Shown here piece after piece: positions 1 through 64,000 of a stretch of DNA of 64,000 nt (the first letter of the stretch is position 1; every line of letters begins with the position of its first letter). The position numbers were made by a program, and so were the translations under genes. Below the pieces are notes generated by a model. That model had not been told where the DNA came from and ran no database searches. It worked only from the letters and a program-made list of their open reading frames with translations. The stretch is from an uncultured Eubacteriales bacterium (GTDB taxonomy: Bacteria; Acidobacteriota; Aminicenantia; Aminicenantales; Saccharicenantaceae), in assembly GCA_964423315.1 (NCBI GenBank), contig CAYREO010000016.1, positions 1,513 through 65,512 on the forward strand, in the 5' to 3' direction.

Positions 1-1
1 G

Positions 2-1783
2 ACCCAGGGAGCATACAGCCTTGAGAAGACCATGTACTCCGACACGGACTTCTGGGTCGTCATCAACGGCCAGACCCGGGTCCTGTATCAGGGTACGCTC
101 CCCTGGTGGGAAGACACCAACCAGAGAAAGCATCTCAAAGCCAACGGCAACCTGTTCGCCGAGAAGGTTCTAAACGGTGACCACGAGGTCAAGTTCGGCG
201 GCGAGTATCACGACGCCGCCTATATCCCCCAGAATATCTACCCCAACCATCGCCTGGTCTACATCCGCCGGCCCGGCGACCCCCCAAGCACGGCCAGAGG
301 CTTTACGCCCGTCAAGTATGACGATCAGTTCGACACCTTCATGGCCTACACGGCCAACGTCGGCAACACCCGTTCCCGTCGCATCAATTTCTATTTGCAG
401 GACACGGCGACCTACGGCCGGTTCACGCTCAACCTCGGGCTCCGTTACGACAAGATCTGGTACCAGTTCCTCGACACCGTAGGGGCGGGTTACCGCCACC
501 GCGTGGTGGGCGCCGCCCAAGGCGTCGCCGATGTCATCCCCTCTTGGGAGCCCTATCTCGGAGACCTTTCCATCCCGGGGTACAAGATCGATGCCCAGCC
601 CTCGGTACTCTCGCCGCGCGTGTCCCTGAACTACGACGTGGCCGGTGACGGCAAGACCGTCGTCAAGCTGACCACGGCCCTGTACGGCCCCAAGCTCGAA
701 GGCAGCCAGGGTCATCAATTCTGGCCCCTGAGCTTCCGGTCGATCACGGTACCCTTTTGGGACCTCAACGGCAATTACATCCCCGACCTCGGTGAGTTCG
801 ACGCTCTGACGCCCTTCGAGATCGACGCCCTCAAGAACGATCCGCCGCCCGGAGCGACCTACGTCGGATATTACGGCTACGGCGGGTTCGACAAGAACGA
901 CCCCACGGCCACCTCCACTAAAAACAAGTACGCCGACAACTACAAGAACCCGAAGACGTTCGAAGTGACCCTGGCTTTGGAGCGGGAGATGTTCCAGGAC
1001 TTCGCGGTGTCGGTGTCCGGCATCTTCAAGCGCTCCTTCGACGACGAGCGCACGCTGACCTACTATCCCGACGGCTCCGTCGATAACCCCAGCAACTACG
1101 AGATCCTGGCCTACGACCCAGAGACGGACCAGAACGTCTACTTCAACACCCTTGGGGGCGGCGTCGGGTCGGTCTTCACGAACTACGACAAGACCCACCA
1201 CCGATATCTCGGGCTCAAGCTGGAAGCCACCAAGCGGCTCTCGAAGAAGTGGATGATGGCGGCCTCTCTCGTACTCCAGGATTGGCGGCGCCGCGATTAT
1301 CTCGACGAGCAGCTCGTCCCTGCGGGTGAAAAGCCCACTAATTGGGACTACTTCTATAATGGCCCCTTTGCGTTAGGCGCCCTGAACGAGGGCTACTTCA
1401 TCAACTCCCGCTGGATTTTCAAAATCAACGGGCTCTATCAGTTGCCGCTGGGCATCAACGCCTCCTGGAACTTCCGCATCCGCGAGGGCTACCCCGTTGA
1501 CCGTGGCTATCCCGTGAAGCAATTCCAAGGGGTTTGGGTGTATGACCCGACGACCAAGTTCGGCGACGATCGGCTGCCCGCGAATTCCCTCCTGAACATC
1601 GGCTTGGAAAAGGTCTTCAACTTGTCCGATGACATCCGGGCCACCCTGATGCTGAACGCCTTCAACATACTCAACAAATTGAACGTCGAAAAAAGAGAAT
1701 GGCGGCCCGGCGACCGGCAGGGAAGCATCATCAACGTCAGCAACCCCGGCCTCATCCAGTTCGGCGCTCGCGTCAACTTCTAG
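2..1783 (+). CDS. TonB-dependent outer-membrane receptor, C-terminal beta-barrel portion (5'-truncated by the window edge)
   Basis: Open frame from position 2 with no stop before the first Met at 32. Beta-barrel-like alternating pattern. Ends in aromatic terminal motif ...FGARVNF, typical of TonB-dependent receptors. The YRHRV and NxxLxN strands resemble the family. Confidence 0.75.
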   Translation, partial: TQGAYSLEKTMYSDTDFWVVINGQTRVLYQGTLPWWEDTNQRKHLKANGNLFAEKVLNGDHEVKFGGEYHDAAYIPQNIYPNHRLVYIRRPGDPPSTARGFTPVKYDDQFDTFMAYTANVGNTRSRRINFYLQDTATYGRFTLNLGLRYDKIWYQFLDTVGAGYRHRVVGAAQGVADVIPSWEPYLGDLSIPGYKIDAQPSVLSPRVSLNYDVAGDGKTVVKLTTALYGPKLEGSQGHQFWPLSFRSITVPFWDLNGNYIPDLGEFDALTPFEIDALKNDPPPGATYVGYYGYGGFDKNDPTATSTKNKYADNYKNPKTFEVTLALEREMFQDFAVSVSGIFKRSFDDERTLTYYPDGSVDNPSNYEILAYDPETDQNVYFNTLGGGVGSVFTNYDKTHHRYLGLKLEATKRLSKKWMMAASLVLQDWRRRDYLDEQLVPAGEKPTNWDYFYNGPFALGALNEGYFINSRWIFKINGLYQLPLGINASWNFRIREGYPVDRGYPVKQFQGVWVYDPTTKFGDDRLPANSLLNIGLEKVFNLSDDIRATLMLNAFNILNKLNVEKREWRPGDRQGSIINVSNPGLIQFGARVNF

Positions 1784-1808
1784 TCTACCCGCTCACGCAC
1801 GAGTTCAA

Positions 1809-1840
1809 GCCGCCCCCCCTCCGGGGGGCGGCTTTTTTTT
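1809..1840 (+). terminator. Rho-independent terminator after the TonB receptor gene
   Basis: Read directly: GCCGCCCCCC-CTCC-GGGGGGCGGC, a perfect 10-bp GC stem, followed by TTTTTTTT. It lies 26 bp after the stop at 1783. Confidence 0.85.
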
Positions 1841-2048
1841 AGTTCATCTCCCAATCTCTGGGGCATGGAGTCAAGGGACCTTCTTCCCTCTCTTCAAAAC
1901 TCGTTAGAACATCGCCTCTTCCGAGGAGTGATCTCACGAACGGGGAGAGCCTCTTCTCCCCGACTTGCACGCTGATATGCAGAAGGGCCGGCCGCGAGGG
2001 AGTCCCGATCCGGTAAAGACTCACGTGATCCGATGCTGTAAGGAGTCG

Positions 2049-4175
2049 CTAACGAGCCCACTCCTCAGCCAGACGGGCAGCTTCCGGACGCAGGGGATTA
2101 TCAGCAGAGGCCCTCGCAAGGAAGTCTTTCATCAAGGACAGGGCGGCCGCGCGCTGCCCTGACTCGTTCTTCATAAGGGCGAAATTATAGAGCACATTGG
2201 CCGGGAATCCGGAAAAGTCCATCGACTTCCGGAAGAAGGCTTCGGCTCTCTCAAATCGCCCCAGACGGGCAAAGGTCACGGCCAATGTGTGAGCAGTTCG
2301 CACTTCGTCGATCTTAGCGGGATCGATTCCTTCGAGGAGGCGGAGGGCCTCCTCCGGGTGTCCGATCTTCAATAAAAGAAGACCCGCGCGGGTCCGGCCC
2401 ATCCCTCTGTCGTCCCCGTCGATCTCGATGAACTTTCGATAATTGGCCAGCGCGTCTTCCTCCCGGCCCAGATTCTGATAAGCTATCCCGATCGCTTCGT
2501 AAAGGCGGGCCGGATCGGGGTAATCGCCTGCCCGTTCAACCGTCAGTAGCTCGGCAAGGCCCCGCTCAAGGTCGCCTTGCTGGATATGGAGAAGCCCCAG
2601 GCGGTACCGGAGGCGGTGGTCGCGGGGATTGACATCCATCCCTTTCAGGAGCACGGCGACGGCCTCCTCCTTGGCTCCTATTCGATTATGGAGCTCGCTG
2701 AGCAGGAGATACGCCGTCAGATTCTGAGGATGGAGGGCGATGGCCCGCTCGAAACATCGTGTCGCTTCTCCAACCCGGCCGTCGGCCGTGGCCCTTTTTC
2801 CCCGGACGATCTCAGCGGCTGAGCCGACGACGTCCTTGGGATCGGGCAGGTCCTCGGCCTTGGCAGAGGGGCGGGCGTTCGAGAGGTACCCCAGGGAAGC
2901 CAGTTTCGACCATTCCTCGTTGGTGACCGTCCGCCTCGAGCTGCGGTCAGCGGAGGCCAACGCCTCGGCCTGCCGGGAAAGGGCCTCTTTCATGTCTTCA
3001 GCCCTAGCCGGGTCCCTGGCGATCAGGTTTTCCCGCTCGAAGGGGTCCTTCTCCGTATCATATAGCTCGGCCCGGGGCAAATCGAGGAATTTATAACGCC
3101 CTGTGATCAGACCGACGACCGGTGCGGCCCCCATGTCCTCCAATGCATAGAGACTTTCCAGATAAAAATCCCGCTTAGCAAGTCGACCGCCACGGATCGC
3201 AGGGAGCAGAGAAAGGCCATCACCGGGGCCCGGCGGGGCGAACCCCAGCAGATCAAGGACGGTCGGCATGAGATCGACGAGCGAGGCCCGTTCCTGGGAG
3301 CGGAGCGCAGCCGGCAGGACTCCGGGGAAGGACATGATAAGCGGGACTCGGATGTTCTCTTCATAGCAGAAGATGGAATGCCCGAGCTCCCCGTGTTCGC
3401 CGAATGCTTCGCCGTGATCCGCGGTCAGAATGACCATGGTCCGGTCGGTCAGGCCTTCGGCCTTGAGCACATCGAGGATCCGGCCGATAGCGGAATCGAC
3501 AAAGGCGATTTCCCCGTCGTATGGGTCATCGAACCGGGATCGGTAGGGCTCGGGAGGATCGTATTCCATGTGAGGGTCCCAGAAGTGTATCCATGAGAAG
3601 AATCTCCCCTTCTCTCGGCCACGGAACCAATCCAGGAAATCCGCAAGGACCTCGTCCGCGTTCCGTTCGGCGTACCAGCTCCCTGGCAGCGCCTCGTTGA
3701 CCTCGTCGCTGTAATGGTCGAATCCCTGGTCGAGGCCGAACCGGGCGTCGAGGACGAACGCGGACACGAATGCCGATGTCCTGAATCCTCGTTCCTTGAG
3801 AAGGGCCGCCAGGGTCGGCACGTTCCCTGGGAGGGAATAGAGGCCGTTGTTGCGAACGCCGTGGCTGGGCGGATACAGGCCGCTCATGATCGATGCGTGC
3901 GAGGGAAGGGTGAGTGGGACGGGGGTGACGGTATTCTCGAAAAGGACGCCCCGGGCGGCCAATCCGTCCATATTCGGAGTCCCTGCTTTCGAATAACCGT
4001 AGGCCCCCACACGGTCGGCTCTCAGGGTGTCGACCGTGATGAGAAGGACGTTCGAGTCCGCGGGCGGCGCTCCGAGGCGCGCACCGCCCCCTCCGCCTCT
4101 GATTAGCCAGAGGGCCAACGCCGCCACCGCTGCGCAGGCCAGAAGGAGTCCGATGGCCCTGATCGTCTTGCTCAC
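2049..4175 (-). CDS. Alkaline-phosphatase-superfamily sulfatase-like hydrolase/transferase with C-terminal TPR repeats; N-terminal signal/TM anchor
   Basis: N-terminus MSKTIRAIGLLLACAAVAALALW is hydrophobic. LLITVDTLRADRVGAYG metal-binding/nucleophile block has Thr at the nucleophile position, not the Cys/Ser of FGE-dependent sulfatases. LTADHGEAFGEHGELGHS is sulfatase-family like. The C-terminal half has TPR-like repeats (AIALHPQNLTAYLLLSELH, YRLGLLHIQQGDLE, YEAIGIAYQNLGREEDA). Confidence 0.8.
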   Translation of the reverse strand: MSKTIRAIGLLLACAAVAALALWLIRGGGGGARLGAPPADSNVLLITVDTLRADRVGAYGYSKAGTPNMDGLAARGVLFENTVTPVPLTLPSHASIMSGLYPPSHGVRNNGLYSLPGNVPTLAALLKERGFRTSAFVSAFVLDARFGLDQGFDHYSDEVNEALPGSWYAERNADEVLADFLDWFRGREKGRFFSWIHFWDPHMEYDPPEPYRSRFDDPYDGEIAFVDSAIGRILDVLKAEGLTDRTMVILTADHGEAFGEHGELGHSIFCYEENIRVPLIMSFPGVLPAALRSQERASLVDLMPTVLDLLGFAPPGPGDGLSLLPAIRGGRLAKRDFYLESLYALEDMGAAPVVGLITGRYKFLDLPRAELYDTEKDPFERENLIARDPARAEDMKEALSRQAEALASADRSSRRTVTNEEWSKLASLGYLSNARPSAKAEDLPDPKDVVGSAAEIVRGKRATADGRVGEATRCFERAIALHPQNLTAYLLLSELHNRIGAKEEAVAVLLKGMDVNPRDHRLRYRLGLLHIQQGDLERGLAELLTVERAGDYPDPARLYEAIGIAYQNLGREEDALANYRKFIEIDGDDRGMGRTRAGLLLLKIGHPEEALRLLEGIDPAKIDEVRTAHTLAVTFARLGRFERAEAFFRKSMDFSGFPANVLYNFALMKNESGQRAAALSLMKDFLARASADNPLRPEAARLAEEWAR

Positions 4176-4220
4176 GTCTCTCTGCAGGCTGCTCTCCGAA
4201 GCCTCCCCGGGGGCTGCCGG

Positions 4221-4925
4221 CTACGGCCGTCCCTTCGACAGGGCCTCGATGATGGCCTTGGCCGTGCCGGCGTTGGGGGAGTCGGGGGCCAGCTCCAAGA
4301 ACCGAATGAGGGCCTGGACCGCCTCGGGGTTTTTTCCGAGGGCCGTATAGGCCAACCCGAGCTGATAAAAACCGTCGCCGAATTCCGAGTCGATGTCGAT
4401 GGCCTTCCGGAAATACGGGAGGGACTCCTCAGCTTTGCCGTTGTTATAGAACAGAATCCCCGTATTATAAGCCGTGACGATGTCCTTGATCCCATCGAGG
4501 GGGATCTTTCGATACCACTCCAAAGCCTCCTCCATACGGCCCCAGTTGTTGTAGGTTCCGGCGATCCTGTTGATGATGTCCTCGCTTTCCGGCATCTCCC
4601 GGTAAACCCGCATGAACATCTCCAGCGCGGCCTCATAGTTCTCCATGCTGAACTCGCAATTGCCGAGGCTCGTATAAATGATGAACACATCGGGGTATTT
4701 CTCCAGAAGGCCCTCGAAGAACTGCCGGGCCTCAAGGAATTTCCCCTCATCGAACAGAGCGTTGCCCTTCCCAAATTCCTCCACGATGCCGGCCGAGACC
4801 TTGATGCCTTTAATCGGCCGCATCGTGGTCTCCAGAAGCGGGATTTTGGCCCCGGACTCGGCGACGACACGCGCGGTGATCTTCTTCGTCTCGTATCCTG
4901 GCTTATCGAATTCGATGTTCCACAT
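4221..4925 (-). CDS. TPR repeat protein
   Basis: Repeated 34-residue TPR-like units (GNALFDEGKFLEARQFFEGLLEKYPD, YTSLGNCEFSMENYEAALEMF, YNTGILFYNNGKAEESLPYFRKAIDID, YQLGLAYTALGKNPEAVQAL). It sits 45 bp upstream of the sulfatase-like gene on the same strand. Confidence 0.7.
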   Translation of the reverse strand: MWNIEFDKPGYETKKITARVVAESGAKIPLLETTMRPIKGIKVSAGIVEEFGKGNALFDEGKFLEARQFFEGLLEKYPDVFIIYTSLGNCEFSMENYEAALEMFMRVYREMPESEDIINRIAGTYNNWGRMEEALEWYRKIPLDGIKDIVTAYNTGILFYNNGKAEESLPYFRKAIDIDSEFGDGFYQLGLAYTALGKNPEAVQALIRFLELAPDSPNAGTAKAIIEALSKGRP

Positions 4926-4952
4926 CCCAGACCGAAGATATTAGGCCTTCCA

Positions 4953-5171
4953 CTACCTTTCTTTGCCGGTTTTGGGCGAGTTCGAGTGGTACTGCCCGGC
5001 CATGACAGAATAGAGCCGAACGGCAACACCGGAAATGGGTTCCCCCGTCTCTTCATCGGTCACCACGCCCCGGACACGCGCCCGGCCCTGGGTCTGTCCG
5101 GCTAGCTCGGAAGCTGCTGGGAGGAGCAATAAAAAGGTTAGCCAAAAAACAGTTATCAGTTGTTTTCTCAT
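4953..5171 (-). CDS. Small ORF encoding a signal peptide plus a carboxypeptidase-regulatory-like (CarbopepD_reg) N-terminal fragment; possible gene remnant
   Basis: MRKQLITVFWLTFLLLLPAASELAGQTQGRARVRGVVTDEETGEPISGVAVRLY is a signal peptide followed by a motif typical of CarbopepD_reg domains. It is in the same frame as the downstream TPR gene but separated from it by two stops (TAG and TAA). Confidence 0.3.
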   Translation of the reverse strand: MRKQLITVFWLTFLLLLPAASELAGQTQGRARVRGVVTDEETGEPISGVAVRLYSVMAGQYHSNSPKTGKER

Positions 5172-5188
5172 TGTCACTTCCCGTCTAC

Positions 5189-5217
5189 ATTTTACGCGAA
5201 ATTCACTATGTTTTCAA
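5189..5217 (-). promoter_or_regulatory. σ70-like promoter for the minus-strand small-ORF/TPR/sulfatase-like operon
   Basis: On the minus strand: TTGAAA-N17-TAAAAT, about 11 nt upstream of the ATG at 5171. Confidence 0.4.
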
Positions 5218-5237
5218 CCTGATAGAATATAAATGAC

Positions 5238-5266
5238 TTGACACGATATCCGATATTATATATATC
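5238..5266 (+). promoter_or_regulatory. σ70-like promoter of the GntR regulator gene (predicts a leaderless mRNA), overlapping a palindromic AT-rich motif
   Basis: TTGACA (5238-5243), N17, TATATC (5261-5266). The ATG at 5273 is only 7 nt downstream, so the mRNA would be leaderless. The spacer carries CGATATCCGATATTATATATATCGG (5244-5268), a near-palindrome. Confidence 0.4.
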
Positions 5267-5272
5267 GGAGAC

Positions 5273-5977
5273 ATGAGGAAACCGACAAATCTCGTCTACG
5301 ACTACCTGCGGGAACAAATGAAAAAAGGTGATCTCAAGGCCGGCGACTCCATCAACATGGACCAAACGGCCAAAAGCCTGGGGATCAGCAAGACCCCCCT
5401 CCGAGAGGCCCTCATCAAGCTCGAGGCCGAGGGCTTCGTCAAGATTATCCCATGGAGCGGGGTCGTCGTCAACACCTTATCTCTCAAGGATTTCGAGGAG
5501 TGCTACGAAGTGATCGGGGCCCTGGAAGCCGCCACGCTTCTCAAGGCTGCTCCGCGAATCACCAAGAAACACGTCGAAGCCATGCAGAAGCTCAACGATG
5601 AGATGAAGCGCTCGATCGACGCCCATGATTTCGATGCCTATTACCGCAAGAACCTCCGTTTCCACGAAACATATATCCAGCTGTCGGGCAACACCCTCAT
5701 GGTCCACTCCATTGACATCCTGAAAAAGAGGCTATACGAATTCACCAGGCCCAACGAGTTCATCCGGGAGTGGGAGGATGTTTCGATTGGCGAGCATCAG
5801 ACGCTTATCGATCATCTGAGGAAGGGCGATTTCGCCGCCGGTGCCGATTTTCTACGCAACACCATTTGGTCCTTCGAAAAGCAAAAGGAATTCATCATCC
5901 AATACTACGGATTCAGCCGCCACAGCCATCCTCCCCAGGAGCCCGCCTCGAGCGCACCCCGGCCCAGCGATGACTGA
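5273..5977 (+). CDS. GntR-family transcriptional regulator (FadR/FCD subfamily)
   Basis: N-terminal winged-HTH MDQTAKSLGISKTPLREALIKLEAEGFV matches the GntR signature. The C-terminal all-helical region (FCD-like) has His residues (RFHETY, HLRKGDF). Confidence 0.85.
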   Translation: MRKPTNLVYDYLREQMKKGDLKAGDSINMDQTAKSLGISKTPLREALIKLEAEGFVKIIPWSGVVVNTLSLKDFEECYEVIGALEAATLLKAAPRITKKHVEAMQKLNDEMKRSIDAHDFDAYYRKNLRFHETYIQLSGNTLMVHSIDILKKRLYEFTRPNEFIREWEDVSIGEHQTLIDHLRKGDFAAGADFLRNTIWSFEKQKEFIIQYYGFSRHSHPPQEPASSAPRPSDD

Positions 5978-6010
5978 ACCCGTCCTGCTCCGGCCACAGT
6001 CCCGGCACCC

Positions 6011-7045
6011 ATGATCTTCAAGGTCACCGATTACATCGAGCCTGATCTTCTCTGGGAGGCGGAGGAGTGCCGCAAGCTTGGCCTGACCTTCGAGGCCTTC
6101 CAGCTCAAGGAGGCCGGCCCGGAAGAGATCATCGCCAAAGTCGGCGACGCCGATATCCTGCTTGTCAACATGGCGCGGATCAGCGCCGAGGTCGTCGCCG
6201 GCCTGACCGCAGCCAAGGTCATCATCCGCCACGGCATCGGGTACGACAACGTCGACGTGGCCGCCCTGACGCGCGCCGGCATAGTCTTCGCCAACGAAGC
6301 AACAGCCTCCAGCGAGGACGTCGCCGAGCACGCCGTCATGCTGATGTTCCAAACCTACAAAAAGAGCCGCATCCAAGAGCGTCTCCTTCATGAATGGATC
6401 GCCTCAAGGCGCTGGAGCTCGCAGCGGCTCCAACCACTCCACCGCATCAAGGGCAAGACCATTGGGCTTCTGGGCTGCGGGAACATCGGTAGCCGGGTCC
6501 TCGCCAAGATCTCGGGGCTGGGAGTAGAGGTCCTCGTCTGCGACCCTTATCTGAAGCCACAGAGATGGGCGGCACTGAACATGTCGCACACGCCTTTCCA
6601 AGAAGTCCTTGAGCGCTCCGACATCCTGTCTCTGCACTTGCCGGTCACGCCTGAGACTCACCACCTCCTCGACAGCCGGGCGTTCGCCCTGATGAAAAGG
6701 GGGGCTGTCGTCGTCAATACGTCCCGGGGAGCCATCATTAAGACCGATGACCTCGTGGCGGCTCTCAAGGAGGGCCGGATTGCCGGTGCCGGGCTTGACG
6801 TTTTTGAGCAAGAACCCCCCGACCGCCGGCTCGAGCTTCTGTCCATGGAGACAGTTGTCCTAACTCCACATGTCGCATGGTACAGTGAGGAGGGAGGCTG
6901 GGACATCCGGCGCATGATCATGGACGACATCAAGGCGGTCCTTGCCGCAACTCCCCCCCGCTATGTAATCAACAAAGAGGTTTTCGGCGCGAATAACCTT
7001 CGCTTCTCGGCATTCTCCCGTAAAAACCCGAAGAGGCTCGGGTGA
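6011..7045 (+). CDS. D-isomer-specific 2-hydroxyacid dehydrogenase (NAD-binding; PGDH/GyaR-like)
   Basis: Rossmann motif GLLGCGNIGSRV. Catalytic-domain blocks VVNTSRGAIIKTDDLVAALKEGRIAGAGLDVFEQEP and TPHVAWYSEE are classic for the 2-Hacid_dh family. Confidence 0.85.
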   Translation: MIFKVTDYIEPDLLWEAEECRKLGLTFEAFQLKEAGPEEIIAKVGDADILLVNMARISAEVVAGLTAAKVIIRHGIGYDNVDVAALTRAGIVFANEATASSEDVAEHAVMLMFQTYKKSRIQERLLHEWIASRRWSSQRLQPLHRIKGKTIGLLGCGNIGSRVLAKISGLGVEVLVCDPYLKPQRWAALNMSHTPFQEVLERSDILSLHLPVTPETHHLLDSRAFALMKRGAVVVNTSRGAIIKTDDLVAALKEGRIAGAGLDVFEQEPPDRRLELLSMETVVLTPHVAWYSEEGGWDIRRMIMDDIKAVLAATPPRYVINKEVFGANNLRFSAFSRKNPKRLG

Positions 7046-7138
7046 GCCCACCAAAAGATCCCTTCTCAGTCTGTTTTTGAGATTCGTCCGGGCTGTATAA
7101 CAAACTCATAAATTGTTGGTAATAATTCAAAAACATTC

Positions 7139-7167
7139 TTGACAACTCCCTATCAGGCGGATATGAT
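7139..7167 (+). promoter_or_regulatory. σ70-like promoter upstream of lipoprotein paralog A / KdgK / Eda operon, with ATATGATATATCGTAT motif
   Basis: TTGACA (7139-7144), N17, TATGAT (7162-7167). The motif ATATGATATATCGTAT lies at 7161-7176. RBS AAGGAGA precedes the ATG at 7249. Confidence 0.45.
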
Positions 7168-7248
7168 ATATCGTATAAGAAATATGTCCATTGCCTGCTA
7201 TGCTCGATTGACATCCACAGCGGGCGGAATTCATAAGGAGACTCTTCC

Positions 7249-8805
7249 ATGATTTCATCGAGGATTCGTTTACTCATTCTGCTTTTGGCCGCTTGGATCA
7301 TCACCGCCTGCGCCCCAGAGGACGGGGTCGACAAGTCCGGGCCGGTAACCGTCGGTCCCCGCGGCATTCTTCACAAAGGGATCACCACTGTCGTCGAGGA
7401 ACCCTCCGTCCTCAGCGCCTCGGAGGCCGAGCGCAAAACGACCGCCGAATCTCTGGACAAGGCAGGTCTTCTCTATTCCGCGAAGGTTGCCGTCGACAAG
7501 GACGAGAAAATGCTTGTGCCGCCGCCTTCCGTCGCGCGTTTCGCAGGCCGAGATTTTACGGTTGCCGCAACCCCTCCCGAGATCGAGTTTGGGATCGTCC
7601 CCGTCCGCCCGTTCTTCTTCGCCGATCCCCCCCCTGGGAACACGGTCGGGCCCTGGTCCAATTGGTCCCAGGCCAACTACTACCCTCCCTTGGGTAAATT
7701 TTATTCCTCGGTGGGCGACCACGCCTCCTATGACGCGCATATCTATATCGTGGAATATGATCCGGCAGTCAAAGCCATCCGCGTCCTCCCTGAGGTCAAC
7801 CAGGTCCTGGGGCGAACAAAATCCCAGTTCTCGGAGGGTAAGATCCACGGATGGCTCGATTTCTACGACGGTCCGAACCTTTGGTACTGCACCTACTGGG
7901 CCAAATACCCGGAACCGACAGAGGAGGACTACGCAACCGGTTATGAAGGCGGCCACATCATGAGCCTCAACGTCGAGACCGGGGATATCGTCGATTACGG
8001 TGTGCCCATGGTCCGTGCTTCCTGGCCCTACCACCGAGTCGATACCCGGAGGGGGATGCTCTATGCCGTCGGCATGTTCGGCGAGTTTTTGGCTTGGGAC
8101 ATCCGAGAACAGAAAACGAAATGGGCAGGTTACCTACCGGAGGGGATGAAATGGTGGGTCCGGGCGATCATGATCGACGAGGAGACCGGCCTGGTCTATA
8201 CGACGAACATGGCCGATGCCGATGCGGGACTCAAGCACCTCATTTGCTACGATCCCCATAAGAACCGTTTCACCCAGCTCGAAGCTGGGATGCCTAAGAA
8301 CAGCCTCACGGGAACGGTCGACCAGATGAGGGCCCAAACCCCACACCGCGGACCTGACGGTCTGATCTATGGAGTCACCCAGTCAGGGGAGCTTTTCACC
8401 TTTGACCCGGTCACCGGTGTCGTCAGCGGCCGCGGTATCAACTGGCCCGGCCAGGAGCGCTATACATGTTCGATGGACCGCAGCCCGGGAGGACGTTACA
8501 TCTATTACCTCCCCGGCGCCCACGGTCTCGGCTTCCAAGACGGCTCTCCCCTTATCCAATTCGATACTCAAACGGGACGCAAGAAGGTGCTGGCCTTTCT
8601 TTTCCCCTACTATTACGAGAAATACGGATATACGCCGGGAGGAACGTTCTCCATCCGTCTGGATGACAAGGGAGAGCGTCTTTTCATCCTCTGGAACGGG
8701 GGCTTCGTCGATATTGAGGCCCAGCTGAAGAAGGACCGTCCGGACGTGTTCGGGCAGTGCGCAGTCATGCTCGTTCATATCCCGGAGAGCGAACGCATCG
8801 AGTGA
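7249..8805 (+). CDS. Secreted lipoprotein, member A of a 3-copy paralogous family of unknown function (β-propeller-like)
   Basis: Lipoprotein signal MISSRIRLLILLLAAWIITAC. Shares conserved blocks with 32952..34382 and 59630..61051: KIHGW..DGPNLW, RKKVLAFLFPYYYEKYGY, and C-terminal VMLVHIPESER. Confidence 0.7.
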   Translation: MISSRIRLLILLLAAWIITACAPEDGVDKSGPVTVGPRGILHKGITTVVEEPSVLSASEAERKTTAESLDKAGLLYSAKVAVDKDEKMLVPPPSVARFAGRDFTVAATPPEIEFGIVPVRPFFFADPPPGNTVGPWSNWSQANYYPPLGKFYSSVGDHASYDAHIYIVEYDPAVKAIRVLPEVNQVLGRTKSQFSEGKIHGWLDFYDGPNLWYCTYWAKYPEPTEEDYATGYEGGHIMSLNVETGDIVDYGVPMVRASWPYHRVDTRRGMLYAVGMFGEFLAWDIREQKTKWAGYLPEGMKWWVRAIMIDEETGLVYTTNMADADAGLKHLICYDPHKNRFTQLEAGMPKNSLTGTVDQMRAQTPHRGPDGLIYGVTQSGELFTFDPVTGVVSGRGINWPGQERYTCSMDRSPGGRYIYYLPGAHGLGFQDGSPLIQFDTQTGRKKVLAFLFPYYYEKYGYTPGGTFSIRLDDKGERLFILWNGGFVDIEAQLKKDRPDVFGQCAVMLVHIPESERIE

Positions 8806-8826
8806 TGGGGCCCCGGGAGCCCCACG

Positions 8827-9870
8827 ATGAAAGATCCGTCCATGAAGACCGTGGCCACCTTCGGGGAGATCATGCTCAGGTTGTCCCCTCCTTTTGGGGA
8901 AAAAATCCTCCAATCATCGGTCCTGTCCGCCCGCTTCGGCGGCGGCGAGGCCAATGTCGCTGTGTCCCTAGCCCGCTTCGGGCACCCTGTGCGGTATCTG
9001 ACGGTCCTGCCCCCGGGGCCTCTCGGGGATGCCGCCATAGGGGAATTGAGAAGGTGGGGGGTCGGAACGGAGCACATCGTAAGGGGGAAAGGACGTCTGG
9101 GGATCTATTTCGCCGAGACAGGGGCCGCGCAACGGCCCTCACTGGTCCTCTACGACCGCGCTTACTCAGCCCTCTCGCTGGCCGGTTCGGGCGACATCGA
9201 TTGGGGCCGGGCGCTGAATGGCGCTGAGTGGCTCCATGTTACCGGTATCACGCCGGCCGTCAGCGGCCGGGCGGCCGACCTGACCTTGGAGGCCGTGCAG
9301 GCCGCCAAAGCCGCAGGGCTTACCGTATCCGTTGATCTCAATTACCGCGCCAAGCTCTGGAAATACGGCAAGGCCGCTCCCGAGGTCATGACCGGGATTA
9401 TGGAGCACGCCGATGTCGGCGTGGCCAATGAGGAGGACTGCCAGAAGGCCCTCGGGCTCGAAGCGTCGGGGATTCCCGGAGGAGGAACGCTTGAGCTCGG
9501 GACTTACGAAGAATTGACCCGGCGCGTTATGGATCGTTTCCCGCGTTTGTCCCGGATGGCAATCACCCTGAGAACCAGCCACAGCGCGGACCACAACGGA
9601 TGGAGCGCCGTGATGCGGACCCGGAACGCCTTCCTCGTCGGGCCCCGTTATGAGATCCGTGACATCGTCGACCGTATTGGCGGGGGGGACGCTTTCGCCG
9701 CCGGACTTATCCACGGGCTTGACGTCTCTGAGGACGACACAGAGGCCCTGGCCTTCGCTGTCGCCGCCTCCTGTCTCAAGCATTCCCTGACTGGCGATTT
9801 CAATCTCTCGGACGAGAAGGACGTCCTCAATCTCATGAGGGGAGATAGCTCGGGGCGGGTCCGCCGCTAG
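8827..9870 (+). CDS. kdgK: 2-dehydro-3-deoxygluconokinase (PfkB family)
   Basis: N-terminus VATFGEIMLRLSPP is characteristic of KdgK. PfkB C-terminal motif DRIGGGDAFAAGLIHGL (anion hole/ATP site). Confidence 0.75.
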   Translation: MKDPSMKTVATFGEIMLRLSPPFGEKILQSSVLSARFGGGEANVAVSLARFGHPVRYLTVLPPGPLGDAAIGELRRWGVGTEHIVRGKGRLGIYFAETGAAQRPSLVLYDRAYSALSLAGSGDIDWGRALNGAEWLHVTGITPAVSGRAADLTLEAVQAAKAAGLTVSVDLNYRAKLWKYGKAAPEVMTGIMEHADVGVANEEDCQKALGLEASGIPGGGTLELGTYEELTRRVMDRFPRLSRMAITLRTSHSADHNGWSAVMRTRNAFLVGPRYEIRDIVDRIGGGDAFAAGLIHGLDVSEDDTEALAFAVAASCLKHSLTGDFNLSDEKDVLNLMRGDSSGRVRR

Positions 9871-9886
9871 AGGCTAAGGAACAAGC

Positions 9887-10525
9887 ATGGACAAGGACCG
9901 CGTGCTGGATATCATCCTATCCACCAAGGTCATCGCTGTCATCCGCATGCCAAATGCCGATGCGGCGGGACCGGTCATCACAGCCCTCCGGGGAGGCGGG
10001 ATCAAGGCCATTGAAGTAACCATAACAACGCCCCGGTCCCTCGAGCTCATCGCCTCTTTGGTCAAGAGCGGGGTGACAGACGCAGTCGTCGGCGCGGGCA
10101 CCGTTCTCGATGAGGCCACGGCCGTGGCCGCCATTCACGCCGGAGCGGAGTTCTTGGTCTCCCCGGTCACCCGGCCGGCGATAATCGAGGCCTGCCGGCG
10201 GTACGATCGCGTGGTCGCACCCGGGGCCTTCACTCCGACCGAGGTCATCACCGCCTGGGAGGCCGGTGCGGACATCGTCAAGATCTTCCCGGCGACGTCC
10301 GTCGGCCCAGGCTACTTCAAGGATCTCAAGGGGCCTCTCCCCCGGGTCCGCCTCATGCCGACCGGCGGCGTTACCTTGGAGAACGCCGGAGATTTCATTC
10401 GAGCCGGCGCCTGCTGCGTCGGGGTCGGGACGGCCCTTCTGGATAGGAAGGCCATCGCGGAAAAAGATTGGCAGGCCCTGTCGCACAGGGCCCGAACCCT
10501 TATCGAAAGCGTGGCTAAGATATGA
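9887..10525 (+). CDS. eda: 2-dehydro-3-deoxy-phosphogluconate (KDPG) / KHG aldolase
   Basis: Blocks VIAVIRMPNADAAGPVITALRGGGIKAIEVT, LVGAGTVLD, EFLVSPV, PGAFTPTEV and GADIVKIFPA match the Eda family. Its stop overlaps the next gene's ATG (ATGA). Confidence 0.9.
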   Translation: MDKDRVLDIILSTKVIAVIRMPNADAAGPVITALRGGGIKAIEVTITTPRSLELIASLVKSGVTDAVVGAGTVLDEATAVAAIHAGAEFLVSPVTRPAIIEACRRYDRVVAPGAFTPTEVITAWEAGADIVKIFPATSVGPGYFKDLKGPLPRVRLMPTGGVTLENAGDFIRAGACCVGVGTALLDRKAIAEKDWQALSHRARTLIESVAKI

Positions 10526-11805
10526 AGACACGAACACAAACCATACTCGAAAACGCCCGGGCCTGCGAACCGGAGTGCATGAACTGGCAGGCGCCCGTCG
10601 TCTGGGACCACGGCAGGGGGGCCGAACTCTGGGACGTCGAAGGGCGGGCCTACATCGATTGGACCTCCGGCGTCCTGGTGGCCAATGTCGGCCACGCCCA
10701 TCCCCACCTTGCCGAGGCCATCAGCCGGCAGGCCGGCCGCCTCCTTAACACCTACGACTTCCCGACACCGGAGCGCCTGGCCCTATCCCAGAAGCTCATC
10801 AACCTGACCCCGGCCCACCTGGACAAAGTCTTTTTCCTGAGCACGGGATCGGAGGCGACGGACGCCGCCATGCGCATCGTCAAGCGCCACACAGACAAAT
10901 TCGAGATCCTGGCGTTCTGGGGAGGCTTCCACGGACGCAGCTATGGCCCGATGAGCGTTTGCGGGAACATGAGGATAAAACGGGCCTTCGGGCCCATGGT
11001 CCCGGGGGCAATCTTCGCTCCTTATCCTTATTGCTATCGGTGCCCCTTCGAGAAATCCTTTCCTGAGTGCGACCTTTTCTGCCTGGGCTTCCTGGACAGG
11101 ATCCTGGAGGTGGAATCCACGGGGAGCTTGGGAGGATTGATCGTCGAGCCCTATCAGGGCGCGGCCGGCTTCATCTTCCCGCCACCCGGCTATCTGAAGC
11201 GCTTGGAGAAATGGGCCAAGGAAAGAGAGATCCTCATCATCCTCGACGAGATCCAGTCGTCCTTTGGAAGGACTGGGAAGCTCTGGGCCCTCGAGCACGA
11301 GTCCCTTGAACCCGACGTCCTCTGCTTGGGTAAGGGGATCGGGAGCGGGGTTCCCATCGCCGCCCTCTTGGCGCGCTCCCAAATCATGGGATCCGTAGGC
11401 ACCGGGGAGATGTCATCGACCGCCGGGGGGAATCCCTTGAGCTGCGCCGGGGCCCTGGCCGTCTTAGAGATCATAGAGACAGAGGACCTCGTGACGAAAG
11501 CCGCGGTCAATGGGGCTTATCTAGGCGAGCGTCTCCGGCGGCTGGCCAAAAAGCACCGGACGATTGGCGACGTTCGTGGTATGGGGTTCGTCTATGGATT
11601 GGAATTCGTTCTCGATCGCAAGACCAAGGAACCGGCCCCTGACTTGACCCGGGACATCGTGCTCAAGTGCGTTGCCTCAGGTCTGATGTGCGGGAAGCTC
11701 GGCCTTCACGGCAATGTCATGAGGGTCGCCCCTCCCCTGGTCATCACGCCCGAACAAATCGAGCGTTCGGTAGACATCCTCGACGGCGTGCTGGCCCGGC
11801 TATAG
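10522..11805 (+). CDS. Class-III (omega-type) PLP-dependent aminotransferase
   Basis: DEIQSSFGRTGKLWALEHE matches the class-III consensus DE[VI]QTGFGRTG. Also GKGIGSGVPIAA and the N-terminal YIDWTSGVLVANVGHAHPHL. Translationally coupled to eda. Confidence 0.85.
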   Translation: MKTRTQTILENARACEPECMNWQAPVVWDHGRGAELWDVEGRAYIDWTSGVLVANVGHAHPHLAEAISRQAGRLLNTYDFPTPERLALSQKLINLTPAHLDKVFFLSTGSEATDAAMRIVKRHTDKFEILAFWGGFHGRSYGPMSVCGNMRIKRAFGPMVPGAIFAPYPYCYRCPFEKSFPECDLFCLGFLDRILEVESTGSLGGLIVEPYQGAAGFIFPPPGYLKRLEKWAKEREILIILDEIQSSFGRTGKLWALEHESLEPDVLCLGKGIGSGVPIAALLARSQIMGSVGTGEMSSTAGGNPLSCAGALAVLEIIETEDLVTKAAVNGAYLGERLRRLAKKHRTIGDVRGMGFVYGLEFVLDRKTKEPAPDLTRDIVLKCVASGLMCGKLGLHGNVMRVAPPLVITPEQIERSVDILDGVLARL

Positions 11806-11819
11806 GTCCGCAGCCCCCG

Positions 11820-12608
11820 TCAAAGGGGAATCCGTTCGGCGAAGAACTCCTTGAGGATCTCCCGGAGGGGGTCGGTCCCGGCCGGCGCGAATCCCAATGG
11901 ATTGTGGCGCCGCCAACCCTCGGCATAGGCGAATCGCCCGGACATCCGGCCGACCTCTCTCGTCATTTCCTCCATGGCCGAGAGATAAGAACCGAGCTTC
12001 TGGCTCCGGTCGAGCCAGTCCTGCTGGCTGGCGTGACGGGAGAGCATCGCAGTTTTCCTGTCCATGACCCCCCCGATGTCGATAAAATAATCAGGAAGGA
12101 CAGGACGGTCCATCATGTCTCTCAGGCCATAGGGAAGAGCATGGTAAAGGACGATCTCGTCGAGGAACGGCCCTTGGGGCGGATCGGTGACGAAGTTCAC
12201 CATCCCTCGGACGAAAGCGGCGGTGACCGTGACGCGGGCTGCGTTCATGTGGTCTTCCATGTAATCCTCGAGAGATAGCGTCAGGACCATTCGGGGCCTG
12301 ACCTCCCGGATCCGAGCGGCCATCCTCCGAACGAGGCCCGGCGAATAGAAAACATCCAGGTCGTCGACGAGGCTTTCGTGGTAAACCGCTCCCAGGATCG
12401 AAGCCGATTCCTGGGCCTCCTGGCGGCGGATGCGGACGATGGACTCCCGGTCATGGACCTTGGTCCCGCAGCTCCCGTTGGCGATGTTCATGATGTGAAT
12501 CTCGCATCCCCGGTCATGGAGCCGACAGAGTGTCCCGCCCATCATGAATTCGATATCGTCCGGGTGGCAACCGACAGCAAAGACTCTCAATGCATCTCCA
12601 CATCGCAA
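11820..12608 (-). CDS. PIG-L/LmbE-family N-acetylglucosaminyl deacetylase
   Basis: [17 protein letters not shown] (HPDDxE zinc motif) with LmbE-like fold signatures. Overlaps the upstream NagB-like gene by 22 bp. Confidence 0.8.
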
Positions 12609-13516
12609 GAGCCGATGCCAGGCCGGAAATAATTGAACTGGACTTCGGGATGATCGGCCAGGAGAGACATAGGAACGGAGGAATCCGGGAGCCGCTTGGA
12701 GATCATGAACGCCGTCAGTCGGATGCCGAAGGGATTATCGTGGTTCCCGTAATGCCAGATCGAGACCTTGTCGGATTTCCAGGTCTCGACCGGCCCGACC
12801 GTGACCGCCCGGGTCGGGATCTTGCTGACAACTCCTCCGCCGGATGTCCGGGCATTCTGAATGAGGGTGACAGGGTGGAGGTCAACAACCCGCGCCTTTA
12901 ACTTGCGGTATTCCGCGGGAGACGGCGGCTCTTCGAGGAAGCAGCCATCTCTCTTCACGGGGTCGTTGAAGGCCCAGTGCTTGATCTCGCCCTGCCCTCC
13001 TTGCATGATCGCGCATCGGGCCTGGTCGAAGCTCTTTGAATATTCTTCCAGGCTCTCGATGCCGGGGAAGTGGAGGTTCTCGGGAGGAGGGGCCAGCTTC
13101 GGATCGATCCGGTCGAAGCAAAGCTCCATGTCGGCCCGGGCGAAACTCAGGGGGTGGCTGCGTCCGACCTCCCGGTCGCCGATGACCCACTCGTCCATAC
13201 CCCAGAAGTGCGCGTGACGAAGATCGAGCCCCAGGGCGTTGACGAGCATCGCCACCAGAGGCAGCTGCTCGGTCGGCCCGATGGGGCCACAGACCCCCGC
13301 CGGATGCGAGGGAGTCGCTTGGCGCCATGCCTCGATATATTCGAGGGCTTCGGCCATATAGAAAGCCTCCCGAGTGTCATAAATCCGGATCGTAAAGCCC
13401 GGCCGGGACAGCTGCTCGATGTCCCGCACGGTCAGTCGCATGGCGTCCTCGAGGATCTTGTCGTCCAAAGTCGTATAATCCCACCAGCCCGGCGCCAAAG
13501 CGCTCATTTGTCTCAT
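12587..13516 (-). CDS. Glucosamine/galactosamine-6-phosphate deaminase-like (NagB/6-phosphogluconolactonase superfamily) protein
   Basis: HFWGMDEWV resembles the NagB active-site block (nmDEYvG). [13 protein letters not shown] and [10 protein letters not shown] blocks also match. Start chosen at MRQMS (ATG at 13516), preceded by GGAGAA RBS. Confidence 0.5.
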
Positions 13517-13611
13517 GATGTTCTCCTTTCCTCGGTCATTTCCGGTTCCTGAGAGGGGCCCCGCTCGCTTTACGGCCACTCTCAAAACAGCTAAGATGGG
13601 ATGGTTGTCCC

Positions 13612-14274
13612 ATGCACTATACTAATAAGACCAGCTCGCTCCATGTCCGCTACGGAGCCGACCCGCCTTCGATCTCCGATCCGGGGGCGTGGCGCGCCCC
13701 ATCCGATGCCGTCATCGAGCGCTATCCCTGGGCACCAGACGGCTACACGCCCCGCGTTGAGGTTCGCATCTATCGGTCCGAGAATTTCCTGTCGCTTCAT
13801 TTCAAAGCGTACGAACGGGTCATCCGGGCCCGCTGCACCTCGTTCCAAGATCCGGTCTATGAAGACAGCTGCGTGGAGTTCTTTTTCGATCCCTTCCCGG
13901 ACAGGGGGATCGGCTATGTCAATATCGAGGCCAACGCTCTCGGCACCATGCTCATCGGGCTCGGCCCTGAACGGTCGGGGCGCCGGCCTTTGTCGCGAGA
14001 TGAGATCGCCGGTTTCGAGGTCGCGTCCTCGGTGTCGGCCCCCCTGGAGGGCGAACACGGGAGCGACGCCTGGTGGGTTTCCTACCGGATCCCCGCCGCG
14101 TTCTTCGAGCGCCTTTACGGCGAGAGGATTCGGTCCGGGATCACCGGCCGCGGCAATTTCTATAAGTGCGGGGACGCCGCCAGCCCTCCCCACTATGGGT
14201 GTTGGGCACCGATTCGCCATCCCTATCCCGATTTCCATTTGCCCCGCTTCTTCGGCCTCCTCACTTTCGAGTGA
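13612..14274 (+). CDS. CBM9-like (carbohydrate-binding family 9 / DOMON-like) domain protein, no obvious signal peptide
   Basis: [11 protein letters not shown] and [27 protein letters not shown] resemble the CBM9_1 consensus (LYvaf.v.D, D.vE.FidP). Paralogous to 53041..53811 and to the N-terminus of 57504..59633. Confidence 0.55.
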
Positions 14275-14424
14275 CCTGTTCTCCGTCTTTTCCCCCCGGG
14301 TCCCGGAGGTCCCGGAACATCTGCGTCAGCTCCCTCAGACCCCGGACGACGATCAGCACCGACAGGGCGGTGAAAGCGACCAGACTAAAGACGACGAGAC
14401 CTGTCCAGCCGGCGACCCATGCGG

Positions 14425-15891
14425 TCATAACGATACCCCCTTCAGGCGGGGTCGGACGGCCTCGTGGAGGATCGATCCCAAGACCATGCCCGCTAGGGCT
14501 AGGACGAAACTCCCCCAACCCAACAAGGACGCGTTGGGCGAGCCGGGTATGAAATAGACGAGAGGCGGGACAGCTCCCAAAGTGAACGCCGCGTAAGCCC
14601 CGCCGGACCGAGCCTTCTTCCAGTACAGCCCCAGGGCCACGGCAACGAGGGTGCCGGGCACAAAGAGCATGATGGTCATATTGAGATAGAAATAAAGATA
14701 GCCCTCGATCCTGTGGAACAGGGACCACCAAATCAGGAAAAGCATCAGGGCCGTCAGGCAGACCCGGCTGACGACGAGCTGGGACTTTGAACTCATCTCG
14801 CGGCCGGTGAATTGCCGGACGACGCTGCCGATCAGATCCTGTGAAATGACCGAGCTCCAGGAGAGGAGATAGCTGGCATAGGTCGACATCGAAGCCGCCA
14901 GAAGGGCGCCCAGGAGCAGGCCCAGCCATCCGTGGGGCGTAATCCGGGCCAACATGGTCGGCAGGGCGGTCAACGGGTCCTCGACTGGGCCGAGGACGGC
15001 CAGGGCCACAACACCCCAGAAGATCGGCAGAACGGCCCGCGACAAGAACATAAAACTCGACCAGGTGAAGATCTTCCGTCCCGTTCGGCTGTCCTTGGCG
15101 CTGAATATGCGCATGGCAACGACCTGCCAGCTGGTCAGCACGGCCGTCCAGAGAAGGATCTGCCAGACGATGAATCCAAGCCCGAACTCCCCTTTGAGAA
15201 GCGAGGGCGTGAATGGATTCAGGCCCTTGGGTCCGAGTGTGGACTCCACGGCGTCAATGATCCGGGGCAACCCGATCTTGAAGAGGCCGAACAGGGTGAT
15301 GGCGATCATGCTCAGGCTGAGCAGGACGTACTGGATATAATTGGTGACGATGACCGAGACCATGCCTCCGACAAGGGTGTAGATGAGGACCACGGTCAGG
15401 AGGACGGTCATCGTCAGGAGCAGATGGTCCTCCGAGATCCCGGTGACGATGTTGATGAACCGGGCCTCGACCCCCGGGAAGACTCCGAAATTCAGGACGC
15501 CGCCGATGGCCATCAAGAGCCCGGCGTAGAACCGCACTCCGCGTCCGAACTTACGGTCGAAGAACTCCGGAAGCGTCCGGATCTTCATGTCGAGCAGAGG
15601 CTTCAGGATGAATCCTGTCCGGCCGATGAACAAGAAGACGGCGAACGGGGCCAGGCCGACGATCAGGGCCGCGAAACCGGCGTTGTAGCCCAGCTCCGCA
15701 AAGTACATATAGGTGATCATCCCGATCTCGGTGCACATCAGCGAGAGCAGACCGAGATGGAAGCCCATCGACCGGCCGGCCACGAGGTAGTCGTCGATGC
15801 CCTTGACGTACTTCTTGACGACGAAACCGGCGTAGAAGACGCCTCCGACATAGAGGACGACGAACAGTCCGTCAAGAAGACTGAGGTTCAT
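14425..15891 (-). CDS. Sodium:solute symporter family (SSF) transporter
   Basis: About 13 TM segments. SSF blocks DYLVAGRSMG, GYNAGFAALIVGLAPF, MLARITPHGWLGLLLGALLAASMSTYASYLLSWSSV. Start set at MNLSLLDG (ATG 15891), which overlaps the DegT stop (ATGA). Confidence 0.8.
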   Translation of the reverse strand: MNLSLLDGLFVVLYVGGVFYAGFVVKKYVKGIDDYLVAGRSMGFHLGLLSLMCTEIGMITYMYFAELGYNAGFAALIVGLAPFAVFLFIGRTGFILKPLLDMKIRTLPEFFDRKFGRGVRFYAGLLMAIGGVLNFGVFPGVEARFINIVTGISEDHLLLTMTVLLTVVLIYTLVGGMVSVIVTNYIQYVLLSLSMIAITLFGLFKIGLPRIIDAVESTLGPKGLNPFTPSLLKGEFGLGFIVWQILLWTAVLTSWQVVAMRIFSAKDSRTGRKIFTWSSFMFLSRAVLPIFWGVVALAVLGPVEDPLTALPTMLARITPHGWLGLLLGALLAASMSTYASYLLSWSSVISQDLIGSVVRQFTGREMSSKSQLVVSRVCLTALMLFLIWWSLFHRIEGYLYFYLNMTIMLFVPGTLVAVALGLYWKKARSGGAYAAFTLGAVPPLVYFIPGSPNASLLGWGSFVLALAGMVLGSILHEAVRPRLKGVSL

Positions 15892-17162
15892 GTCCTGCGG
15901 GCGAAAGCCCCCCCCACCTTCCGAAAGGCCTCGATCATCATCCGGACATGCTTCTCCTCGTAAACTGGATGGGTGAAGAAGGAGATCGTCCGGTCCGTCA
16001 GCCAGTGGGCCGTCGGGCAAGAGACCGTCGAGTAGTCGATCATCCGGGCCGAAGGGTCCCGGAAGGGGTAATTAGCCCTGCCGAAGCCCATAGGCTTCAA
16101 ATACGCGGCCTCCTTGTACATCTCGGGCCAGAGGACGGTATAGGCGGGGACGCCCTCGGCATTGATGGCCGCCACGAACTCCTTGGTCGAGACCGAAAGG
16201 CGGTCCGTGTCGAGGACAAAGGGGCACCACCAGAAGGCGTTCTTTCTCTCTTCGGAGTCCGGCGGGATGTGCAGGACCAGCGGGTGGTCCTTGAGAGCTT
16301 CGATCAGCTGCCGGCCGTTGCGACGGCGGTTGGGCAGGTTCCACGAGTCGAAGCGGGCCAGCTCGGCCAGCCCAATCGCCGATTGGACCTCCGTCATCCG
16401 GTAGTTGAAGCCGACCTGGGAATGGATGTACATCAGCTTGGATTCCAGATCGAGGAGGTTCATCCGTTTCTTGACATCATAGCCATGGTCCCGGAACGAC
16501 CGGCAGCGCCAGGCCAGATCCTCGTCGTCGGTGATGATGGCCCCGCCTTCCCCTCCGGTCGTGAAATGCTTGCTCTGACAGAAGCTGAAGCACCCCACAT
16601 CACCGATCGTCCCCACCTTCTTCCCTTTGTACTCCCCGCCGGGGGCCTGGGCGCAGTCTTCGATGACGAACAGGCCGCGGCGGCGGGCGATGTCCATGAT
16701 GGGGTCCATATCGGCCACGATCCCGTAAAGATGAACGACGATGATGGCCCGGGTCCGGTCGGTTATGCGCTCCTCCACGGACTTCGGCGAGATGACATGG
16801 TCGTAACCCGTGTCGGCGAACACCGGCAGGGCCCCGGCCTGGAGGATGCAGAAGCTCGAGGCGATGAACGAGTAGGACGGGCAGATGACCTCATCCCCGG
16901 GTCCGATGCCCAGAGAGGCGACCGCCGTGTGGAGGGCCGCGGTCCCGTTCGACGTGGAGATGCCGAACTTGGCCCCGTTGTATTCCGCCCAGGCCTTCTC
17001 GAATTCCATGCCCAAGGGCCCCGTCCAGTAGTTCACGCGCCCGGAGCGGAGGACCTCCTGGGTTTTCCGGATGCCATCCTCGGACAGGCTGGGCCACATG
17101 GGGAACGGCTCGCGGGCGATCCGCTCGCCGCCGTTGAGGGCCAATTCAATTTTCATGCTCAC
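15888..17162 (-). CDS. DegT/DnrJ/EryC1/StrS-family PLP-dependent sugar aminotransferase
   Basis: FSFCQSKHFTTGGEGGAIITDD (Lys-PLP block), YNGAKFGISTSNGTAALHTAV and RAIIVVHLYG are diagnostic of the DegT family. Confidence 0.9.
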   Translation of the reverse strand: MSMKIELALNGGERIAREPFPMWPSLSEDGIRKTQEVLRSGRVNYWTGPLGMEFEKAWAEYNGAKFGISTSNGTAALHTAVASLGIGPGDEVICPSYSFIASSFCILQAGALPVFADTGYDHVISPKSVEERITDRTRAIIVVHLYGIVADMDPIMDIARRRGLFVIEDCAQAPGGEYKGKKVGTIGDVGCFSFCQSKHFTTGGEGGAIITDDEDLAWRCRSFRDHGYDVKKRMNLLDLESKLMYIHSQVGFNYRMTEVQSAIGLAELARFDSWNLPNRRRNGRQLIEALKDHPLVLHIPPDSEERKNAFWWCPFVLDTDRLSVSTKEFVAAINAEGVPAYTVLWPEMYKEAAYLKPMGFGRANYPFRDPSARMIDYSTVSCPTAHWLTDRTISFFTHPVYEEKHVRMMIEAFRKVGGAFARRT

Positions 17163-18247
17163 GCTCCTTCAGGGATAGGGATTTTCGCGCCACCCGTCCG
17201 GGCCGAGGCATACGCGGCCAAGACGAGACGCAGATTGTGGACGGCCTCGCGGCCGTCTCTGCGGTCACCGCCAAGGATGGACCGGGCGTGGCCAGCGATG
17301 ATATGGCGGTAAATGTTGTCGACCTCGTCCAGCCGGACGATCGTCGCGGCGTGACCGTCATCCAGCTCGAGGTCCAGGGCGACAGGCTCCCCGGCGTGCC
17401 CGGAGAGTTGGAAGAGGGTCCCCCGCGCCCGGAGGGTTCCCTTTTCGCCGTAGATCTCATAACCGAGGTTCCTCAAAGTACCGGCCAGCCCTCCGCGCGG
17501 CTCGGCAAAGGAGACCCGGATGGTGCCCTCAAGGCTGCGCGTCTCGAAGCGGATCGACGCGCCGTCCTCGACGCGGGTGGCCAGGGTCTTCGGCGTAAAG
17601 GCCGCCCGCACCGCTCGGATCGTTTCGCCGATCAGGAATTCCGCCATGTACAGGCAATGGCTGCCAACATCGCCGATGGGACCGCCGAGTTCTTCGGGAC
17701 GATCGCATCTCCAAGTGCGAGCTTCCTCGGGCGTTGCACCGTATAGGAACTCCATGTGCAGGCAGATATCATTGATCCTTCCCAGAGCTCCGCTTGCGAC
17801 CATCTCCCGGGCCCTGCGGTTGTAGGCGTTGGCCGTCATCATGTGATCGACGGCCAGGGAAAGCGACCTTTTTTCGGCGACTGAGACGAGCTCTTCGGCG
17901 TCCTCCAGCGAGGTCGCCGCCGGCTTCTCGACGAGGACGTGTTTGCCCGCCTCCATGGCCCGCATTCCCAACGAATAGTGCGAGGAGTTCGGAGTGGCGA
18001 TGAATACGGCGTCGACGGCCGGGTCCTCGAAGATCTCCTCGGCCGTATCCCGCCAAGGGATCCCCCACCTTTCGGCTGCTTGTCTCCGCCCTGGATCAAC
18101 ATCCGTGACGGCCGCGAGCTCGGCCTCGGGAAGGAGGGGGAAGCGAGCCGTGTCCAATGCAAATCCCTCCCGGGCCAGCCGGTTCTCGGCGATCCCCCCG
18201 AATCCGATGAGGGCGTAACGGATCTTTTCCATAGACTTTCCCTTCAC
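17159..18247 (-). CDS. Gfo/Idh/MocA-family NAD(P)-dependent oxidoreductase
   Basis: N-terminal Rossmann IRYALIGFGGIAENR and VDAVFIATPNSSHYSLGMRAMEAGKHVLVEKP consensus. Confidence 0.85.
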   Translation of the reverse strand: MKGKSMEKIRYALIGFGGIAENRLAREGFALDTARFPLLPEAELAAVTDVDPGRRQAAERWGIPWRDTAEEIFEDPAVDAVFIATPNSSHYSLGMRAMEAGKHVLVEKPAATSLEDAEELVSVAEKRSLSLAVDHMMTANAYNRRAREMVASGALGRINDICLHMEFLYGATPEEARTWRCDRPEELGGPIGDVGSHCLYMAEFLIGETIRAVRAAFTPKTLATRVEDGASIRFETRSLEGTIRVSFAEPRGGLAGTLRNLGYEIYGEKGTLRARGTLFQLSGHAGEPVALDLELDDGHAATIVRLDEVDNIYRHIIAGHARSILGGDRRDGREAVHNLRLVLAAYASARTGGAKIPIPEGA

Positions 18248-19461
18248 CCGCCCTCCCTCCTGACAGAAGTGAGGCCGTCCTCGGCGCCTATCCAGATCCG
18301 CGACCGCTCATCCCACCGCGCATCGGCCTTCTCCCAGGGAAGTTCGGCGACAGGAAGCTCCTCGGCATCCTTGAGAACGGCGTCCCAGCCGCCGACCCCG
18401 CTCGTGGCGTCCAGGGCGGTCAGGTTCTGGCGCCCTGCGCAGGACGCAAGGCGGGCGGCGTCCTCCGGGTCGAGCCCGCGAAGCATGGCGGCCAGGAACC
18501 CGCCGATGCTGGTATCCCCCGCCCCGGTCGCGGAGAGGATGGTCTCGATGGCAAAGGGCGGCGCCCAGATCTCCCGATGGTCCCAGGAGCCGGCTCGGGC
18601 CGGCGTCCGGGCCTCGAGAGTGCCCGACGAGGACAGCCCACCCGTTCTAAGATAGAGGCCGCGGGCGCCGCACTTCAGAAGGACGGCCCCGCATCCCATA
18701 GCCAGAAAGTCCCGGGCGATCGAGCGGTGGTCGGCAAATGACAGGGAATCGGTGAAGCTCGGGTGGTCGCGCTTGCGTCGAAGCGTCCTCTCCGGATCAA
18801 GGAAATACAGAGCCTCTTCAAGGCTGGGGGTGAAGATGTCGACATAGGGCAGAACCGAAGCGAGGACGTCACGCCACGGCACGCGCCCCGATTCGCTGTC
18901 GGGATCGGGCAGGGATGTGTCGAGCGACGTCACAACGCCCAGACCGCGCACCCTCCGGAAGACGGCCGCCAGCTCCCGCCCGGCGCCACGGAACAGGGCC
19001 CGCATCAGAGGCGGATATCCGAAATGGAACGCCCGGCAGCCCGCCACAAGCCCGTAGTCTAGGCTTTCCGAGGAGAAAGTGTCGTTGCAGCCCGGGTAAT
19101 GGAGGATCATCCGATCGATGCCCGGAAAAGCCAGGATAATGGAATAGGAGCTTCCCATCCGGGACGTAACCTTGACCCCTCCCGTTTCCCCGTACTTTTG
19201 GAGCAACCGGACGGTAATCTCCCCGAAGCCGTCGTCACCGACCTGGGACATGAACAGGACCTTCATCCCCAGCTTTTTGAGGACGATCCCGGTGTTGGAG
19301 ACGGCCCCCCCCGTGCTGAAGGCGGCCGGTCCGACGTTCAGAAGCTTGCCCGGGGCCAGCAAAATGGAAAGGTCCTGAGATCCCTTGGGGGGAATCTCCG
19401 GGGTGAGATCGAGACAGAGGAGCCCGGCCGCCGCCACATCCCAACGAAAGTCTTCGGTCAT
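18244..19461 (-). CDS. PfkB-family carbohydrate kinase
   Basis: PfkB motifs GGAVSNTGIVLKKLG and ATGAGDTSIGGFLAAML. Start set at MTEDFRWDV (ATG 19461), giving an 8-bp overlap with the upstream gene. Confidence 0.7.
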   Translation of the reverse strand: MTEDFRWDVAAAGLLCLDLTPEIPPKGSQDLSILLAPGKLLNVGPAAFSTGGAVSNTGIVLKKLGMKVLFMSQVGDDGFGEITVRLLQKYGETGGVKVTSRMGSSYSIILAFPGIDRMILHYPGCNDTFSSESLDYGLVAGCRAFHFGYPPLMRALFRGAGRELAAVFRRVRGLGVVTSLDTSLPDPDSESGRVPWRDVLASVLPYVDIFTPSLEEALYFLDPERTLRRKRDHPSFTDSLSFADHRSIARDFLAMGCGAVLLKCGARGLYLRTGGLSSSGTLEARTPARAGSWDHREIWAPPFAIETILSATGAGDTSIGGFLAAMLRGLDPEDAARLASCAGRQNLTALDATSGVGGWDAVLKDAEELPVAELPWEKADARWDERSRIWIGAEDGLTSVRREGG

Positions 19462-19465
19462 CGAT

Positions 19466-20689
19466 CTAATCTCCCGCGGTCTTCCGAACGGACCGGCCGG
19501 CCTCGAGCCGGCGGAAATGGACCCGGACCGCGGCCATGATCTTCGCATCGACGGGGTCTCGTTCGGAAAGCGCGCAGACGTCCTCAAGGATATGTTCGAT
19601 CCCTAGGGGAAGCACGGAGTTAAGGAACTCCTCATCTCCCTCGTACAGCCGGCCGTCTGCGTCCGGTACATCGAAGAAACACGCCGCCGCCGCTCCTTCG
19701 GCCGTCTGGAGCGGCTCGACGCCCTGGGCCAGCTGGAAACGCATAGCACCGATCAGCCGGTCATCCCGGGCCAGCTTCCGGCGTATATCCCTGCCAACGC
19801 GGTGGATCGTATCGCCCAGGTGGATGTTCCCGAAACGCTTGAGAAGATCCTCGATATGGGCCTCCATTGCCGTCCCATCGAACTCGCCCGGATAAGCGCG
19901 GACCAGCGCCTGTCCAGACTCCCGCATCGCCTGCCGAACTCTCCGGCGTAAATCGGAGTCCCTCATGGCTTGCCAGGTAAAGACATGCCCCCGTCTCTCG
20001 ACCGCCGACATATAGGCGGTCATCGCGTGCCCCAGGTTGTGAACGAAAGACTTCCTCTCCACGTAGGCCCGCATGTTGTCCCGGGGCTCGAGGCCGGGGA
20101 CGTGCGGAACGCCGGCCTTAAACCCCTTGCGATCGACGATGAGGGAGTTGTAGGCCTCGGCGTAAATGAGGAGCGGGTCCTGGCGCCTTTGCTCGTCCGG
20201 CATGATGGGCACCATCTTGCCGATGCTGGTCTCCACGAGGCCGGGCATCGCTTCGGGCGGGAAATCGGGGGGCAGGGCCGTTGTCAGCCGGGAGCGGAGG
20301 AATCCGGCCCCGTCGAGAATATTCTCGCAAATGATTATATCGACGGGAGGCCGCCCCGCATGATGCCGCCTCAGGATCCCGCGAGCGAGCTGAGGGACGA
20401 GCGCTTCAAGGGCCCCCTTGCCCACGGCAGTCCCGATGACATCCGCCAAAACGATCTCCCCCGCTATCGCCTCAGGGTCCAGGGCGCTGACAGCCCGAAC
20501 ATTCTGGATGATGAGCCGCTCGCTTTTCTCATCCCGGATCTCGACCGTGTATTCCCGCTTTTCGTTGAGGGCCGAAACCAGGACGGGGTCGATATCGACG
20601 AAGATGACTTCGTAACCGGCGCGAGCGAAAAGCTGCCCGATGAACGAACGCCCGATGTTTCCGGCCCCGAATTGTACGAGTTTCTTCAT
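19466..20689 (-). CDS. Mannitol dehydrogenase family protein (mannitol-1-phosphate 5-dehydrogenase-like)
   Basis: N-terminus MKKLVQFGAGNIGRSFIGQLF matches the MtlD Rossmann motif (MKALHFGAGNIGRGFIG). Confidence 0.75.
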   Translation of the reverse strand: MKKLVQFGAGNIGRSFIGQLFARAGYEVIFVDIDPVLVSALNEKREYTVEIRDEKSERLIIQNVRAVSALDPEAIAGEIVLADVIGTAVGKGALEALVPQLARGILRRHHAGRPPVDIIICENILDGAGFLRSRLTTALPPDFPPEAMPGLVETSIGKMVPIMPDEQRRQDPLLIYAEAYNSLIVDRKGFKAGVPHVPGLEPRDNMRAYVERKSFVHNLGHAMTAYMSAVERRGHVFTWQAMRDSDLRRRVRQAMRESGQALVRAYPGEFDGTAMEAHIEDLLKRFGNIHLGDTIHRVGRDIRRKLARDDRLIGAMRFQLAQGVEPLQTAEGAAAACFFDVPDADGRLYEGDEEFLNSVLPLGIEHILEDVCALSERDPVDAKIMAAVRVHFRRLEAGRSVRKTAGD

Positions 20690-21918
20690 CGTTGGCCCGT
20701 TTCGTCTCCTTCCAGGAGGCCCTTCTCGTCCTCAGCGCTCCAGGAGCCAACAGAGAAGAGCTGCCGGCGAACTCCCGGATAGATCAGGCCTTTGCCAAAG
20801 AACTCCTGGGCCCGCACGGACAGTATGAGGTCCCGCGCCGCGTCCAGCCCCCCGACCCTTCGGATGTAGGGCTCGGCGGAGAACTGTCCCTCCGCCAGGA
20901 GGGTCATGACAGCGCGGACATCGGACGGATCGCCCCCTGAAGACCCGACCATGGAAATGCCGTCGTAATGGACGCGCCGGGTGTCCACCCGGATTTCGCT
21001 GGCCCCCGCCGGCGTCCCGCCGAAAAAGTGGGCAACGCCGCCCTTGGACAGATAGTCCAGGCTCTTCTCCTGGACGGCGGCGATACCCAGGGCGACGATG
21101 CAGTCATCGACTCCCCTGCCGCCCGAGAGGGCTCGGATGGCTCCCTCGAGGTCTGAGGGAACGGTCAGGACGAGCTCGACGCCTCGCTCGCGGCTTCGCG
21201 GGACGAGGATGTCAGCTGCGGCCCGGCGGCGGTCCTCGATGGGCTCGGAGAGGATGACCGCCCGGGGTCCGTAGGTCATGGCCATGTCGGCCAGCAGGAT
21301 GCCCATCGAACCGGCGCCCAGAATGAGCGTGACGCCCCCGCGAAGCGGGCCGAGGCTGGCCCGGCGGGGTCCGAGAGGCCCTTCCTTGGTGATGTGGGCG
21401 ATGCGGTTGAGCGCCGAGTGGACGCAGGACAAGGGCTCGCTGAAGGCGGCAGCGAAGAACGGGACCTCGGCGGGCTCATAAGGGATGAGGCAATCCGCTT
21501 GGATGACCTCTTCCGTGATGAGAACGTATTCGGCAAACAGCCCGCCGAGGGTGTAGCCGATGGCGACCTTCTCGACCTGATCGACCTGTTCATACCGTTC
21601 ACGGTGGTTGATCGGGGAGATATCGACGGCGGGCTGGACGGCGAACGATGCGTCCTCACGAAAGCGGCTGCGGAGGTCCTCTCCTACCAGGACGGTGGTG
21701 ACGCACCCTTCATGCCCGATAACGACCGGCCAGCGCTCGACGTCCCATCCGTAGAGAAGGGGATGCTCTCGCCCGTTCTCGATCAGCTTGCCGTCGGACG
21801 AGCAGGCAAAGACAGCGTCCACGCGGGCCAATATCTGGCCGGGCCCAGGGCGAGGTACAGGCACGCGCTGGAGGGCCAGGTTCTCGAATCCCCGTCCCGA
21901 AAGGACCAGCGCGTCCAT
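20686..21918 (-). CDS. Zinc-dependent alcohol/polyol dehydrogenase (MDR family, sorbitol-DH-like)
   Basis: MDALVLSGRGFENLALQRVPVPRPGPGQILARV is the typical MDR N-terminus. LILGAGSMGILLADMA is the Rossmann motif. Start uncertain; alternatives are ATG at 21972 or 22053. Confidence 0.75.
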   Translation of the reverse strand: MDALVLSGRGFENLALQRVPVPRPGPGQILARVDAVFACSSDGKLIENGREHPLLYGWDVERWPVVIGHEGCVTTVLVGEDLRSRFREDASFAVQPAVDISPINHRERYEQVDQVEKVAIGYTLGGLFAEYVLITEEVIQADCLIPYEPAEVPFFAAAFSEPLSCVHSALNRIAHITKEGPLGPRRASLGPLRGGVTLILGAGSMGILLADMAMTYGPRAVILSEPIEDRRRAAADILVPRSRERGVELVLTVPSDLEGAIRALSGGRGVDDCIVALGIAAVQEKSLDYLSKGGVAHFFGGTPAGASEIRVDTRRVHYDGISMVGSSGGDPSDVRAVMTLLAEGQFSAEPYIRRVGGLDAARDLILSVRAQEFFGKGLIYPGVRRQLFSVGSWSAEDEKGLLEGDETGQR

Positions 21919-22004
21919 GTCTGCGGGGATCCGAGGGCCGGGGGAGCCCCATGTTCTCACAGGCCTGATCATGGCTCTCTTTGTGCCCCTCCTTCCTTTG
22001 GAAT

Positions 22005-23246
22005 TCAAAGAGCCTCTATAGCCGCCGCCGTCGCCCCGCCACCTCCGAAGCAAATGGCAACGATGCCAAAACGGCGGCGATGGGCCTTTAGGACGTGAAC
22101 GAGCGTGACTAGGAGCCGGGCGCCGGCTGATCCGAGAGGATGGCCCAACGCGATGGCCCCGCCATGGACGTTGATCTCCGCCCCCGGGAAATTCTCTTCG
22201 AAAACGGGGAGCTGGATCCCGAAGGCCTCATTGATCTCCATGATGGTGAAATCGTCGGCGGCCGGGCCTCGAGACGACAAAGCAGAGGTCAGGAGGCGGA
22301 CAGCTTCGACGGGCGAATCGATGAAATCGGCCGCGGGCCGGTCAATTCTGCTGAACCCCAGAATTCTGGCCATGGGCACGAGACCGGAGGCGGCAGCGAC
22401 CCCTGGGCCGGCCAGAACGACGGCTGCTGCGTTGTCGGCGGGGGCCGAGGAATTGTAGGCCGAGGCGATGTCCTGCTCGCTCTCCGCCCGCATCCGCTCG
22501 AGCTCCTCGTCGGCCGCGAGTTCGTCCCGGATGACGTCCCCGACCGGAGCCAGTTCGGCATCGAACAGGCCTTCTTCCCTGGCCCTGCGGGCCCGCTCGT
22601 GACTCTCGGCGGCTTTCCGGTTGACGGCCTCGATCGTGATCCCGCGGCGGCGGGCGAAGGCCAGGGCGTACTCCCGCATGAACTTTCTCTCGACCGGCCA
22701 AAAAAGGCCGTCGTAGGCCACGGCATCGACGATCGCCGAGAGGGAGAGCTGATCCTCGGCGTTCTCCGCGAACTGCCAGCGGTAGGCCCCCGCTTTCTTC
22801 ATCCGGAGATAGCCCCCCTGCTGATATCCTTTCCCTTGGCGGAAGAACCTCGGGTCGAGGAGATAGGGAGCGTTGGAGCGCGATTCCATTCCTCCGGCCA
22901 CGGCCAGCCGGGCCCTTCCCAAAAGCAGCGCGTCGGCGGAGATCATGACAGCCTCCAAGGAAGAACCGCAGACGTTCTCGATCGTGCGGGAGGGGACCGA
23001 CGGCGAAATGCCGGCGGCCAGGGCCGCTTGTTTGGACGGCGCCTCACCCAGCCCAGAAGGCACGACGCAGCCCATCGTGACCAATTCGACACGGTCGGGG
23101 GAAAGGCCGGCTTTCCTCAGGGCGGCCTCAATGGCTCTCCCACCCAGTTCGGGAGCAGAAGAGGAGGCCAGACAGCCCCGGAACCGGCCAATAGGGGTCC
23201 TGGCCGCGGCCAAGATGTGGACCTCGCTGTCGCAGAGGGCGATCAC
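22005..23246 (-). CDS. Thiolase-family protein (acetyl-CoA C-acyltransferase-like)
   Basis: ILAAARTPIGRFRG N-terminal thiolase block. NVHGGAIALGHPLGSAGARLLVTLV and ICFGGGGATAAAIE are C-terminal thiolase signatures. Confidence 0.85.
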   Translation of the reverse strand: MIALCDSEVHILAAARTPIGRFRGCLASSSAPELGGRAIEAALRKAGLSPDRVELVTMGCVVPSGLGEAPSKQAALAAGISPSVPSRTIENVCGSSLEAVMISADALLLGRARLAVAGGMESRSNAPYLLDPRFFRQGKGYQQGGYLRMKKAGAYRWQFAENAEDQLSLSAIVDAVAYDGLFWPVERKFMREYALAFARRRGITIEAVNRKAAESHERARRAREEGLFDAELAPVGDVIRDELAADEELERMRAESEQDIASAYNSSAPADNAAAVVLAGPGVAAASGLVPMARILGFSRIDRPAADFIDSPVEAVRLLTSALSSRGPAADDFTIMEINEAFGIQLPVFEENFPGAEINVHGGAIALGHPLGSAGARLLVTLVHVLKAHRRRFGIVAICFGGGGATAAAIEAL

Positions 23247-25534
23247 GCCGGGCCTCCCAGGAGGCGTCGGACGGCTTGACTGATGCGCTCGGGGGACGGG
23301 ATATTCTCGTTCTCAAGGGGGGCCGCCATGGGCGGGGGAACGGAATGGGCCGAAACGATCTCGACCGGAGCTTTGAGGAACGGAAAAGCGTTGCGCTGGA
23401 CCTCAAAGGCGACGTGCTGGGCGAAGCTGCATGTCAGGGGGGATTGGACGACCACCACGCAGCGCCCTGTCTTCTTCACGGAGTCAACTACAGTCGCGGA
23501 ATCCATCGGGATCAGGCTCCGCAGGTCGATGACCTCGGCCTCGACCCCATCGCGGGCCTTGAGCGTTTCGGCGGCGGCCAGGGTGTTTTTCAGAAGGTTC
23601 AGATAGCTGACCAGAGTCACGTCCCCTCCGGCCCGAAGGACGGCCGCGCTACCGAATGGGAGAGTTACGTCTTCGTCCGGTTCCGGGACCTGACCGAGGT
23701 CAGCGTAGAGCATCTGATGCTCGATGAAGACCACGGGGTTGTCGTCGCGAATGGCGGTTTTCAAGAGGCCCTTGGCGTCCCGAGGGGCGAAGGGCGCAAC
23801 GACCTTGAGCCCAGGAAAATGGGCCATGATGGCCTCGAGGCTTTGGGAATGTTGTCCGGCATAGCCTTTCCCACCGCCTACGGTCGTCCGGAGAACAAGC
23901 GGGATACGGGCTTTACCTCCGAACATGTAGCGGGTCTTGGCGACTTGATTGGCCAGCTGGTCCAATGCCAGGGGGATGAAATCGATGTACATGATCTCGA
24001 TGACGGGGCGGAGGCCGGTCATGGCCGCCCCGCAGGCCGTTCCGACGATGGCGGCTTCCGAGATAGGAGCATTGAAGACCCGGCGGCGACCGAAGGTATC
24101 CAGGAGGTCCATGGTCACGCCGAAAGCGCCTCCGTAATCCGCCACATCCTCGCCGTAGAGAACGACCCGCCGGTCGCGCTCCATCTCCTCGGCCAGGGCC
24201 TCCCAGATCGCATGGCGGAAAAGGATCCGCCCACCGGACATCCGTTTGATGCGCCGGACAGGTTTGAGGAGTTGGGTAGTCCTCCAACAAGGTTCGGGGG
24301 TGGCAGGAGGTTCGTCAACCCATAGCCCTTCAGCGATCTCCTCGACCCTCGGTTCCGGAGAGAGTGCGGCCCGGACAGCCGCTTCCCTCGTCCTACGCTT
24401 CATTTCGAGCCGGGCGAGCTCGGCCTGTTCCCGGCTGAGCACACCGGCCGCATCGAGCTGCGCCTCGAAACGGGCGATGGGATCCCAATCCTTCCAGGCT
24501 TTCTCCTCCTCGGCAGACCGATAGCTCGTCCGTTTATCGCTCAGAGAATGGCCCAGGTACCGGTAGGTCATGCATTCCAGCAGAACGGGCCCTTCGCCTC
24601 GGCGGCACTTGACGGCCGCCCGGGCGACCGCGTCCCGCACAGCAAGGACGTCCATGCCGTTGACGACCTCTGCGTTCATGTTCCGATGATCATACGCGGC
24701 CCCGCGCCTGGCGAGGTGCCGGATTCCGGTGACTTCCAGGCATTGCTGCCCGGTCATGCCGTACTGATTGTTCTCGATCAGGAAGATAACCGGCAGGCCC
24801 TTTTCGAATTGCGCTTGAGCAGCGAAATTCATCGCTTCGTGGGCTATGCCGTTGTTGGTTGCCCCGTCGCCGACGAAGGTGATCACGATGCGGTCGGTCC
24901 CCAGAAGATGCTGGGCCAGCGCCGCCCCCGTCCCAATGGCGAAGCTCCCGCCGACAATCGCGTTCGCCCCCAGATGATGGGCCTCGAAGTCGGCGATGTG
25001 CATTCCGCCGCCCCGGCCCCGGCAATATCCGTCCTCCTTGCCGAACAGCTCGCAGATCGTCCGGTAGAGGTGACGGTCCAAGGCGCGTTCTTGAAGATCC
25101 CCCTCGCTCTCGTCCAGCCTGGCCGGAGAGGGGCCGGCGAAGGCCTCCAGCTCCGAGCGCGACATTCTGAATATCCGGACGGCCCCCTTGGCGATGGAGT
25201 GACCGTGCCCTCGATGGGTGGAGGTGATGTAATCATCGGCCCGGATCGCCGAGATGGCCCCGGCGGCCGTCGCTTCCTGGCCGATCGACAGATGGGTCGC
25301 GCCGATGAACGGGAAGCCTTCAATGGGAGCGAAAGTCCCCTGTTTCATCTCAACGATCATCTCTTCGAGGGCCCGGTTCATGATCATGAGACGATGAAGA
25401 CGTAGCGCCTCGGCAGAATCGATGGACCGGGCCTTCAGTTCCGCTTCGAGGTTGAGGCGATAAGCATAAAGAGGGATAGGCGGGATCTCGATTTGGCCGG
25501 CGTTGAAATCGGGGAGAATGTCACAGTCTTTCAT
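23243..25534 (-). CDS. TPP-dependent 2-oxoacid/acetoin dehydrogenase E1 component, fused alpha+beta subunits
   Basis: Alpha-like N-half with YITSTHRGHGHSIAKG (TPP-binding YRGHG) and GDGATNNG. Beta-like C-half with LYGEDVADYGGAFGVTMDL and RPVIEIMYIDF. Single ORF of 763 aa. Confidence 0.75.
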   Translation of the reverse strand: MKDCDILPDFNAGQIEIPPIPLYAYRLNLEAELKARSIDSAEALRLHRLMIMNRALEEMIVEMKQGTFAPIEGFPFIGATHLSIGQEATAAGAISAIRADDYITSTHRGHGHSIAKGAVRIFRMSRSELEAFAGPSPARLDESEGDLQERALDRHLYRTICELFGKEDGYCRGRGGGMHIADFEAHHLGANAIVGGSFAIGTGAALAQHLLGTDRIVITFVGDGATNNGIAHEAMNFAAQAQFEKGLPVIFLIENNQYGMTGQQCLEVTGIRHLARRGAAYDHRNMNAEVVNGMDVLAVRDAVARAAVKCRRGEGPVLLECMTYRYLGHSLSDKRTSYRSAEEEKAWKDWDPIARFEAQLDAAGVLSREQAELARLEMKRRTREAAVRAALSPEPRVEEIAEGLWVDEPPATPEPCWRTTQLLKPVRRIKRMSGGRILFRHAIWEALAEEMERDRRVVLYGEDVADYGGAFGVTMDLLDTFGRRRVFNAPISEAAIVGTACGAAMTGLRPVIEIMYIDFIPLALDQLANQVAKTRYMFGGKARIPLVLRTTVGGGKGYAGQHSQSLEAIMAHFPGLKVVAPFAPRDAKGLLKTAIRDDNPVVFIEHQMLYADLGQVPEPDEDVTLPFGSAAVLRAGGDVTLVSYLNLLKNTLAAAETLKARDGVEAEVIDLRSLIPMDSATVVDSVKKTGRCVVVVQSPLTCSFAQHVAFEVQRNAFPFLKAPVEIVSAHSVPPPMAAPLENENIPSPERISQAVRRLLGGPA

Positions 25535-25575
25535 ATTAGAGGGTCCGTCCCTTCAGCGTCAGGCAAAATTGGCAC

Positions 25576-25604
25576 TTGCATTTTAGGAGCATATATCATA
25601 TATC
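25576..25604 (+). promoter_or_regulatory. σ70-like promoter upstream of 25714 gene with ATATATCATATATCATAT motif
   Basis: TTGCAT (25576-25581), N17, TATATC (25599-25604). The direct repeat ATATCAT ATATCAT AT lies at 25591-25608. Confidence 0.4.
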
Positions 25605-25713
25605 ATATCTGGTAGGACGAATCAAGGCTAAAATAGCCCGGTCCGACGACGCGGCTGGACGCAAAATCCTGGCTATTGATAGGAACACATCAAAAAAATC
25701 AGAAGGAGATGCC

Positions 25714-27204
25714 ATGAGAAAGAACAGATATGTAATCGCTACGCTAGCCATTCTCCTGTCGTCGGCGGCGGCCCCTGCCTCTAACGAAAAGGGGGAGATC
25801 CTTGCGGCCATGAAAAAAGCGACCCGCTTCATGGTCGATCATGCGGGCGAGCGTGGAGGGTATTTCTGGCATTACAGTTCGGATCTCACCGAACGTTGGG
25901 GAGAGATACCGGTCCGGGCCTCTCAAGTCTGGGTGCAGCCGCCCGGGACTCCGGCCGTGGGGTTGCTCTTGATGGACGCCTACGAAGCGACCGGGGACCC
26001 CGAGTACTTGCGGGACGCCGAGGAGGTCGGCCGGATGCTTGCCTTCGGCCAGCTCCCGTTCGGAGGGTGGCATTATTTCATCGACTTCGATCCCCCGGGC
26101 ATCCCGTATTACTATGAAACCGTCGCCTCCCAATGCTGGGGCTACGAAGAGTTCTATCACTACCACTACAATGGCACGTTCGACGATGAGGTCCATACGG
26201 CGCCGACCCGCCTTCTGATGCGCCTTTATCTGGCCACGCTCGATCCGCGCTACAAAACCGCTCTTGACAAGGCGTTGCAGTTCGTTCTGGACGCCCAGTT
26301 TCCAAACGGTTCCTGGCCGCAACGTTTTCCCCTCCAGCACGACTACAGCTCGTTATACACCTTCAACGATGATGTCATCAGCGGTAACATCGATCTTCTT
26401 TGGGAAGCCTTTGAGAACTTGGGAAACCCGGCTTACAAGGCAGCGGCTCTCAGAGGAATGGATTTTATCATTCTCTCCCAGATGCCTCCGCCTCAAGCCG
26501 GCTGGGGTCTTCAGTACGGGCCGGACATGAAGCCGGCCAAGGGACGCAATTTTGAGCCGGCCGGGATCACCCCTTCCGAAACGATCAACAACATCCGGTC
26601 TCTGCAGAAATATTACAAAATCACCGGGGACCGAAAATATCTCCGGGGTATCCCGGACGCCCTGCGCTGGCTCGAGGACTCGGTCATCAATAGTGACCCC
26701 GATCGGCGGCACGAAGGGATGGCCTACACCCACGCCTCGTTCTACGAGTTGGGAACGAACCGGCCGCTCTACGTCCACCGGAAGGCCACGAGGGCCGAGC
26801 TCGATCCCGAAGACCCGAGCAAGGGTTACTGGGTGGATTACGAGTTCGGGAACTTCCCCGGACATTACGGGATGATCGGTTTTTTCGACATTCCGTCAAT
26901 CCGCGCAGAATACGACCGGGTCAGCCGGCTCAGCCCCGAAGAAGCGCGGATCGAATACGAGGCGGGCAAAAACGCTCTGCCGGCCCCCCCCTCCCCGGAG
27001 GAGATCCGCAAGATCATCTCTGCCATGGACGGTCGCGGCGCCTGGGTCGAGACGACCTTCGTCCGATATTATCCGGACTTCCGGGACCGCGAGAAAGGCC
27101 GGACCATCCCGGGGATACAGACCAGGACTTACCTGAACAACATGCAGAAGCTGATCGCCCGGTTGCCGGCGGCCCAAGGGCCGCCTCCAGCCGGGAAAAA
27201 GTGA
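25714..27204 (+). CDS. Secreted α/α-toroid-like protein with QW-type repeats (prenyltransferase/squalene-cyclase-like repeat; possibly a PL10-type polysaccharide lyase fold)
   Basis: Start at MRKNRYVIATLAILLSSAAAPAS (signal peptide) with AGGAGA RBS. Repeated Q..[GN]G[SG]W blocks: GQLPFGGWHY, AQFPNGSWPQRF, PPPQAGWGLQYGP, ERGGYFWHY. Confidence 0.45.
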   Translation: MRKNRYVIATLAILLSSAAAPASNEKGEILAAMKKATRFMVDHAGERGGYFWHYSSDLTERWGEIPVRASQVWVQPPGTPAVGLLLMDAYEATGDPEYLRDAEEVGRMLAFGQLPFGGWHYFIDFDPPGIPYYYETVASQCWGYEEFYHYHYNGTFDDEVHTAPTRLLMRLYLATLDPRYKTALDKALQFVLDAQFPNGSWPQRFPLQHDYSSLYTFNDDVISGNIDLLWEAFENLGNPAYKAAALRGMDFIILSQMPPPQAGWGLQYGPDMKPAKGRNFEPAGITPSETINNIRSLQKYYKITGDRKYLRGIPDALRWLEDSVINSDPDRRHEGMAYTHASFYELGTNRPLYVHRKATRAELDPEDPSKGYWVDYEFGNFPGHYGMIGFFDIPSIRAEYDRVSRLSPEEARIEYEAGKNALPAPPSPEEIRKIISAMDGRGAWVETTFVRYYPDFRDREKGRTIPGIQTRTYLNNMQKLIARLPAAQGPPPAGKK

Positions 27205-27230
27205 GTCCGGGCCGCGGGGCCCGGATGCGA

Positions 27231-30200
27231 TCATCGGCTGTCGGCCGACCCGGCCTTTGCCGGGCCGCTCGGCTCGATTTCGTAGACATGGACGTCATAC
27301 TGGTGCCAGACATCCTTGATCACATCCCGTTCGACCCGCATCTCCCCAGGTACATCGAATAGCTTCCTGACCTTCATCCCCCCGAGACCGTTCAAAGCAA
27401 TCTCAGCTTCCGTCCCCGCATCCCCAACGAGCGCCGCAAGGAGGTAGAGCTTGCCTTCCCAAGTTTTGAGCCGTGTTTCGATCCGCCCCGAAACGGGCTC
27501 GACCCGGACCGGGATGTCCGAATCCCGGGCGGCCAGTATGGGCCACATGAAGTCCATCTCCTGGAACCAGCCGCGAAGCCTCTGGAGCTGATGCTTTTGG
27601 GTACAGACCCAATGATAAAGGCCGTTGGCCCCGTAGATCACGGCCAGATAGGATTCCGCCCGGAATCCGCGCCAGTCGTCCCCCCTCAAAGAGAGGTATC
27701 CCGGGTACTGCTCGGGAACGACTTCGTCGGCGTGAAAGCTGACATAGTAGTTGACCTCGGCCAGACGGAACCGGCCGGGATTGAGCACGGTCTCCGTCTT
27801 CGTCAGGAAAGGCGCGTTCCTCCAGGCCGATCCCGGGCGCCCCATGATCTTCACATAGCAGTATCCGACCGGCGGCCGGGGCCCGATGTCCCAGTCTGGA
27901 CCTTTACGGTCGTAAAGAAAGCTTGAATCATGATGACCCCAGATGACCAGCCTAGGAGAAGTCAAACCAGCGACGATCTCCTCGACCCGCCTCCGGTACC
28001 GAACGAGGTCATCCGTGAGCCTCCAGTAATAGAACTGCTTCCCATAGCAGCCGAGAAATCCGGGATGTACGAGCAGGCCTTCGGCCTCGGCGGCGAAGCG
28101 GTCGAGGATATCCGGATCTCCCGGATGAGGGGATCCCGGGCCGATGATGATCGAATAGGCGTTCAAGGCCCAGGCCTTGTCCCTGTCCTCCAACGAGGCG
28201 GCACCCTGATGATACTGGCCACGGTAGACGTTGGCCCCGAGACGGATGGCATCGTCCCATTCCATGACGTTGACCGAGGGCACGATAGGGAAGAAGCGGA
28301 CATTGCCGTTGAGGACCAAAAAGCCGTTCTCATCCAGTTCGACCTTCTGGATGGGAGGTAGAGGCCGTCTCTCGATCGGGCGGATGCGCCCGAACGGGAT
28401 CCGGGCCCGGCCGAGCTCCCGGCCCGTACGGTCACGGTAGGAGGCCACCATCTCGTAATCCTGGACCGGCAGAGGGTTGACACGCAGGTCAGAGATATCG
28501 AGAGGGATCTCAGTCAGGCTCTCCGAAATCGCTCTATCAAGGACCATTAGGACCTTGTCTTGGGTTCGGTCGCGCAGCTCCACACGGACCTTGCCTCCCG
28601 CGCCGAGCGGGCGCAGCCTAGCATGGATCTCTAGCCGGGCTTGTTCCTCCGGGAAATAGTGGTCCTGGTCGAGGACCGCTTCGATGGCCGGCGGGACGAT
28701 TAACGGATAATAACGGTCCAAAAGGGATCGTCCGCCCTCCTCGATGACCAGTTGGAAGCTGGACATCCTGCCCAGGCCGGCGTCATATTCCAGAGGGACC
28801 GCACAGCATTCTCCGGCTTCTATGTCGACCTGCCGCCTCACGGCCGGACCGTCGCTCATTCCCGCCCGTAAGGACAGGGAGCGCGGCCGGACGTCCTCAT
28901 TGACGAGAACGACCTCGGCCTGGTTCAGGCCAGCATAGATCTGGGGATGGGAGATGAAGTCCTGGGACTGGTCCGTCTCTTCGAAATAGCGCCTCCCGAA
29001 CCTGACGGATTTCACCCGGATCGAGGGGGGGCGGGCCAACTCGATGCGCCCCATCTCTCTACTGTTGGGCGCGCGGCCCGACCATAGGGTCTCCCGGCGA
29101 CCCGCCTTCCAGGCGATAGTGAAGCCAAATTCGTCCTGTCCTGGCCCTTCGAGGCCGAGCGCGGCGAACGGAACGCTGATCCTCCAGCCGGTGCCGGCTT
29201 CTTCTATCCGGACCCCCTTCTCGGCGGCCGGCGCGAAAAGTCCTTCCGAAGTGTAGCCCTGTTTTTCAACCACTGTCCCCAGGCTTCCCGATCCGTCCGC
29301 CGATATGCGGAGGACACTGAAAAGGAAACGCTCGTGATTCAGGAAATCGCTGCGGACCCTCGGATGAAGGTAGACGCGCATGTCGGTCTTCCCACGCTGG
29401 GGGATCCACAGAAAGAGATGGGTCGCATCGTTCTCCGCGCGGATCCCCTTCCGCGCGGCAAGCCGGGTCCCATCACCCCAGCTCGCGCTCAGGACCCGCG
29501 GGGGAATGGCCACTCCCCGCCGGATCAGCTCGGCCTCCGGTGTCGCCCACTCGAAAGCGCGTATGTCGTCGACCCACAACGTCGTGGTCGGCTCGCTCCC
29601 GAGGACGGTGATCCGGACCTCGATCTCCTCAACGGGCTTCAAGGGCAGGAATCCGAAACGAAAATCGGCCCAATCGTGATCGCTGACTCCCAGCGAGAAC
29701 GTCGGGGAGACCTCCTGCATGGTGCCGTCCGTGAAGAACACGAACACCGTCAGGTTGGCCAGGTTGTCGGGGCCCCAGTAGCCGGGTGGCGAGTTCCCGA
29801 CGGAGTTGTCGAGCTTGGATTTTGCGGACAGGACGATCGGGCGGAGAGATCGCTGGTTGATGCGGATCCTTTGCGAGATTCCCGATCCTTCCGTATAAAC
29901 CACGCTGGCGCGAAGGGATCGGCGCCCCGACGCGGACTCGCCGGTCTCGATCTCGGGGGGGCGGTAGGAGGCCCCGACCCAGCTGACCCACTGGTCCTCC
30001 GAGGGAACACCCCACTCCGGAAAAGGCGTGATCGCCGAAACTTCCTCGAAACCCGGGTTCCTGACCAGATTGACTCCTTCAATGTCCTGAAACAGCTCGA
30101 CATCGTCCACCCAGGCCGCCGCTTCCGGGGAACCCGCCGGCAGAAGGAAGGAGATCTCCGCTCCCCACTTCCAATCCGCCGAACGCAGGGACTCCCTGAC

Positions 30201-30698
30201 GATGGTCCAATCGGCGGCGGCCGGCAAGGTCAGTTCCTTAACTAGCGAGGGGCGATCACGGACCGCCCCGAGACGTATAACGGCGCGGAAAGGGCGGTCT
30301 CCCGTTATGCCCGCCGTCTTATACGCAAAAGTGATCTCGATGTCCTCACCCGGCACAATGGGAAGTCCGAACGGCATGCGGCCGTCCTTGACCGTCCAAA
30401 AGTCGGCCTGAAGGACTGCTTTGACCTCCTCCTCCCCTCCTGTCAAATGCACGCTCCGCTTCCCCGAGAATTGGTCTTCCTCCGTGACCCGGGCCCCAGT
30501 TGAGAGGGTCCAATAGGGAAGATAACCGCGGCCGTCGGGATGAATGACGGAGGAGTAGGACGGGAACTGCTCGATGTCATTGACCATGACGCTCTCGGCC
30601 CCGCCGTTGGGAAGGAGCGAAGGGCGATCAGCCCCAAGCGCTCCTCCGAACAGGGCTAGGGCCGCCACAATGGCCGCGACAGCGGACGCGGCCCTCAC
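27231..30698 (-). CDS. Large (1155 aa) secreted protein of unknown function
   Basis: Signal peptide MRAASAVAAIVAALALFGGALGA. No recognisable catalytic motif. Translationally coupled (4-bp overlap) to the upstream transglutaminase-like gene. Confidence 0.6.
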   Translation of the reverse strand: MRAASAVAAIVAALALFGGALGADRPSLLPNGGAESVMVNDIEQFPSYSSVIHPDGRGYLPYWTLSTGARVTEEDQFSGKRSVHLTGGEEEVKAVLQADFWTVKDGRMPFGLPIVPGEDIEITFAYKTAGITGDRPFRAVIRLGAVRDRPSLVKELTLPAAADWTIVRESLRSADWKWGAEISFLLPAGSPEAAAWVDDVELFQDIEGVNLVRNPGFEEVSAITPFPEWGVPSEDQWVSWVGASYRPPEIETGESASGRRSLRASVVYTEGSGISQRIRINQRSLRPIVLSAKSKLDNSVGNSPPGYWGPDNLANLTVFVFFTDGTMQEVSPTFSLGVSDHDWADFRFGFLPLKPVEEIEVRITVLGSEPTTTLWVDDIRAFEWATPEAELIRRGVAIPPRVLSASWGDGTRLAARKGIRAENDATHLFLWIPQRGKTDMRVYLHPRVRSDFLNHERFLFSVLRISADGSGSLGTVVEKQGYTSEGLFAPAAEKGVRIEEAGTGWRISVPFAALGLEGPGQDEFGFTIAWKAGRRETLWSGRAPNSREMGRIELARPPSIRVKSVRFGRRYFEETDQSQDFISHPQIYAGLNQAEVVLVNEDVRPRSLSLRAGMSDGPAVRRQVDIEAGECCAVPLEYDAGLGRMSSFQLVIEEGGRSLLDRYYPLIVPPAIEAVLDQDHYFPEEQARLEIHARLRPLGAGGKVRVELRDRTQDKVLMVLDRAISESLTEIPLDISDLRVNPLPVQDYEMVASYRDRTGRELGRARIPFGRIRPIERRPLPPIQKVELDENGFLVLNGNVRFFPIVPSVNVMEWDDAIRLGANVYRGQYHQGAASLEDRDKAWALNAYSIIIGPGSPHPGDPDILDRFAAEAEGLLVHPGFLGCYGKQFYYWRLTDDLVRYRRRVEEIVAGLTSPRLVIWGHHDSSFLYDRKGPDWDIGPRPPVGYCYVKIMGRPGSAWRNAPFLTKTETVLNPGRFRLAEVNYYVSFHADEVVPEQYPGYLSLRGDDWRGFRAESYLAVIYGANGLYHWVCTQKHQLQRLRGWFQEMDFMWPILAARDSDIPVRVEPVSGRIETRLKTWEGKLYLLAALVGDAGTEAEIALNGLGGMKVRKLFDVPGEMRVERDVIKDVWHQYDVHVYEIEPSGPAKAGSADSR

Positions 30699-32719
30699 TT
30701 CGCCTCCCCCTGGAAGGCCAAAGCTATGCGGCTGACGATGCCCTCCCTGCCGAATCGACTCACGGGCCGGGCCTCAAGGATGTTATCTCCCGGGGCCAGA
30801 CTCCAGGTGAAGGATGCCGCAGACGGTGTCCATTCCCCTCCATTGATGCGGACCTCGAAGGTCTTGAAGTTGGGCGTCACCGTATCGAGGTGGACATCGA
30901 GAAGGTTGGGCCGGTCGGTCGCCGTCAAGTGGATCTCCGCTTGATTGAGGGTCCAGGCGAAGTCCCGGGCGTGGGAGCTGTGGAACGTGTATTCCTCGTA
31001 GGCTGGCAGCGCCGAGTCTTTCCACCAGAGGTACCCGTCGTAATGGTATTGGATGAACCCATGTTCCAGTTCCCCAGGCATCCAGCTGGTCAGAAAATTG
31101 TTTCGCATCGGCATCCCGAAGCGGGATTTCCATTGCCGGGGACCGAGGACCCCTTGTTCGACGTCCTCGGCGCCCGGAAAGCGATCATGGGTACCGACAG
31201 GGACGATCCAGATCTCCTCCGTTCGCGAGGCTCGGGCCAACTCATGGATCTCCAGGGAATCCAGGGGTCTTCCCTCGTGCTTCTGGAAGGCCGCCCGCAG
31301 CGAGTTGGAGGTATTTCCTACATCGATGACGACCCATTTCTCGTGGTCGTTGGACCAGACCTCGGCCGTGAAATGATGGTCGAGGATGATGCCCCTCGCC
31401 TGAAGGCCGACGGCCAGGCAGGTCTGGACGAAGGTGTTGGCGTAGATCGTGCACATCCCGGACGCTTTGTACTGGGGGACCAGTTCGAGCGAGATAAGCG
31501 CGTCCCAAGGGGTATGGAGGGCGGCCTCTCCTTGCGGGCTCCATCCGTCCCGCCAAATGCCCTTGAGCCAAAAGGCCAGCGTCCGGTATTCCTGGAACTC
31601 CGTGGAACAGCCACCTACGACCTCGTTCAGCCGGAACCGTTCCCGGAGGACCTCGAGCCGGCTTTCGCCGGCATCTTGGAACGTATAGGGATAGTACCCG
31701 CGGACGATCCTTCGGTTCTCGCGATCGTCGGCGGCGAGCTTTCCTGGCTGGTGGACGAGGTCGATGTCCGCCGACAGGGACAGGGACCTGAGGACGGGCG
31801 TGCGGCCGTGGTGGGATGTCCGCAACTCCGCCTTCCATTGGACGTAACGCCACTCACTCAAGGTCTCCGAGGACACGCGAGCCGGATCGGTCCAAGCTCC
31901 CCAAGTGGCCGGGTCATAGGAGGGCGTCCGGCCGCCGCGGACCGCCGGGACGATCGACGTCCCGGCCGGCGTCGTGGCGTCCAACCTGAGAGCCAGCCGC
32001 CGCAGCCGGATCGCGGGTTTGACGGCCGTTGCCGCGATCAAGGAGGCCGCATCGATGAAGTCCGAGAGGATCTCGCCCTTTTCCGGATATCGTCCCAGCC
32101 GGAGACGGATGAGGTATTCGCCGTCGATGAACCCTTCGGTCCCCAGCCTGTCCCGATCCCAGGTCCGTCCCCCGTCGAGACTGCGGGCGCTGCGGTTGGG
32201 ATACCGCGAGGCCTCCAGGCTGAAATAGAAGTCGTACTCCGTCGTGTTGCGCAGGACGAAGCTGTTCAAACCGGGGCGAAGCCATTCGACGGGCACGTCG
32301 CAGCGGATCCAGCCGCCCGTCAACATGCGATCGTGATCGATGTCCAGGCGGAGCGGCCGGCCGTTGACCTCGACCCAGAGGAAGGCCCCTTTTTCCTTGA
32401 AGTCCTTGAGATCGTACCGGTTCCAATGGATGAGGAGGACGGCCGACTCGGCCTCGATTCGGTCGAGCTGGAACTCCTTGAGGATGCGGATGTCCCCCTT
32501 CAACATTTCATGCATGCGACCCGTGGTCACACCGGTTTCATCGGTGATCAGCTCGGTCTTGAGGAGACGGATCTCCCCGGGGACCGAGGTGGCGTCGATC
32601 CGCCAATCATAGAGGGTCGCATCCCAGTCCTCGGAGGTCGCAAAGGTCTTTCGGTAAGAAGCCCCGAAAGCCAGCGTCGCGGTAAGGAAAACAATAACAA
32701 AAAATACGGTTCTTTTCAT
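30695..32719 (-). CDS. Secreted transglutaminase-like cysteine-protease-fold protein with BNR/Asp-box motif (paralog 1)
   Basis: Start at MKRTVFFVIVFLTATLAFGAS (ATG 32719, AAGGAG RBS). BNR motif SLDGGRTWD. TGase core Cys-His-Asp: GMCTIYANTF ... HHFTAEVW ... KWVVIDVGN. Confidence 0.75.
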   Translation of the reverse strand: MKRTVFFVIVFLTATLAFGASYRKTFATSEDWDATLYDWRIDATSVPGEIRLLKTELITDETGVTTGRMHEMLKGDIRILKEFQLDRIEAESAVLLIHWNRYDLKDFKEKGAFLWVEVNGRPLRLDIDHDRMLTGGWIRCDVPVEWLRPGLNSFVLRNTTEYDFYFSLEASRYPNRSARSLDGGRTWDRDRLGTEGFIDGEYLIRLRLGRYPEKGEILSDFIDAASLIAATAVKPAIRLRRLALRLDATTPAGTSIVPAVRGGRTPSYDPATWGAWTDPARVSSETLSEWRYVQWKAELRTSHHGRTPVLRSLSLSADIDLVHQPGKLAADDRENRRIVRGYYPYTFQDAGESRLEVLRERFRLNEVVGGCSTEFQEYRTLAFWLKGIWRDGWSPQGEAALHTPWDALISLELVPQYKASGMCTIYANTFVQTCLAVGLQARGIILDHHFTAEVWSNDHEKWVVIDVGNTSNSLRAAFQKHEGRPLDSLEIHELARASRTEEIWIVPVGTHDRFPGAEDVEQGVLGPRQWKSRFGMPMRNNFLTSWMPGELEHGFIQYHYDGYLWWKDSALPAYEEYTFHSSHARDFAWTLNQAEIHLTATDRPNLLDVHLDTVTPNFKTFEVRINGGEWTPSAASFTWSLAPGDNILEARPVSRFGREGIVSRIALAFQGEAK

Positions 32720-32817
32720 GACAGACTCCTTCATTTGGGCGGAAAGGAGGATTGGAGACAAGCCTGTCTCCCTGGATTGGCCCTATCGAAAAGCTTGCTC
32801 AGCCCCATTAGGATATG

Positions 32818-32847
32818 ATAATATCCGATATCATATATTTTAATCAA
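32818..32847 (-). promoter_or_regulatory. σ70-like promoter for TGase-like paralog 1 operon (minus strand), overlapping an inverted repeat
   Basis: On the minus strand: TTGATT-N18-TATTAT. The inverted repeat ATATGATA-ATATCCGATAT-CATATAT (32813-32838) spans the spacer/-10 region. Confidence 0.4.
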
Positions 32848-32951
32848 GGCCTCGACAAAGAATGTTGACCAGCCCGACTATGAGCTCGGCCCCGGATGAT
32901 CTCGCCGGAGGGCCTATTCTATCATGACATAATCCACGGAAGGAGAGAACG

Positions 32952-34382
32952 ATGAGATTCCGCCGACTGCTAGGATGCCTGGCCTTGGCCGCCTTGGCGG
33001 CCGCATGGCCGGCATCCGGACAGGAAAAGTCCATTCTGGAGAAGGAAAATGAGCGGATGGCCCTCAACCGTAAATACGACCGGTACAATCTGAGGGCCAA
33101 GAGGGAGTTCACCGTCGAGCGTTCCGAAGCTTTCCTCAGAATCCCCAAGACGGAGTCCCCGAAAGGTGATTTCCTGAAGGCCCAGACGCCGCCGACGGTA
33201 AAGCTCATGATCCTCCCCGATCTCGAGCCCGAGTATTTCCTAGACATCAAGGACCCCGGGGACGCCTACATGTTTTCCTGGGCCAACTGGGCGTATGTCG
33301 TCCGCAGCGGTGACGGCCGTTTTTACCTCTCGGCCAGCAACCACCGGGGATTCGGGTGCCAAATCAACATCTACGAGTATGTCCCCGACCGCGACCTCCT
33401 GCACCGGGTCGTCGACGTGACCAAGCTCCTCGGCTGGACGCCTCAGAGCTACACCGACGGCAAGATCCACGGCAAGATGGGCCTTATGCCGGACGGGACG
33501 CTCTGGGCCGCCACCCACTACGGACCGCACCCGGACGATCGGTGGTTCGCCAACGGCTACCGAGGAAGCTGGCTGCTCAGCTACAATATCTTCACCCGCG
33601 AAGCCCGGAACTGGGGCATCCCCCTCGTCGGCAGCAACCTCGACAGCTTCCAGCTGGACGCCCGTCGGGGCCGCCTGGTCGGCACCGGTTCATTCAGTCA
33701 TATGGTCCTCTGCTACGACGTGATCAACAAGCAGGCCCGTTTCGCGGGCTACCCTCCCGGCGGATGGAAATGGGGATCCCGGACGCTTCTGCTGGACCAG
33801 GCCACCGGGAAATTTTGGTCGGTCGATTACGACGACGATAACGCCTTCTTCAGCTTCGATCCGGAGTTCAACAGCTTCCAGAAGTTCGACGTTCGCCCGC
33901 CGGTGAGCCCCCTGGACAACAAGCGGGGCATCCCCCGAGGACACACCGACCGCCCGGCGATGGACGGCTGGTACTACTGGGCGACCTGGAACGGCATTCT
34001 GTTCCGGTTCAAGCCGGAAACCCCCGAAGGGCCGCTGGTCGAAACCCTGACGCCGACATGGGACGAGGGGCGCGACGCCCTTCAGTTGGCCATGGAGCCC
34101 ACGGGTCGCTATATCTACTATTATCCGAAGGAGAACTCCCCCATCGTCCAATACGACGTCAAGACGGGCCGGCGCAAGGTCATCGCCTGGCTGCAGGATT
34201 ATTTTTTCGAGAAGTACGGCTATCTGATGGGCCAGGTCTACGGAATGGAGATTTCCGCTGATGGGTCGACCCTCGTCGTGGGGGTCAACGGGGCTTTCGA
34301 GGGACGGGACCAGGCCTTCGGCCACCCGGGTCTCCTGGTCGTCGAGATCCCGGCCTCCGAGAGGAAGGTGGAGGAAAAATGA
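32952..34382 (+). CDS. Secreted protein, member B of the 3-copy paralogous family (β-propeller-like, unknown function)
   Basis: Signal peptide MRFRRLLGCLALAALAAAWPASG. Shares blocks KIHGKMGLMPDGTLWAATHYGP, RRKVIAWLQDYFFEKYGY and LLVVEIPASER with paralogs A and C. Its stop overlaps the start of the next gene. Confidence 0.75.
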   Translation: MRFRRLLGCLALAALAAAWPASGQEKSILEKENERMALNRKYDRYNLRAKREFTVERSEAFLRIPKTESPKGDFLKAQTPPTVKLMILPDLEPEYFLDIKDPGDAYMFSWANWAYVVRSGDGRFYLSASNHRGFGCQINIYEYVPDRDLLHRVVDVTKLLGWTPQSYTDGKIHGKMGLMPDGTLWAATHYGPHPDDRWFANGYRGSWLLSYNIFTREARNWGIPLVGSNLDSFQLDARRGRLVGTGSFSHMVLCYDVINKQARFAGYPPGGWKWGSRTLLLDQATGKFWSVDYDDDNAFFSFDPEFNSFQKFDVRPPVSPLDNKRGIPRGHTDRPAMDGWYYWATWNGILFRFKPETPEGPLVETLTPTWDEGRDALQLAMEPTGRYIYYYPKENSPIVQYDVKTGRRKVIAWLQDYFFEKYGYLMGQVYGMEISADGSTLVVGVNGAFEGRDQAFGHPGLLVVEIPASERKVEEK

Positions 34383-36496
34383 GAAAGCTCGCCCTGCTTC
34401 TGGCCGTGACGGCCGTTCTGGGCCACGGCGCTCCGCCGGTCAAAGCGGCCAAGAACCTTGTATCGGTCTGGGAAAAAGGGGCCGCCGCGATCTACGAGAC
34501 CGGATTCGCGTCCGGCGTGATGAGGCTCGCCGACGGCGTCGGCCTGTTCAACATGGATCTCATAGAGAACGATGCCCCCGGCTCGGGGATCAGCGAGAAG
34601 GGAGCCAACACGGACATCATCTGGGAAGGATCCAGGGCCCGCAAGGTGCTTCGCCTCGAAGACCCGAGGGCCGTCCGGGCATGGATCGTGGTCTATGTCA
34701 TGAAGAAAGGCCCCCACCCGCTGACCTTCGCCGTCAACGGCCGCGAAAGCCGGATTCTGTCCTGGGACGATCAAGCCAATCACGAATGGTATAGATGGGC
34801 GGAGTTTCCAGTCTCATGGCTGGTCAAAGGGAACAACAATATCGACCTTTACTGCCCCGAGGCCTCATCGCCCGAAGAAGGATGGGAGATCCAGCTGGCG
34901 CGGGCCGACGAGTTCATCGACGGCGGGGGCGATCCCCGCCTGGCCGGCGAAACATCCTTCAAGTCCGCCGACGGCGGGCGCACTTGGAGGAAAAGCCCTT
35001 TCGGGCCAGACGAGAAGACCCGGGCCGAGTATACGGTGCGGCTGAGCCTGGACCGATACATCCCGTCGGGATGGCTGGCCTCCCCCGTCATCGACCTGTG
35101 GAAGGGTGGCGGCGATGAGGTCATCGTCCCGCTTCGGCGCCTCGAGCGTATGCGTCTGAGGGTCGCAGCCGACGCCCCTCGCGGAACTCAGGTCCGATAC
35201 TTCCTTCGAAAGGGAGACGAGCCCGGCCCCCAAGCCGACGGCTGGACGCCTTATGAGCCCGTCGGGGCGGGGCCGGTTTTGGACATGGCTCTGGAGGGGC
35301 ACGAGCTCAACCGCCGGTACATCCAGTTCAAGGCCGAGCTGTCGACGGCGGACCCGCTCATCACTCCACTCGTCAAGTCGGCCCGGGTGGAAGCGGAACT
35401 GACCCAGAACGTCCCCGATCCGGGGAACCTCTTCGTCGTGAGCGCCGATAATCCTCCCATCCAGTACTCCTCGCTCGACTGGGAATGGGAGAAAGACGAC
35501 CGGCCAGAGTTCGCGGCCCTCCGCCTCCAAGAGAACCTCGATGAAGTCGTCCAGGGGAGCCGGACGCCCTTCGAGGCCATGGTCAGACTCGGCGCCTACG
35601 TCGCCAAACGATGGCGCAACAGCAGCCCGTTGCCAGACTACCCCGGTTGGGGCGCATTGTCCATCTTCGATCGGATATCGAGGGCGGGGGGCGGGGGCAT
35701 GTGCATCCAACTCAACCTGGCCTTAGGCGGCGCCTGCATGGCCTATGGCTGGCAGGCCCGCCATGTCAACGTCATCGGGCACGAGGTCATCGAGGTCTGG
35801 AACGACGATCTCGGCAAGTGGGTCTTTTTCGACGCCGATTATCTCCAGCACTACAACGCGGACGCCCGGACAGGGGAGCCCATGAGCCTACTCGAGCTGC
35901 ATCGGATGTTCCTCGACTATTATTTCCCGGACCGGCCGATCGACTGGATGGCCGACCGCATGAGTTGGATGGCCCCCGAAGACGGCCGCCCCTTCCCTGT
36001 TCTGAGGGGCTCCTCCGTATACCTTCCCGACGCGGTCATGAGCGGCTTCATCAACGCCGCATTCCTGAGGATCATTCCCCGCAACAACTGGTATGAGAAA
36101 CCCACACCGCGGCCCCTCAACCACGGCCTCTCCCAGTGGCCGTGGGACGGGTATGTCAATTGGTACGATGACAGGACCCCTCCCAAGCGGCAGTACTCCC
36201 GGTTCACCGACCGGCCCCGGGACCTGTGGCCGGACCTCAATCGGGTCCGCATCGACGCAACGAGCGGGGCCGGCAACGACGTCCTCTTCCTCCACTTCGA
36301 GACCTACACTCCGAACTTTAGCCACTTCGAGGTCGACGTCGACGGCGCGGGGTGGGTCCGGACGGGAAGCCGCTGGACCTGGCACCTGCAGGCGGGCCGG
36401 AACACGCTCAGGGCCCGGGCGGTCAGTCGGATGGGGGTCGGAGGCAAGCCGGCGGTCCTTACCATCAACCATGTCAACCAGCCGTTCAGCCGCTAA
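34379..36496 (+). CDS. Secreted transglutaminase-like cysteine-protease-fold protein with BNR/Asp-box motif (paralog 2)
   Basis: Signal peptide MRKLALLLAVTAVLGHGAPPVKA. BNR motif SADGGRTWRKS. TGase core GGGMCIQLN ... GHEVIEVW ... KWVFFDADY. C-terminal TYTPNFSHFEV parallels TVTPNFKTFEV of paralog 1. Confidence 0.75.
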   Translation: MRKLALLLAVTAVLGHGAPPVKAAKNLVSVWEKGAAAIYETGFASGVMRLADGVGLFNMDLIENDAPGSGISEKGANTDIIWEGSRARKVLRLEDPRAVRAWIVVYVMKKGPHPLTFAVNGRESRILSWDDQANHEWYRWAEFPVSWLVKGNNNIDLYCPEASSPEEGWEIQLARADEFIDGGGDPRLAGETSFKSADGGRTWRKSPFGPDEKTRAEYTVRLSLDRYIPSGWLASPVIDLWKGGGDEVIVPLRRLERMRLRVAADAPRGTQVRYFLRKGDEPGPQADGWTPYEPVGAGPVLDMALEGHELNRRYIQFKAELSTADPLITPLVKSARVEAELTQNVPDPGNLFVVSADNPPIQYSSLDWEWEKDDRPEFAALRLQENLDEVVQGSRTPFEAMVRLGAYVAKRWRNSSPLPDYPGWGALSIFDRISRAGGGGMCIQLNLALGGACMAYGWQARHVNVIGHEVIEVWNDDLGKWVFFDADYLQHYNADARTGEPMSLLELHRMFLDYYFPDRPIDWMADRMSWMAPEDGRPFPVLRGSSVYLPDAVMSGFINAAFLRIIPRNNWYEKPTPRPLNHGLSQWPWDGYVNWYDDRTPPKRQYSRFTDRPRDLWPDLNRVRIDATSGAGNDVLFLHFETYTPNFSHFEVDVDGAGWVRTGSRWTWHLQAGRNTLRARAVSRMGVGGKPAVLTINHVNQPFSR

Positions 36497-36565
36497 ACGC
36501 GAATTTCCGGAAACCCGGTGGGACGAATGGGTCGGGTCCTTGGCCCGGAGGGCCAGGCTCGCTCC

Positions 36566-39091
36566 TCACCTCAGATCGAGGAAATAGTCCCCGTTCTTGA
36601 GGTCCCAGGAGGGCGAGAAAAAGCCCATCGCCCTGGCGGCGGACCACCCGTACCCGGCCAGCTCCCGCCCGGCGACCACGAAGTCCGGGGTGCTCATCCT
36701 CTTGTCGATCGGCTGGATCCGGACGATGTCTTTTTCCATCCTCATCGTCGTCCCCGCGTAGATGGCCATCAGCCTCGAGGGGTTGAGAGGATTGGGATAG
36801 ACCATGGCCACACCCAGGTCCTTCTCCTCCAACGGCTGACCGTCGAAAATTACCGTGTCGCCCTCGATCCTCAGGGGGAGCTCGGCGGAGACCCGGGCCG
36901 TCATCGAGTTCCTCTCGGGAGACCCGAAGAGGATGAGGTTGAAATCCCGAAGCGTGGCGTCCTCGACATCTCGGTCGGCGACGATGCGGATGAAGCCGTT
37001 GGCCCAACGCCAGAACCTCCGGGCGTATATGCGGGCGTTGTTCAGAAGGGCCTCAGTCTCCTCGGGGCTTCCCTGGGTGCCGTAGACGAGAACGGCGGGC
37101 TTATAGAAAGCGTTCCGCAGAGGGCCCGACAGGTCCGGGGTCTTGCGCAACCCCGGCCCCGGATCGGGACCCAGGACGACTTTGCGGTTCGGTGGGATGG
37201 TCACCCGGCTCTCCCGGCCGTTCCAGTCCACAGAGACCTCCGAGCCCCGGATTAGGGCTTCCGGTAGATGGAGCTCCAAGCGCGAGACATTCTTGGTCTT
37301 CAAGAGGATGCTCCCTCCGCGGACCTCGGCTCGGATGGGCGTCAGATCGAAGGCCCGCTCCTGCTCGAGGACCCGGACCCAATAAAACGTATCGTTGACG
37401 CCGATGTCGATCATCCGGACGTCGAACTCTTCCGGGAATTCCAATCGCCGCTGCTTCTCCAGGAAGCCGATGACCTCGGGATGATCGATGCAGACCGCCC
37501 ATAGGCGTCCCTCCCCCTCGTCGATCCTGGGCTCGAACCAGAAATGGGGCCTTCCCGGGACTTCCAAATACCGGAACGGGATGCCGAGATCCCGCACCCG
37601 GGCCTGAAAGAGGCGAGGATTGATGGGATAGACGACGTTGTCGCTGCCCCCATGGATCATGTAGAGGGGTATGAGCCGCGCGTTCTCGGCGTAACCCAGG
37701 AGGTGCCGATCAAGGGACATCCGGGCCATCATCCCCCGGATGCCTGGCGCCGCATAAATGTGGCTTCGGCCGAGGTGGGGCGACGATAGGACCATCGGGG
37801 ACGCATAGGACGCTTCGGGCGCCGACGCCGCGAACTTCGAGGGGAACATCAGGGCGTGATAGAGGCTTCCGTGGCCCCCCATCGAGGCCCCGGTCAGGCA
37901 GACCCGGTCGAGATCGATCCTGTGCCGGTCAGCGACCTCATCCAGCACCTCATGAAGGTCGATCTGCCCCCAGGCGTGGTACTCGAGACCCCACGGCCGG
38001 CGGTCGGTCGTGGCCACTACGAAGGCCCAGTCCTTGTTGTCGTGGGCCTCGGCCATGATGAGGCCTTCGTCCCCCGAACCATGGAGGGAGAACAGTATCC
38101 CATAGGATTTCAGGGGATCGTAGTGGCGCGGATAGCGGATGGCGTAGTACTGGACCGAACCGTCGATCCGCGACAGGAATGTCACCTTGTGCGGCTGCCG
38201 CCGGTCCTTGGCCCGCAGGGACGCTTTGAAGAGCGTCAGGGTCCGTGGGCCGTCCTTGACGAGGATGGTCAGCTCGTGGCCGTCCGCTTCGGCGGGCAGC
38301 GCTTCGGCCTGAGACAACGGCAGGGGGACCTTCATGACCGATAACGGCGCCAGGGGCGGGACGGCTGATTCCGTCCTCCGGAACAAGCCGTCGCCCTCAA
38401 TGACCACCTTGAGACCCTTCTGCCACTTGTCTGTCGTGTTGACGATCGGGACGCCCATGTGCGATGACAACCGTTCGTCCCTCAGGATATCCGGCCGGGT
38501 GAGATCATCCAGGATCTGGACCGGCGACTCCGCCTTCCGTACAGAGCAGCTGAAGCTGGGATCCCCGGATCCGCGGAACTTGAGGAGGAGGCGGTTTTTG
38601 CCCGGGCGGAGGATTACCGGCACGCCGTTGTACCCGAAACCGTAGAATTCCCCGTCCATGCGCACTCCGTTGACCCAGAACGTCGGGACGCTCCTGGTGA
38701 AGACGAGGACGGCGGTCCTGTCCTTGACCTCCAGTTCGGCATGCGCATAGCCGACATTCATATAGCCTTCCGAGCGGCTGTCAGATCCATAGCGTTGGTG
38801 GAGAAAGGCCCAGTTCGTGTTCGGGTACTCAACCTTGACGTTCGGCCCGTCGGCCTTGAGTTCGAACCATCGGAGGACCCCCCCGTCCGGCTGGGGGGCG
38901 TAGAACACGTGGCCGGCGGACGGAACGATGGTCTCCTCCCCTCCGTGGGGAATCAGGAAATCGAGGTCCATCTCTTGGAGCCCGTCGAGGAACGGACCCA
39001 GGACCTGCCAACTTGTCACGGGGATCTCCGCCGCGGCAAGGCCGGCGGAAACCGCCAGACACAGGGCGAGAGCGATCGTCCATTTTTTCAT
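36566..39091 (-). CDS. Secreted α/β-hydrolase (S9 prolyl-oligopeptidase/esterase-like) with extra N- and C-terminal domains (tandem paralog 1)
   Basis: Start at MKKWTIALALCLAVSAGLAAA (ATG 39091, GGAGGG RBS). Nucleophile elbow LTGASMGGHG. Candidate Asp in HGGSDNVV and His in PGRPHFWF. Confidence 0.7.
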   Translation of the reverse strand: MKKWTIALALCLAVSAGLAAAEIPVTSWQVLGPFLDGLQEMDLDFLIPHGGEETIVPSAGHVFYAPQPDGGVLRWFELKADGPNVKVEYPNTNWAFLHQRYGSDSRSEGYMNVGYAHAELEVKDRTAVLVFTRSVPTFWVNGVRMDGEFYGFGYNGVPVILRPGKNRLLLKFRGSGDPSFSCSVRKAESPVQILDDLTRPDILRDERLSSHMGVPIVNTTDKWQKGLKVVIEGDGLFRRTESAVPPLAPLSVMKVPLPLSQAEALPAEADGHELTILVKDGPRTLTLFKASLRAKDRRQPHKVTFLSRIDGSVQYYAIRYPRHYDPLKSYGILFSLHGSGDEGLIMAEAHDNKDWAFVVATTDRRPWGLEYHAWGQIDLHEVLDEVADRHRIDLDRVCLTGASMGGHGSLYHALMFPSKFAASAPEASYASPMVLSSPHLGRSHIYAAPGIRGMMARMSLDRHLLGYAENARLIPLYMIHGGSDNVVYPINPRLFQARVRDLGIPFRYLEVPGRPHFWFEPRIDEGEGRLWAVCIDHPEVIGFLEKQRRLEFPEEFDVRMIDIGVNDTFYWVRVLEQERAFDLTPIRAEVRGGSILLKTKNVSRLELHLPEALIRGSEVSVDWNGRESRVTIPPNRKVVLGPDPGPGLRKTPDLSGPLRNAFYKPAVLVYGTQGSPEETEALLNNARIYARRFWRWANGFIRIVADRDVEDATLRDFNLILFGSPERNSMTARVSAELPLRIEGDTVIFDGQPLEEKDLGVAMVYPNPLNPSRLMAIYAGTTMRMEKDIVRIQPIDKRMSTPDFVVAGRELAGYGWSAARAMGFFSPSWDLKNGDYFLDLR

Positions 39092-39128
39092 GATGCCCTC
39101 CTGCTTATGGGATGCTCGTCGAAGGCCC

Positions 39129-41669
39129 TCAGTCCTCGGGCTCATCCTCATCGAGGAAATAATCCCGATTCCCAAGATCCCAGGACGGAGAGAAGAAGCC
39201 CGCTGCCCGGACGCCCGCCCACCCCCACCTGTGGATTTCTTTGCCGGCGACCAGGAAGTCTGGCAGTGAAAAATTCCTGAAGATTGGGAGGACCTTAACA
39301 GCAGCCTTCTCCATCTCGAGGCTCGTCCCCGCATAGACCGCCGCCAGCCTCTCCGGGTTGAGCGGGTTGGGATAGACCATCGCGATCATGAGGTCCGTTC
39401 CGGACAAGACCCGTCCGCCGAAAACGACCCTGTCCCCTTCGACCCGGATGGGAAGGCCCGCTGCGATGCGGGCCGTCACCGAGTTCCTCGCTGACGACCC
39501 GAAGAGGATCACGTTGAAATCGCGGATCACGGCCTCGTCAACCTCCTTGTCGGGGATGATGCGGGTGAATCCGTTGGCCCAGCGCCAGAACCGCTTGGCG
39601 AAATAGCGGGCATTGTCGAGGAGGGCTTCGGTCTCGCCGGGGGTTCCGGCCGTCCCGTAGACCAGCACGAACGGCCGGAAGAAAACGTTCTTGAGGGGCC
39701 CGTGAAGCGCGGAGGTCTTCTTGAGCGGGCCAGGCGATCCGTCACCGACGACGAGTCGCCGCGACGCAGGAATGCGGAACGGCTGCGTTCGTCCGTTCCA
39801 ATCGACGGTCACGGTGTCGGCGGCGATCAGTTCCGTCGGCAGATGGATCTCCATCTGTCGGATGTTGGTCGATGTGATCTCAAGACGGCCGTCGCCGAGG
39901 GAGGCTTCGACGCGGCTCGGGAAGAAAGACCTGAACTGCTCCTTAACGGTGATCCAATAATACGTGTCGTTGACCGAGAGATCGATGAGCCGAAAACGGA
40001 TCTCCCGGGGGAGCTTGACTCGCCTATTTTTCTCGAGGAAGGCCATGATCTCAGGGTGGTCGATACAGACACCCCAGAGCGGACCTTGGCCTTCCTCGGT
40101 TCTCGGCTCGAACCAGAAATGGGGCTTGCCCGGGAACTCGCGATAAACGACGGGATAGCCCAGGTCCCTAAGGCCGGAGACCATCAAACGGGCATGGATG
40201 GGGGGCACAACGTCATCGGCCCCTCCGTGTGTCACCATAAGGGGGAGATGAAGGGCATTTTCCAAGAAGTATGGGAGATGGGTGTCAAGGTAGAGCCGGT
40301 CGATAAGAGCCTTGACTCCTGGGTGACCGAAAACGACCCCCTTTTGCAAATGGAAGGGTGAGTAGATCTGCCGGGAGGAGTAGCCGGCCTCCGGGGCCAC
40401 GGCCGCGAAAAGATGGGGAAAAATCAACCCGTTGTACCAGGCCCCCTGGCCGCCCATGGAAGCGCCCGTCAGGATGACGCGGTCGGGATCAACGACGTAG
40501 CGGGCCTTCATCCGGGCGATGGATTCAAAGAGATCGATCCGCCCCAGGTCGTGCCAGGCGAACCCCCTTGGCCGCCGGTTGGTCGGTGCCGCCACGAAGG
40601 CCCAGTCCTTAGGATCGTGGGCCTCAGCCATGATCTGTCCCTCGTCCCCTCCCCCGTGAAGCGACATGATGAGCCCATAGCTTCGTCCCGGGTCGAACCG
40701 CCGGGGAAGGCGAACGGCGTAGTACTGGGCCGACCCGTCCGCCTCCGAAACAAAGGTCTCGCGGAAGGGCTGGTCAAGGGTTTGGACTCTCAAGGAGACA
40801 TCCCGATTTGCGAGGACCCGGTCTCCCTGAAGAATTTTGACCTTAAGGGTATGCTTCTTAGCCGCCTCGGGCACATCGGCCTTTTGCGAGAACGGGACGG
40901 GCACCTTCATGACCGAGAGCGGAGCCATAGGCGGCACAGAACAGATGCTCTCGGAGAACACGCCGTCGGAGGCGACGACGGCTTTAAGCCCCCGAAGCCA
41001 GTCATCAGTGGTATTGGCGAGGGGCAGTCCCATCACGCCATCTTTGAGGGGGTATCCGCGGACCAAGTCGGGGGTCGTCAGATCCTCCAGGATATGAATG
41101 TCGGAATCCACAGGGCGGATGACGCATGAGAAGGACGCGTCACCTTGGGAGTGATACTTGAGAAGCAACCGGTTCCTGCCGGCCCGGAAAGTGACTGGTG
41201 TGGCGTTGTGGACGTGGGTATAGAATTCTCCGTCCTGGCGGACACCGTTGACCCAGAACGTATGGGCAGATTTCACAAGGATTATGGCTCTGGTCTTCTT
41301 TTCGAATATCAGCTCGGCATAGGCGTAGCCGCTGTTGGTCAGTTCAGCCGCATCCCGCCCGAAGAGCTTCTCAAGGAACGGCCAATCCGTCGCCGGATAC
41401 CGGACTTGAACATCGGGACCCGTCGCCGGGAGATCGAACCATCGCAGAACCCCGCCGTTGGATTGGACAGAAGAGAAGATCTGATCCGGTGAAGGAACGA
41501 TGGCTTCCTCTCCTCCATGGTCAAGGAGGTAATCAACGTCGAAGTCCCTGGGCCCAGAAAGGAAAGGCCCGATCGCCTGCCACTGTTTGACGATGATGTC
41601 CTCGGCTAAAGCCAGGCCGGCGGAGAACAAGCACGAAACCGCGATGATCAAGACCCGGTGATTAAACAC
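39129..41669 (-). CDS. Secreted α/β-hydrolase (S9/esterase-like), tandem paralog 2
   Basis: GTG start with AGGAGA RBS; signal peptide (M)FNHRVLIIAVSCLFSAGLALA. LTGASMGGQG elbow, HGGADDVV, PGKPHFWF. Collinear similarity with paralog 1 throughout (for example SFSCSVRKAESPVQILDDL vs SFSCVIRPVDSDIHILEDL). Confidence 0.7.
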   Translation of the reverse strand: MFNHRVLIIAVSCLFSAGLALAEDIIVKQWQAIGPFLSGPRDFDVDYLLDHGGEEAIVPSPDQIFSSVQSNGGVLRWFDLPATGPDVQVRYPATDWPFLEKLFGRDAAELTNSGYAYAELIFEKKTRAIILVKSAHTFWVNGVRQDGEFYTHVHNATPVTFRAGRNRLLLKYHSQGDASFSCVIRPVDSDIHILEDLTTPDLVRGYPLKDGVMGLPLANTTDDWLRGLKAVVASDGVFSESICSVPPMAPLSVMKVPVPFSQKADVPEAAKKHTLKVKILQGDRVLANRDVSLRVQTLDQPFRETFVSEADGSAQYYAVRLPRRFDPGRSYGLIMSLHGGGDEGQIMAEAHDPKDWAFVAAPTNRRPRGFAWHDLGRIDLFESIARMKARYVVDPDRVILTGASMGGQGAWYNGLIFPHLFAAVAPEAGYSSRQIYSPFHLQKGVVFGHPGVKALIDRLYLDTHLPYFLENALHLPLMVTHGGADDVVPPIHARLMVSGLRDLGYPVVYREFPGKPHFWFEPRTEEGQGPLWGVCIDHPEIMAFLEKNRRVKLPREIRFRLIDLSVNDTYYWITVKEQFRSFFPSRVEASLGDGRLEITSTNIRQMEIHLPTELIAADTVTVDWNGRTQPFRIPASRRLVVGDGSPGPLKKTSALHGPLKNVFFRPFVLVYGTAGTPGETEALLDNARYFAKRFWRWANGFTRIIPDKEVDEAVIRDFNVILFGSSARNSVTARIAAGLPIRVEGDRVVFGGRVLSGTDLMIAMVYPNPLNPERLAAVYAGTSLEMEKAAVKVLPIFRNFSLPDFLVAGKEIHRWGWAGVRAAGFFSPSWDLGNRDYFLDEDEPED

Positions 41670-41712
41670 GCGTTTATCTCCTGAAAAGTTGGGTAAAAGT
41701 CAAGGCACCAAA

Positions 41713-41740
41713 AATATATCATATATCTTATAATCGTCAA
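41713..41740 (-). promoter_or_regulatory. σ70-like promoter for the tandem hydrolase genes (minus strand) overlapping ATATGATATAT motif
   Basis: On the minus strand: TTGACG-N16-TATATT. The plus-strand sequence AAATATATCATATATCTTATAAT at 41711-41733 contains the heptamer ATATCAT. Confidence 0.35.
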
Positions 41741-41925
41741 ACTAATTTTGTGAGGCAGGCCAAACAACCAGGAGATCCCGACCGACCTAGTTCCATCAAT
41801 TTCGGGTATCAACAACGGCGACTTTGTGATAAGCTTTTCCTTTAGAACAATGGCCTTGACTCTCATCGAATAATCTGTAAAGATAGAGGTCATTAATAAT
41901 ATACGATATCTGGTATACATCAAAG

Positions 41926-43185
41926 ATGAGGAAGGGTTATCTCTCGGGAGCATCGTCCGCCACCCACCCTTCTCTGTTATCCACCCTCTCATCCAATCTG
42001 CCTGCGGCGGCAGATCTCCTTATCGACCTCATCGCCATCCCTTCGACCCGGGGCCGTGAGAGCGAGGTCGGACGTGTCCTGCAGCAAAGATTGACAGGAC
42101 TGGGAAAGATCGAACTCGTTCCTATCCCCTCCTCCCTGATGAAAGACCCTGACTTTTCCTTCCGGGAATCGGCCCCTTCTTATGAAGGCACGTTCAATCT
42201 CCGAGTAACCTTGGGCGGAGGAGATGGCCGGTCGTTAGCACTGAACACCCATATGGACGTCGTACCGCCCTCCGAGGGTCAGGAATCTCCCTTTGCCGCC
42301 GTAGAGGCCGAGGGCAGGATCTATGGCCGGGGAGCGGTCGACGCCAAGGGGCAGATCGTCGTCCTCTGGCTCCTCCTCAAGACTCTCCACGATCTCCGGC
42401 TCAATCCCCTAGGGCGAGTAACCATGGACTTCGTCATCGAGGAGGAATGCGGCGGCAACGGCACTCTTGCCGTCATCCGGAACGGCATCGAGGCCGATGC
42501 GGCGATCGTTCTGGAGCCAACGGATCTCCAAGTGGTCCACCTGGTCCGCGGCGCCGTCTGGTTCACGGTCGAGGCCCACGGAAAAGCCGGCCACAGCGGC
42601 AGCCCGGGATCGACATCGAGCGCCCTGAAAAAGGCCATCCGGGCGATGCAGGCCCTGGAGGCCGTGCGGGAGAAGCTCTTGGCCGTTTCTCGAGAGGAAC
42701 TCCCTTCGCTCTCTGAACACCCGAATCCCATGCCCTGCAATTTCGGCATCCTTCATTCGGGGGAATGGCCAGCGACGGCGCCCTCGAAGGCCCTGCTGAA
42801 AGGCGTTTTCGGTTTTCTCCCGCCGTTCCGGCGAGAAGAGATCCAGAACGAATTGAGGGGCGCCCTGAAGGATCTGACGGCCGAGATCCGTTTCGACATG
42901 CTGAACAACGATCCCTCCGTCCTATCTGAGGACCACCCGTTAGTACAAGGCCTCCTGGCCGCGGCCCGGCTTGCTGGGATCGTCGCCCGGCCAGCGTTCA
43001 TGAATGCCTCGTGCGATGCCTGGCGCTATTCGGTCCAGCAGGGCATCCCGACCGTCGTATTCGGCCCCGGCTCGCTCGCGCATGCTCATTCCGCGGACGA
43101 GCATATCGTCATGGCCGATATCATGAAGGCCGCCGAGGCCCTGATGAACTTCATTGACCTGTGGTGCGGATGGACCCATGACTGA
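41926..43185 (+). CDS. M20-family metallopeptidase / deacylase (ArgE/DapE/CPG2-like)
   Basis: LNTHMDVVPP (metal-binding His-x-Asp), GRGAVDAKGQ (Asp/Lys block), VIEEECGGNG (Glu-Glu metal ligands) and SADEHI at the C-terminus. Confidence 0.8.
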   Translation: MRKGYLSGASSATHPSLLSTLSSNLPAAADLLIDLIAIPSTRGRESEVGRVLQQRLTGLGKIELVPIPSSLMKDPDFSFRESAPSYEGTFNLRVTLGGGDGRSLALNTHMDVVPPSEGQESPFAAVEAEGRIYGRGAVDAKGQIVVLWLLLKTLHDLRLNPLGRVTMDFVIEEECGGNGTLAVIRNGIEADAAIVLEPTDLQVVHLVRGAVWFTVEAHGKAGHSGSPGSTSSALKKAIRAMQALEAVREKLLAVSREELPSLSEHPNPMPCNFGILHSGEWPATAPSKALLKGVFGFLPPFRREEIQNELRGALKDLTAEIRFDMLNNDPSVLSEDHPLVQGLLAAARLAGIVARPAFMNASCDAWRYSVQQGIPTVVFGPGSLAHAHSADEHIVMADIMKAAEALMNFIDLWCGWTHD

Positions 43186-44230
43186 AACAATGCAAGCTTT
43201 AGTGAAAACGGCCCGCGGACCCGGTCTCGTCGAACTACGGGAGGTTCCCGTCCCCCACGTCGGGGACACCGATGTCCTCATTGAGGTCAAGGCCGCCGGG
43301 ATCTGCGGCACGGACCTCCACATCTTCCACGACCGGTTCCCCTACTGGCCCCCCGTCATCTTGGGCCATGAATTCGCCGGGGTCATTGCCGAGTGCGGCC
43401 GAGACGTCGAGGGCTGGGAGCCAGGCGACCGGGTCGTCGGGGAGCCCCACACCCTGGCCTGCGGGCGCTGCCGGCTCTGCCGAACGGGATATCGACAGCT
43501 CTGCCCCGACAAGCGGTCGCCGGGATGGGGCATAGACGGCTGTTTCGCCCGCTACATGCGATTCCCGGAGCCGGCCCTGCTCCATGCCATCCCCGAAGCT
43601 CTCTCTTTTGAGGAAGCGGCCTTGGTCGAGCCGGCCGCCAACGCCGTCCATCATGTCCTTGAGAGGGGCCGTGTGGACACGGCCGACACCGTCGTCGTCA
43701 TCGGGCCCGGCCCGGTCGGGCTCCTGTGCGCCATGGCGGCTAAGGCGGGCGGCGCGGGGACCGTAGTCGTGGTCGGGACTGAGGTCGACGAGGCGATTCG
43801 CCTCGCGGCGGCCCGGCGCCTGGCGGCCGTCGATCTGGTTCTGAACGCCAACCGCGACAATGTCCCCCAAACGGTCGGCGAGCTGACCGGGGGCCGGGGG
43901 GCCGATCTCGTGGTCGAAGCAAGCGGCTCCGCGCCAGGGATCGCTTCGGCCTTCGCTCTTGTGCGCAAGCTCGGCCGGATCACGGCCATTGGCTTCACGG
44001 GACGGGAGACCGTGCCGTTCCCCTACGACGCGGGGCTCTATAAGGCCGCCACCCTGGTCTTTAATATGTCCACCTCCTACACTTCCTGGGATAAAGCCAT
44101 TCACCTGATGGCGGCGAGGAAGATAGAGGCGGTCTCTTTGATCACTCACAAGGGCGGCCTCGAGAGATGGGAAGAGTTCTTCCGGGCGCTGGAAGAGAAA
44201 GACGGCCTCAAGGGCCTGTTCCTCCCATAG
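43178..44230 (+). CDS. Zinc-dependent alcohol/polyol dehydrogenase (MDR family; sorbitol/threonine-DH-like)
   Basis: MQALVKTARGPGLVELREVPVP. Catalytic Zn site GICGTDLHI. Structural Zn Cys cluster CGRCRLCRTGYRQLC. Rossmann VVIGPGPVGLL. Start overlaps the M20 stop (ATGACTGA). Confidence 0.8.
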   Translation: MTETMQALVKTARGPGLVELREVPVPHVGDTDVLIEVKAAGICGTDLHIFHDRFPYWPPVILGHEFAGVIAECGRDVEGWEPGDRVVGEPHTLACGRCRLCRTGYRQLCPDKRSPGWGIDGCFARYMRFPEPALLHAIPEALSFEEAALVEPAANAVHHVLERGRVDTADTVVVIGPGPVGLLCAMAAKAGGAGTVVVVGTEVDEAIRLAAARRLAAVDLVLNANRDNVPQTVGELTGGRGADLVVEASGSAPGIASAFALVRKLGRITAIGFTGRETVPFPYDAGLYKAATLVFNMSTSYTSWDKAIHLMAARKIEAVSLITHKGGLERWEEFFRALEEKDGLKGLFLP

Positions 44231-44265
44231 AACAACCCTGACAACGACCGGGAGAGGAGCGCAAT

Positions 44266-45609
44266 ATGACCGAAAGGACAAGCGGAGCCCTCAGGCGGGC
44301 GATCCAATGGCTGATCGGCCCCGCCATCGTCATGACCGCCGGGATCATGGGAGCCGGGTCCACCGTTTCCCTGCTGAGCTCCGGCACCTACTTTCAGTAC
44401 AGCCTTCTCTGGGCCGTCGTCCTGTCCCTGCCGGCGATCATTACCGCTCAGGACACGGCGAGCCGGATCGGGGCGACTGCCGATGTCGGGATGATGCAGC
44501 TGATCGACCGGGAGACCGTCAAAGGCCTCAAGTGGGTCATCATCATTCCCGTCCTGCTCATCGCCGTCAGCGCCAACATGGGGCAGCTGGGCGCCATGGC
44601 CTCGGCGTTGACGAATTTCATCAACCTCGCCGGCGGGCGGACGATCATTTCCGCCTCTCCCTCGACGCTCGTCAACATGCTCCTCTTCCTGCCCCTCATG
44701 ATCCTGGTCATCCTGGCCAACGCCACGGGCGGCTACAAGAGGATTGAGAAGCTCCTATTCTACCTGCTCTTCGTCGTCATCATCTCCTTCTTCATCGTCG
44801 CCGTCCAGGCCTTCGCCCATGCCAAGGAGATCCTGCTTATCCTCAAGGGCCTCGTTCCCCAGCTGCCGGCCGACCTCGCCGGAAGGGCGTCGGACGGAAC
44901 GCCAGTGGTCCGGAGCTCGCTGGTCTTCGCCGCGGCGATCATCGGAGGGGGACTGGCGTCAACGGCCATTCTGTCCTACCCCTACTTCATGAGGGAAGGC
45001 GGCTACGACCGGTCCAACATCAAGGCCGCTTTCAGGAAGCACCTCATCACCTACGGGCTCCTGTTCGGCATCTACTCGCTCATCCTCATGGTCGCCGGCG
45101 GCTATGCCCTCTACGGCCGGCCGGGCTTCGCGGGTTTTCAGGGTGCGCAGGAGATGGGCATGGCCCTGCGCGGCGTGCTCGGTCCGCTCGGGACCGTTTT
45201 CTTCTCGCTGGGGTTGTTCATCTGCGGCTTCAATACTCTGACCGTCGTTTCCCAGCTCTGCTCCTACTTCGTCCTCGACGCCTTCAACAAGAACTGGCGT
45301 TTCTCGAAGGACAACAAACTGTTCCTGGTGCCGTTCTTGACATTCATCATCGTCCCGGCCCTCATCAGCTCGTTCTGGCAGTATCCCAACATGCTCAAGG
45401 TCGTCATCGCCATGGTCATTAACACCATTGTTACGCCGCTGACCATGATCCTCTTGATCTATCTGGCCAACAAGAAGTCCCTGATGAGGGAGTTCAAGGC
45501 GTCCCCCCTACGGAACGTATTCCTGATCTATACGATGGCCCTGGCCTTGTTCGCCAGCTTCATCGCCGTCAAGGGGCTCTGGAGCCAGTTCGGCAACATC
45601 TTTTTCTAA
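44266..45609 (+). CDS. Polytopic membrane transporter, distant Nramp/MntH-like
   Basis: About 11 TM helices. N-terminal block LIGPAIVMTAGIMGAGSTVS resembles the Nramp GPGFLMSIAYIDPGN region. Otherwise divergent. Confidence 0.45.
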   Translation: MTERTSGALRRAIQWLIGPAIVMTAGIMGAGSTVSLLSSGTYFQYSLLWAVVLSLPAIITAQDTASRIGATADVGMMQLIDRETVKGLKWVIIIPVLLIAVSANMGQLGAMASALTNFINLAGGRTIISASPSTLVNMLLFLPLMILVILANATGGYKRIEKLLFYLLFVVIISFFIVAVQAFAHAKEILLILKGLVPQLPADLAGRASDGTPVVRSSLVFAAAIIGGGLASTAILSYPYFMREGGYDRSNIKAAFRKHLITYGLLFGIYSLILMVAGGYALYGRPGFAGFQGAQEMGMALRGVLGPLGTVFFSLGLFICGFNTLTVVSQLCSYFVLDAFNKNWRFSKDNKLFLVPFLTFIIVPALISSFWQYPNMLKVVIAMVINTIVTPLTMILLIYLANKKSLMREFKASPLRNVFLIYTMALALFASFIAVKGLWSQFGNIFF

Positions 45610-45648
45610 GCTTGGGCCGGGCGATGGCCCGGGAGCAAGGAGGTCATT

Positions 45649-46677
45649 ATGTCTATTCGTTTCGGCGTCATCGGGACTGGGATCATGGGTAAGGCCGTGG
45701 CCCGAGTGCTTCACCTCTTGCCCGAGGCAGAGGTCGTCGCCCTGGCCGACCCGTCCAGGGAACGCCTCGAGGAGAGCGGACGTGAGTTCAAGGTCGACGC
45801 TCTCTATGAAGATTACAAGAGGATGTTGGACAAAGGCGCCCTGGACGCCGTGGCGGTCGCCACTCCGGACGACTTTCACACCGCGCCCGTCATCGACTCC
45901 CTGAGCGCCGGCTGTCACGTGTTCGTCGAAAAGCCGCTGACGACGAACCAGCAGGACGCCGAGAGGATCTACACGGTCGTCCGCAAGACGGGCAAGAAGC
46001 TCCAGATCGATTTCAATCACCGGTGGCTCTCCCCTTACCATAAGGTTAAGGAGATGGTCCTCGGTGGTCAGATCGGTGAACCGCTCATGGCCTTCGCCCG
46101 AAAGAACAACCCGCTGCATGTCCCGACGGAGATGATCGGGCCCTGGTCCAGCCGGACAACACCGGCCTGGTTCCTCTCGTCACACGACATCGATCTCGTC
46201 ACCTGGTGGTTCGACGCCGATCCCGTCGAGGCCTATGCCAAAGGCATGAAAAAGGTCCTCGTGGAGCGGGGCTTCGACACTTACGACGGGATCCATTCGC
46301 TCGTGACCTACGAGGGCGGCCGGTTCGCCACCTTTGAAGCCGTCTGGATCTATCCCAACACCAGCCCGTACATGCCGGACTCCTTCATGGAGCTGGTGGG
46401 CTCAAAGGGGACCCTACAGCTCGACCGTCAGGCCGAGGCCATCGACGCCATCATCGAGGAAAAATTCGTCTGTCCCCGGACGTTCTTGAATTATAAGGTG
46501 TTCGAATCCTGGCAGGGTGCGTTCCCCGCGGCCATCAAAAGCTTTTGCCGCGCCATTCTCGAAGACACGGAGCCTCACGTCAGCGTTCGAGACGGGGTCC
46601 GGAGCAGTGCGGTCCTCGAAGCCATCCACAAATCGCTGAAATCGGGAAGACCGGAGCCCATCAAGCTCAACATATGA
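45649..46677 (+). CDS. Gfo/Idh/MocA-family oxidoreductase
   Basis: IRFGVIGTGIMGKAVARV Rossmann motif. LDAVAVATPDDFHTAPVIDSLSAGCHVFVEKP consensus. Confidence 0.85.
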   Translation: MSIRFGVIGTGIMGKAVARVLHLLPEAEVVALADPSRERLEESGREFKVDALYEDYKRMLDKGALDAVAVATPDDFHTAPVIDSLSAGCHVFVEKPLTTNQQDAERIYTVVRKTGKKLQIDFNHRWLSPYHKVKEMVLGGQIGEPLMAFARKNNPLHVPTEMIGPWSSRTTPAWFLSSHDIDLVTWWFDADPVEAYAKGMKKVLVERGFDTYDGIHSLVTYEGGRFATFEAVWIYPNTSPYMPDSFMELVGSKGTLQLDRQAEAIDAIIEEKFVCPRTFLNYKVFESWQGAFPAAIKSFCRAILEDTEPHVSVRDGVRSSAVLEAIHKSLKSGRPEPIKLNI

Positions 46678-46708
46678 GCCCGCCGCTTCGGGGAAAAGGA
46701 GGTTCGTC

Positions 46709-48478
46709 ATGAAGAAAGGCCTAATCGCCTTGGGAAGCCTGGCTGCCTTGTTGCTGGTGGGGGGCGCCTGTGCGCCGAAGCCGGCCCTGGGCCTGGCGGA
46801 GACCGGGATCGCTCCCCCGGTCCCTGCTGTCCCTTATTATCACATCCGGGCCGCAGTGCGGCTGGAGGACCCGGGGCCGTTCGAGGTCAAGAACGTCGCC
46901 GTCAACGGCCGCCCGTCCCACCATTACGAGATCCGGGAGCTCGGCGGACGCCCCCTGGCCGAGGCCGAGCCCTATCTCTTCACCTGGCCCCTGTTCGCCG
47001 CTGAGCAGATCAAGAAGTTCCCGTTCCGCGACCCTTGGATCTTTGTTCGCCTGGATTGGCGCAACGGGGAGGTCTACGAACTGGAAGTCGAGATCCAGCG
47101 CGAGGGGGCCAGTTCGCCTATGACCCTGAGGGCCATGGCCCGCGCCCCGGAAAAAGGCGGATACTGGGACGAGCGCTGGAAATATTATAAGAGCATCGTC
47201 GTCAGTGAGGCGTTCGGCCTGGACCGGACCGACGAGCCCGTCGAGTTCTCGATGATCGTCTATCCCGACCAGATCACGGACCTCGCCAGGGAGCTGAGGC
47301 TGGTCCGGCTGGACGAGGACGGACGGGCGACCCTGATCCCGTCGCAGGTCTACGGCCAGCGCTCCCACCTGAGCGAGGATCCCGAAAGAGTCGGAGCGGA
47401 CGGCCTTGTTCGGCCGGCATACTGGCTTCCCTCGGTCTACGCCAAGGTCGTCGCTCCCATAAGCGTCAAAGCCAACCGCAGCGCTGTGCTGCTCGCCTTC
47501 TATGGGAATCCCGATGCGGAGGCCCAGGAGGCCGATGGGGCCCTGCGCGTTTCCGGCGAGGGGCTGGGCCTGACCGTGGAGAACGGAATCTACTCCGTCA
47601 AGCTCCACCCCCAATCGGGGATGCTGGACGAGATCCGGATCCACGCCCACCCCGAGGTCACCCTCCTTCACAAGCTCGAGACTAACGGGGCCATCCACTG
47701 GAATCCCGATGCGTACTCCCCTCCGCGGCCGTGGATGCACGCTTCGGATTGGGACCCTCCCGAGACAGCCTCAAAGATCATGGGGCCCGTGATGTTCGCG
47801 TTGCATCGCAAGGGAATGATGCCGGGGATGCCCGAGATCGCCCTCAGCATCACCTATAAGTTCTTCGCCCACAGCCCTTATTTCCTTATGACCAGCAATA
47901 TGGAAATCCTCGAGGATGTCCCCCTGCAGGCCCTCAGGAACGCGGAGATCGTCCTCGACCATAAGCTGATCGACAGCGCGGCCTGGCTGGATCCGGCGGC
48001 CGCCCGGCCTCATGAGATCACTCTGGACAGCGTCCCCCTGCTCACCGAAACCCACATGCCTCTCGACACCCGGTGGATGGCATTCTACCACGCCGGCACG
48101 CGGATCGCCTTCGGCGGCATCCCCTTGGAAGCCGGTGAAGCAGGCATGGACATCGAGCCCCTGACCTACAATCCCAACCTCTATTTCATCCGGGGCCCCT
48201 GGGTCTATTGGACAAGAGTGATCGCCGCCCCTTATCTCACCCACAACATCCAGCAGATCGTCCCTGTGCCCGCCGGCAACTCCTATTGGGAGAAATGGGC
48301 CTATCTGCCGTTCGTCATCTCCGCCGGGCCGGACCGCTTCCGGGCGCTTTCGGATCTCGAGGAACGCCTGGCCAAGCCCCTGCGGATCTCCGTTGTGGAC
48401 GAAAAGGACCCTAGGGTCCGGATCCCCGACGAGATATATACGGATCCGACCAAGACCGGATGGGAGGAAAGAAAGTAG
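46709..48478 (+). CDS. Lipoprotein of unknown function (589 aa)
   Basis: Lipoprotein signal MKKGLIALGSLAALLLVGGAC. GGAGG RBS. No recognisable domain. Confidence 0.55.
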   Translation: MKKGLIALGSLAALLLVGGACAPKPALGLAETGIAPPVPAVPYYHIRAAVRLEDPGPFEVKNVAVNGRPSHHYEIRELGGRPLAEAEPYLFTWPLFAAEQIKKFPFRDPWIFVRLDWRNGEVYELEVEIQREGASSPMTLRAMARAPEKGGYWDERWKYYKSIVVSEAFGLDRTDEPVEFSMIVYPDQITDLARELRLVRLDEDGRATLIPSQVYGQRSHLSEDPERVGADGLVRPAYWLPSVYAKVVAPISVKANRSAVLLAFYGNPDAEAQEADGALRVSGEGLGLTVENGIYSVKLHPQSGMLDEIRIHAHPEVTLLHKLETNGAIHWNPDAYSPPRPWMHASDWDPPETASKIMGPVMFALHRKGMMPGMPEIALSITYKFFAHSPYFLMTSNMEILEDVPLQALRNAEIVLDHKLIDSAAWLDPAAARPHEITLDSVPLLTETHMPLDTRWMAFYHAGTRIAFGGIPLEAGEAGMDIEPLTYNPNLYFIRGPWVYWTRVIAAPYLTHNIQQIVPVPAGNSYWEKWAYLPFVISAGPDRFRALSDLEERLAKPLRISVVDEKDPRVRIPDEIYTDPTKTGWEERK

Positions 48479-48502
48479 CAGTTCCCGGACGGCGGGCCCG
48501 AC

Positions 48503-50599
48503 TCAGAGGGCCTCGGGTGGTCTTTTTCGGGCCGTGATCTCCGCGACGAGATTCTTGACCTGCTCCTGGTCCGGGTCGAGCCGAAGCGAGGCCCGAAGCG
48601 CCTGGAGAGCCATCTCCGTCTTCCCCAGCTTGTCCAAGGTATAACCCAAGGCGTTCAGCAATCCGACATCGCTGTCGTAGATCCGGTTCCCGGCGAGGAG
48701 CGCCTCCGACGCTTCGGCGTACATCGCTTTGCCAAGATAGGCCTTTCCGCGCAAAAGGTGGTACTCGAAGGCCATGTCCTGGCGGCCGTTCAGCGGCTCG
48801 ACCGCGGCCAGCGCTCGGTCGTACTCCCCGGTTTTCAATAAGAATCGGGCATAGGGGACCGCGCTTTCGGGATCGCCGGCCCCGGCCTCAAAGGCTTTTC
48901 GGTACAGAGATCCGGCCCGATCGACGTCCCCCAGCACTTCGTATTGGGAAGCGAGGGCGACAAGGAGGAGATAGCCCGAGTTCTGAGCCAGCGTTCGGGA
49001 GATCACCCGGGGGCGCGCCAAGGCGCTCTTGGGAGAGACCGTGAAGGGCACGACACGCAGGTCGATGGCTTGGCCGTCGGGGCCGATAAGTTTGACGGCC
49101 ATCTCATAATAATCCGGGGGGACGTCCGAGGCCAAAAAAGTGGTCTCGAAGATGAGGACGTCCTCGAAAACCCGCTCGTTAAGCGAGTGCCTCACGGACC
49201 GGGTGTAGGCCTCCTTTTCTCGCAGCCCCCTGATCCCGATCTCCACAGCGCCCTGTTCCCAGAGATCACGCCCGATCCCTGTCACCCCTGTCAGGACGAC
49301 GATCGTGTCGCGGGCGGCGAAGAGGTCTGCAGGATCGGGAAAGATCCTCTGGGAGCGGACCTTGAAAGCCGTGATCACGTCCCGGGCATCCTGCTCGAAG
49401 CGGTAGCCGAGAAGCGGACCGGTGATCCGCGGAGGACCTGCGGCCGGGATCGAGATATCCCGCTCGAGCACCGCGAACTCCTTGCCCACCGAGTTCTTGT
49501 AGAGGATGGTCAAACGGAAATCCCCCTCGGCCGCGGGGAAGGCATCCTGGAGACAAACTCCGCTGCCGGTCACGCCCTTGACCTCCTCCTCGGGGAAATA
49601 CAGCGGGAACTCCTTGGAGTACTGATGGACGAGGGTGTCCCCGCGCCTCAGGCTGACGTCCAGTTCGAAGTTGGTGAAATACTGGTCGTTAGCTTGGAAA
49701 TAGTCGACGGAGATGCTGGCCGGTTTGACCATGAAGTGGACGAACGGCTGCCCCAGCGTCGGATCATGAAAAATGACGACCTTGGCCTCGCATTCCACGA
49801 AGTTCGTCAGATACTCCATGCTAACGACGCCCTTGTAGTTCAGGAAATGGGTCGCGTAGCTCGTTCGAATGTCTTTTTTCGGGGCTAAGGCGATGTTGGC
49901 GAGGATCATGCTGGCCTGCATGGACGGCTGGAAGGTGTACGGTACGGTCCCCGGAATGAGAGACAGTGTCAAGGGCGCCAGGTCCGGCGCTTCCGCATGG
50001 ATCCGCGCGTAGACCTCCCGGACCTCCGTGAGGTCTCTGGGCGATGGGTCCTCGAGCAGGGCCGCCGGGCCGTCCGATACCGGGTCGTAGAGGCGGAATG
50101 GGCCCGCTTGGCCTTTCCGGAAGAAGATCAGCCCGAAATGGGTGGGAAGGCTTTTTGCGGGGTCGCCGTAGTAATACCAGACCTCGCAATCGAGGAGGCC
50201 GCTGGTGCCGAAGAAATCTTCCTTGGAATGAGGGGGCCCGAGGATGATATAGATCCGGCCCTGGTCGGTCGTCCATCCGGGGCGGGATGTCCCCCGGGCC
50301 AGATGGGCGTTGGCATAGTTGAAGCGCCTGATATGCTCGTCCTTGAATTCATTCTGCGGAGTTCCGGGAGTCGGGTCCCGCTGATTCCAAAAGGAGATGA
50401 TGAAGATCTCGCGGTCCCGGTCGTCGGCCAGCTGACGGAAGACCTTTTCCTCCTCGGGAAGAATGATGTAGGCCACCAGATCGAGCCATTCCCGGTGCTG
50501 GACCGACAACTCCCTCGCCGTATTCGGCACCTGCCCATAGAGAGAAACGACCGCCACGAAAACGGTAACGAGTCGTGTGCAGGATCCGCTCATCCTCAT
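48503..50599 (-). CDS. GWxTD-domain protein with C-terminal TPR repeats
   Basis: RPGWTTDQGRIYIILGPP matches the GWxTD domain signature. The C-terminal third has TPR-like repeats (YRKAFEAGAGDPESAVPYARFLLKTGEYDRA, LLRGKAYLGKAMYAEASEAL). Confidence 0.6.
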   Translation of the reverse strand: MRMSGSCTRLVTVFVAVVSLYGQVPNTARELSVQHREWLDLVAYIILPEEEKVFRQLADDRDREIFIISFWNQRDPTPGTPQNEFKDEHIRRFNYANAHLARGTSRPGWTTDQGRIYIILGPPHSKEDFFGTSGLLDCEVWYYYGDPAKSLPTHFGLIFFRKGQAGPFRLYDPVSDGPAALLEDPSPRDLTEVREVYARIHAEAPDLAPLTLSLIPGTVPYTFQPSMQASMILANIALAPKKDIRTSYATHFLNYKGVVSMEYLTNFVECEAKVVIFHDPTLGQPFVHFMVKPASISVDYFQANDQYFTNFELDVSLRRGDTLVHQYSKEFPLYFPEEEVKGVTGSGVCLQDAFPAAEGDFRLTILYKNSVGKEFAVLERDISIPAAGPPRITGPLLGYRFEQDARDVITAFKVRSQRIFPDPADLFAARDTIVVLTGVTGIGRDLWEQGAVEIGIRGLREKEAYTRSVRHSLNERVFEDVLIFETTFLASDVPPDYYEMAVKLIGPDGQAIDLRVVPFTVSPKSALARPRVISRTLAQNSGYLLLVALASQYEVLGDVDRAGSLYRKAFEAGAGDPESAVPYARFLLKTGEYDRALAAVEPLNGRQDMAFEYHLLRGKAYLGKAMYAEASEALLAGNRIYDSDVGLLNALGYTLDKLGKTEMALQALRASLRLDPDQEQVKNLVAEITARKRPPEAL

Positions 50600-51960
50600 G
50601 ATCCACCTTCCCCTCCGGCTTTTTGGCAGTCGAGCATCCTCCGAAAAGTTTCGATGATCTTACGGGCTGCCCCCTCCTCGAGAAGGCTGCTCACTCCGGG
50701 GCGGCTCTCATACCCTCCCCGTGCCAATGCCTCTTCCGTCGGGATGTAGCCGAAGTACCCGTTGGCCAAGGCCACGGGGAGGATCATATCGTATCCTCCG
50801 ATCCTCATGATCTCCAGGCCGATCTCTACAAACGGCTCTCCCGGAACGGCGGCGAACGCGATCTCCCCCATGGCAAAAGCTTGGAGAGGGAGGCGATAAA
50901 CGCCGGGGCCTGTCTCAAGGAAAAGCAGCAGGCTCTCGGCAAACAGCCTTTCCAAATGGGGGTCTCCCCGGTTCAAGTCCTCTGAGGTCAGGTTGGCCGG
51001 GGCGGTCCCGGTTCTCGCCCCCTCCCGCCGCTCGACGAGCGCCCGGGCTTTCTCGATCAGGGATGCCTCAACCCGGCGGGGCCGAAGTTCGAGCAAGGCC
51101 AGGCTGGCATCAAGGCGGTCCACGCGGGCGGGCTTCATAGCCGACCGGAGACCGGCCACGACAACGGCATAGGCCTCGCCAAGGCGCCGAGCCTCCTCGT
51201 AGGACGACTGGCCCCTGGCGTCCTCGAAGTTGAAGTGATTGATGTTGCCCTGGGGGGCGATGAACGGGAAGACGGGGACATCCCGGCCCCACAAGGAGAC
51301 AATCTCCCGCTCCATGAAACCGGGCCAGTCGGCGGAGACGAAGTTCTCTCCTATGGTGTCAGTATGGTTCGACGCATTGACGAACAGGGCGGCGTCGGCG
51401 CCCGTCCCGTCACGGATGGCCACGACCCGGACCTGGGGGTCGACAGGGCCCTCGGGGCGGACCCGAGACGGGTGCCGCTTCGGAGGGTTCGTGACGACGG
51501 AGCCGTCCTCGAGGAACCATCGGCGGTTGAAGGATAGCCCCACGGCCTGCGCCCGCCCGACGGCGACCTCGACAGGCAAGTCGGGGAGGAGGGAGGCCGC
51601 CGCCCCGATGAGCTTTTCCTTCAAGGAACTGAGATATACGGTCTCCCGTGGAAGCCCGAAGAGACCGACCACGTCAGGCCCTGTATGAATATGAGAGGTA
51701 TGGATCATGATGGATGGGCCGGGGTATCCCGTCCGGCTCGAGATTTTGTTCCGGATTTCCTCGACGTCTTCCGACAGAAGCGCGAGGGTATCGACCTGGA
51801 CGAAAACCAGAACACTCCCATCTCTTTCAAACACCGCAATACGGGCGAACAGGGGGTCCATCACCCGCTCCGCCGATCGGAAGTTGAAATATCCGGCCAA
51901 CGATACGGGCACATCCGGGGTGATATCAACTTTGGCGAAACCCGCTCTCAGTCGACCCAT
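50596..51960 (-). CDS. Neutral/alkaline ceramidase-like N-terminal-domain hydrolase (no signal peptide)
   Basis: N-terminus GRLRAGFAKVDITPDVPVSLAGYFNFRSAERVMDPLFARIAVFE parallels the neutral ceramidase N-domain (GvakvDITgP...GY...rLyARAfv). HTSHIHTGPD is a metal-site-like block. Stop overlaps the start of the next gene. Confidence 0.6.
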   Translation of the reverse strand: MGRLRAGFAKVDITPDVPVSLAGYFNFRSAERVMDPLFARIAVFERDGSVLVFVQVDTLALLSEDVEEIRNKISSRTGYPGPSIMIHTSHIHTGPDVVGLFGLPRETVYLSSLKEKLIGAAASLLPDLPVEVAVGRAQAVGLSFNRRWFLEDGSVVTNPPKRHPSRVRPEGPVDPQVRVVAIRDGTGADAALFVNASNHTDTIGENFVSADWPGFMEREIVSLWGRDVPVFPFIAPQGNINHFNFEDARGQSSYEEARRLGEAYAVVVAGLRSAMKPARVDRLDASLALLELRPRRVEASLIEKARALVERREGARTGTAPANLTSEDLNRGDPHLERLFAESLLLFLETGPGVYRLPLQAFAMGEIAFAAVPGEPFVEIGLEIMRIGGYDMILPVALANGYFGYIPTEEALARGGYESRPGVSSLLEEGAARKIIETFRRMLDCQKAGGEGGS

Positions 51961-52074
51961 GACGCATTCCCTCGATGCTCAACGGCTCCGACAATGAGGC
52001 CTGCTCTTCATAATCTATTGTAGACGTCCCTCATCCCCGGGTCCAGTCTAAGTACAACAATTGTTTTTCTCTAT

Positions 52075-52096
52075 AAAATATGATATATGATATCAA
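52075..52096 (+). promoter_or_regulatory. AT-rich direct-repeat motif AAATATGATATATGATATCAAG immediately upstream of PfkB operon start (candidate -10/operator)
   Basis: Two TATGAT hexamers (52079-52084 and 52086-52091) lie 12-19 nt upstream of the ATG at 52103. Same heptamer ATATGAT as in the other divergent intergenic regions. Confidence 0.35.
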
Positions 52097-52102
52097 GCGC
52101 TA

Positions 52103-53044
52103 ATGCAAAGTCGCATCATAGTCATCGGCGAATCCCTTCTCGATATCCTCTTCCGCGACGGACAGCCTTTGAGCGCGACGCCCGGCGGCTCCATGCTCAA
52201 TGTATCCCTAAGCTTGGGTCGTCTCGGCCTCCGCGTGACATTCGTCACTGAGCTCGGCGAGGACCAGCCCGGGGACATCATCCGGCGAGCCCTTGCGGAC
52301 AACGGCGTGGACACCAGTTTCGTGGGGACGCTTGTCCCGGGAAAGACGCCTGTGGCCCTGGCTTTTCTCGATGACAAGGGCGACGCATTTTATGACTTCT
52401 ACAAGCTATATCCTCCCGACCGGTTGAGCGGTCCCCTCCCCCGCCCGGCCCCCGGCGATATCCTGCTCTTCGGGTCCTTTTTTGCCGTTGACCCGGCCAT
52501 CCGGCCCGCCCTCATGCCATGGCTCCGATCGTTCCACGGGTTAGGGCTCAACGTCTATGATCCCAACATAAGGACCCGGAGCCTGGATTCGTCTTCCCGA
52601 CTCAAGGCCCTTTTCGAGGAGAACGCCGGGTTGTCCGATATCGTCAAGGGATCGGATGAGGATTTTATGACAGTTTACGGGACAGCCGACCCTGAACGCC
52701 TCTTCCCTCCCCTCAGGGAGAGAGGGTGCTTCGCCTTGATCGTTACACGCGGTCCGGATGACGTCCTCCTTGTGGGCGAGGGACTGAAGCTGTCAGTGCC
52801 CGTTCCGCCCCTGCGTCCCGTAAGCACCATCGGCGCCGGGGATGCCTTCAACGCCGGCCTTCTTTTCGGCTTGACCCGCCTCGGGATCGACCGCGAAAGG
52901 CTGCCCAGTCTGACCTCGCAGCTGTGGGCCGAGATCCTGGGGGCAGCGGTCGCTTTTTCCGCCGAGGTTTGCCTCAGCCGCGAAAATGCCATCGGCAGGG
53001 AATTCGCCGCGAAGATTGCCCAAGAGAGGGGAGCTGAGCAATGA
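52103..53044 (+). CDS. PfkB-family sugar kinase (fructokinase/ribokinase-like)
   Basis: IVIGESLLDIL ... PGGSMLNVSLSLGRLG N-terminal sugar-binding block. TIGAGDAFNAGLLFGL C-terminal PfkB signature. Confidence 0.8.
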   Translation: MQSRIIVIGESLLDILFRDGQPLSATPGGSMLNVSLSLGRLGLRVTFVTELGEDQPGDIIRRALADNGVDTSFVGTLVPGKTPVALAFLDDKGDAFYDFYKLYPPDRLSGPLPRPAPGDILLFGSFFAVDPAIRPALMPWLRSFHGLGLNVYDPNIRTRSLDSSSRLKALFEENAGLSDIVKGSDEDFMTVYGTADPERLFPPLRERGCFALIVTRGPDDVLLVGEGLKLSVPVPPLRPVSTIGAGDAFNAGLLFGLTRLGIDRERLPSLTSQLWAEILGAAVAFSAEVCLSRENAIGREFAAKIAQERGAEQ

Positions 53045-53811
53045 AAGTGTTCATCATGATCTCGCTGTTCCTGGTTTGTCTCGCGCCGGCTCCGGCCCGG
53101 GAGGAGAGCGGACCGGTCATTGTCCGAAAGGCCGCCGGACCGATCTTCATCGACGGGAACCTGGACGAACCGGATTGGCAGCGGGCCCGCCGCGTCGGGA
53201 CTTTCCTGGTTCATCCCACCCGGGAGCCCGAATCCGAGGATCTCACGGAAGCCTGGGTCCTTTGGGACGAGGTCAATCTCTACATAGCTTTTCGTTGCCA
53301 GGATCGGCACATCTCGGCCGAGCGGACGCAAAGGAACTCCGACGTCTCCCAGGACGACTGCGTGGAGGCCTTCCTATCGCCCTTTCCCGCAAGGCCCCGC
53401 GTCTATACCAACATCGAGATCAATGTTCTCGGCACCTATCTTTCCCGCATGATCCAGGACGAGCCGATCGAGGCGGTCCGCGGCGCGCCGGGGGTTGCCG
53501 ATCCGGAAAGCCTCAGGCCCCACTGGCACCCTCCGGGCCTCCAGATCGGTCGCTCCCACTCGGGCACGATCAACGACGACGCAGATACGGACGCCTGGTG
53601 GATCATCGAGTTCAGCCTTCCCTTCCGGGCCCTTCGCTATCTCGGGTTGACGGAACCTCCGAGGCCCGGGGATGAGTGGCGGTTCAATCTATTCCGGCTC
53701 GGGGGCCGGACCGACTCTTTCCGGCGCAACCTGTTCTATATCCCCGAAGGGAAGAGCAATCACTCCCCCGAGCACTTCGGCCGGCTCGTTTTTTCGGAGA
53801 CCACGTGGTGA
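53041..53811 (+). CDS. Secreted CBM9-like (DOMON-like carbohydrate-binding) domain protein
   Basis: Signal peptide MKVFIMISLFLVCLAPAPA. IFIDGNLDEPDWQRARRVGTF and WVLWDEVNLYIAFRCQD, DDCVEAFLSPFP resemble CBM9_1. ATGA overlap with the PfkB stop. Confidence 0.6.
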   Translation: MKVFIMISLFLVCLAPAPAREESGPVIVRKAAGPIFIDGNLDEPDWQRARRVGTFLVHPTREPESEDLTEAWVLWDEVNLYIAFRCQDRHISAERTQRNSDVSQDDCVEAFLSPFPARPRVYTNIEINVLGTYLSRMIQDEPIEAVRGAPGVADPESLRPHWHPPGLQIGRSHSGTINDDADTDAWWIIEFSLPFRALRYLGLTEPPRPGDEWRFNLFRLGGRTDSFRRNLFYIPEGKSNHSPEHFGRLVFSETTW

Positions 53812-53846
53812 GCCCGGCACGATCATCCCATTTGTTGGAGGTCACC

Positions 53847-56800
53847 TTGAAGAAAGCCATCGCAGTCGCAGGACTGATCCTCGCCTTGGCGGCGCTCGGA
53901 AAGACGGCCGAGGACCGTTGGGCCCTCGGTCAGACCCTGCACCTGTCCTTCGACACCGAGGCGGACATCCTGTCCGACTTCCTGTCGGAAGCCCACATGT
54001 TCCGCACCGCCCTTCCCGGCCAAGTCCTTCCCAACCCTCTACAAACCAGGCAGCTCGAGATCGTCCCAGGAAGGTTCGGAGGTGCCCTACGGGTCAAGGA
54101 CGGCTGGTCCAAGACCAAAGGAACGTCGAACGAATCGGGGGCCGACCTCGATCTGATCGTGGCTACCATCTGGGGGGACTGGCGGACCAAGCCCCATTAT
54201 TGGGGACTCGGAAAGTTCCGCGGGGACAGGGGCACGCTCGCTTTTTGGATCAAGGCCGACAAGCTCGTCGGCGAACCGCTTTATCCCCTCTTTATCCAGA
54301 CGGGCATCCACTGGGGGAGGAACGAGCGCGACGTCTTCAGGGTCGACGGCGATGCCGAGGGCCGGCTCACGACCTCCATCCGCGACATCTTCTATCAATA
54401 CCACGAAGTGAAGTCGGAAACGCCCGTTTGGCGCAACGGGGAGTGGCAGCATGTGGCCGTCGCCTACGATAGCGCCTTCGGCCTGAAGCTCTATCACAAC
54501 GGCCGGCTGGTGGCCTCGAACTGGGGCCAGGACGCCTGGTGGAAAGCGCCGCTTCCGGGCCTTTTCAGCCCCTTCCACCCGGAATCCCTTTACGACGAGA
54601 TCTACGCCTTCGAACGGGTCCTGACCGAAGACGAGATCCTCAGGCTCTTTGAGTCCAACCGGACTCCCGAAGCCCCCGAACCGCCACGGGTCCTTGATGC
54701 GCAGGCCCGCCGGCGACGGCTGGCCTCCTACGGACCCGTGGAGACCCTCGATCTCCCAACCTTCTCCGCGGGCGAGAGCACTCTGACCATGCACCAGACC
54801 AGGGTTGCCGAGTGCGCCGACGAAAAGATCCCGGCTTGGTGGGTCATGGACGGCCGCTACGAGCTGGCCTGGCCTCACCCCTACCTTCTCTTCACATTCA
54901 TCCTTGGCGATGTCGACTTTCACGGCACCAAGGTCGACATCGAGCTTGAGGAGGGGGAAACCGCCAATTTCATCTCCTTGGAGGGGAATCTGGATGGCGT
55001 CGAAGTCACGCCCGGGAAGACCGGGGCGGGAGGGCCGAGTCCCAAGCTCGTCGATCTCAACGGCTACACGTCCCACTTCTTCTCCCAGCGTCTGGACCTG
55101 GGAGGGTCGCGGCACCTCCACCTGCCCATGCTCAAGGGCTACGGGACCCCTCCCGGCCTGGTCGATCGGGGCACGCTCCGTTTCCCGTTGACGGGCGAAA
55201 TCCGCCTGCATGAGCTCCAGCTCTGGAACGCGGCGGTCACGGACACGGCTCCTCCGCCCGACTTCACCTGGGTCTGCCCTCTGGAGGACCGGCCCCGGGG
55301 ATTCGACATCCGCTATCTGGATGCCCTCTTCAAGCTGATGGGGCCCGACGACCGGACGATCCTCGTCGGCCGCGCCGGTCCGGGACTGTCCGATAGGCCT
55401 ATGCTGGACATCGAAGCCCTGAAGGCCATCCACCTTTTCAGCCCCGATCTCAACCCGGACTTGGCCGTCGATCGAGTCCGCCTGACCCTTTGGATCGTCC
55501 CCGAGGGCCCGTCCGATGTGCTCTGGGTCAGCCTGAGGGACCCGGCTAATCCCCATCGGCTGTGGGCTCACAGCGTCGTCCGGGTCCGGTTCTCCGAGCC
55601 CGGCAAGCCCCAGAGGATCGATCTCGATATCGACCCCGTGGACCTGATGCTGGCCAGCGAGGATCGGCTGTGGGTCGAACTGCGGTTCGCCGGGCGGCAG
55701 AGGATCGTGACCCGGGCCGACCAGGCCCCGAGGATGGGCGTCGTCCTCAGCAAGGACCGAAGCCGATCGCTGGCCGAGTACTCACGTCACGTGATGATCC
55801 CCGCCCGGATGCAGTACATCAAGGAATACAACTACCAACCGTGGCATTTCACGGGCGAGCAGCGGAACCGTCCGGAGATCGCCTTCAACGGAGGTTCGGT
55901 CCCTTCGGCGTTCAGCTTCATCTCGGGGCAAGTCCCCGGCCTCAACTACTGGTCGAACTTCGGGGGGCCTTACGACATGTGGTACCCGCCCGACGCCGTC
56001 TTGCGGCACGACCCCGACAACGAGATCGCCCGGATCTACCGGGCCATCACCGGCGAACGGGCCCAGACCTACGGAGGCTATAACATCCGGGGCTTCACTC
56101 CGGTCGAGAAGGTGCCGCTCGTCCCCGGTTCCCCGGCCCACGCGCCCGCTTGGGCCGTCTGGGAACGGGAGATGTATTCTCGGCAACTGAAGACGATCCA
56201 TTGGATCGCCGGCAGGCAACGCGCGGATGGCATGTTCTGGGGGGGCTCGAACGACGATGTCTTCATCCCGCTCGGATACTCCGCCGTCCCGCTCATGGGC
56301 GACGAGGTGTCCCGTCGGTCGTTCCTCCGCCTCTACGATGGACTCGAGGAGTTCGGCGTCTTCAAGGACGGATACTGCGACATCTGGCCGATCGATTACC
56401 TCCACATCACGGACTTCCTGACCAGCCGCGGGCTGATGGTCCCCTACGCGCTCGGCGATCCCCATGTCCTCGAGCGGGAGATGATCACGGCCCGCGTCTA
56501 CCAGGGCATCATGGATCGGAACAACGAAGATCGGGCCGAGGCGGGCCTGCCCCCCTACGAGCGCGATTCCGACGCCTTCCAGAAGGAGCCCAAGCTGTGG
56601 GGGGAAAGCCTGGTCCGCGATTACGAGACGACCCAAGTGGAGTGGTATTGGGGGCGAACGCCGGAGGCTGAGCCCCACATCCTCGGGGACCGCGAGGAGC
56701 TCGCCCGGCGGATGATGGCCATCGCCGTCCGCTACGACAAGATCGAGGAGTTCGAATGGACGGAGGCCCTGCGCCACACGGACCGCCAGGGCGGAGCGCC

Positions 56801-57500
56801 CGGACGCAACGAGCTTGTCACCGCCGCGCTGGGAGGCCGGCTCCAGGGGCGCATCGAGCCCCATCCGCATTCCATGGTCGTGAGCTGGGACAATCCGGAC
56901 CCCGACCTCGCGCGCCTTGTGTCCTACGGCGACGCCCGGTCCGTGCGTGCCAACCTGTTCAACTTCAAGGCCGATCCTCTTAAGGTCTCCATGCGCCTTT
57001 GGCGGATCCGCGACGGTTCGTACCGCCTCCGTATGGGGACCGACCGGGACGACGACGGGTTTATCGACCGTGGCGCCCCGATCCTGCGCGACGAACGCCT
57101 GCGGTTGGGACGGTTCGCGGAGGTCCCCCTCGTCGTGCCGCCGCTCTCCAACGTCGTCGTTGAGATCGAACTCGTCAGAGGGACGACGCCTTCGGGCACC
57201 CGTCCCGACCTGGCCGTCGACCCGCTGAGAGGCATCCGCGAAGAGAACGGCACTCTCCTGGTCACGGTCCACAACATCGGGAGCGCACCCGCCCGCCGCA
57301 TCGCCGTGGACGTCCTGGACGGTGACCGGCTCGTCGAGCGCCGCATCATCCCGGAGATCGCCGCACCCCTCGACCTCGCGCCCAAGAAATTTGATATCCG
57401 ATTCGATCTCCGGGGGCACTCTTGGACGAAGGTCGTTGTCGATCCCCGCGGGGCCATCCCGGAGCTCTTCAAGGGCAATAATGAAGCCGCACGGAAGTAA
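53847..57500 (+). CDS. Giant (about 1217 aa) secreted protein with concanavalin-A-like lectin/LamG domain; remainder unknown
   Basis: Proposed TTG start at 53847 (GGAGGT RBS) giving signal peptide (M)KKAIAVAGLILALAALGKTA. LamG-like block GTLAFWIKADKL ... GEWQHVAVAYDSAFGLKLYHNGRLVAS. The ORF-track frame is open from 53676, but that extension overlaps the upstream gene. Confidence 0.55.
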   Translation: MKKAIAVAGLILALAALGKTAEDRWALGQTLHLSFDTEADILSDFLSEAHMFRTALPGQVLPNPLQTRQLEIVPGRFGGALRVKDGWSKTKGTSNESGADLDLIVATIWGDWRTKPHYWGLGKFRGDRGTLAFWIKADKLVGEPLYPLFIQTGIHWGRNERDVFRVDGDAEGRLTTSIRDIFYQYHEVKSETPVWRNGEWQHVAVAYDSAFGLKLYHNGRLVASNWGQDAWWKAPLPGLFSPFHPESLYDEIYAFERVLTEDEILRLFESNRTPEAPEPPRVLDAQARRRRLASYGPVETLDLPTFSAGESTLTMHQTRVAECADEKIPAWWVMDGRYELAWPHPYLLFTFILGDVDFHGTKVDIELEEGETANFISLEGNLDGVEVTPGKTGAGGPSPKLVDLNGYTSHFFSQRLDLGGSRHLHLPMLKGYGTPPGLVDRGTLRFPLTGEIRLHELQLWNAAVTDTAPPPDFTWVCPLEDRPRGFDIRYLDALFKLMGPDDRTILVGRAGPGLSDRPMLDIEALKAIHLFSPDLNPDLAVDRVRLTLWIVPEGPSDVLWVSLRDPANPHRLWAHSVVRVRFSEPGKPQRIDLDIDPVDLMLASEDRLWVELRFAGRQRIVTRADQAPRMGVVLSKDRSRSLAEYSRHVMIPARMQYIKEYNYQPWHFTGEQRNRPEIAFNGGSVPSAFSFISGQVPGLNYWSNFGGPYDMWYPPDAVLRHDPDNEIARIYRAITGERAQTYGGYNIRGFTPVEKVPLVPGSPAHAPAWAVWEREMYSRQLKTIHWIAGRQRADGMFWGGSNDDVFIPLGYSAVPLMGDEVSRRSFLRLYDGLEEFGVFKDGYCDIWPIDYLHITDFLTSRGLMVPYALGDPHVLEREMITARVYQGIMDRNNEDRAEAGLPPYERDSDAFQKEPKLWGESLVRDYETTQVEWYWGRTPEAEPHILGDREELARRMMAIAVRYDKIEEFEWTEALRHTDRQGGAPGRNELVTAALGGRLQGRIEPHPHSMVVSWDNPDPDLARLVSYGDARSVRANLFNFKADPLKVSMRLWRIRDGSYRLRMGTDRDDDGFIDRGAPILRDERLRLGRFAEVPLVVPPLSNVVVEIELVRGTTPSGTRPDLAVDPLRGIREENGTLLVTVHNIGSAPARRIAVDVLDGDRLVERRIIPEIAAPLDLAPKKFDIRFDLRGHSWTKVVVDPRGAIPELFKGNNEAARK

Positions 57501-57503
57501 ATC

Positions 57504-59633
57504 ATGAAAAGAACGCTTCACGCCTTGATATTCGCCGTTCTCCTCGCCGCCGCCCTGTCGCTCACGGCGACGGTCCAGGGCCCGCAATGGCTGAAGATCG
57601 AGAACGCCTTGCCGCCGTCACCGGAGGGATTCCGCGGCTTCCACTGGTGCGTACGACAGAACGAGGGTCCCTGGAAGCTCGAAGGCGGCTCCATCCACAC
57701 CCTGTTCACTCGGCCGGACGAGGATTATGCCGTCTTCGGCGAGACCGCCGCAGCCATCACCTACACCACCCGGAACTCGGTCCTCTACGGGGTCCGCATC
57801 GATATGCGGGGCCGCGACGCGGTCGCCCGCGCGGCGGCCATCGCACAAAAGGAATACCCTCCAGCTGGCCCGGTCATCCGCGTGAACGAACACGAGAGCC
57901 GCTGGCAAACGCCCCACACGTCCGTATGGGTCGCCCTGCCCGGGCGCAGAGACGGCTACGGCCAGATCTTCCTTTGGGGCCGAGACCGCGTTTTCCCTGA
58001 CGACTCCAAAAGGCCGGATTTCTTGAATCCTCCGATGGCCCTGAACCACACCTTGAAAAAGTACAAACCACGCCAGTACGTCATCTACCGGACGTCGGGC
58101 CCTATCGTCATCGACGGGGACATCCACGAAAAGGCCTGGCAGGACGCGCCATGGACGGAGCCCTTCGAAGACGCTCAGTCACCTTATTGCCCGTTGCCTT
58201 GGAAGATGACCCGGGCCAAGATCCTCTATGACGAAGACGCCCTCTACTTCGCCATCCAGCTCCAGGAAGAGAACGTCTGGGGACACCTGACCCAGCGGGA
58301 CAGCATCGTCTATTTCGACAATGACATTGAGATCTTTGTCGACCCCACCGCCGACGGCGTCAACTACTTCGAGTACGAGATGACCTGCCTGAACACGATG
58401 TTCGACATGTGGCACGAGAACGACAACCACCGGGGCGCGCTGGCTGACGGGACCTACGATTCGCCGGGACTTCGCAGCGCGGTCCGGGTCCAGGGCACGC
58501 TCAACTACCATCACGACACCGACGACGGCTGGACGGCTGAGGTCATGATCCCCTTTGTCGACATGAAGGCCGCCAACCCGGGCATGTCGCTGCCAGTCAG
58601 GCGGGGAGACATGTGGCGGATGAACTTCAGCCGGGTCCAGTACCTGCATATCTACACCCAACTTTTCCCCTACCTCCTCCCTTACAGTCCCTGCGAGGAC
58701 TGGGTCTGGAACACGACCCACAGCGGAGACCTTCACATCCCGGAGATGTGGGCCAAGGTCTTGTTCTCGGACCGGACCTCCGGACCCGTCCTGGACGACG
58801 AATTGGAGGATTCCTTCCCCATCCTCGCCCCACCGACTCCTACCACGAAAAAGACAGAGATGGTCCGCTTCCCGGCCGGGGCCTTCACCCTGGGGCCGGA
58901 CCCGACCGATCCCAAGCACAGCCCGGCCCATCGGGTCGATATCCCGGAGTTCTGGATGGACCGCTACGAGGTCACCGTCGCCGAATACACGGCCTTCCTT
59001 AACGGCGGCGGGCGCGATCAACATTACCATGACCGGATGATGATCCCCGAGTTGTGCGGTATCCTGAAGACCGGGGCCGGTAAATATCGCGTCGTCCCGG
59101 GACGCGAGCATTACCCTGTGGTCTTCGTATCCCAGGAGGATGCTATGGCCTACGCGGCCAGTTTCGGGAAAACCTTGCCGACAGAAGCCATGTGGGAAAG
59201 GGCGGCCCGAGGGTCGGAGGGTCGCCTCTACCCCTGGGGTGATGAACCTCCGACTCCCCGGAAAGCGAACTACGATTTCCATTACGGAGGGACCCTTCCT
59301 GTGGGAAGCTTGCCGGAGGGAGCGACTCCTGAGGGCCTCTTCGACATGTGCGGGAACGTCAAGGAGTGGACAACGTCACGGCTCGATCCTTACCCGGGAG
59401 GGGCGGAATACGAGCGCTGGTTCAATCAACCGTTCTTCAGGCCGCCCTTCGGCGAGAGGCCCTCGCCGTGGATCAACCGTGGGGGCGCCTGGACCAAGCA
59501 GGCCAAGTGCATCGCGGCCGGGTACCGCGATACCCAGGCCGCTCATAACACCGGATTCCGATGTGTCGCCATGAGTGACCCCGAGGCCCGTAAGGACAGG
59601 GCCAAGGGCCGAACATCGGAGGACTTTTCATGA
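57504..59633 (+). CDS. Secreted fusion protein: N-terminal CBM9-like domain + C-terminal formylglycine-generating-enzyme (FGE/SUMF1, DUF323) family domain
   Basis: Signal peptide MKRTLHALIFAVLLAAALSLTA. CBM9-like blocks IVIDGDIHEKAWQDAPW, ILYDEDALYFAIQ, DNDIEIFVDP. FGE-family blocks YEVTVAEYTAFL, LPTEAMWERAARG, RLYPWGDE, GNVKEWT, NRGGAWT ... NTGFRCVA. Confidence 0.75.
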   Translation: MKRTLHALIFAVLLAAALSLTATVQGPQWLKIENALPPSPEGFRGFHWCVRQNEGPWKLEGGSIHTLFTRPDEDYAVFGETAAAITYTTRNSVLYGVRIDMRGRDAVARAAAIAQKEYPPAGPVIRVNEHESRWQTPHTSVWVALPGRRDGYGQIFLWGRDRVFPDDSKRPDFLNPPMALNHTLKKYKPRQYVIYRTSGPIVIDGDIHEKAWQDAPWTEPFEDAQSPYCPLPWKMTRAKILYDEDALYFAIQLQEENVWGHLTQRDSIVYFDNDIEIFVDPTADGVNYFEYEMTCLNTMFDMWHENDNHRGALADGTYDSPGLRSAVRVQGTLNYHHDTDDGWTAEVMIPFVDMKAANPGMSLPVRRGDMWRMNFSRVQYLHIYTQLFPYLLPYSPCEDWVWNTTHSGDLHIPEMWAKVLFSDRTSGPVLDDELEDSFPILAPPTPTTKKTEMVRFPAGAFTLGPDPTDPKHSPAHRVDIPEFWMDRYEVTVAEYTAFLNGGGRDQHYHDRMMIPELCGILKTGAGKYRVVPGREHYPVVFVSQEDAMAYAASFGKTLPTEAMWERAARGSEGRLYPWGDEPPTPRKANYDFHYGGTLPVGSLPEGATPEGLFDMCGNVKEWTTSRLDPYPGGAEYERWFNQPFFRPPFGERPSPWINRGGAWTKQAKCIAAGYRDTQAAHNTGFRCVAMSDPEARKDRAKGRTSEDFS

Positions 59634-61051
59634 ACCGCACGAACCGTATGATGCCAATATTGCTGGCGGCGGCCCTTCTAGGACCTCTCCTCCTGGGGCA
59701 AAGTTGGGAGCCGGTTTCGGAAGCCCAGCGCCGGAAATGGAACGAAACCTACGACAAACTCGGGCTTTACGCCTCGACGGGCATGGTCAAGGCATCCGAC
59801 AGGTCTTTTCTGCGTGTCCCGAAGGAGATCGACCCGGCCTGGATGGCGGGAGTAAGCATCGCCTCCCGGCCTCCGGTCATCGCCTTCGCGCCCCTGCGCG
59901 GCCTCGACCCGATGTATTTCCCCGAGGACAACAAGAGCCTCTGGTCGAACTGGGCAGACGTCACCCGGGCCCCCAATGGGAGGTTCTACCTCGCCGCGGG
60001 CGATCACCGCGGCCGGGACGCTCGGATGTTCCTCTGGGAGTACGACCCCGTGACCGACGACATCCGGCGGGTCCTCGACTTTGCCGAATTGTGCGGGTGG
60101 AACCTGCGCGGCGTCGGAGACTCCAAGATCCACGGCGATATGGGGGCTATGCCCGACGGCACCCTCTGGATCCTGACCTATTGGGACCCCGACCCGAAGC
60201 CCACGCCGGAGGACGAAGCCAAGTGGCCTGGAAGCCACCTCGTCGTCTACGACACGTTCACCGGCCGGGCTCGGGACCTGGGGGTCGTCATGCCCAAGGC
60301 CGGCTGGCCGTATTATTCCCTCGATCCGCAGCGGGGCCGACTGTTCGCCGTCGGCTTCCGGGGGGAAGTTCTTTGCTACGACGTCATCAAGGGCGCTCCG
60401 ACGTTCCTCGGGTACCCCCCGGATGGGCTCAAGTGGGGCCTGCGCTGCACCATGCTGGATCCCGACACAGGTCTTTTCTGGACGTCCGAAGCGGTCCCCC
60501 CCCACGCCTTCATGAGCTTCGATCCCCGGACGAACATCTTCACTCGGTATCCCGAGACGACCCCGGGGGAACTCGGCGCGCAAGCCGGTTCGAACTCGCC
60601 CGTCAGGGCCCACGCTCACAAACGGTCCGAGGGCGGCTTCATCTGGATGAACAGCCACCTAGGCACGCTTTACAAGTTCTGGCCGGACACCCGGCGGACC
60701 GAGGTCATCGGCAGGCTGTGGGGGGACGAGACCTACGCCCCGCGCATCGAGATGAGCGAAGACGGACGCTACATCTACGCGATGCCCAACCTGCTGCAGA
60801 ACCATTCCTATCATCAGCCGGTCGTCCAGTTCGACACCCGGAGCCACCGCCGGAAGGTCATCGCCTTCCTCGACGACTTCCTTCACGAAACGTACGGCTA
60901 CTTCAACGGAGGGGCCCACGGCCTGGCCTTGTCGGCTGACGGCGGCACGCTCGTCTTCAATCTCAACGGCGCCTTCAAGCCCCGTATTCAACCATTTTAC
61001 GGCAACCCCGCCATCCTTGTGGTGAGGATACCAGAAAGAGAAAGGGACTGA
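59630..61051 (+). CDS. Secreted protein, member C of the 3-copy paralogous family (β-propeller-like, unknown function)
   Basis: Signal peptide MNRTNRMMPILLAAALLGPLLLG. Blocks KIHGDMGAMPDGTLWILTYWDP, RRKVIAFLDDFLHETYGY, ILVVRIPERER. ATGA overlap with the upstream FGE-fusion gene. Confidence 0.75.
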   Translation: MNRTNRMMPILLAAALLGPLLLGQSWEPVSEAQRRKWNETYDKLGLYASTGMVKASDRSFLRVPKEIDPAWMAGVSIASRPPVIAFAPLRGLDPMYFPEDNKSLWSNWADVTRAPNGRFYLAAGDHRGRDARMFLWEYDPVTDDIRRVLDFAELCGWNLRGVGDSKIHGDMGAMPDGTLWILTYWDPDPKPTPEDEAKWPGSHLVVYDTFTGRARDLGVVMPKAGWPYYSLDPQRGRLFAVGFRGEVLCYDVIKGAPTFLGYPPDGLKWGLRCTMLDPDTGLFWTSEAVPPHAFMSFDPRTNIFTRYPETTPGELGAQAGSNSPVRAHAHKRSEGGFIWMNSHLGTLYKFWPDTRRTEVIGRLWGDETYAPRIEMSEDGRYIYAMPNLLQNHSYHQPVVQFDTRSHRRKVIAFLDDFLHETYGYFNGGAHGLALSADGGTLVFNLNGAFKPRIQPFYGNPAILVVRIPERERD

Positions 61052-61075
61052 GCCCTTGGCGCAGACGCCCGGGCG

Positions 61076-63352
61076 TTGGGGACGCAGGACATGAGAGAGA
61101 GGTCCCAGGGGCCGAAAAAGGATGATCCGTTTGACCCTTTGGAGTCCCTGGATAAGTTCAATATCGTCTGGGACTCTCCCAGCCCCGATGCCTGGGGAAC
61201 GATGCCCACGGGCAACGGCGACATCGGACTGAATGTCTGGGTCGAGACCGGCGGCGACCTTCTTCTCTATATCGGAAAAACTGATGCATGGGACGACAAC
61301 GGCCGTCTCCTGAAGGTCGGACGAATCCGCATCCGCCTGTCCCCAGGCGGCCTGGCACGCACTCCGTTCTTCCGCCAGACTTTGCGCCTTCGTGACGCAA
61401 CGATCGAGGTTGTCACTCGGGGAGAACGGGGCGATGAGGCCACGGCCCTGGTCTGGGCCGACGCCCATCATCCCGTTATCCACGTTCTTATCGACAGCTC
61501 GGAGCCCGCAGAAGCCGCCGCCTCGATCGAGCTGTGGCGAACCTCCCCCACCGAGCTTCCGACGATCGAGGTCAGTGATGTCCATTACGATCACGATCTC
61601 CCCGACCACAAACACTTCCCGACCATCGTCGAGCCCGACACTCTGGTCCCGGAACGACCAGGCCGCATCGGTTGGTATCACCACAACGTCAAATCGGTCG
61701 GACCGGCGCTTTCGGCCCGTCTTCAGGACATGGAGGGGTTCGCTCAGCCCGATCCGCTCCTAGGCAGGACTTTCGGGGCCTTGATCCTGGCAGATAAAGG
61801 AAACCCGGCCGGGGATGCCGTCCTCGTCTCGCCCTCTTCCTGGACCCATCATTTCCGGATTTGTGTCCTGACCCGGCACCCGGCATCGCCCGCCTCCTGG
61901 CTGGAGGATGCGGAGTCGAAGATCGCCGATGTCGAAAGGACCCCTCTCGACGAGCGCCGGAGCTCCCATCGGCTGTGGTGGGAGGAGTTCTGGAGACGAA
62001 GCTGGATCGACGTCTGCGCCCCGAGCGGCAATGACGGCGCTTTCGTCCTCAGCCGGGCCTACGCCTTGCAGCGCTTCATCAACGCCTGCGGAGGCCGCGG
62101 GTCCTACCCCATCAAGTTCAATGGCTCGATTTTCACGGTCCCCTGCCCGGGACGCCCGGGAGACGCTGACTACCGCCTTTGGGGACCGGGCTACTGGTGG
62201 CAAAACACAAGACTGCCCTACATGGGCATGTGCACCTCAGGCGACTTTGATCTTCTCCCCTCCCTGACCGGCATGTACATCGGAGAAGCGTTGGAAATGG
62301 CCCGCTATCGGACCCGGCGCTACTTCGGTCACGAGGGGGCATATTTCAATGAGTGCATGTACTTCTGGGGGGCGGCCTTCAACGAGTCCTACGGCTGGAC
62401 GCCCCGCGAGAAACGTAAGGTCGTCGAGAATGAGAGCCGGTGGCACCGCTGGGAATGGCAGGGAGGAATCGAGCTCCTGTCGATGATGATCGACCAATTC
62501 GAGCACACGCTCGAGGTGGATTTTTTAATGGGAACCGTCCTTCCGTTCGCCCGGGATATCCTGACCTTCTACGATCTCCATTACCCGGTGGACGACCGCG
62601 GTAAGATCGTCATGGCCCCGGCCCAAGCTCTCGAAACCTGGTGGGAGTGCCGCAACCCGATGCCCGAGATCGCCGGCTTAATGTCGGTCACCGAGCGGTT
62701 GCTGGAACTGGCCGGAGCCTCGGCATGCGAAGAAGACGTCCGGCTGTGGCGGCGGCTCCACGATAAGATGCCCGCGCTCCCAACGCGGGAGGAAGCCGGG
62801 ATCAGGATGCTCGCCCCCGCCGAGAGCTTCGCCGATAAGCAGAACCTCGAGAACCCAGAACTCTATGCCGTCTTTCCTTATCGACGGATCGCCATAGGTC
62901 GAGCCGGGCTCGAGCTGGCCTTAGCTGCCCTCGAGCACCGGTGGGACAGGGGGAATTTCGGATGGTGCCAGGACGAGATCTTCATGGCCTTTCTAGGCCT
63001 GGCCGACGAAGCCAAGGTGAACATCCTGGCCCGGGCGAGCAACAAGCACGACGGCTCTCGATTCCCGGCTTTCTGGGGGCCCAATTTCGACTGGATCCCC
63101 GATCAGGACCACGGCGGCGTCCTGATCAAAGCGCTTCAGGCGATGCTGATCCAAACCGACGGCAAACGGATCTTCCTACTGCCGGCTTGGCCAGCGGATT
63201 GGGATGTCGATTTCCGGGTCCACGCCCCGTACCGTACCGTGCTCCAAGGACGCGTGAGGGCCGGGCGTATCGTGGAGCTCTCCGTCACCCCTCCCGAGCG
63301 GCAACGGGATGTCGTGGTCGGCCCAGTGCCTCCGGCCGTCACCGGCTCTTGA
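61076..63352 (+). CDS. Putative glycoside-hydrolase-like protein (GH95/α-L-fucosidase-like N-terminal β-sandwich plus (α/α)6-type C-terminal region); product uncertain
   Basis: N-terminal WDSPSPDAWGTMPTGNGDIGLNVWVET ... LLLYIGKTDAWDDNG parallels GH95 W..PA..W.EALPIGNGRLGAMVFGG ... ERIQLNEDTLWSG. No signal peptide seen. Confidence 0.4.
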   Translation: MGTQDMRERSQGPKKDDPFDPLESLDKFNIVWDSPSPDAWGTMPTGNGDIGLNVWVETGGDLLLYIGKTDAWDDNGRLLKVGRIRIRLSPGGLARTPFFRQTLRLRDATIEVVTRGERGDEATALVWADAHHPVIHVLIDSSEPAEAAASIELWRTSPTELPTIEVSDVHYDHDLPDHKHFPTIVEPDTLVPERPGRIGWYHHNVKSVGPALSARLQDMEGFAQPDPLLGRTFGALILADKGNPAGDAVLVSPSSWTHHFRICVLTRHPASPASWLEDAESKIADVERTPLDERRSSHRLWWEEFWRRSWIDVCAPSGNDGAFVLSRAYALQRFINACGGRGSYPIKFNGSIFTVPCPGRPGDADYRLWGPGYWWQNTRLPYMGMCTSGDFDLLPSLTGMYIGEALEMARYRTRRYFGHEGAYFNECMYFWGAAFNESYGWTPREKRKVVENESRWHRWEWQGGIELLSMMIDQFEHTLEVDFLMGTVLPFARDILTFYDLHYPVDDRGKIVMAPAQALETWWECRNPMPEIAGLMSVTERLLELAGASACEEDVRLWRRLHDKMPALPTREEAGIRMLAPAESFADKQNLENPELYAVFPYRRIAIGRAGLELALAALEHRWDRGNFGWCQDEIFMAFLGLADEAKVNILARASNKHDGSRFPAFWGPNFDWIPDQDHGGVLIKALQAMLIQTDGKRIFLLPAWPADWDVDFRVHAPYRTVLQGRVRAGRIVELSVTPPERQRDVVVGPVPPAVTGS

Positions 63353-64000
63353 CGTAGATCTCCCAGGCGATCGTCAGCGCGAACCATAGAAGTCCAAGCC
63401 CGACCGACCATTTCCAGAGTCCGGGCCAGGACTTGAGCCCGACCCACGGCCCCCGGACGTCGCGCAGGGTGAAAATCGTTAGATCCGCAAGCTTGTCCGG
63501 AGCCGGCGGCGGCTCCCAACGGCTGAGAACGAGGATGGCGGCGATCGAAAAGAGAAAGGAAAAGAAGCCGACGTAGGCGAAATTCAAAGTCGTTCCAACG
63601 TCTAAGACAACGGCCAGGACGATCCCCCCGACCATCCCGAAGAACGCGGCCCGGGGCGCGGCCCGGCGGGAGAAAATCCCCACCAGGTAGAGCGCCAGGA
63701 CCACGCCCAGAACATCCCCGTAGAAGCTCTGGAGGAAACCATGGCCAGTCTCGCTCTTGAACACAAACGGGACGATGGCCAGAGTGATGACCAGGACGGC
63801 GGCCGCAGAAAGCCGCGCGACACGCTTTAGATCCTTCTCCGTCGCTCCGGGCTTGATGAACCTCCGGTAGACGTCCTCAGTGAACAGGGCGCTCGAGGCG
63901 GTAAACATGCCGTCGATCGTCGAAAGCAGGGCAGCCATTAGCCCAGCAATGAGAAGACCCTTAGCCCCGGCCGGAAAATAGTCGAGGATGATTCTGGAGA
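63339..64000 (-). CDS. Sodium:solute symporter family transporter, C-terminal part (gene runs off window end)
   Basis: AALLSTIDGMFTASSALFTEDVYRRF is an SSF signature, followed by several TM helices to the stop at 63339. The frame is open to position 64000. Confidence 0.7.
   Translation of the reverse strand, partial: SRIILDYFPAGAKGLLIAGLMAALLSTIDGMFTASSALFTEDVYRRFIKPGATEKDLKRVARLSAAAVLVITLAIVPFVFKSETGHGFLQSFYGDVLGVVLALYLVGIFSRRAAPRAAFFGMVGGIVLAVVLDVGTTLNFAYVGFFSFLFSIAAILVLSRWEPPPAPDKLADLTIFTLRDVRGPWVGLKSWPGLWKWSVGLGLLWFALTIAWEIYVKSR

Follow-up and report, generated by a model that had tools for sequence, protein, structure and literature searches.

In aerobic, Cu-dependent formylglycine-generating enzymes (FGEs) a pair of Cu(I)-binding cysteines, spaced C-x4-C after an RGGS[YF] motif, is held in a C-type-lectin-like fold (Pfam PF03781); in the human enzyme they belong to a Ser-Cys-Cys triad that includes Ser333. 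FGE folds without these cysteines have already been described, among them Tsi3, PvdO, pFGE and the variable proteins of DGRs (bioRxiv 10.1101/2021.05.21.445229; PMC6328139). The Tsi3 immunity proteins of the T6SS and other non-catalytic FGE folds act by binding or as structural parts (bioRxiv 10.1101/2021.05.21.445229), and in the DGR variable proteins the ligand-binding positions that vary are superposed on the catalytic triad of FGE (PMC6328139). A further arrangement is that of the non-heme iron sulfoxide and selenoxide synthases EgtB, OvoA, SenA and OvsA (4x8b, 8u41, 8k5i), which are multi-domain proteins with a Cys-less FGE-like domain packed on a partner domain.

The protein described here joins a Cys-less FGE-type domain to a CBM9-like domain, which in this case does not accompany a glycoside hydrolase. 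Literature searches returned nothing on an FGE-sulfatase domain with CBM9, and nothing on DUF5703, on ToxD with formylglycine or on the NCBI family name; the matches for 'DUF323' were false and concerned DUF3237. The reading that we prefer, with a probability of roughly 45%, is that of a secreted, non-catalytic accessory protein of polysaccharide-utilisation loci that captures a ligand, probably a glycan.

The gene and its protein

The gene lies in a 64-kb stretch of DNA, the whole of which is referred to below as the window. A preliminary description, made from the DNA alone, had placed a fusion of CBM9 and FGE domains at 57504-59633. The ORF is exact, with an ATG start and 709 codons for amino acids, Pfam finds both domains in it, and the motifs quoted at that time (GNVKEWT, NTGFRCVA and RGGAWTKQAKCIAAGYR) are all present in the translation. 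An N-terminal orphan domain had been overlooked. The features of the gene are as follows.

57504..59633, + strand: gene for the 709-aa protein, comprising signal peptide, orphan domain, CBM9-like domain and FGE-type domain (ORF, Pfam, AF2, homologs)
57504..57578, + strand: predicted Sec signal peptide, residues 1-25, MKRTLHALIFAVLLAAALSLTATVQ (sequence; AF2 helix at residues 2-20, then a low-pLDDT stretch)
57585..58079, + strand: N-terminal orphan alpha/beta domain, residues about 28-192, some 165 aa (AF2; no homology)
58080..58793, + strand: CBM9-like beta-sandwich domain, residues about 193-430 (Pfam CBM9_1 and CBM9_2; Foldseek)
58794..58850, + strand: Pro/Thr-rich linker, residues 431-449 (sequence; between the CBM9 and FGE Pfam domains)
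58851..59573, + strand: FGE-type C-type-lectin-like domain (PF03781), Cys-less class, residues 450-690 (Pfam; PDB matches)
59055..59057, + strand: codon of C518, conserved in 74 of 75 family members, probable new disulfide partner of C687 (family Cys census)
59403..59477, + strand: loop just before the RGG motif, residues 634-658, variable in the family (consensus all 'x'; pLDDT blocks of 78 and 54)
59478..59528, + strand: segment RGGAWTKQAKCIAAGYR, residues 659-675, the homologous counterpart of the catalytic loop of FGE, with no Cys pair and with the family-specific Q666 and Y674 (alignments, family census)
59562..59564, + strand: codon of C687 in GFRC, conserved in 71 of 75 members and equivalent to human FGE C365 (alignment, census, background comparison)

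AF2 predicts a compact, fixed three-domain body (pLDDT 92, pTM 0.90), and the same architecture is found in about 100 homolog clusters. The three-domain family forms one 50%-identity cluster, mainly in metagenome-assembled genomes (MAGs) of Latescibacterota; a two-domain subfamily is without the orphan domain. Features that predict export are widespread: the N-terminus is hydrophobic in 53 of 79 full-length family members, while a subgroup of about 660 aa apparently has no signal peptide. There is no lipobox Cys in the target or in any of the 79.

Conservation is high and even over the three domains (column means of 0.60 to 0.74), and many charged residues are invariant, also in the orphan domain (E, R, D, N). 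This domain contributes the invariant motifs EGFR, ITYTxRNSxxYGVRID and LWGRDRxFPDD. Modelled alone, it reached a pLDDT of 91.4. It had no Pfam match at E<=5 and none in the PDB profile search at E<=10; Foldseek against the PDB gave nothing at E<0.001 (the best was 1vr8, 0.047), and a word-indexed protein sequence search returned four fragments only.

The CBM9-like domain

Pfam CBM9_1 (PF06452) matches residues 203-354 with 33.9 bits (cut-off 23.4; E 3.8e-8), CBM9_2 matches weakly, and the fold is confirmed by Foldseek, in which the C. kristjanssonii CBM9 7nwn gave an E of 3.1e-10 with a TMt of 0.76 and the CBM9-like 4jpq an E of 2.1e-10. The beta-sandwich is thus common to the target and to CBM9 of the T. 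maritima Xyn10A type (Foldseek E about 2-3e-10, TMt 0.74-0.76), although identity with the solved structures is only 12-14%. Generic PF06452 motifs are kept (IDGxxDExxW, DDxxExFxDP, GWxxExxxP, WRxNFxR and HxPExW). In contrast to CBM9, about 13 residues (YLHIYTQLFPYLLPYSPCEDW) are inserted in the domain, a feature particular to this family. A heme-binding reading of the DOMON type found no support: the conserved His411 and the acidic motifs are general features of the CBM9-only paralogs too, and the fusion family showed no ligand pair of its own.

The closest relatives of this domain are portable modules on esterases, GHL10 (GH-like) proteins, peptidases and transglutaminase-like proteins. Because peptidases and transglutaminase-like domains are among these partners, the ligand need not be a carbohydrate. 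Carbohydrate targeting is putative; it is plausible, given a real fold and a glycan-flavoured locus. What classical CBM9 modules bind is the reducing ends of carbohydrates.

The FGE-type domain

Pfam FGE-sulfatase (PF03781) covers residues 450-688 with an E of 1.4e-44 and 153 bits, over profile positions 2-254 of 255. The PDB matches of the domain are EgtB, CalU17, ToxD, FGEs, pFGE, PorK, PvdO and TvpA. Solved FGEs (human SUMF1, 1y1e; T. curvata, 6s07; S. coelicolor, 2q17) have the same C-type-lectin-like fold (Foldseek E about 1e-12, TMt 0.54-0.65; profile E about 1e-28) and the same framework motifs, LPTEAEWE, YPWG, GNxxEWT, RGGxW and GFRC. They differ from the target, which has the CBM9-like and orphan domains in addition and Ala at both positions of the human C218, C235 disulfide.

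The main difference is in the catalytic loop. In a pairwise alignment to human FGE, C336 and C341 lie opposite a six-residue gap and the target's Cys aligns with the structural C346. In a family-profile alignment to T. curvata FGE the first catalytic Cys is opposite K665 and the second opposite I670, with C669 one position off. Neither alignment gives a Cys pair, and neither the target nor any of 75 family members has one. C669 itself is present in 44 of the 75, the others having N, T or H. The earlier statement that one Cys remains was slightly generous, for C669 is out of register and neither catalytic position is really filled. The alignment of RGGAW with KGGSY puts Ala662 at the position of Ser333, where the family has G, S or A. 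Since neither catalytic Cys has an equivalent, the target is not a formylglycine-generating enzyme.

The weight that the preliminary description gave to the loss of the cysteines was overstated, the loss not being unusual: among 220 equivalent segments from the 149 nearest relatives, none has C-x4-C, and the Cys-less condition is the norm, the majority state of PF03781. The nearest FGE-domain relatives, at 37-42% identity, occur in tandem, in fusions with TIR, Ser/Thr kinase or dockerin.

Other residues set the family apart. A disulfide between C518 and C687 is probable; of 199 background FGE domains, 161 have the Cys where the target has A551. Comparison of the family with the background gave S473, N500, D505, Y508, R534, Q666 and Y674 as family-specific conserved polar residues, with no metal-type set of His and Cys and no His triad among them. 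In the alignment to human FGE the target keeps D614, G617, V619 and E621, whose human counterparts we take to be Ca2+ site 2.

Sulfatases in the window and at homolog loci

One sulfatase-fold gene was found in the window.

2049..4175, - strand: sulfatase-fold (PF00884, E 4.6e-49) and TPR protein with Thr at the nucleophile position, not an FGE substrate (Pfam, motif)

Its protein has PLTLPSHASIMSG, T-x-P-x-H, at the C/S-x-P-x-R site, which places Thr at the nucleophile and His at the Arg position and confirms what the preliminary description had said of the nucleophile. The Pfam scan took in 42 window ORFs, that is, all likely genes among ORFs of at least 250 aa together with the shorter ORF 63339..63938, and there was neither a second PF00884 protein nor a genuine sulfatase of the Cys/Ser type among them. 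A nearby sulfatase is likewise absent at 23 of 24 homolog loci; at the other (L012) a true Cys-type sulfatase (CTPTRCSILTG) is immediately downstream on the opposite strand.

These observations bear on whether the target could be a genuine, divergent FGE that matures sulfatases; a C/S-x-P-x-R substrate in the genome would favour that idea but is no strict part of the definition of an FGE. The presence of a PF03781 domain, the automatic JGI/NCBI names of relatives ('formylglycine-generating enzyme' or 'SUMF1/EgtB/PvdO family') and the adjoining sulfatase at L012 speak for it. They are set against the absence of both Cu-binding cysteines in all 75 members, Ala at the Ser333 position, the Thr nucleophile of the window's sole sulfatase-fold gene and the 23 loci without a sulfatase, and the idea is in our judgement extremely improbable, the residue test (no Cys pair, Ser333 to Ala) amounting to an effective refutation. 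A canonical FGE was rejected on the same test, and the view of the preliminary description that this is not a canonical FGE holds, both for the target and for its family.

Comparison with other FGE-fold systems

EgtB (4x8b) is the best single PDB match of the target (sequence E 2.3e-22; Foldseek 7.1e-16). The EgtB-type synthases have at the N-terminus a DinB_2 domain, the seat of their 3-His iron site. The target differs from them in having no DinB_2 domain by Pfam, its N-terminal part consisting of the orphan domain and CBM9, and no His triad; it also has a signal peptide, unlike EgtB, which is cytoplasmic. Membership of the EgtB, SenA and OvoA families was rejected for want of DinB and on NCBIfam scores far under the cut-offs (77.6 against 360, 70.8 against 420, and 30.7 against 400 for the OvoA N-terminal model). 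Judging from its residues, the protein makes no formylglycine and is no EgtB-type iron enzyme. CalU17 (6vqp) and ToxD (7spq) are the best matches of the family profile (E 6.9e-35 and 1e-29) and, like the target, are Cys-less FGE folds. Both consist of a single domain and come from biosynthetic gene clusters of natural-product pathways, whereas the target has additional domains and no such cluster around it.

The FGE fold without catalytic cysteines is shared as well with pFGE/SUMF2 (1y4j), PvdO (5hha), PorK/GldK (9mzu) and Tsi3, from which the target is separated by family scores that are far too low, by other partners and genomic contexts, and by the missing lipobox. PvdO was rejected at an NCBIfam score of 37.5 against 500, and PorK/GldK, the ring lipoprotein of the T9SS, at 64.5 against 350 and for want of a lipobox. 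Among ligand-binding proteins, two DGR variable proteins, TvpA (2y3c) and TaqVP, are Cys-less and share their fold subtype with the target, as do sensor domains of bacterial kinases, TIR and caspase-like proteins. Their functional surface falls on the segment of the FGE catalytic loop (PMC6328139), and the family profile matches TvpA with an E of 1.3e-8. The gene is not itself a DGR target. No template/variable repeat was found, the sole direct repeat in 50000-64000 being a shared CBM9 motif; there was no reverse transcriptase match by Pfam among the 42 scanned ORFs; and the C-terminal segment is conserved in the family, not hypervariable.

The target may instead be an enzyme of new activity. 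Its active site would be a composite one at the interface of the FGE-type domain with the CBM9-like domain (or with the orphan domain), comparable to that of DinB and the FGE-like domain in EgtB, and its substrate would be a periplasmic or extracellular glycan or a substituent of one. The strong, even conservation of all domains with their many invariant charged residues and the confident packing of the domains (pTM 0.90) fit such an enzyme at least as well as a lectin, and the top matches (EgtB, CalU17 and ToxD) are enzymes or biosynthetic proteins. The closest CBM9-like modules normally accompany a catalytic domain, so the FGE-type or orphan domain would fill the catalytic slot; the gene also stands amid catabolic enzymes. 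Yet no catalytic or metal motif is recognisable, the His triad, Cys pair and DinB all being absent, and the nearest FGE-domain relatives are sensor-type repeats. As the two-domain subfamily is without the orphan domain, that domain is not a universal catalytic part. On balance we think an enzyme of new activity unlikely, though it is the most probable alternative to ligand capture. A more particular proposal is a previously unknown carbohydrate-active enzyme, built jointly by the Cys-less FGE-type domain, the CBM9-like domain and, in three-domain members, the orphan domain, with its active site at a domain interface as in EgtB; this appears improbable.

Gene neighbourhood

The target is part of a string of genes on one strand.

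53041..53811, + strand: first gene of the string, a CBM9-only paralog of 256 aa (Pfam CBM9_1 E 1.2e-7)
53676..57500, + strand: Laminin_G_3 and CARDB protein, 1274 aa, upstream, with its stop 3 nt before the target ATG (Pfam, junction sequence)
59630..59633, + strand: ATGA overlap of the target stop codon with the downstream start (sequence)
59630..61051, + strand: downstream 473-aa protein, earlier called β-propeller paralog C (BLASTP paralogs)
61076..63352, + strand: DUF5703_N protein, 758 aa, last of the string (Pfam E 4e-62)

The CBM9-only paralog is 30% identical to the CBM9-like domain of the target (BLASTP against residues 193-425, E 2e-19) and shares with it a 45-nt motif. The DUF5703_N protein matches two PDB entries under the name 'DUF5703 domain-containing protein', 9hmb (E 6.9e-133) and 9hyq (E 3.3e-102). 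From position 63339 onwards the other strand encodes an SSF symporter, and genes for PfkB kinases are nearby.

The 473-aa protein has paralogs at 7249-8805 and 32952-34382 (BLASTP E 5e-92 and 1.5e-73), no Pfam match at E<=5 and no PDB sequence match. The reported coupling of the target to this paralogous gene is borne out in the window by the stop/start overlap. The linkage with the putative β-propeller gene is not a conserved one: among 10 homolog loci a relative occurs within a few kb at L004 only, and adjoins the family gene at none, so that a conserved operon was rejected. In general, the gene neighbourhoods at these 10 loci are only loosely conserved, with no conserved partner gene; they contain tandem paralogs, CBM9-only genes, BNR, 3-keto-disaccharide hydrolase, AXE1, GH-like and sugar-catabolic genes.

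The coupling to the gene of a neighbouring secreted protein would suit a binder of proteins or peptides, whether a scaffold, an inhibitor of the immunity type or a factor in the assembly of the large secreted proteins encoded close by, in the manner of Tsi3, PorK/GldK or the kinase-linked sensors. Binders and structural parts of this fold are known in Tsi3 (bioRxiv 10.1101/2021.05.21.445229) and in PorK, to which there are PDB matches (9mzu, 9ots); the nearest relatives are joined to kinases, TIR or dockerin, and some peptidases and transglutaminase-like proteins carry relatives of the CBM9-like domain. Such a role is nevertheless rather improbable. No partner gene is conserved over the 10 loci, the GldK score is far under its cut-off, and T6SS/T9SS core genes do not adjoin the family genes at homolog loci, where only Por_Secre_tail sorting domains were found, on two neighbouring genes (L004 and L010).

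Proposed ligand capture by the secreted protein

Binding rather than catalysis is the most likely reading, with a glycan as the probable ligand. The compact protein, formed of the orphan domain, the CBM9-like beta-sandwich and the Cys-less FGE-type domain, would be exported by the Sec route. Outside the cytoplasm the CBM9-like module, together with the face of the FGE-type domain at the position of the catalytic loop, would bind a polymer, probably a glycan; this face would be the counterpart of the variable ligand-binding region of the DGR proteins. Capture would be of use to the hydrolases, the transporter and the sugar kinases of surrounding genes in polysaccharide-utilisation regions of Latescibacterota.

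Several lines of evidence argue for ligand capture. The FGE Cys pair is missing from 75 members, NCBIfam scores exclude EgtB, SenA, PvdO and GldK, and the nearest FGE-domain relatives are tandem repeats linked to TIR, kinase or dockerin, with no C-x4-C in 220 segments. The profile matches a DGR protein, TvpA, and FGE-fold immunity proteins that bind are known (bioRxiv 10.1101/2021.05.21.445229). At the site itself the family-specific polar residues are not of the metal type, a variable loop of low confidence lies beside it, and the residues of the presumed Ca2+ site 2 are kept. The confirmed CBM9 fold and the signal peptide agree with this role, as does the context: the CBM9-only paralog, the giant LamG protein, DUF5703, the SSF symporter and PfkB in the window, and sugar genes at homolog loci. 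Besides the points raised above in favour of an enzyme, the loose conservation of the neighbourhoods and the subgroup of about 660 aa that apparently lacks a signal peptide weigh against it.

Significance

To specialists the protein, an uncharacterised variant of a well-known and versatile fold, is unsurprising. In practice the finding serves to correct annotation. Relatives go under the name of 'formylglycine-generating enzyme required for sulfatase activity' or of 'SUMF1/EgtB/PvdO family nonheme iron enzyme'. Because neither name is supported, and the NCBI name 'nonheme iron enzyme' has no apparent support in the residues of the target, counting such genes would inflate estimates of the capacity for sulfatase maturation and ergothioneine formation in metagenomes.

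The family is small, well conserved and restricted to a phylum, and combines two lectin-type folds with an orphan domain amid other uncharacterised large secreted proteins of Latescibacterota. If the protein were an enzyme after all, a glycan-directed chemistry would be added to the FGE fold and a new enzyme family to the polysaccharide-utilisation loci of Latescibacterota. The ligand, if found, would offer a way into the question of how polymers are dealt with in this uncultured phylum.

Domain Architecture

The open reading frame at 57504-59633 (+) starts with ATG, 3 nt past the TAA of the upstream gene for a 1274-aa protein, and encodes 709 amino acids; it ends in a TGA that shares the sequence ATGA with the start codon of the downstream 473-aa gene. 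The N-terminus, MKRTLHALIFAVLLAAALSLTATVQ, has no lipobox and looks like a Sec signal peptide. The fusion of CBM9-like and formylglycine-generating enzyme (FGE) family domains proposed in the preliminary description is real and far beyond chance.

Domains of the 709-aa protein (residues)
28-192 (window 57585-58079, +), orphan alpha/beta domain, ~165 aa; ~31-190 in the AF2 model; stand-alone model pLDDT 91
~191-430, beta-sandwich (AF2)
203-354, CBM9_1 (Pfam E 3.8e-8, above gathering score); CBM9_2 is a further, weak Pfam match
~450-690, FGE-type domain (AF2)
450-688, FGE-sulfatase (Pfam E 1.4e-44, whole profile covered)

The preliminary description overlooked the N-terminal domain. This orphan domain is rich in invariant charged residues (EGFR, RNSxxYGVRID, LWGRDRxFPDD) and is not found in the CBM9+FGE subfamily with two domains. 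It gave nothing below E 0.001 with Foldseek against the PDB, nothing at E<=5 in Pfam, and no PDB match by profile search. No signal-like segment is present in 26 of 79 full-length family members; either their starts were miscalled or they are truly cytoplasmic. A subgroup of ~660 aa (P0055-P0079) lacks a hydrophobic N-terminus and starts immediately with EGFR. P0021 (659 aa) does carry a predicted signal peptide.

The full-length AF2 model built with the family alignment has pLDDT 92 and pTM 0.90, and a pTM this high implies packing of all three modeled domains into one body. With Foldseek against the PDB, the C-terminal domain matches EgtB (7e-16), CalU17, ToxD, FGEs and pFGE, and the middle domain matches CBM9 7nwn (3e-10, TMt 0.76) and 4jpq.

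The Catalytic Cysteines

In FGE, a Cu-binding pair, C-x4-C (human C336 and C341, here Cys1 and Cys2), is catalytic. Human residues were numbered through the 72-residue offset of chain 1y1e_X. In the HMMER alignment the protein reads RGGAW......TKQAKCIAAGYRD opposite a 23-residue human segment; C336 and C341 fall in the gap, and Ala stands opposite human Ser333. When T. curvata FGE was aligned with a family profile of 75 sequences, Cys1 lay opposite K665 and Cys2 opposite I670. The pair is thus absent under both alignments, as had been suspected. The single remaining Cys described earlier does exist, as C669, but it lies opposite structural C346 of the human enzyme in the first alignment and one position ahead of Cys2 in the second. 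The family consensus of this segment is RGGxWTKQExCMxxAYRD; its Cys is kept in 44 of the 75 members, the others having N, T or H, and none of the 75 has two cysteines in FGE register. Because the pair is missing under either alignment and Ser333 is replaced by Ala, the protein is judged from its sequence not to be an FGE; that it is a true FGE is essentially excluded.

Taking the human sites as reported by Dierks et al. 2005, C218 and C235 correspond to A551 and A568, N259 to N589, and the residues of Ca2+ site 2 (N293, G296, A298, E300) to D614, G617, V619 and E621. The last four are all kept across the family.

Comparison with ~200 background FGE domains identified residues conserved only in the family: P465, P467, S473, L499, N500, D505, Y508, M512, C518, R534, A551, G596, P631, G632, Q666 and Y674. 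The polar ones (Ser, Asn, Asp, Tyr, Arg, Gln, Tyr) would, we infer, more likely form a polar-ligand site than a redox metal site. The loop 634-658, directly ahead of RGG, varies in sequence within the family and is modeled with low confidence. Position 551 is Cys in 161 of 199 background domains, where it presumably pairs with the Cys of GFRC, as C218 does with C365 in human FGE. Since the family has Ala551 (codon 59154-59156) together with conserved C518 (74/75; codon 59055-59057) and C687 of GFRC (71/75; codon 59562-59564), the partner of C687 in a putative structural disulfide has probably moved from 551 to C518.

Relatives of the Fold

Loss of the catalytic cysteines is not unusual in this fold. 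When 1.84 billion representatives were searched exhaustively with HMMER, 84,788 matches had E<=1e-3, and in the best 149 non-self matches none of 220 RGGxW segments had C-x4-C. The closest FGE-domain relatives, 37-42% identical, carry two or three tandem FGE domains fused to TIR, Ser/Thr kinase or dockerin domains, an arrangement of the sensor or ligand-binding class. Further matches of the family profile were TvpA (2y3c), a variable protein of the DGR type (E 1.3e-8), PorK, PvdO and pFGE. Tsi3 is a Cys-less FGE fold that acts by binding (bioRxiv 10.1101/2021.05.21.445229), and in DGR proteins, likewise Cys-less with a binding role, the variable residues that bind the ligand sit over the FGE triad (PMC6328139).

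Judged by NCBIfam score against cut-off, the protein is not EgtB (77.6 vs 360), SenA (70.8 vs 420), GldK (64.5 vs 350) or PvdO (37.5 vs 500), and Pfam finds no DinB domain in it. Relatives are named 'SUMF1/EgtB/PvdO family nonheme iron enzyme' by NCBI and 'formylglycine-generating enzyme required for sulfatase activity' by JGI; these are generic labels and no evidence.

Distribution

The search for further examples suggested in the preliminary description yielded the same architecture in ~100 clusters at 90% identity, those named being mostly Candidatus Latescibacterota with a few Gemmatimonadota. At 50% identity these form one representative, and CBM9+FGE proteins without the orphan domain only three others. 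Among 185,579 species genomes, with phyla by submitter labels, the three-domain form occurs at five loci (Latescibacterota 2, Gemmatimonadetes/ota 2, Aminicenantes 1) and the two-domain form at about nine (Latescibacterota, Planctomycetota, Bacteroidota); the remaining matches, in many phyla, cover the CBM9-like part only. CBM9-like relatives (~40% identical) are joined to AXE1, S9 esterase/peptidase, transglutaminase-like, M61 and GHL10 domains, and from these partners the module is portable, usually beside a catalytic domain. This habit, the compact domain packing of the model, the even conservation and the enzyme-like top matches suggest the main rival reading, an enzyme of new activity whose active site would be composite, which we consider possible but rather unlikely.

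Gene Neighborhood

52103-53044, PfkB kinase
53041-53811, CBM9-only paralog, 30% identical to residues 193-425 of the three-domain protein
53676-57500, LamG+CARDB giant protein, 1274 aa
59630-61051 (+), 473-aa protein with no assigned fold, directly downstream; the putative 'β-propeller paralog C' of the preliminary description
61076-63352 (+), DUF5703_N protein
Near this string, opposite strand, SSF symporter

With its mechanically called GTG start, the LamG gene runs into the CBM9-only gene over 136 nt (53676-53811). A signal-peptide-like stretch, LKKAIAVAGLILALAALG, begins ~47 residues in, which places the real start of the LamG gene probably near 53811, with the genes tightly packed. The DUF5703_N protein closely matches PDB 9hmb (E 6.9e-133) and 9hyq (E 3.3e-102), both deposited merely as 'DUF5703 domain-containing protein'; a search of the available literature found no paper on DUF5703.

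The only PF00884 protein among the 42 ORFs of the window that were scanned (2049-4175, -) has a sulfatase fold and a long TPR region. As described earlier, Thr rather than Cys/Ser occupies its nucleophile position (PLTLPSH), and His the Arg position, so it is a Thr-type member of the alkaline-phosphatase superfamily and not a formylglycine sulfatase. A genuine Cys-type sulfatase (CTPTRCSILTG) adjoins the family gene in one of 24 homolog loci (338 kb), no more than expected for glycan degraders. It lies at 8250-9615 of locus L012, on the strand opposite the family gene (6001-8061), whose product is 65% identical; the MAG is labelled Gemmatimonadetes.

Ten homolog neighborhoods showed no fixed gene partner. 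Recurring genes are DUF362 pairs, DUF6599/PEGA, BNR, 3-keto-disaccharide hydrolase, AXE1, MR_MLE, GFO_IDH_MocA, Aminotran_3, SSF and ceramidase-like genes. Tandem CBM9+FGE paralogs occur in loci L003 and L004, and CBM9-only genes in L004. DUF362 pairs lie just upstream of the CBM9+FGE gene on the opposite strand in three of the ten (L003, L004, L006), accompanied by DUF6599/PEGA in L004 and L006; the 42 window ORFs scanned include no DUF362 gene.

Other large proteins of the window
7249-8805, 32952-34382 and 59630-61051 (all +), three paralogs, 473-518 aa, 30-38% identical; no Pfam match at E<=5, no PDB sequence match; a 64% identical relative lies ~4 kb from the CBM9+FGE gene in L004
30695-32761 (-) and 34379-36496 (+), large paralogs, 29% identical (E 3e-48), no Pfam match; one is 53% identical to an L008 gene with a faint transglutaminase-core match
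27231-30698 (-, 1155 aa) and 46709-48478 (+, 589 aa), no Pfam match; homologs 47-54% identical lie side by side in L010, adjoining the CBM9+FGE gene
36566-39334 and 39129-41669 (-), tandem proteins, 53% identical, with a Peptidase_S9/esterase domain

The four proteins of the second and third entries together resemble a guild of uncharacterised, putatively secreted proteins that recurs. The last two listed ORFs overlap by ~200 nt, and for this reason the downstream gene, 36566-39334, which starts at its 39334 end, probably has its true start further in.

Function

The best-supported reading, given a probability of about 0.45, is that the protein is exported and captures a ligand without catalytic activity. 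Its two lectin-type modules would bind this ligand, probably a glycan, and its setting would be loosely organised polysaccharide-utilisation regions. A protein-binding or scaffold role seems improbable, more so than a new enzyme. The three-domain CBM9+FGE protein is a real and not previously described architecture of a known, versatile fold.
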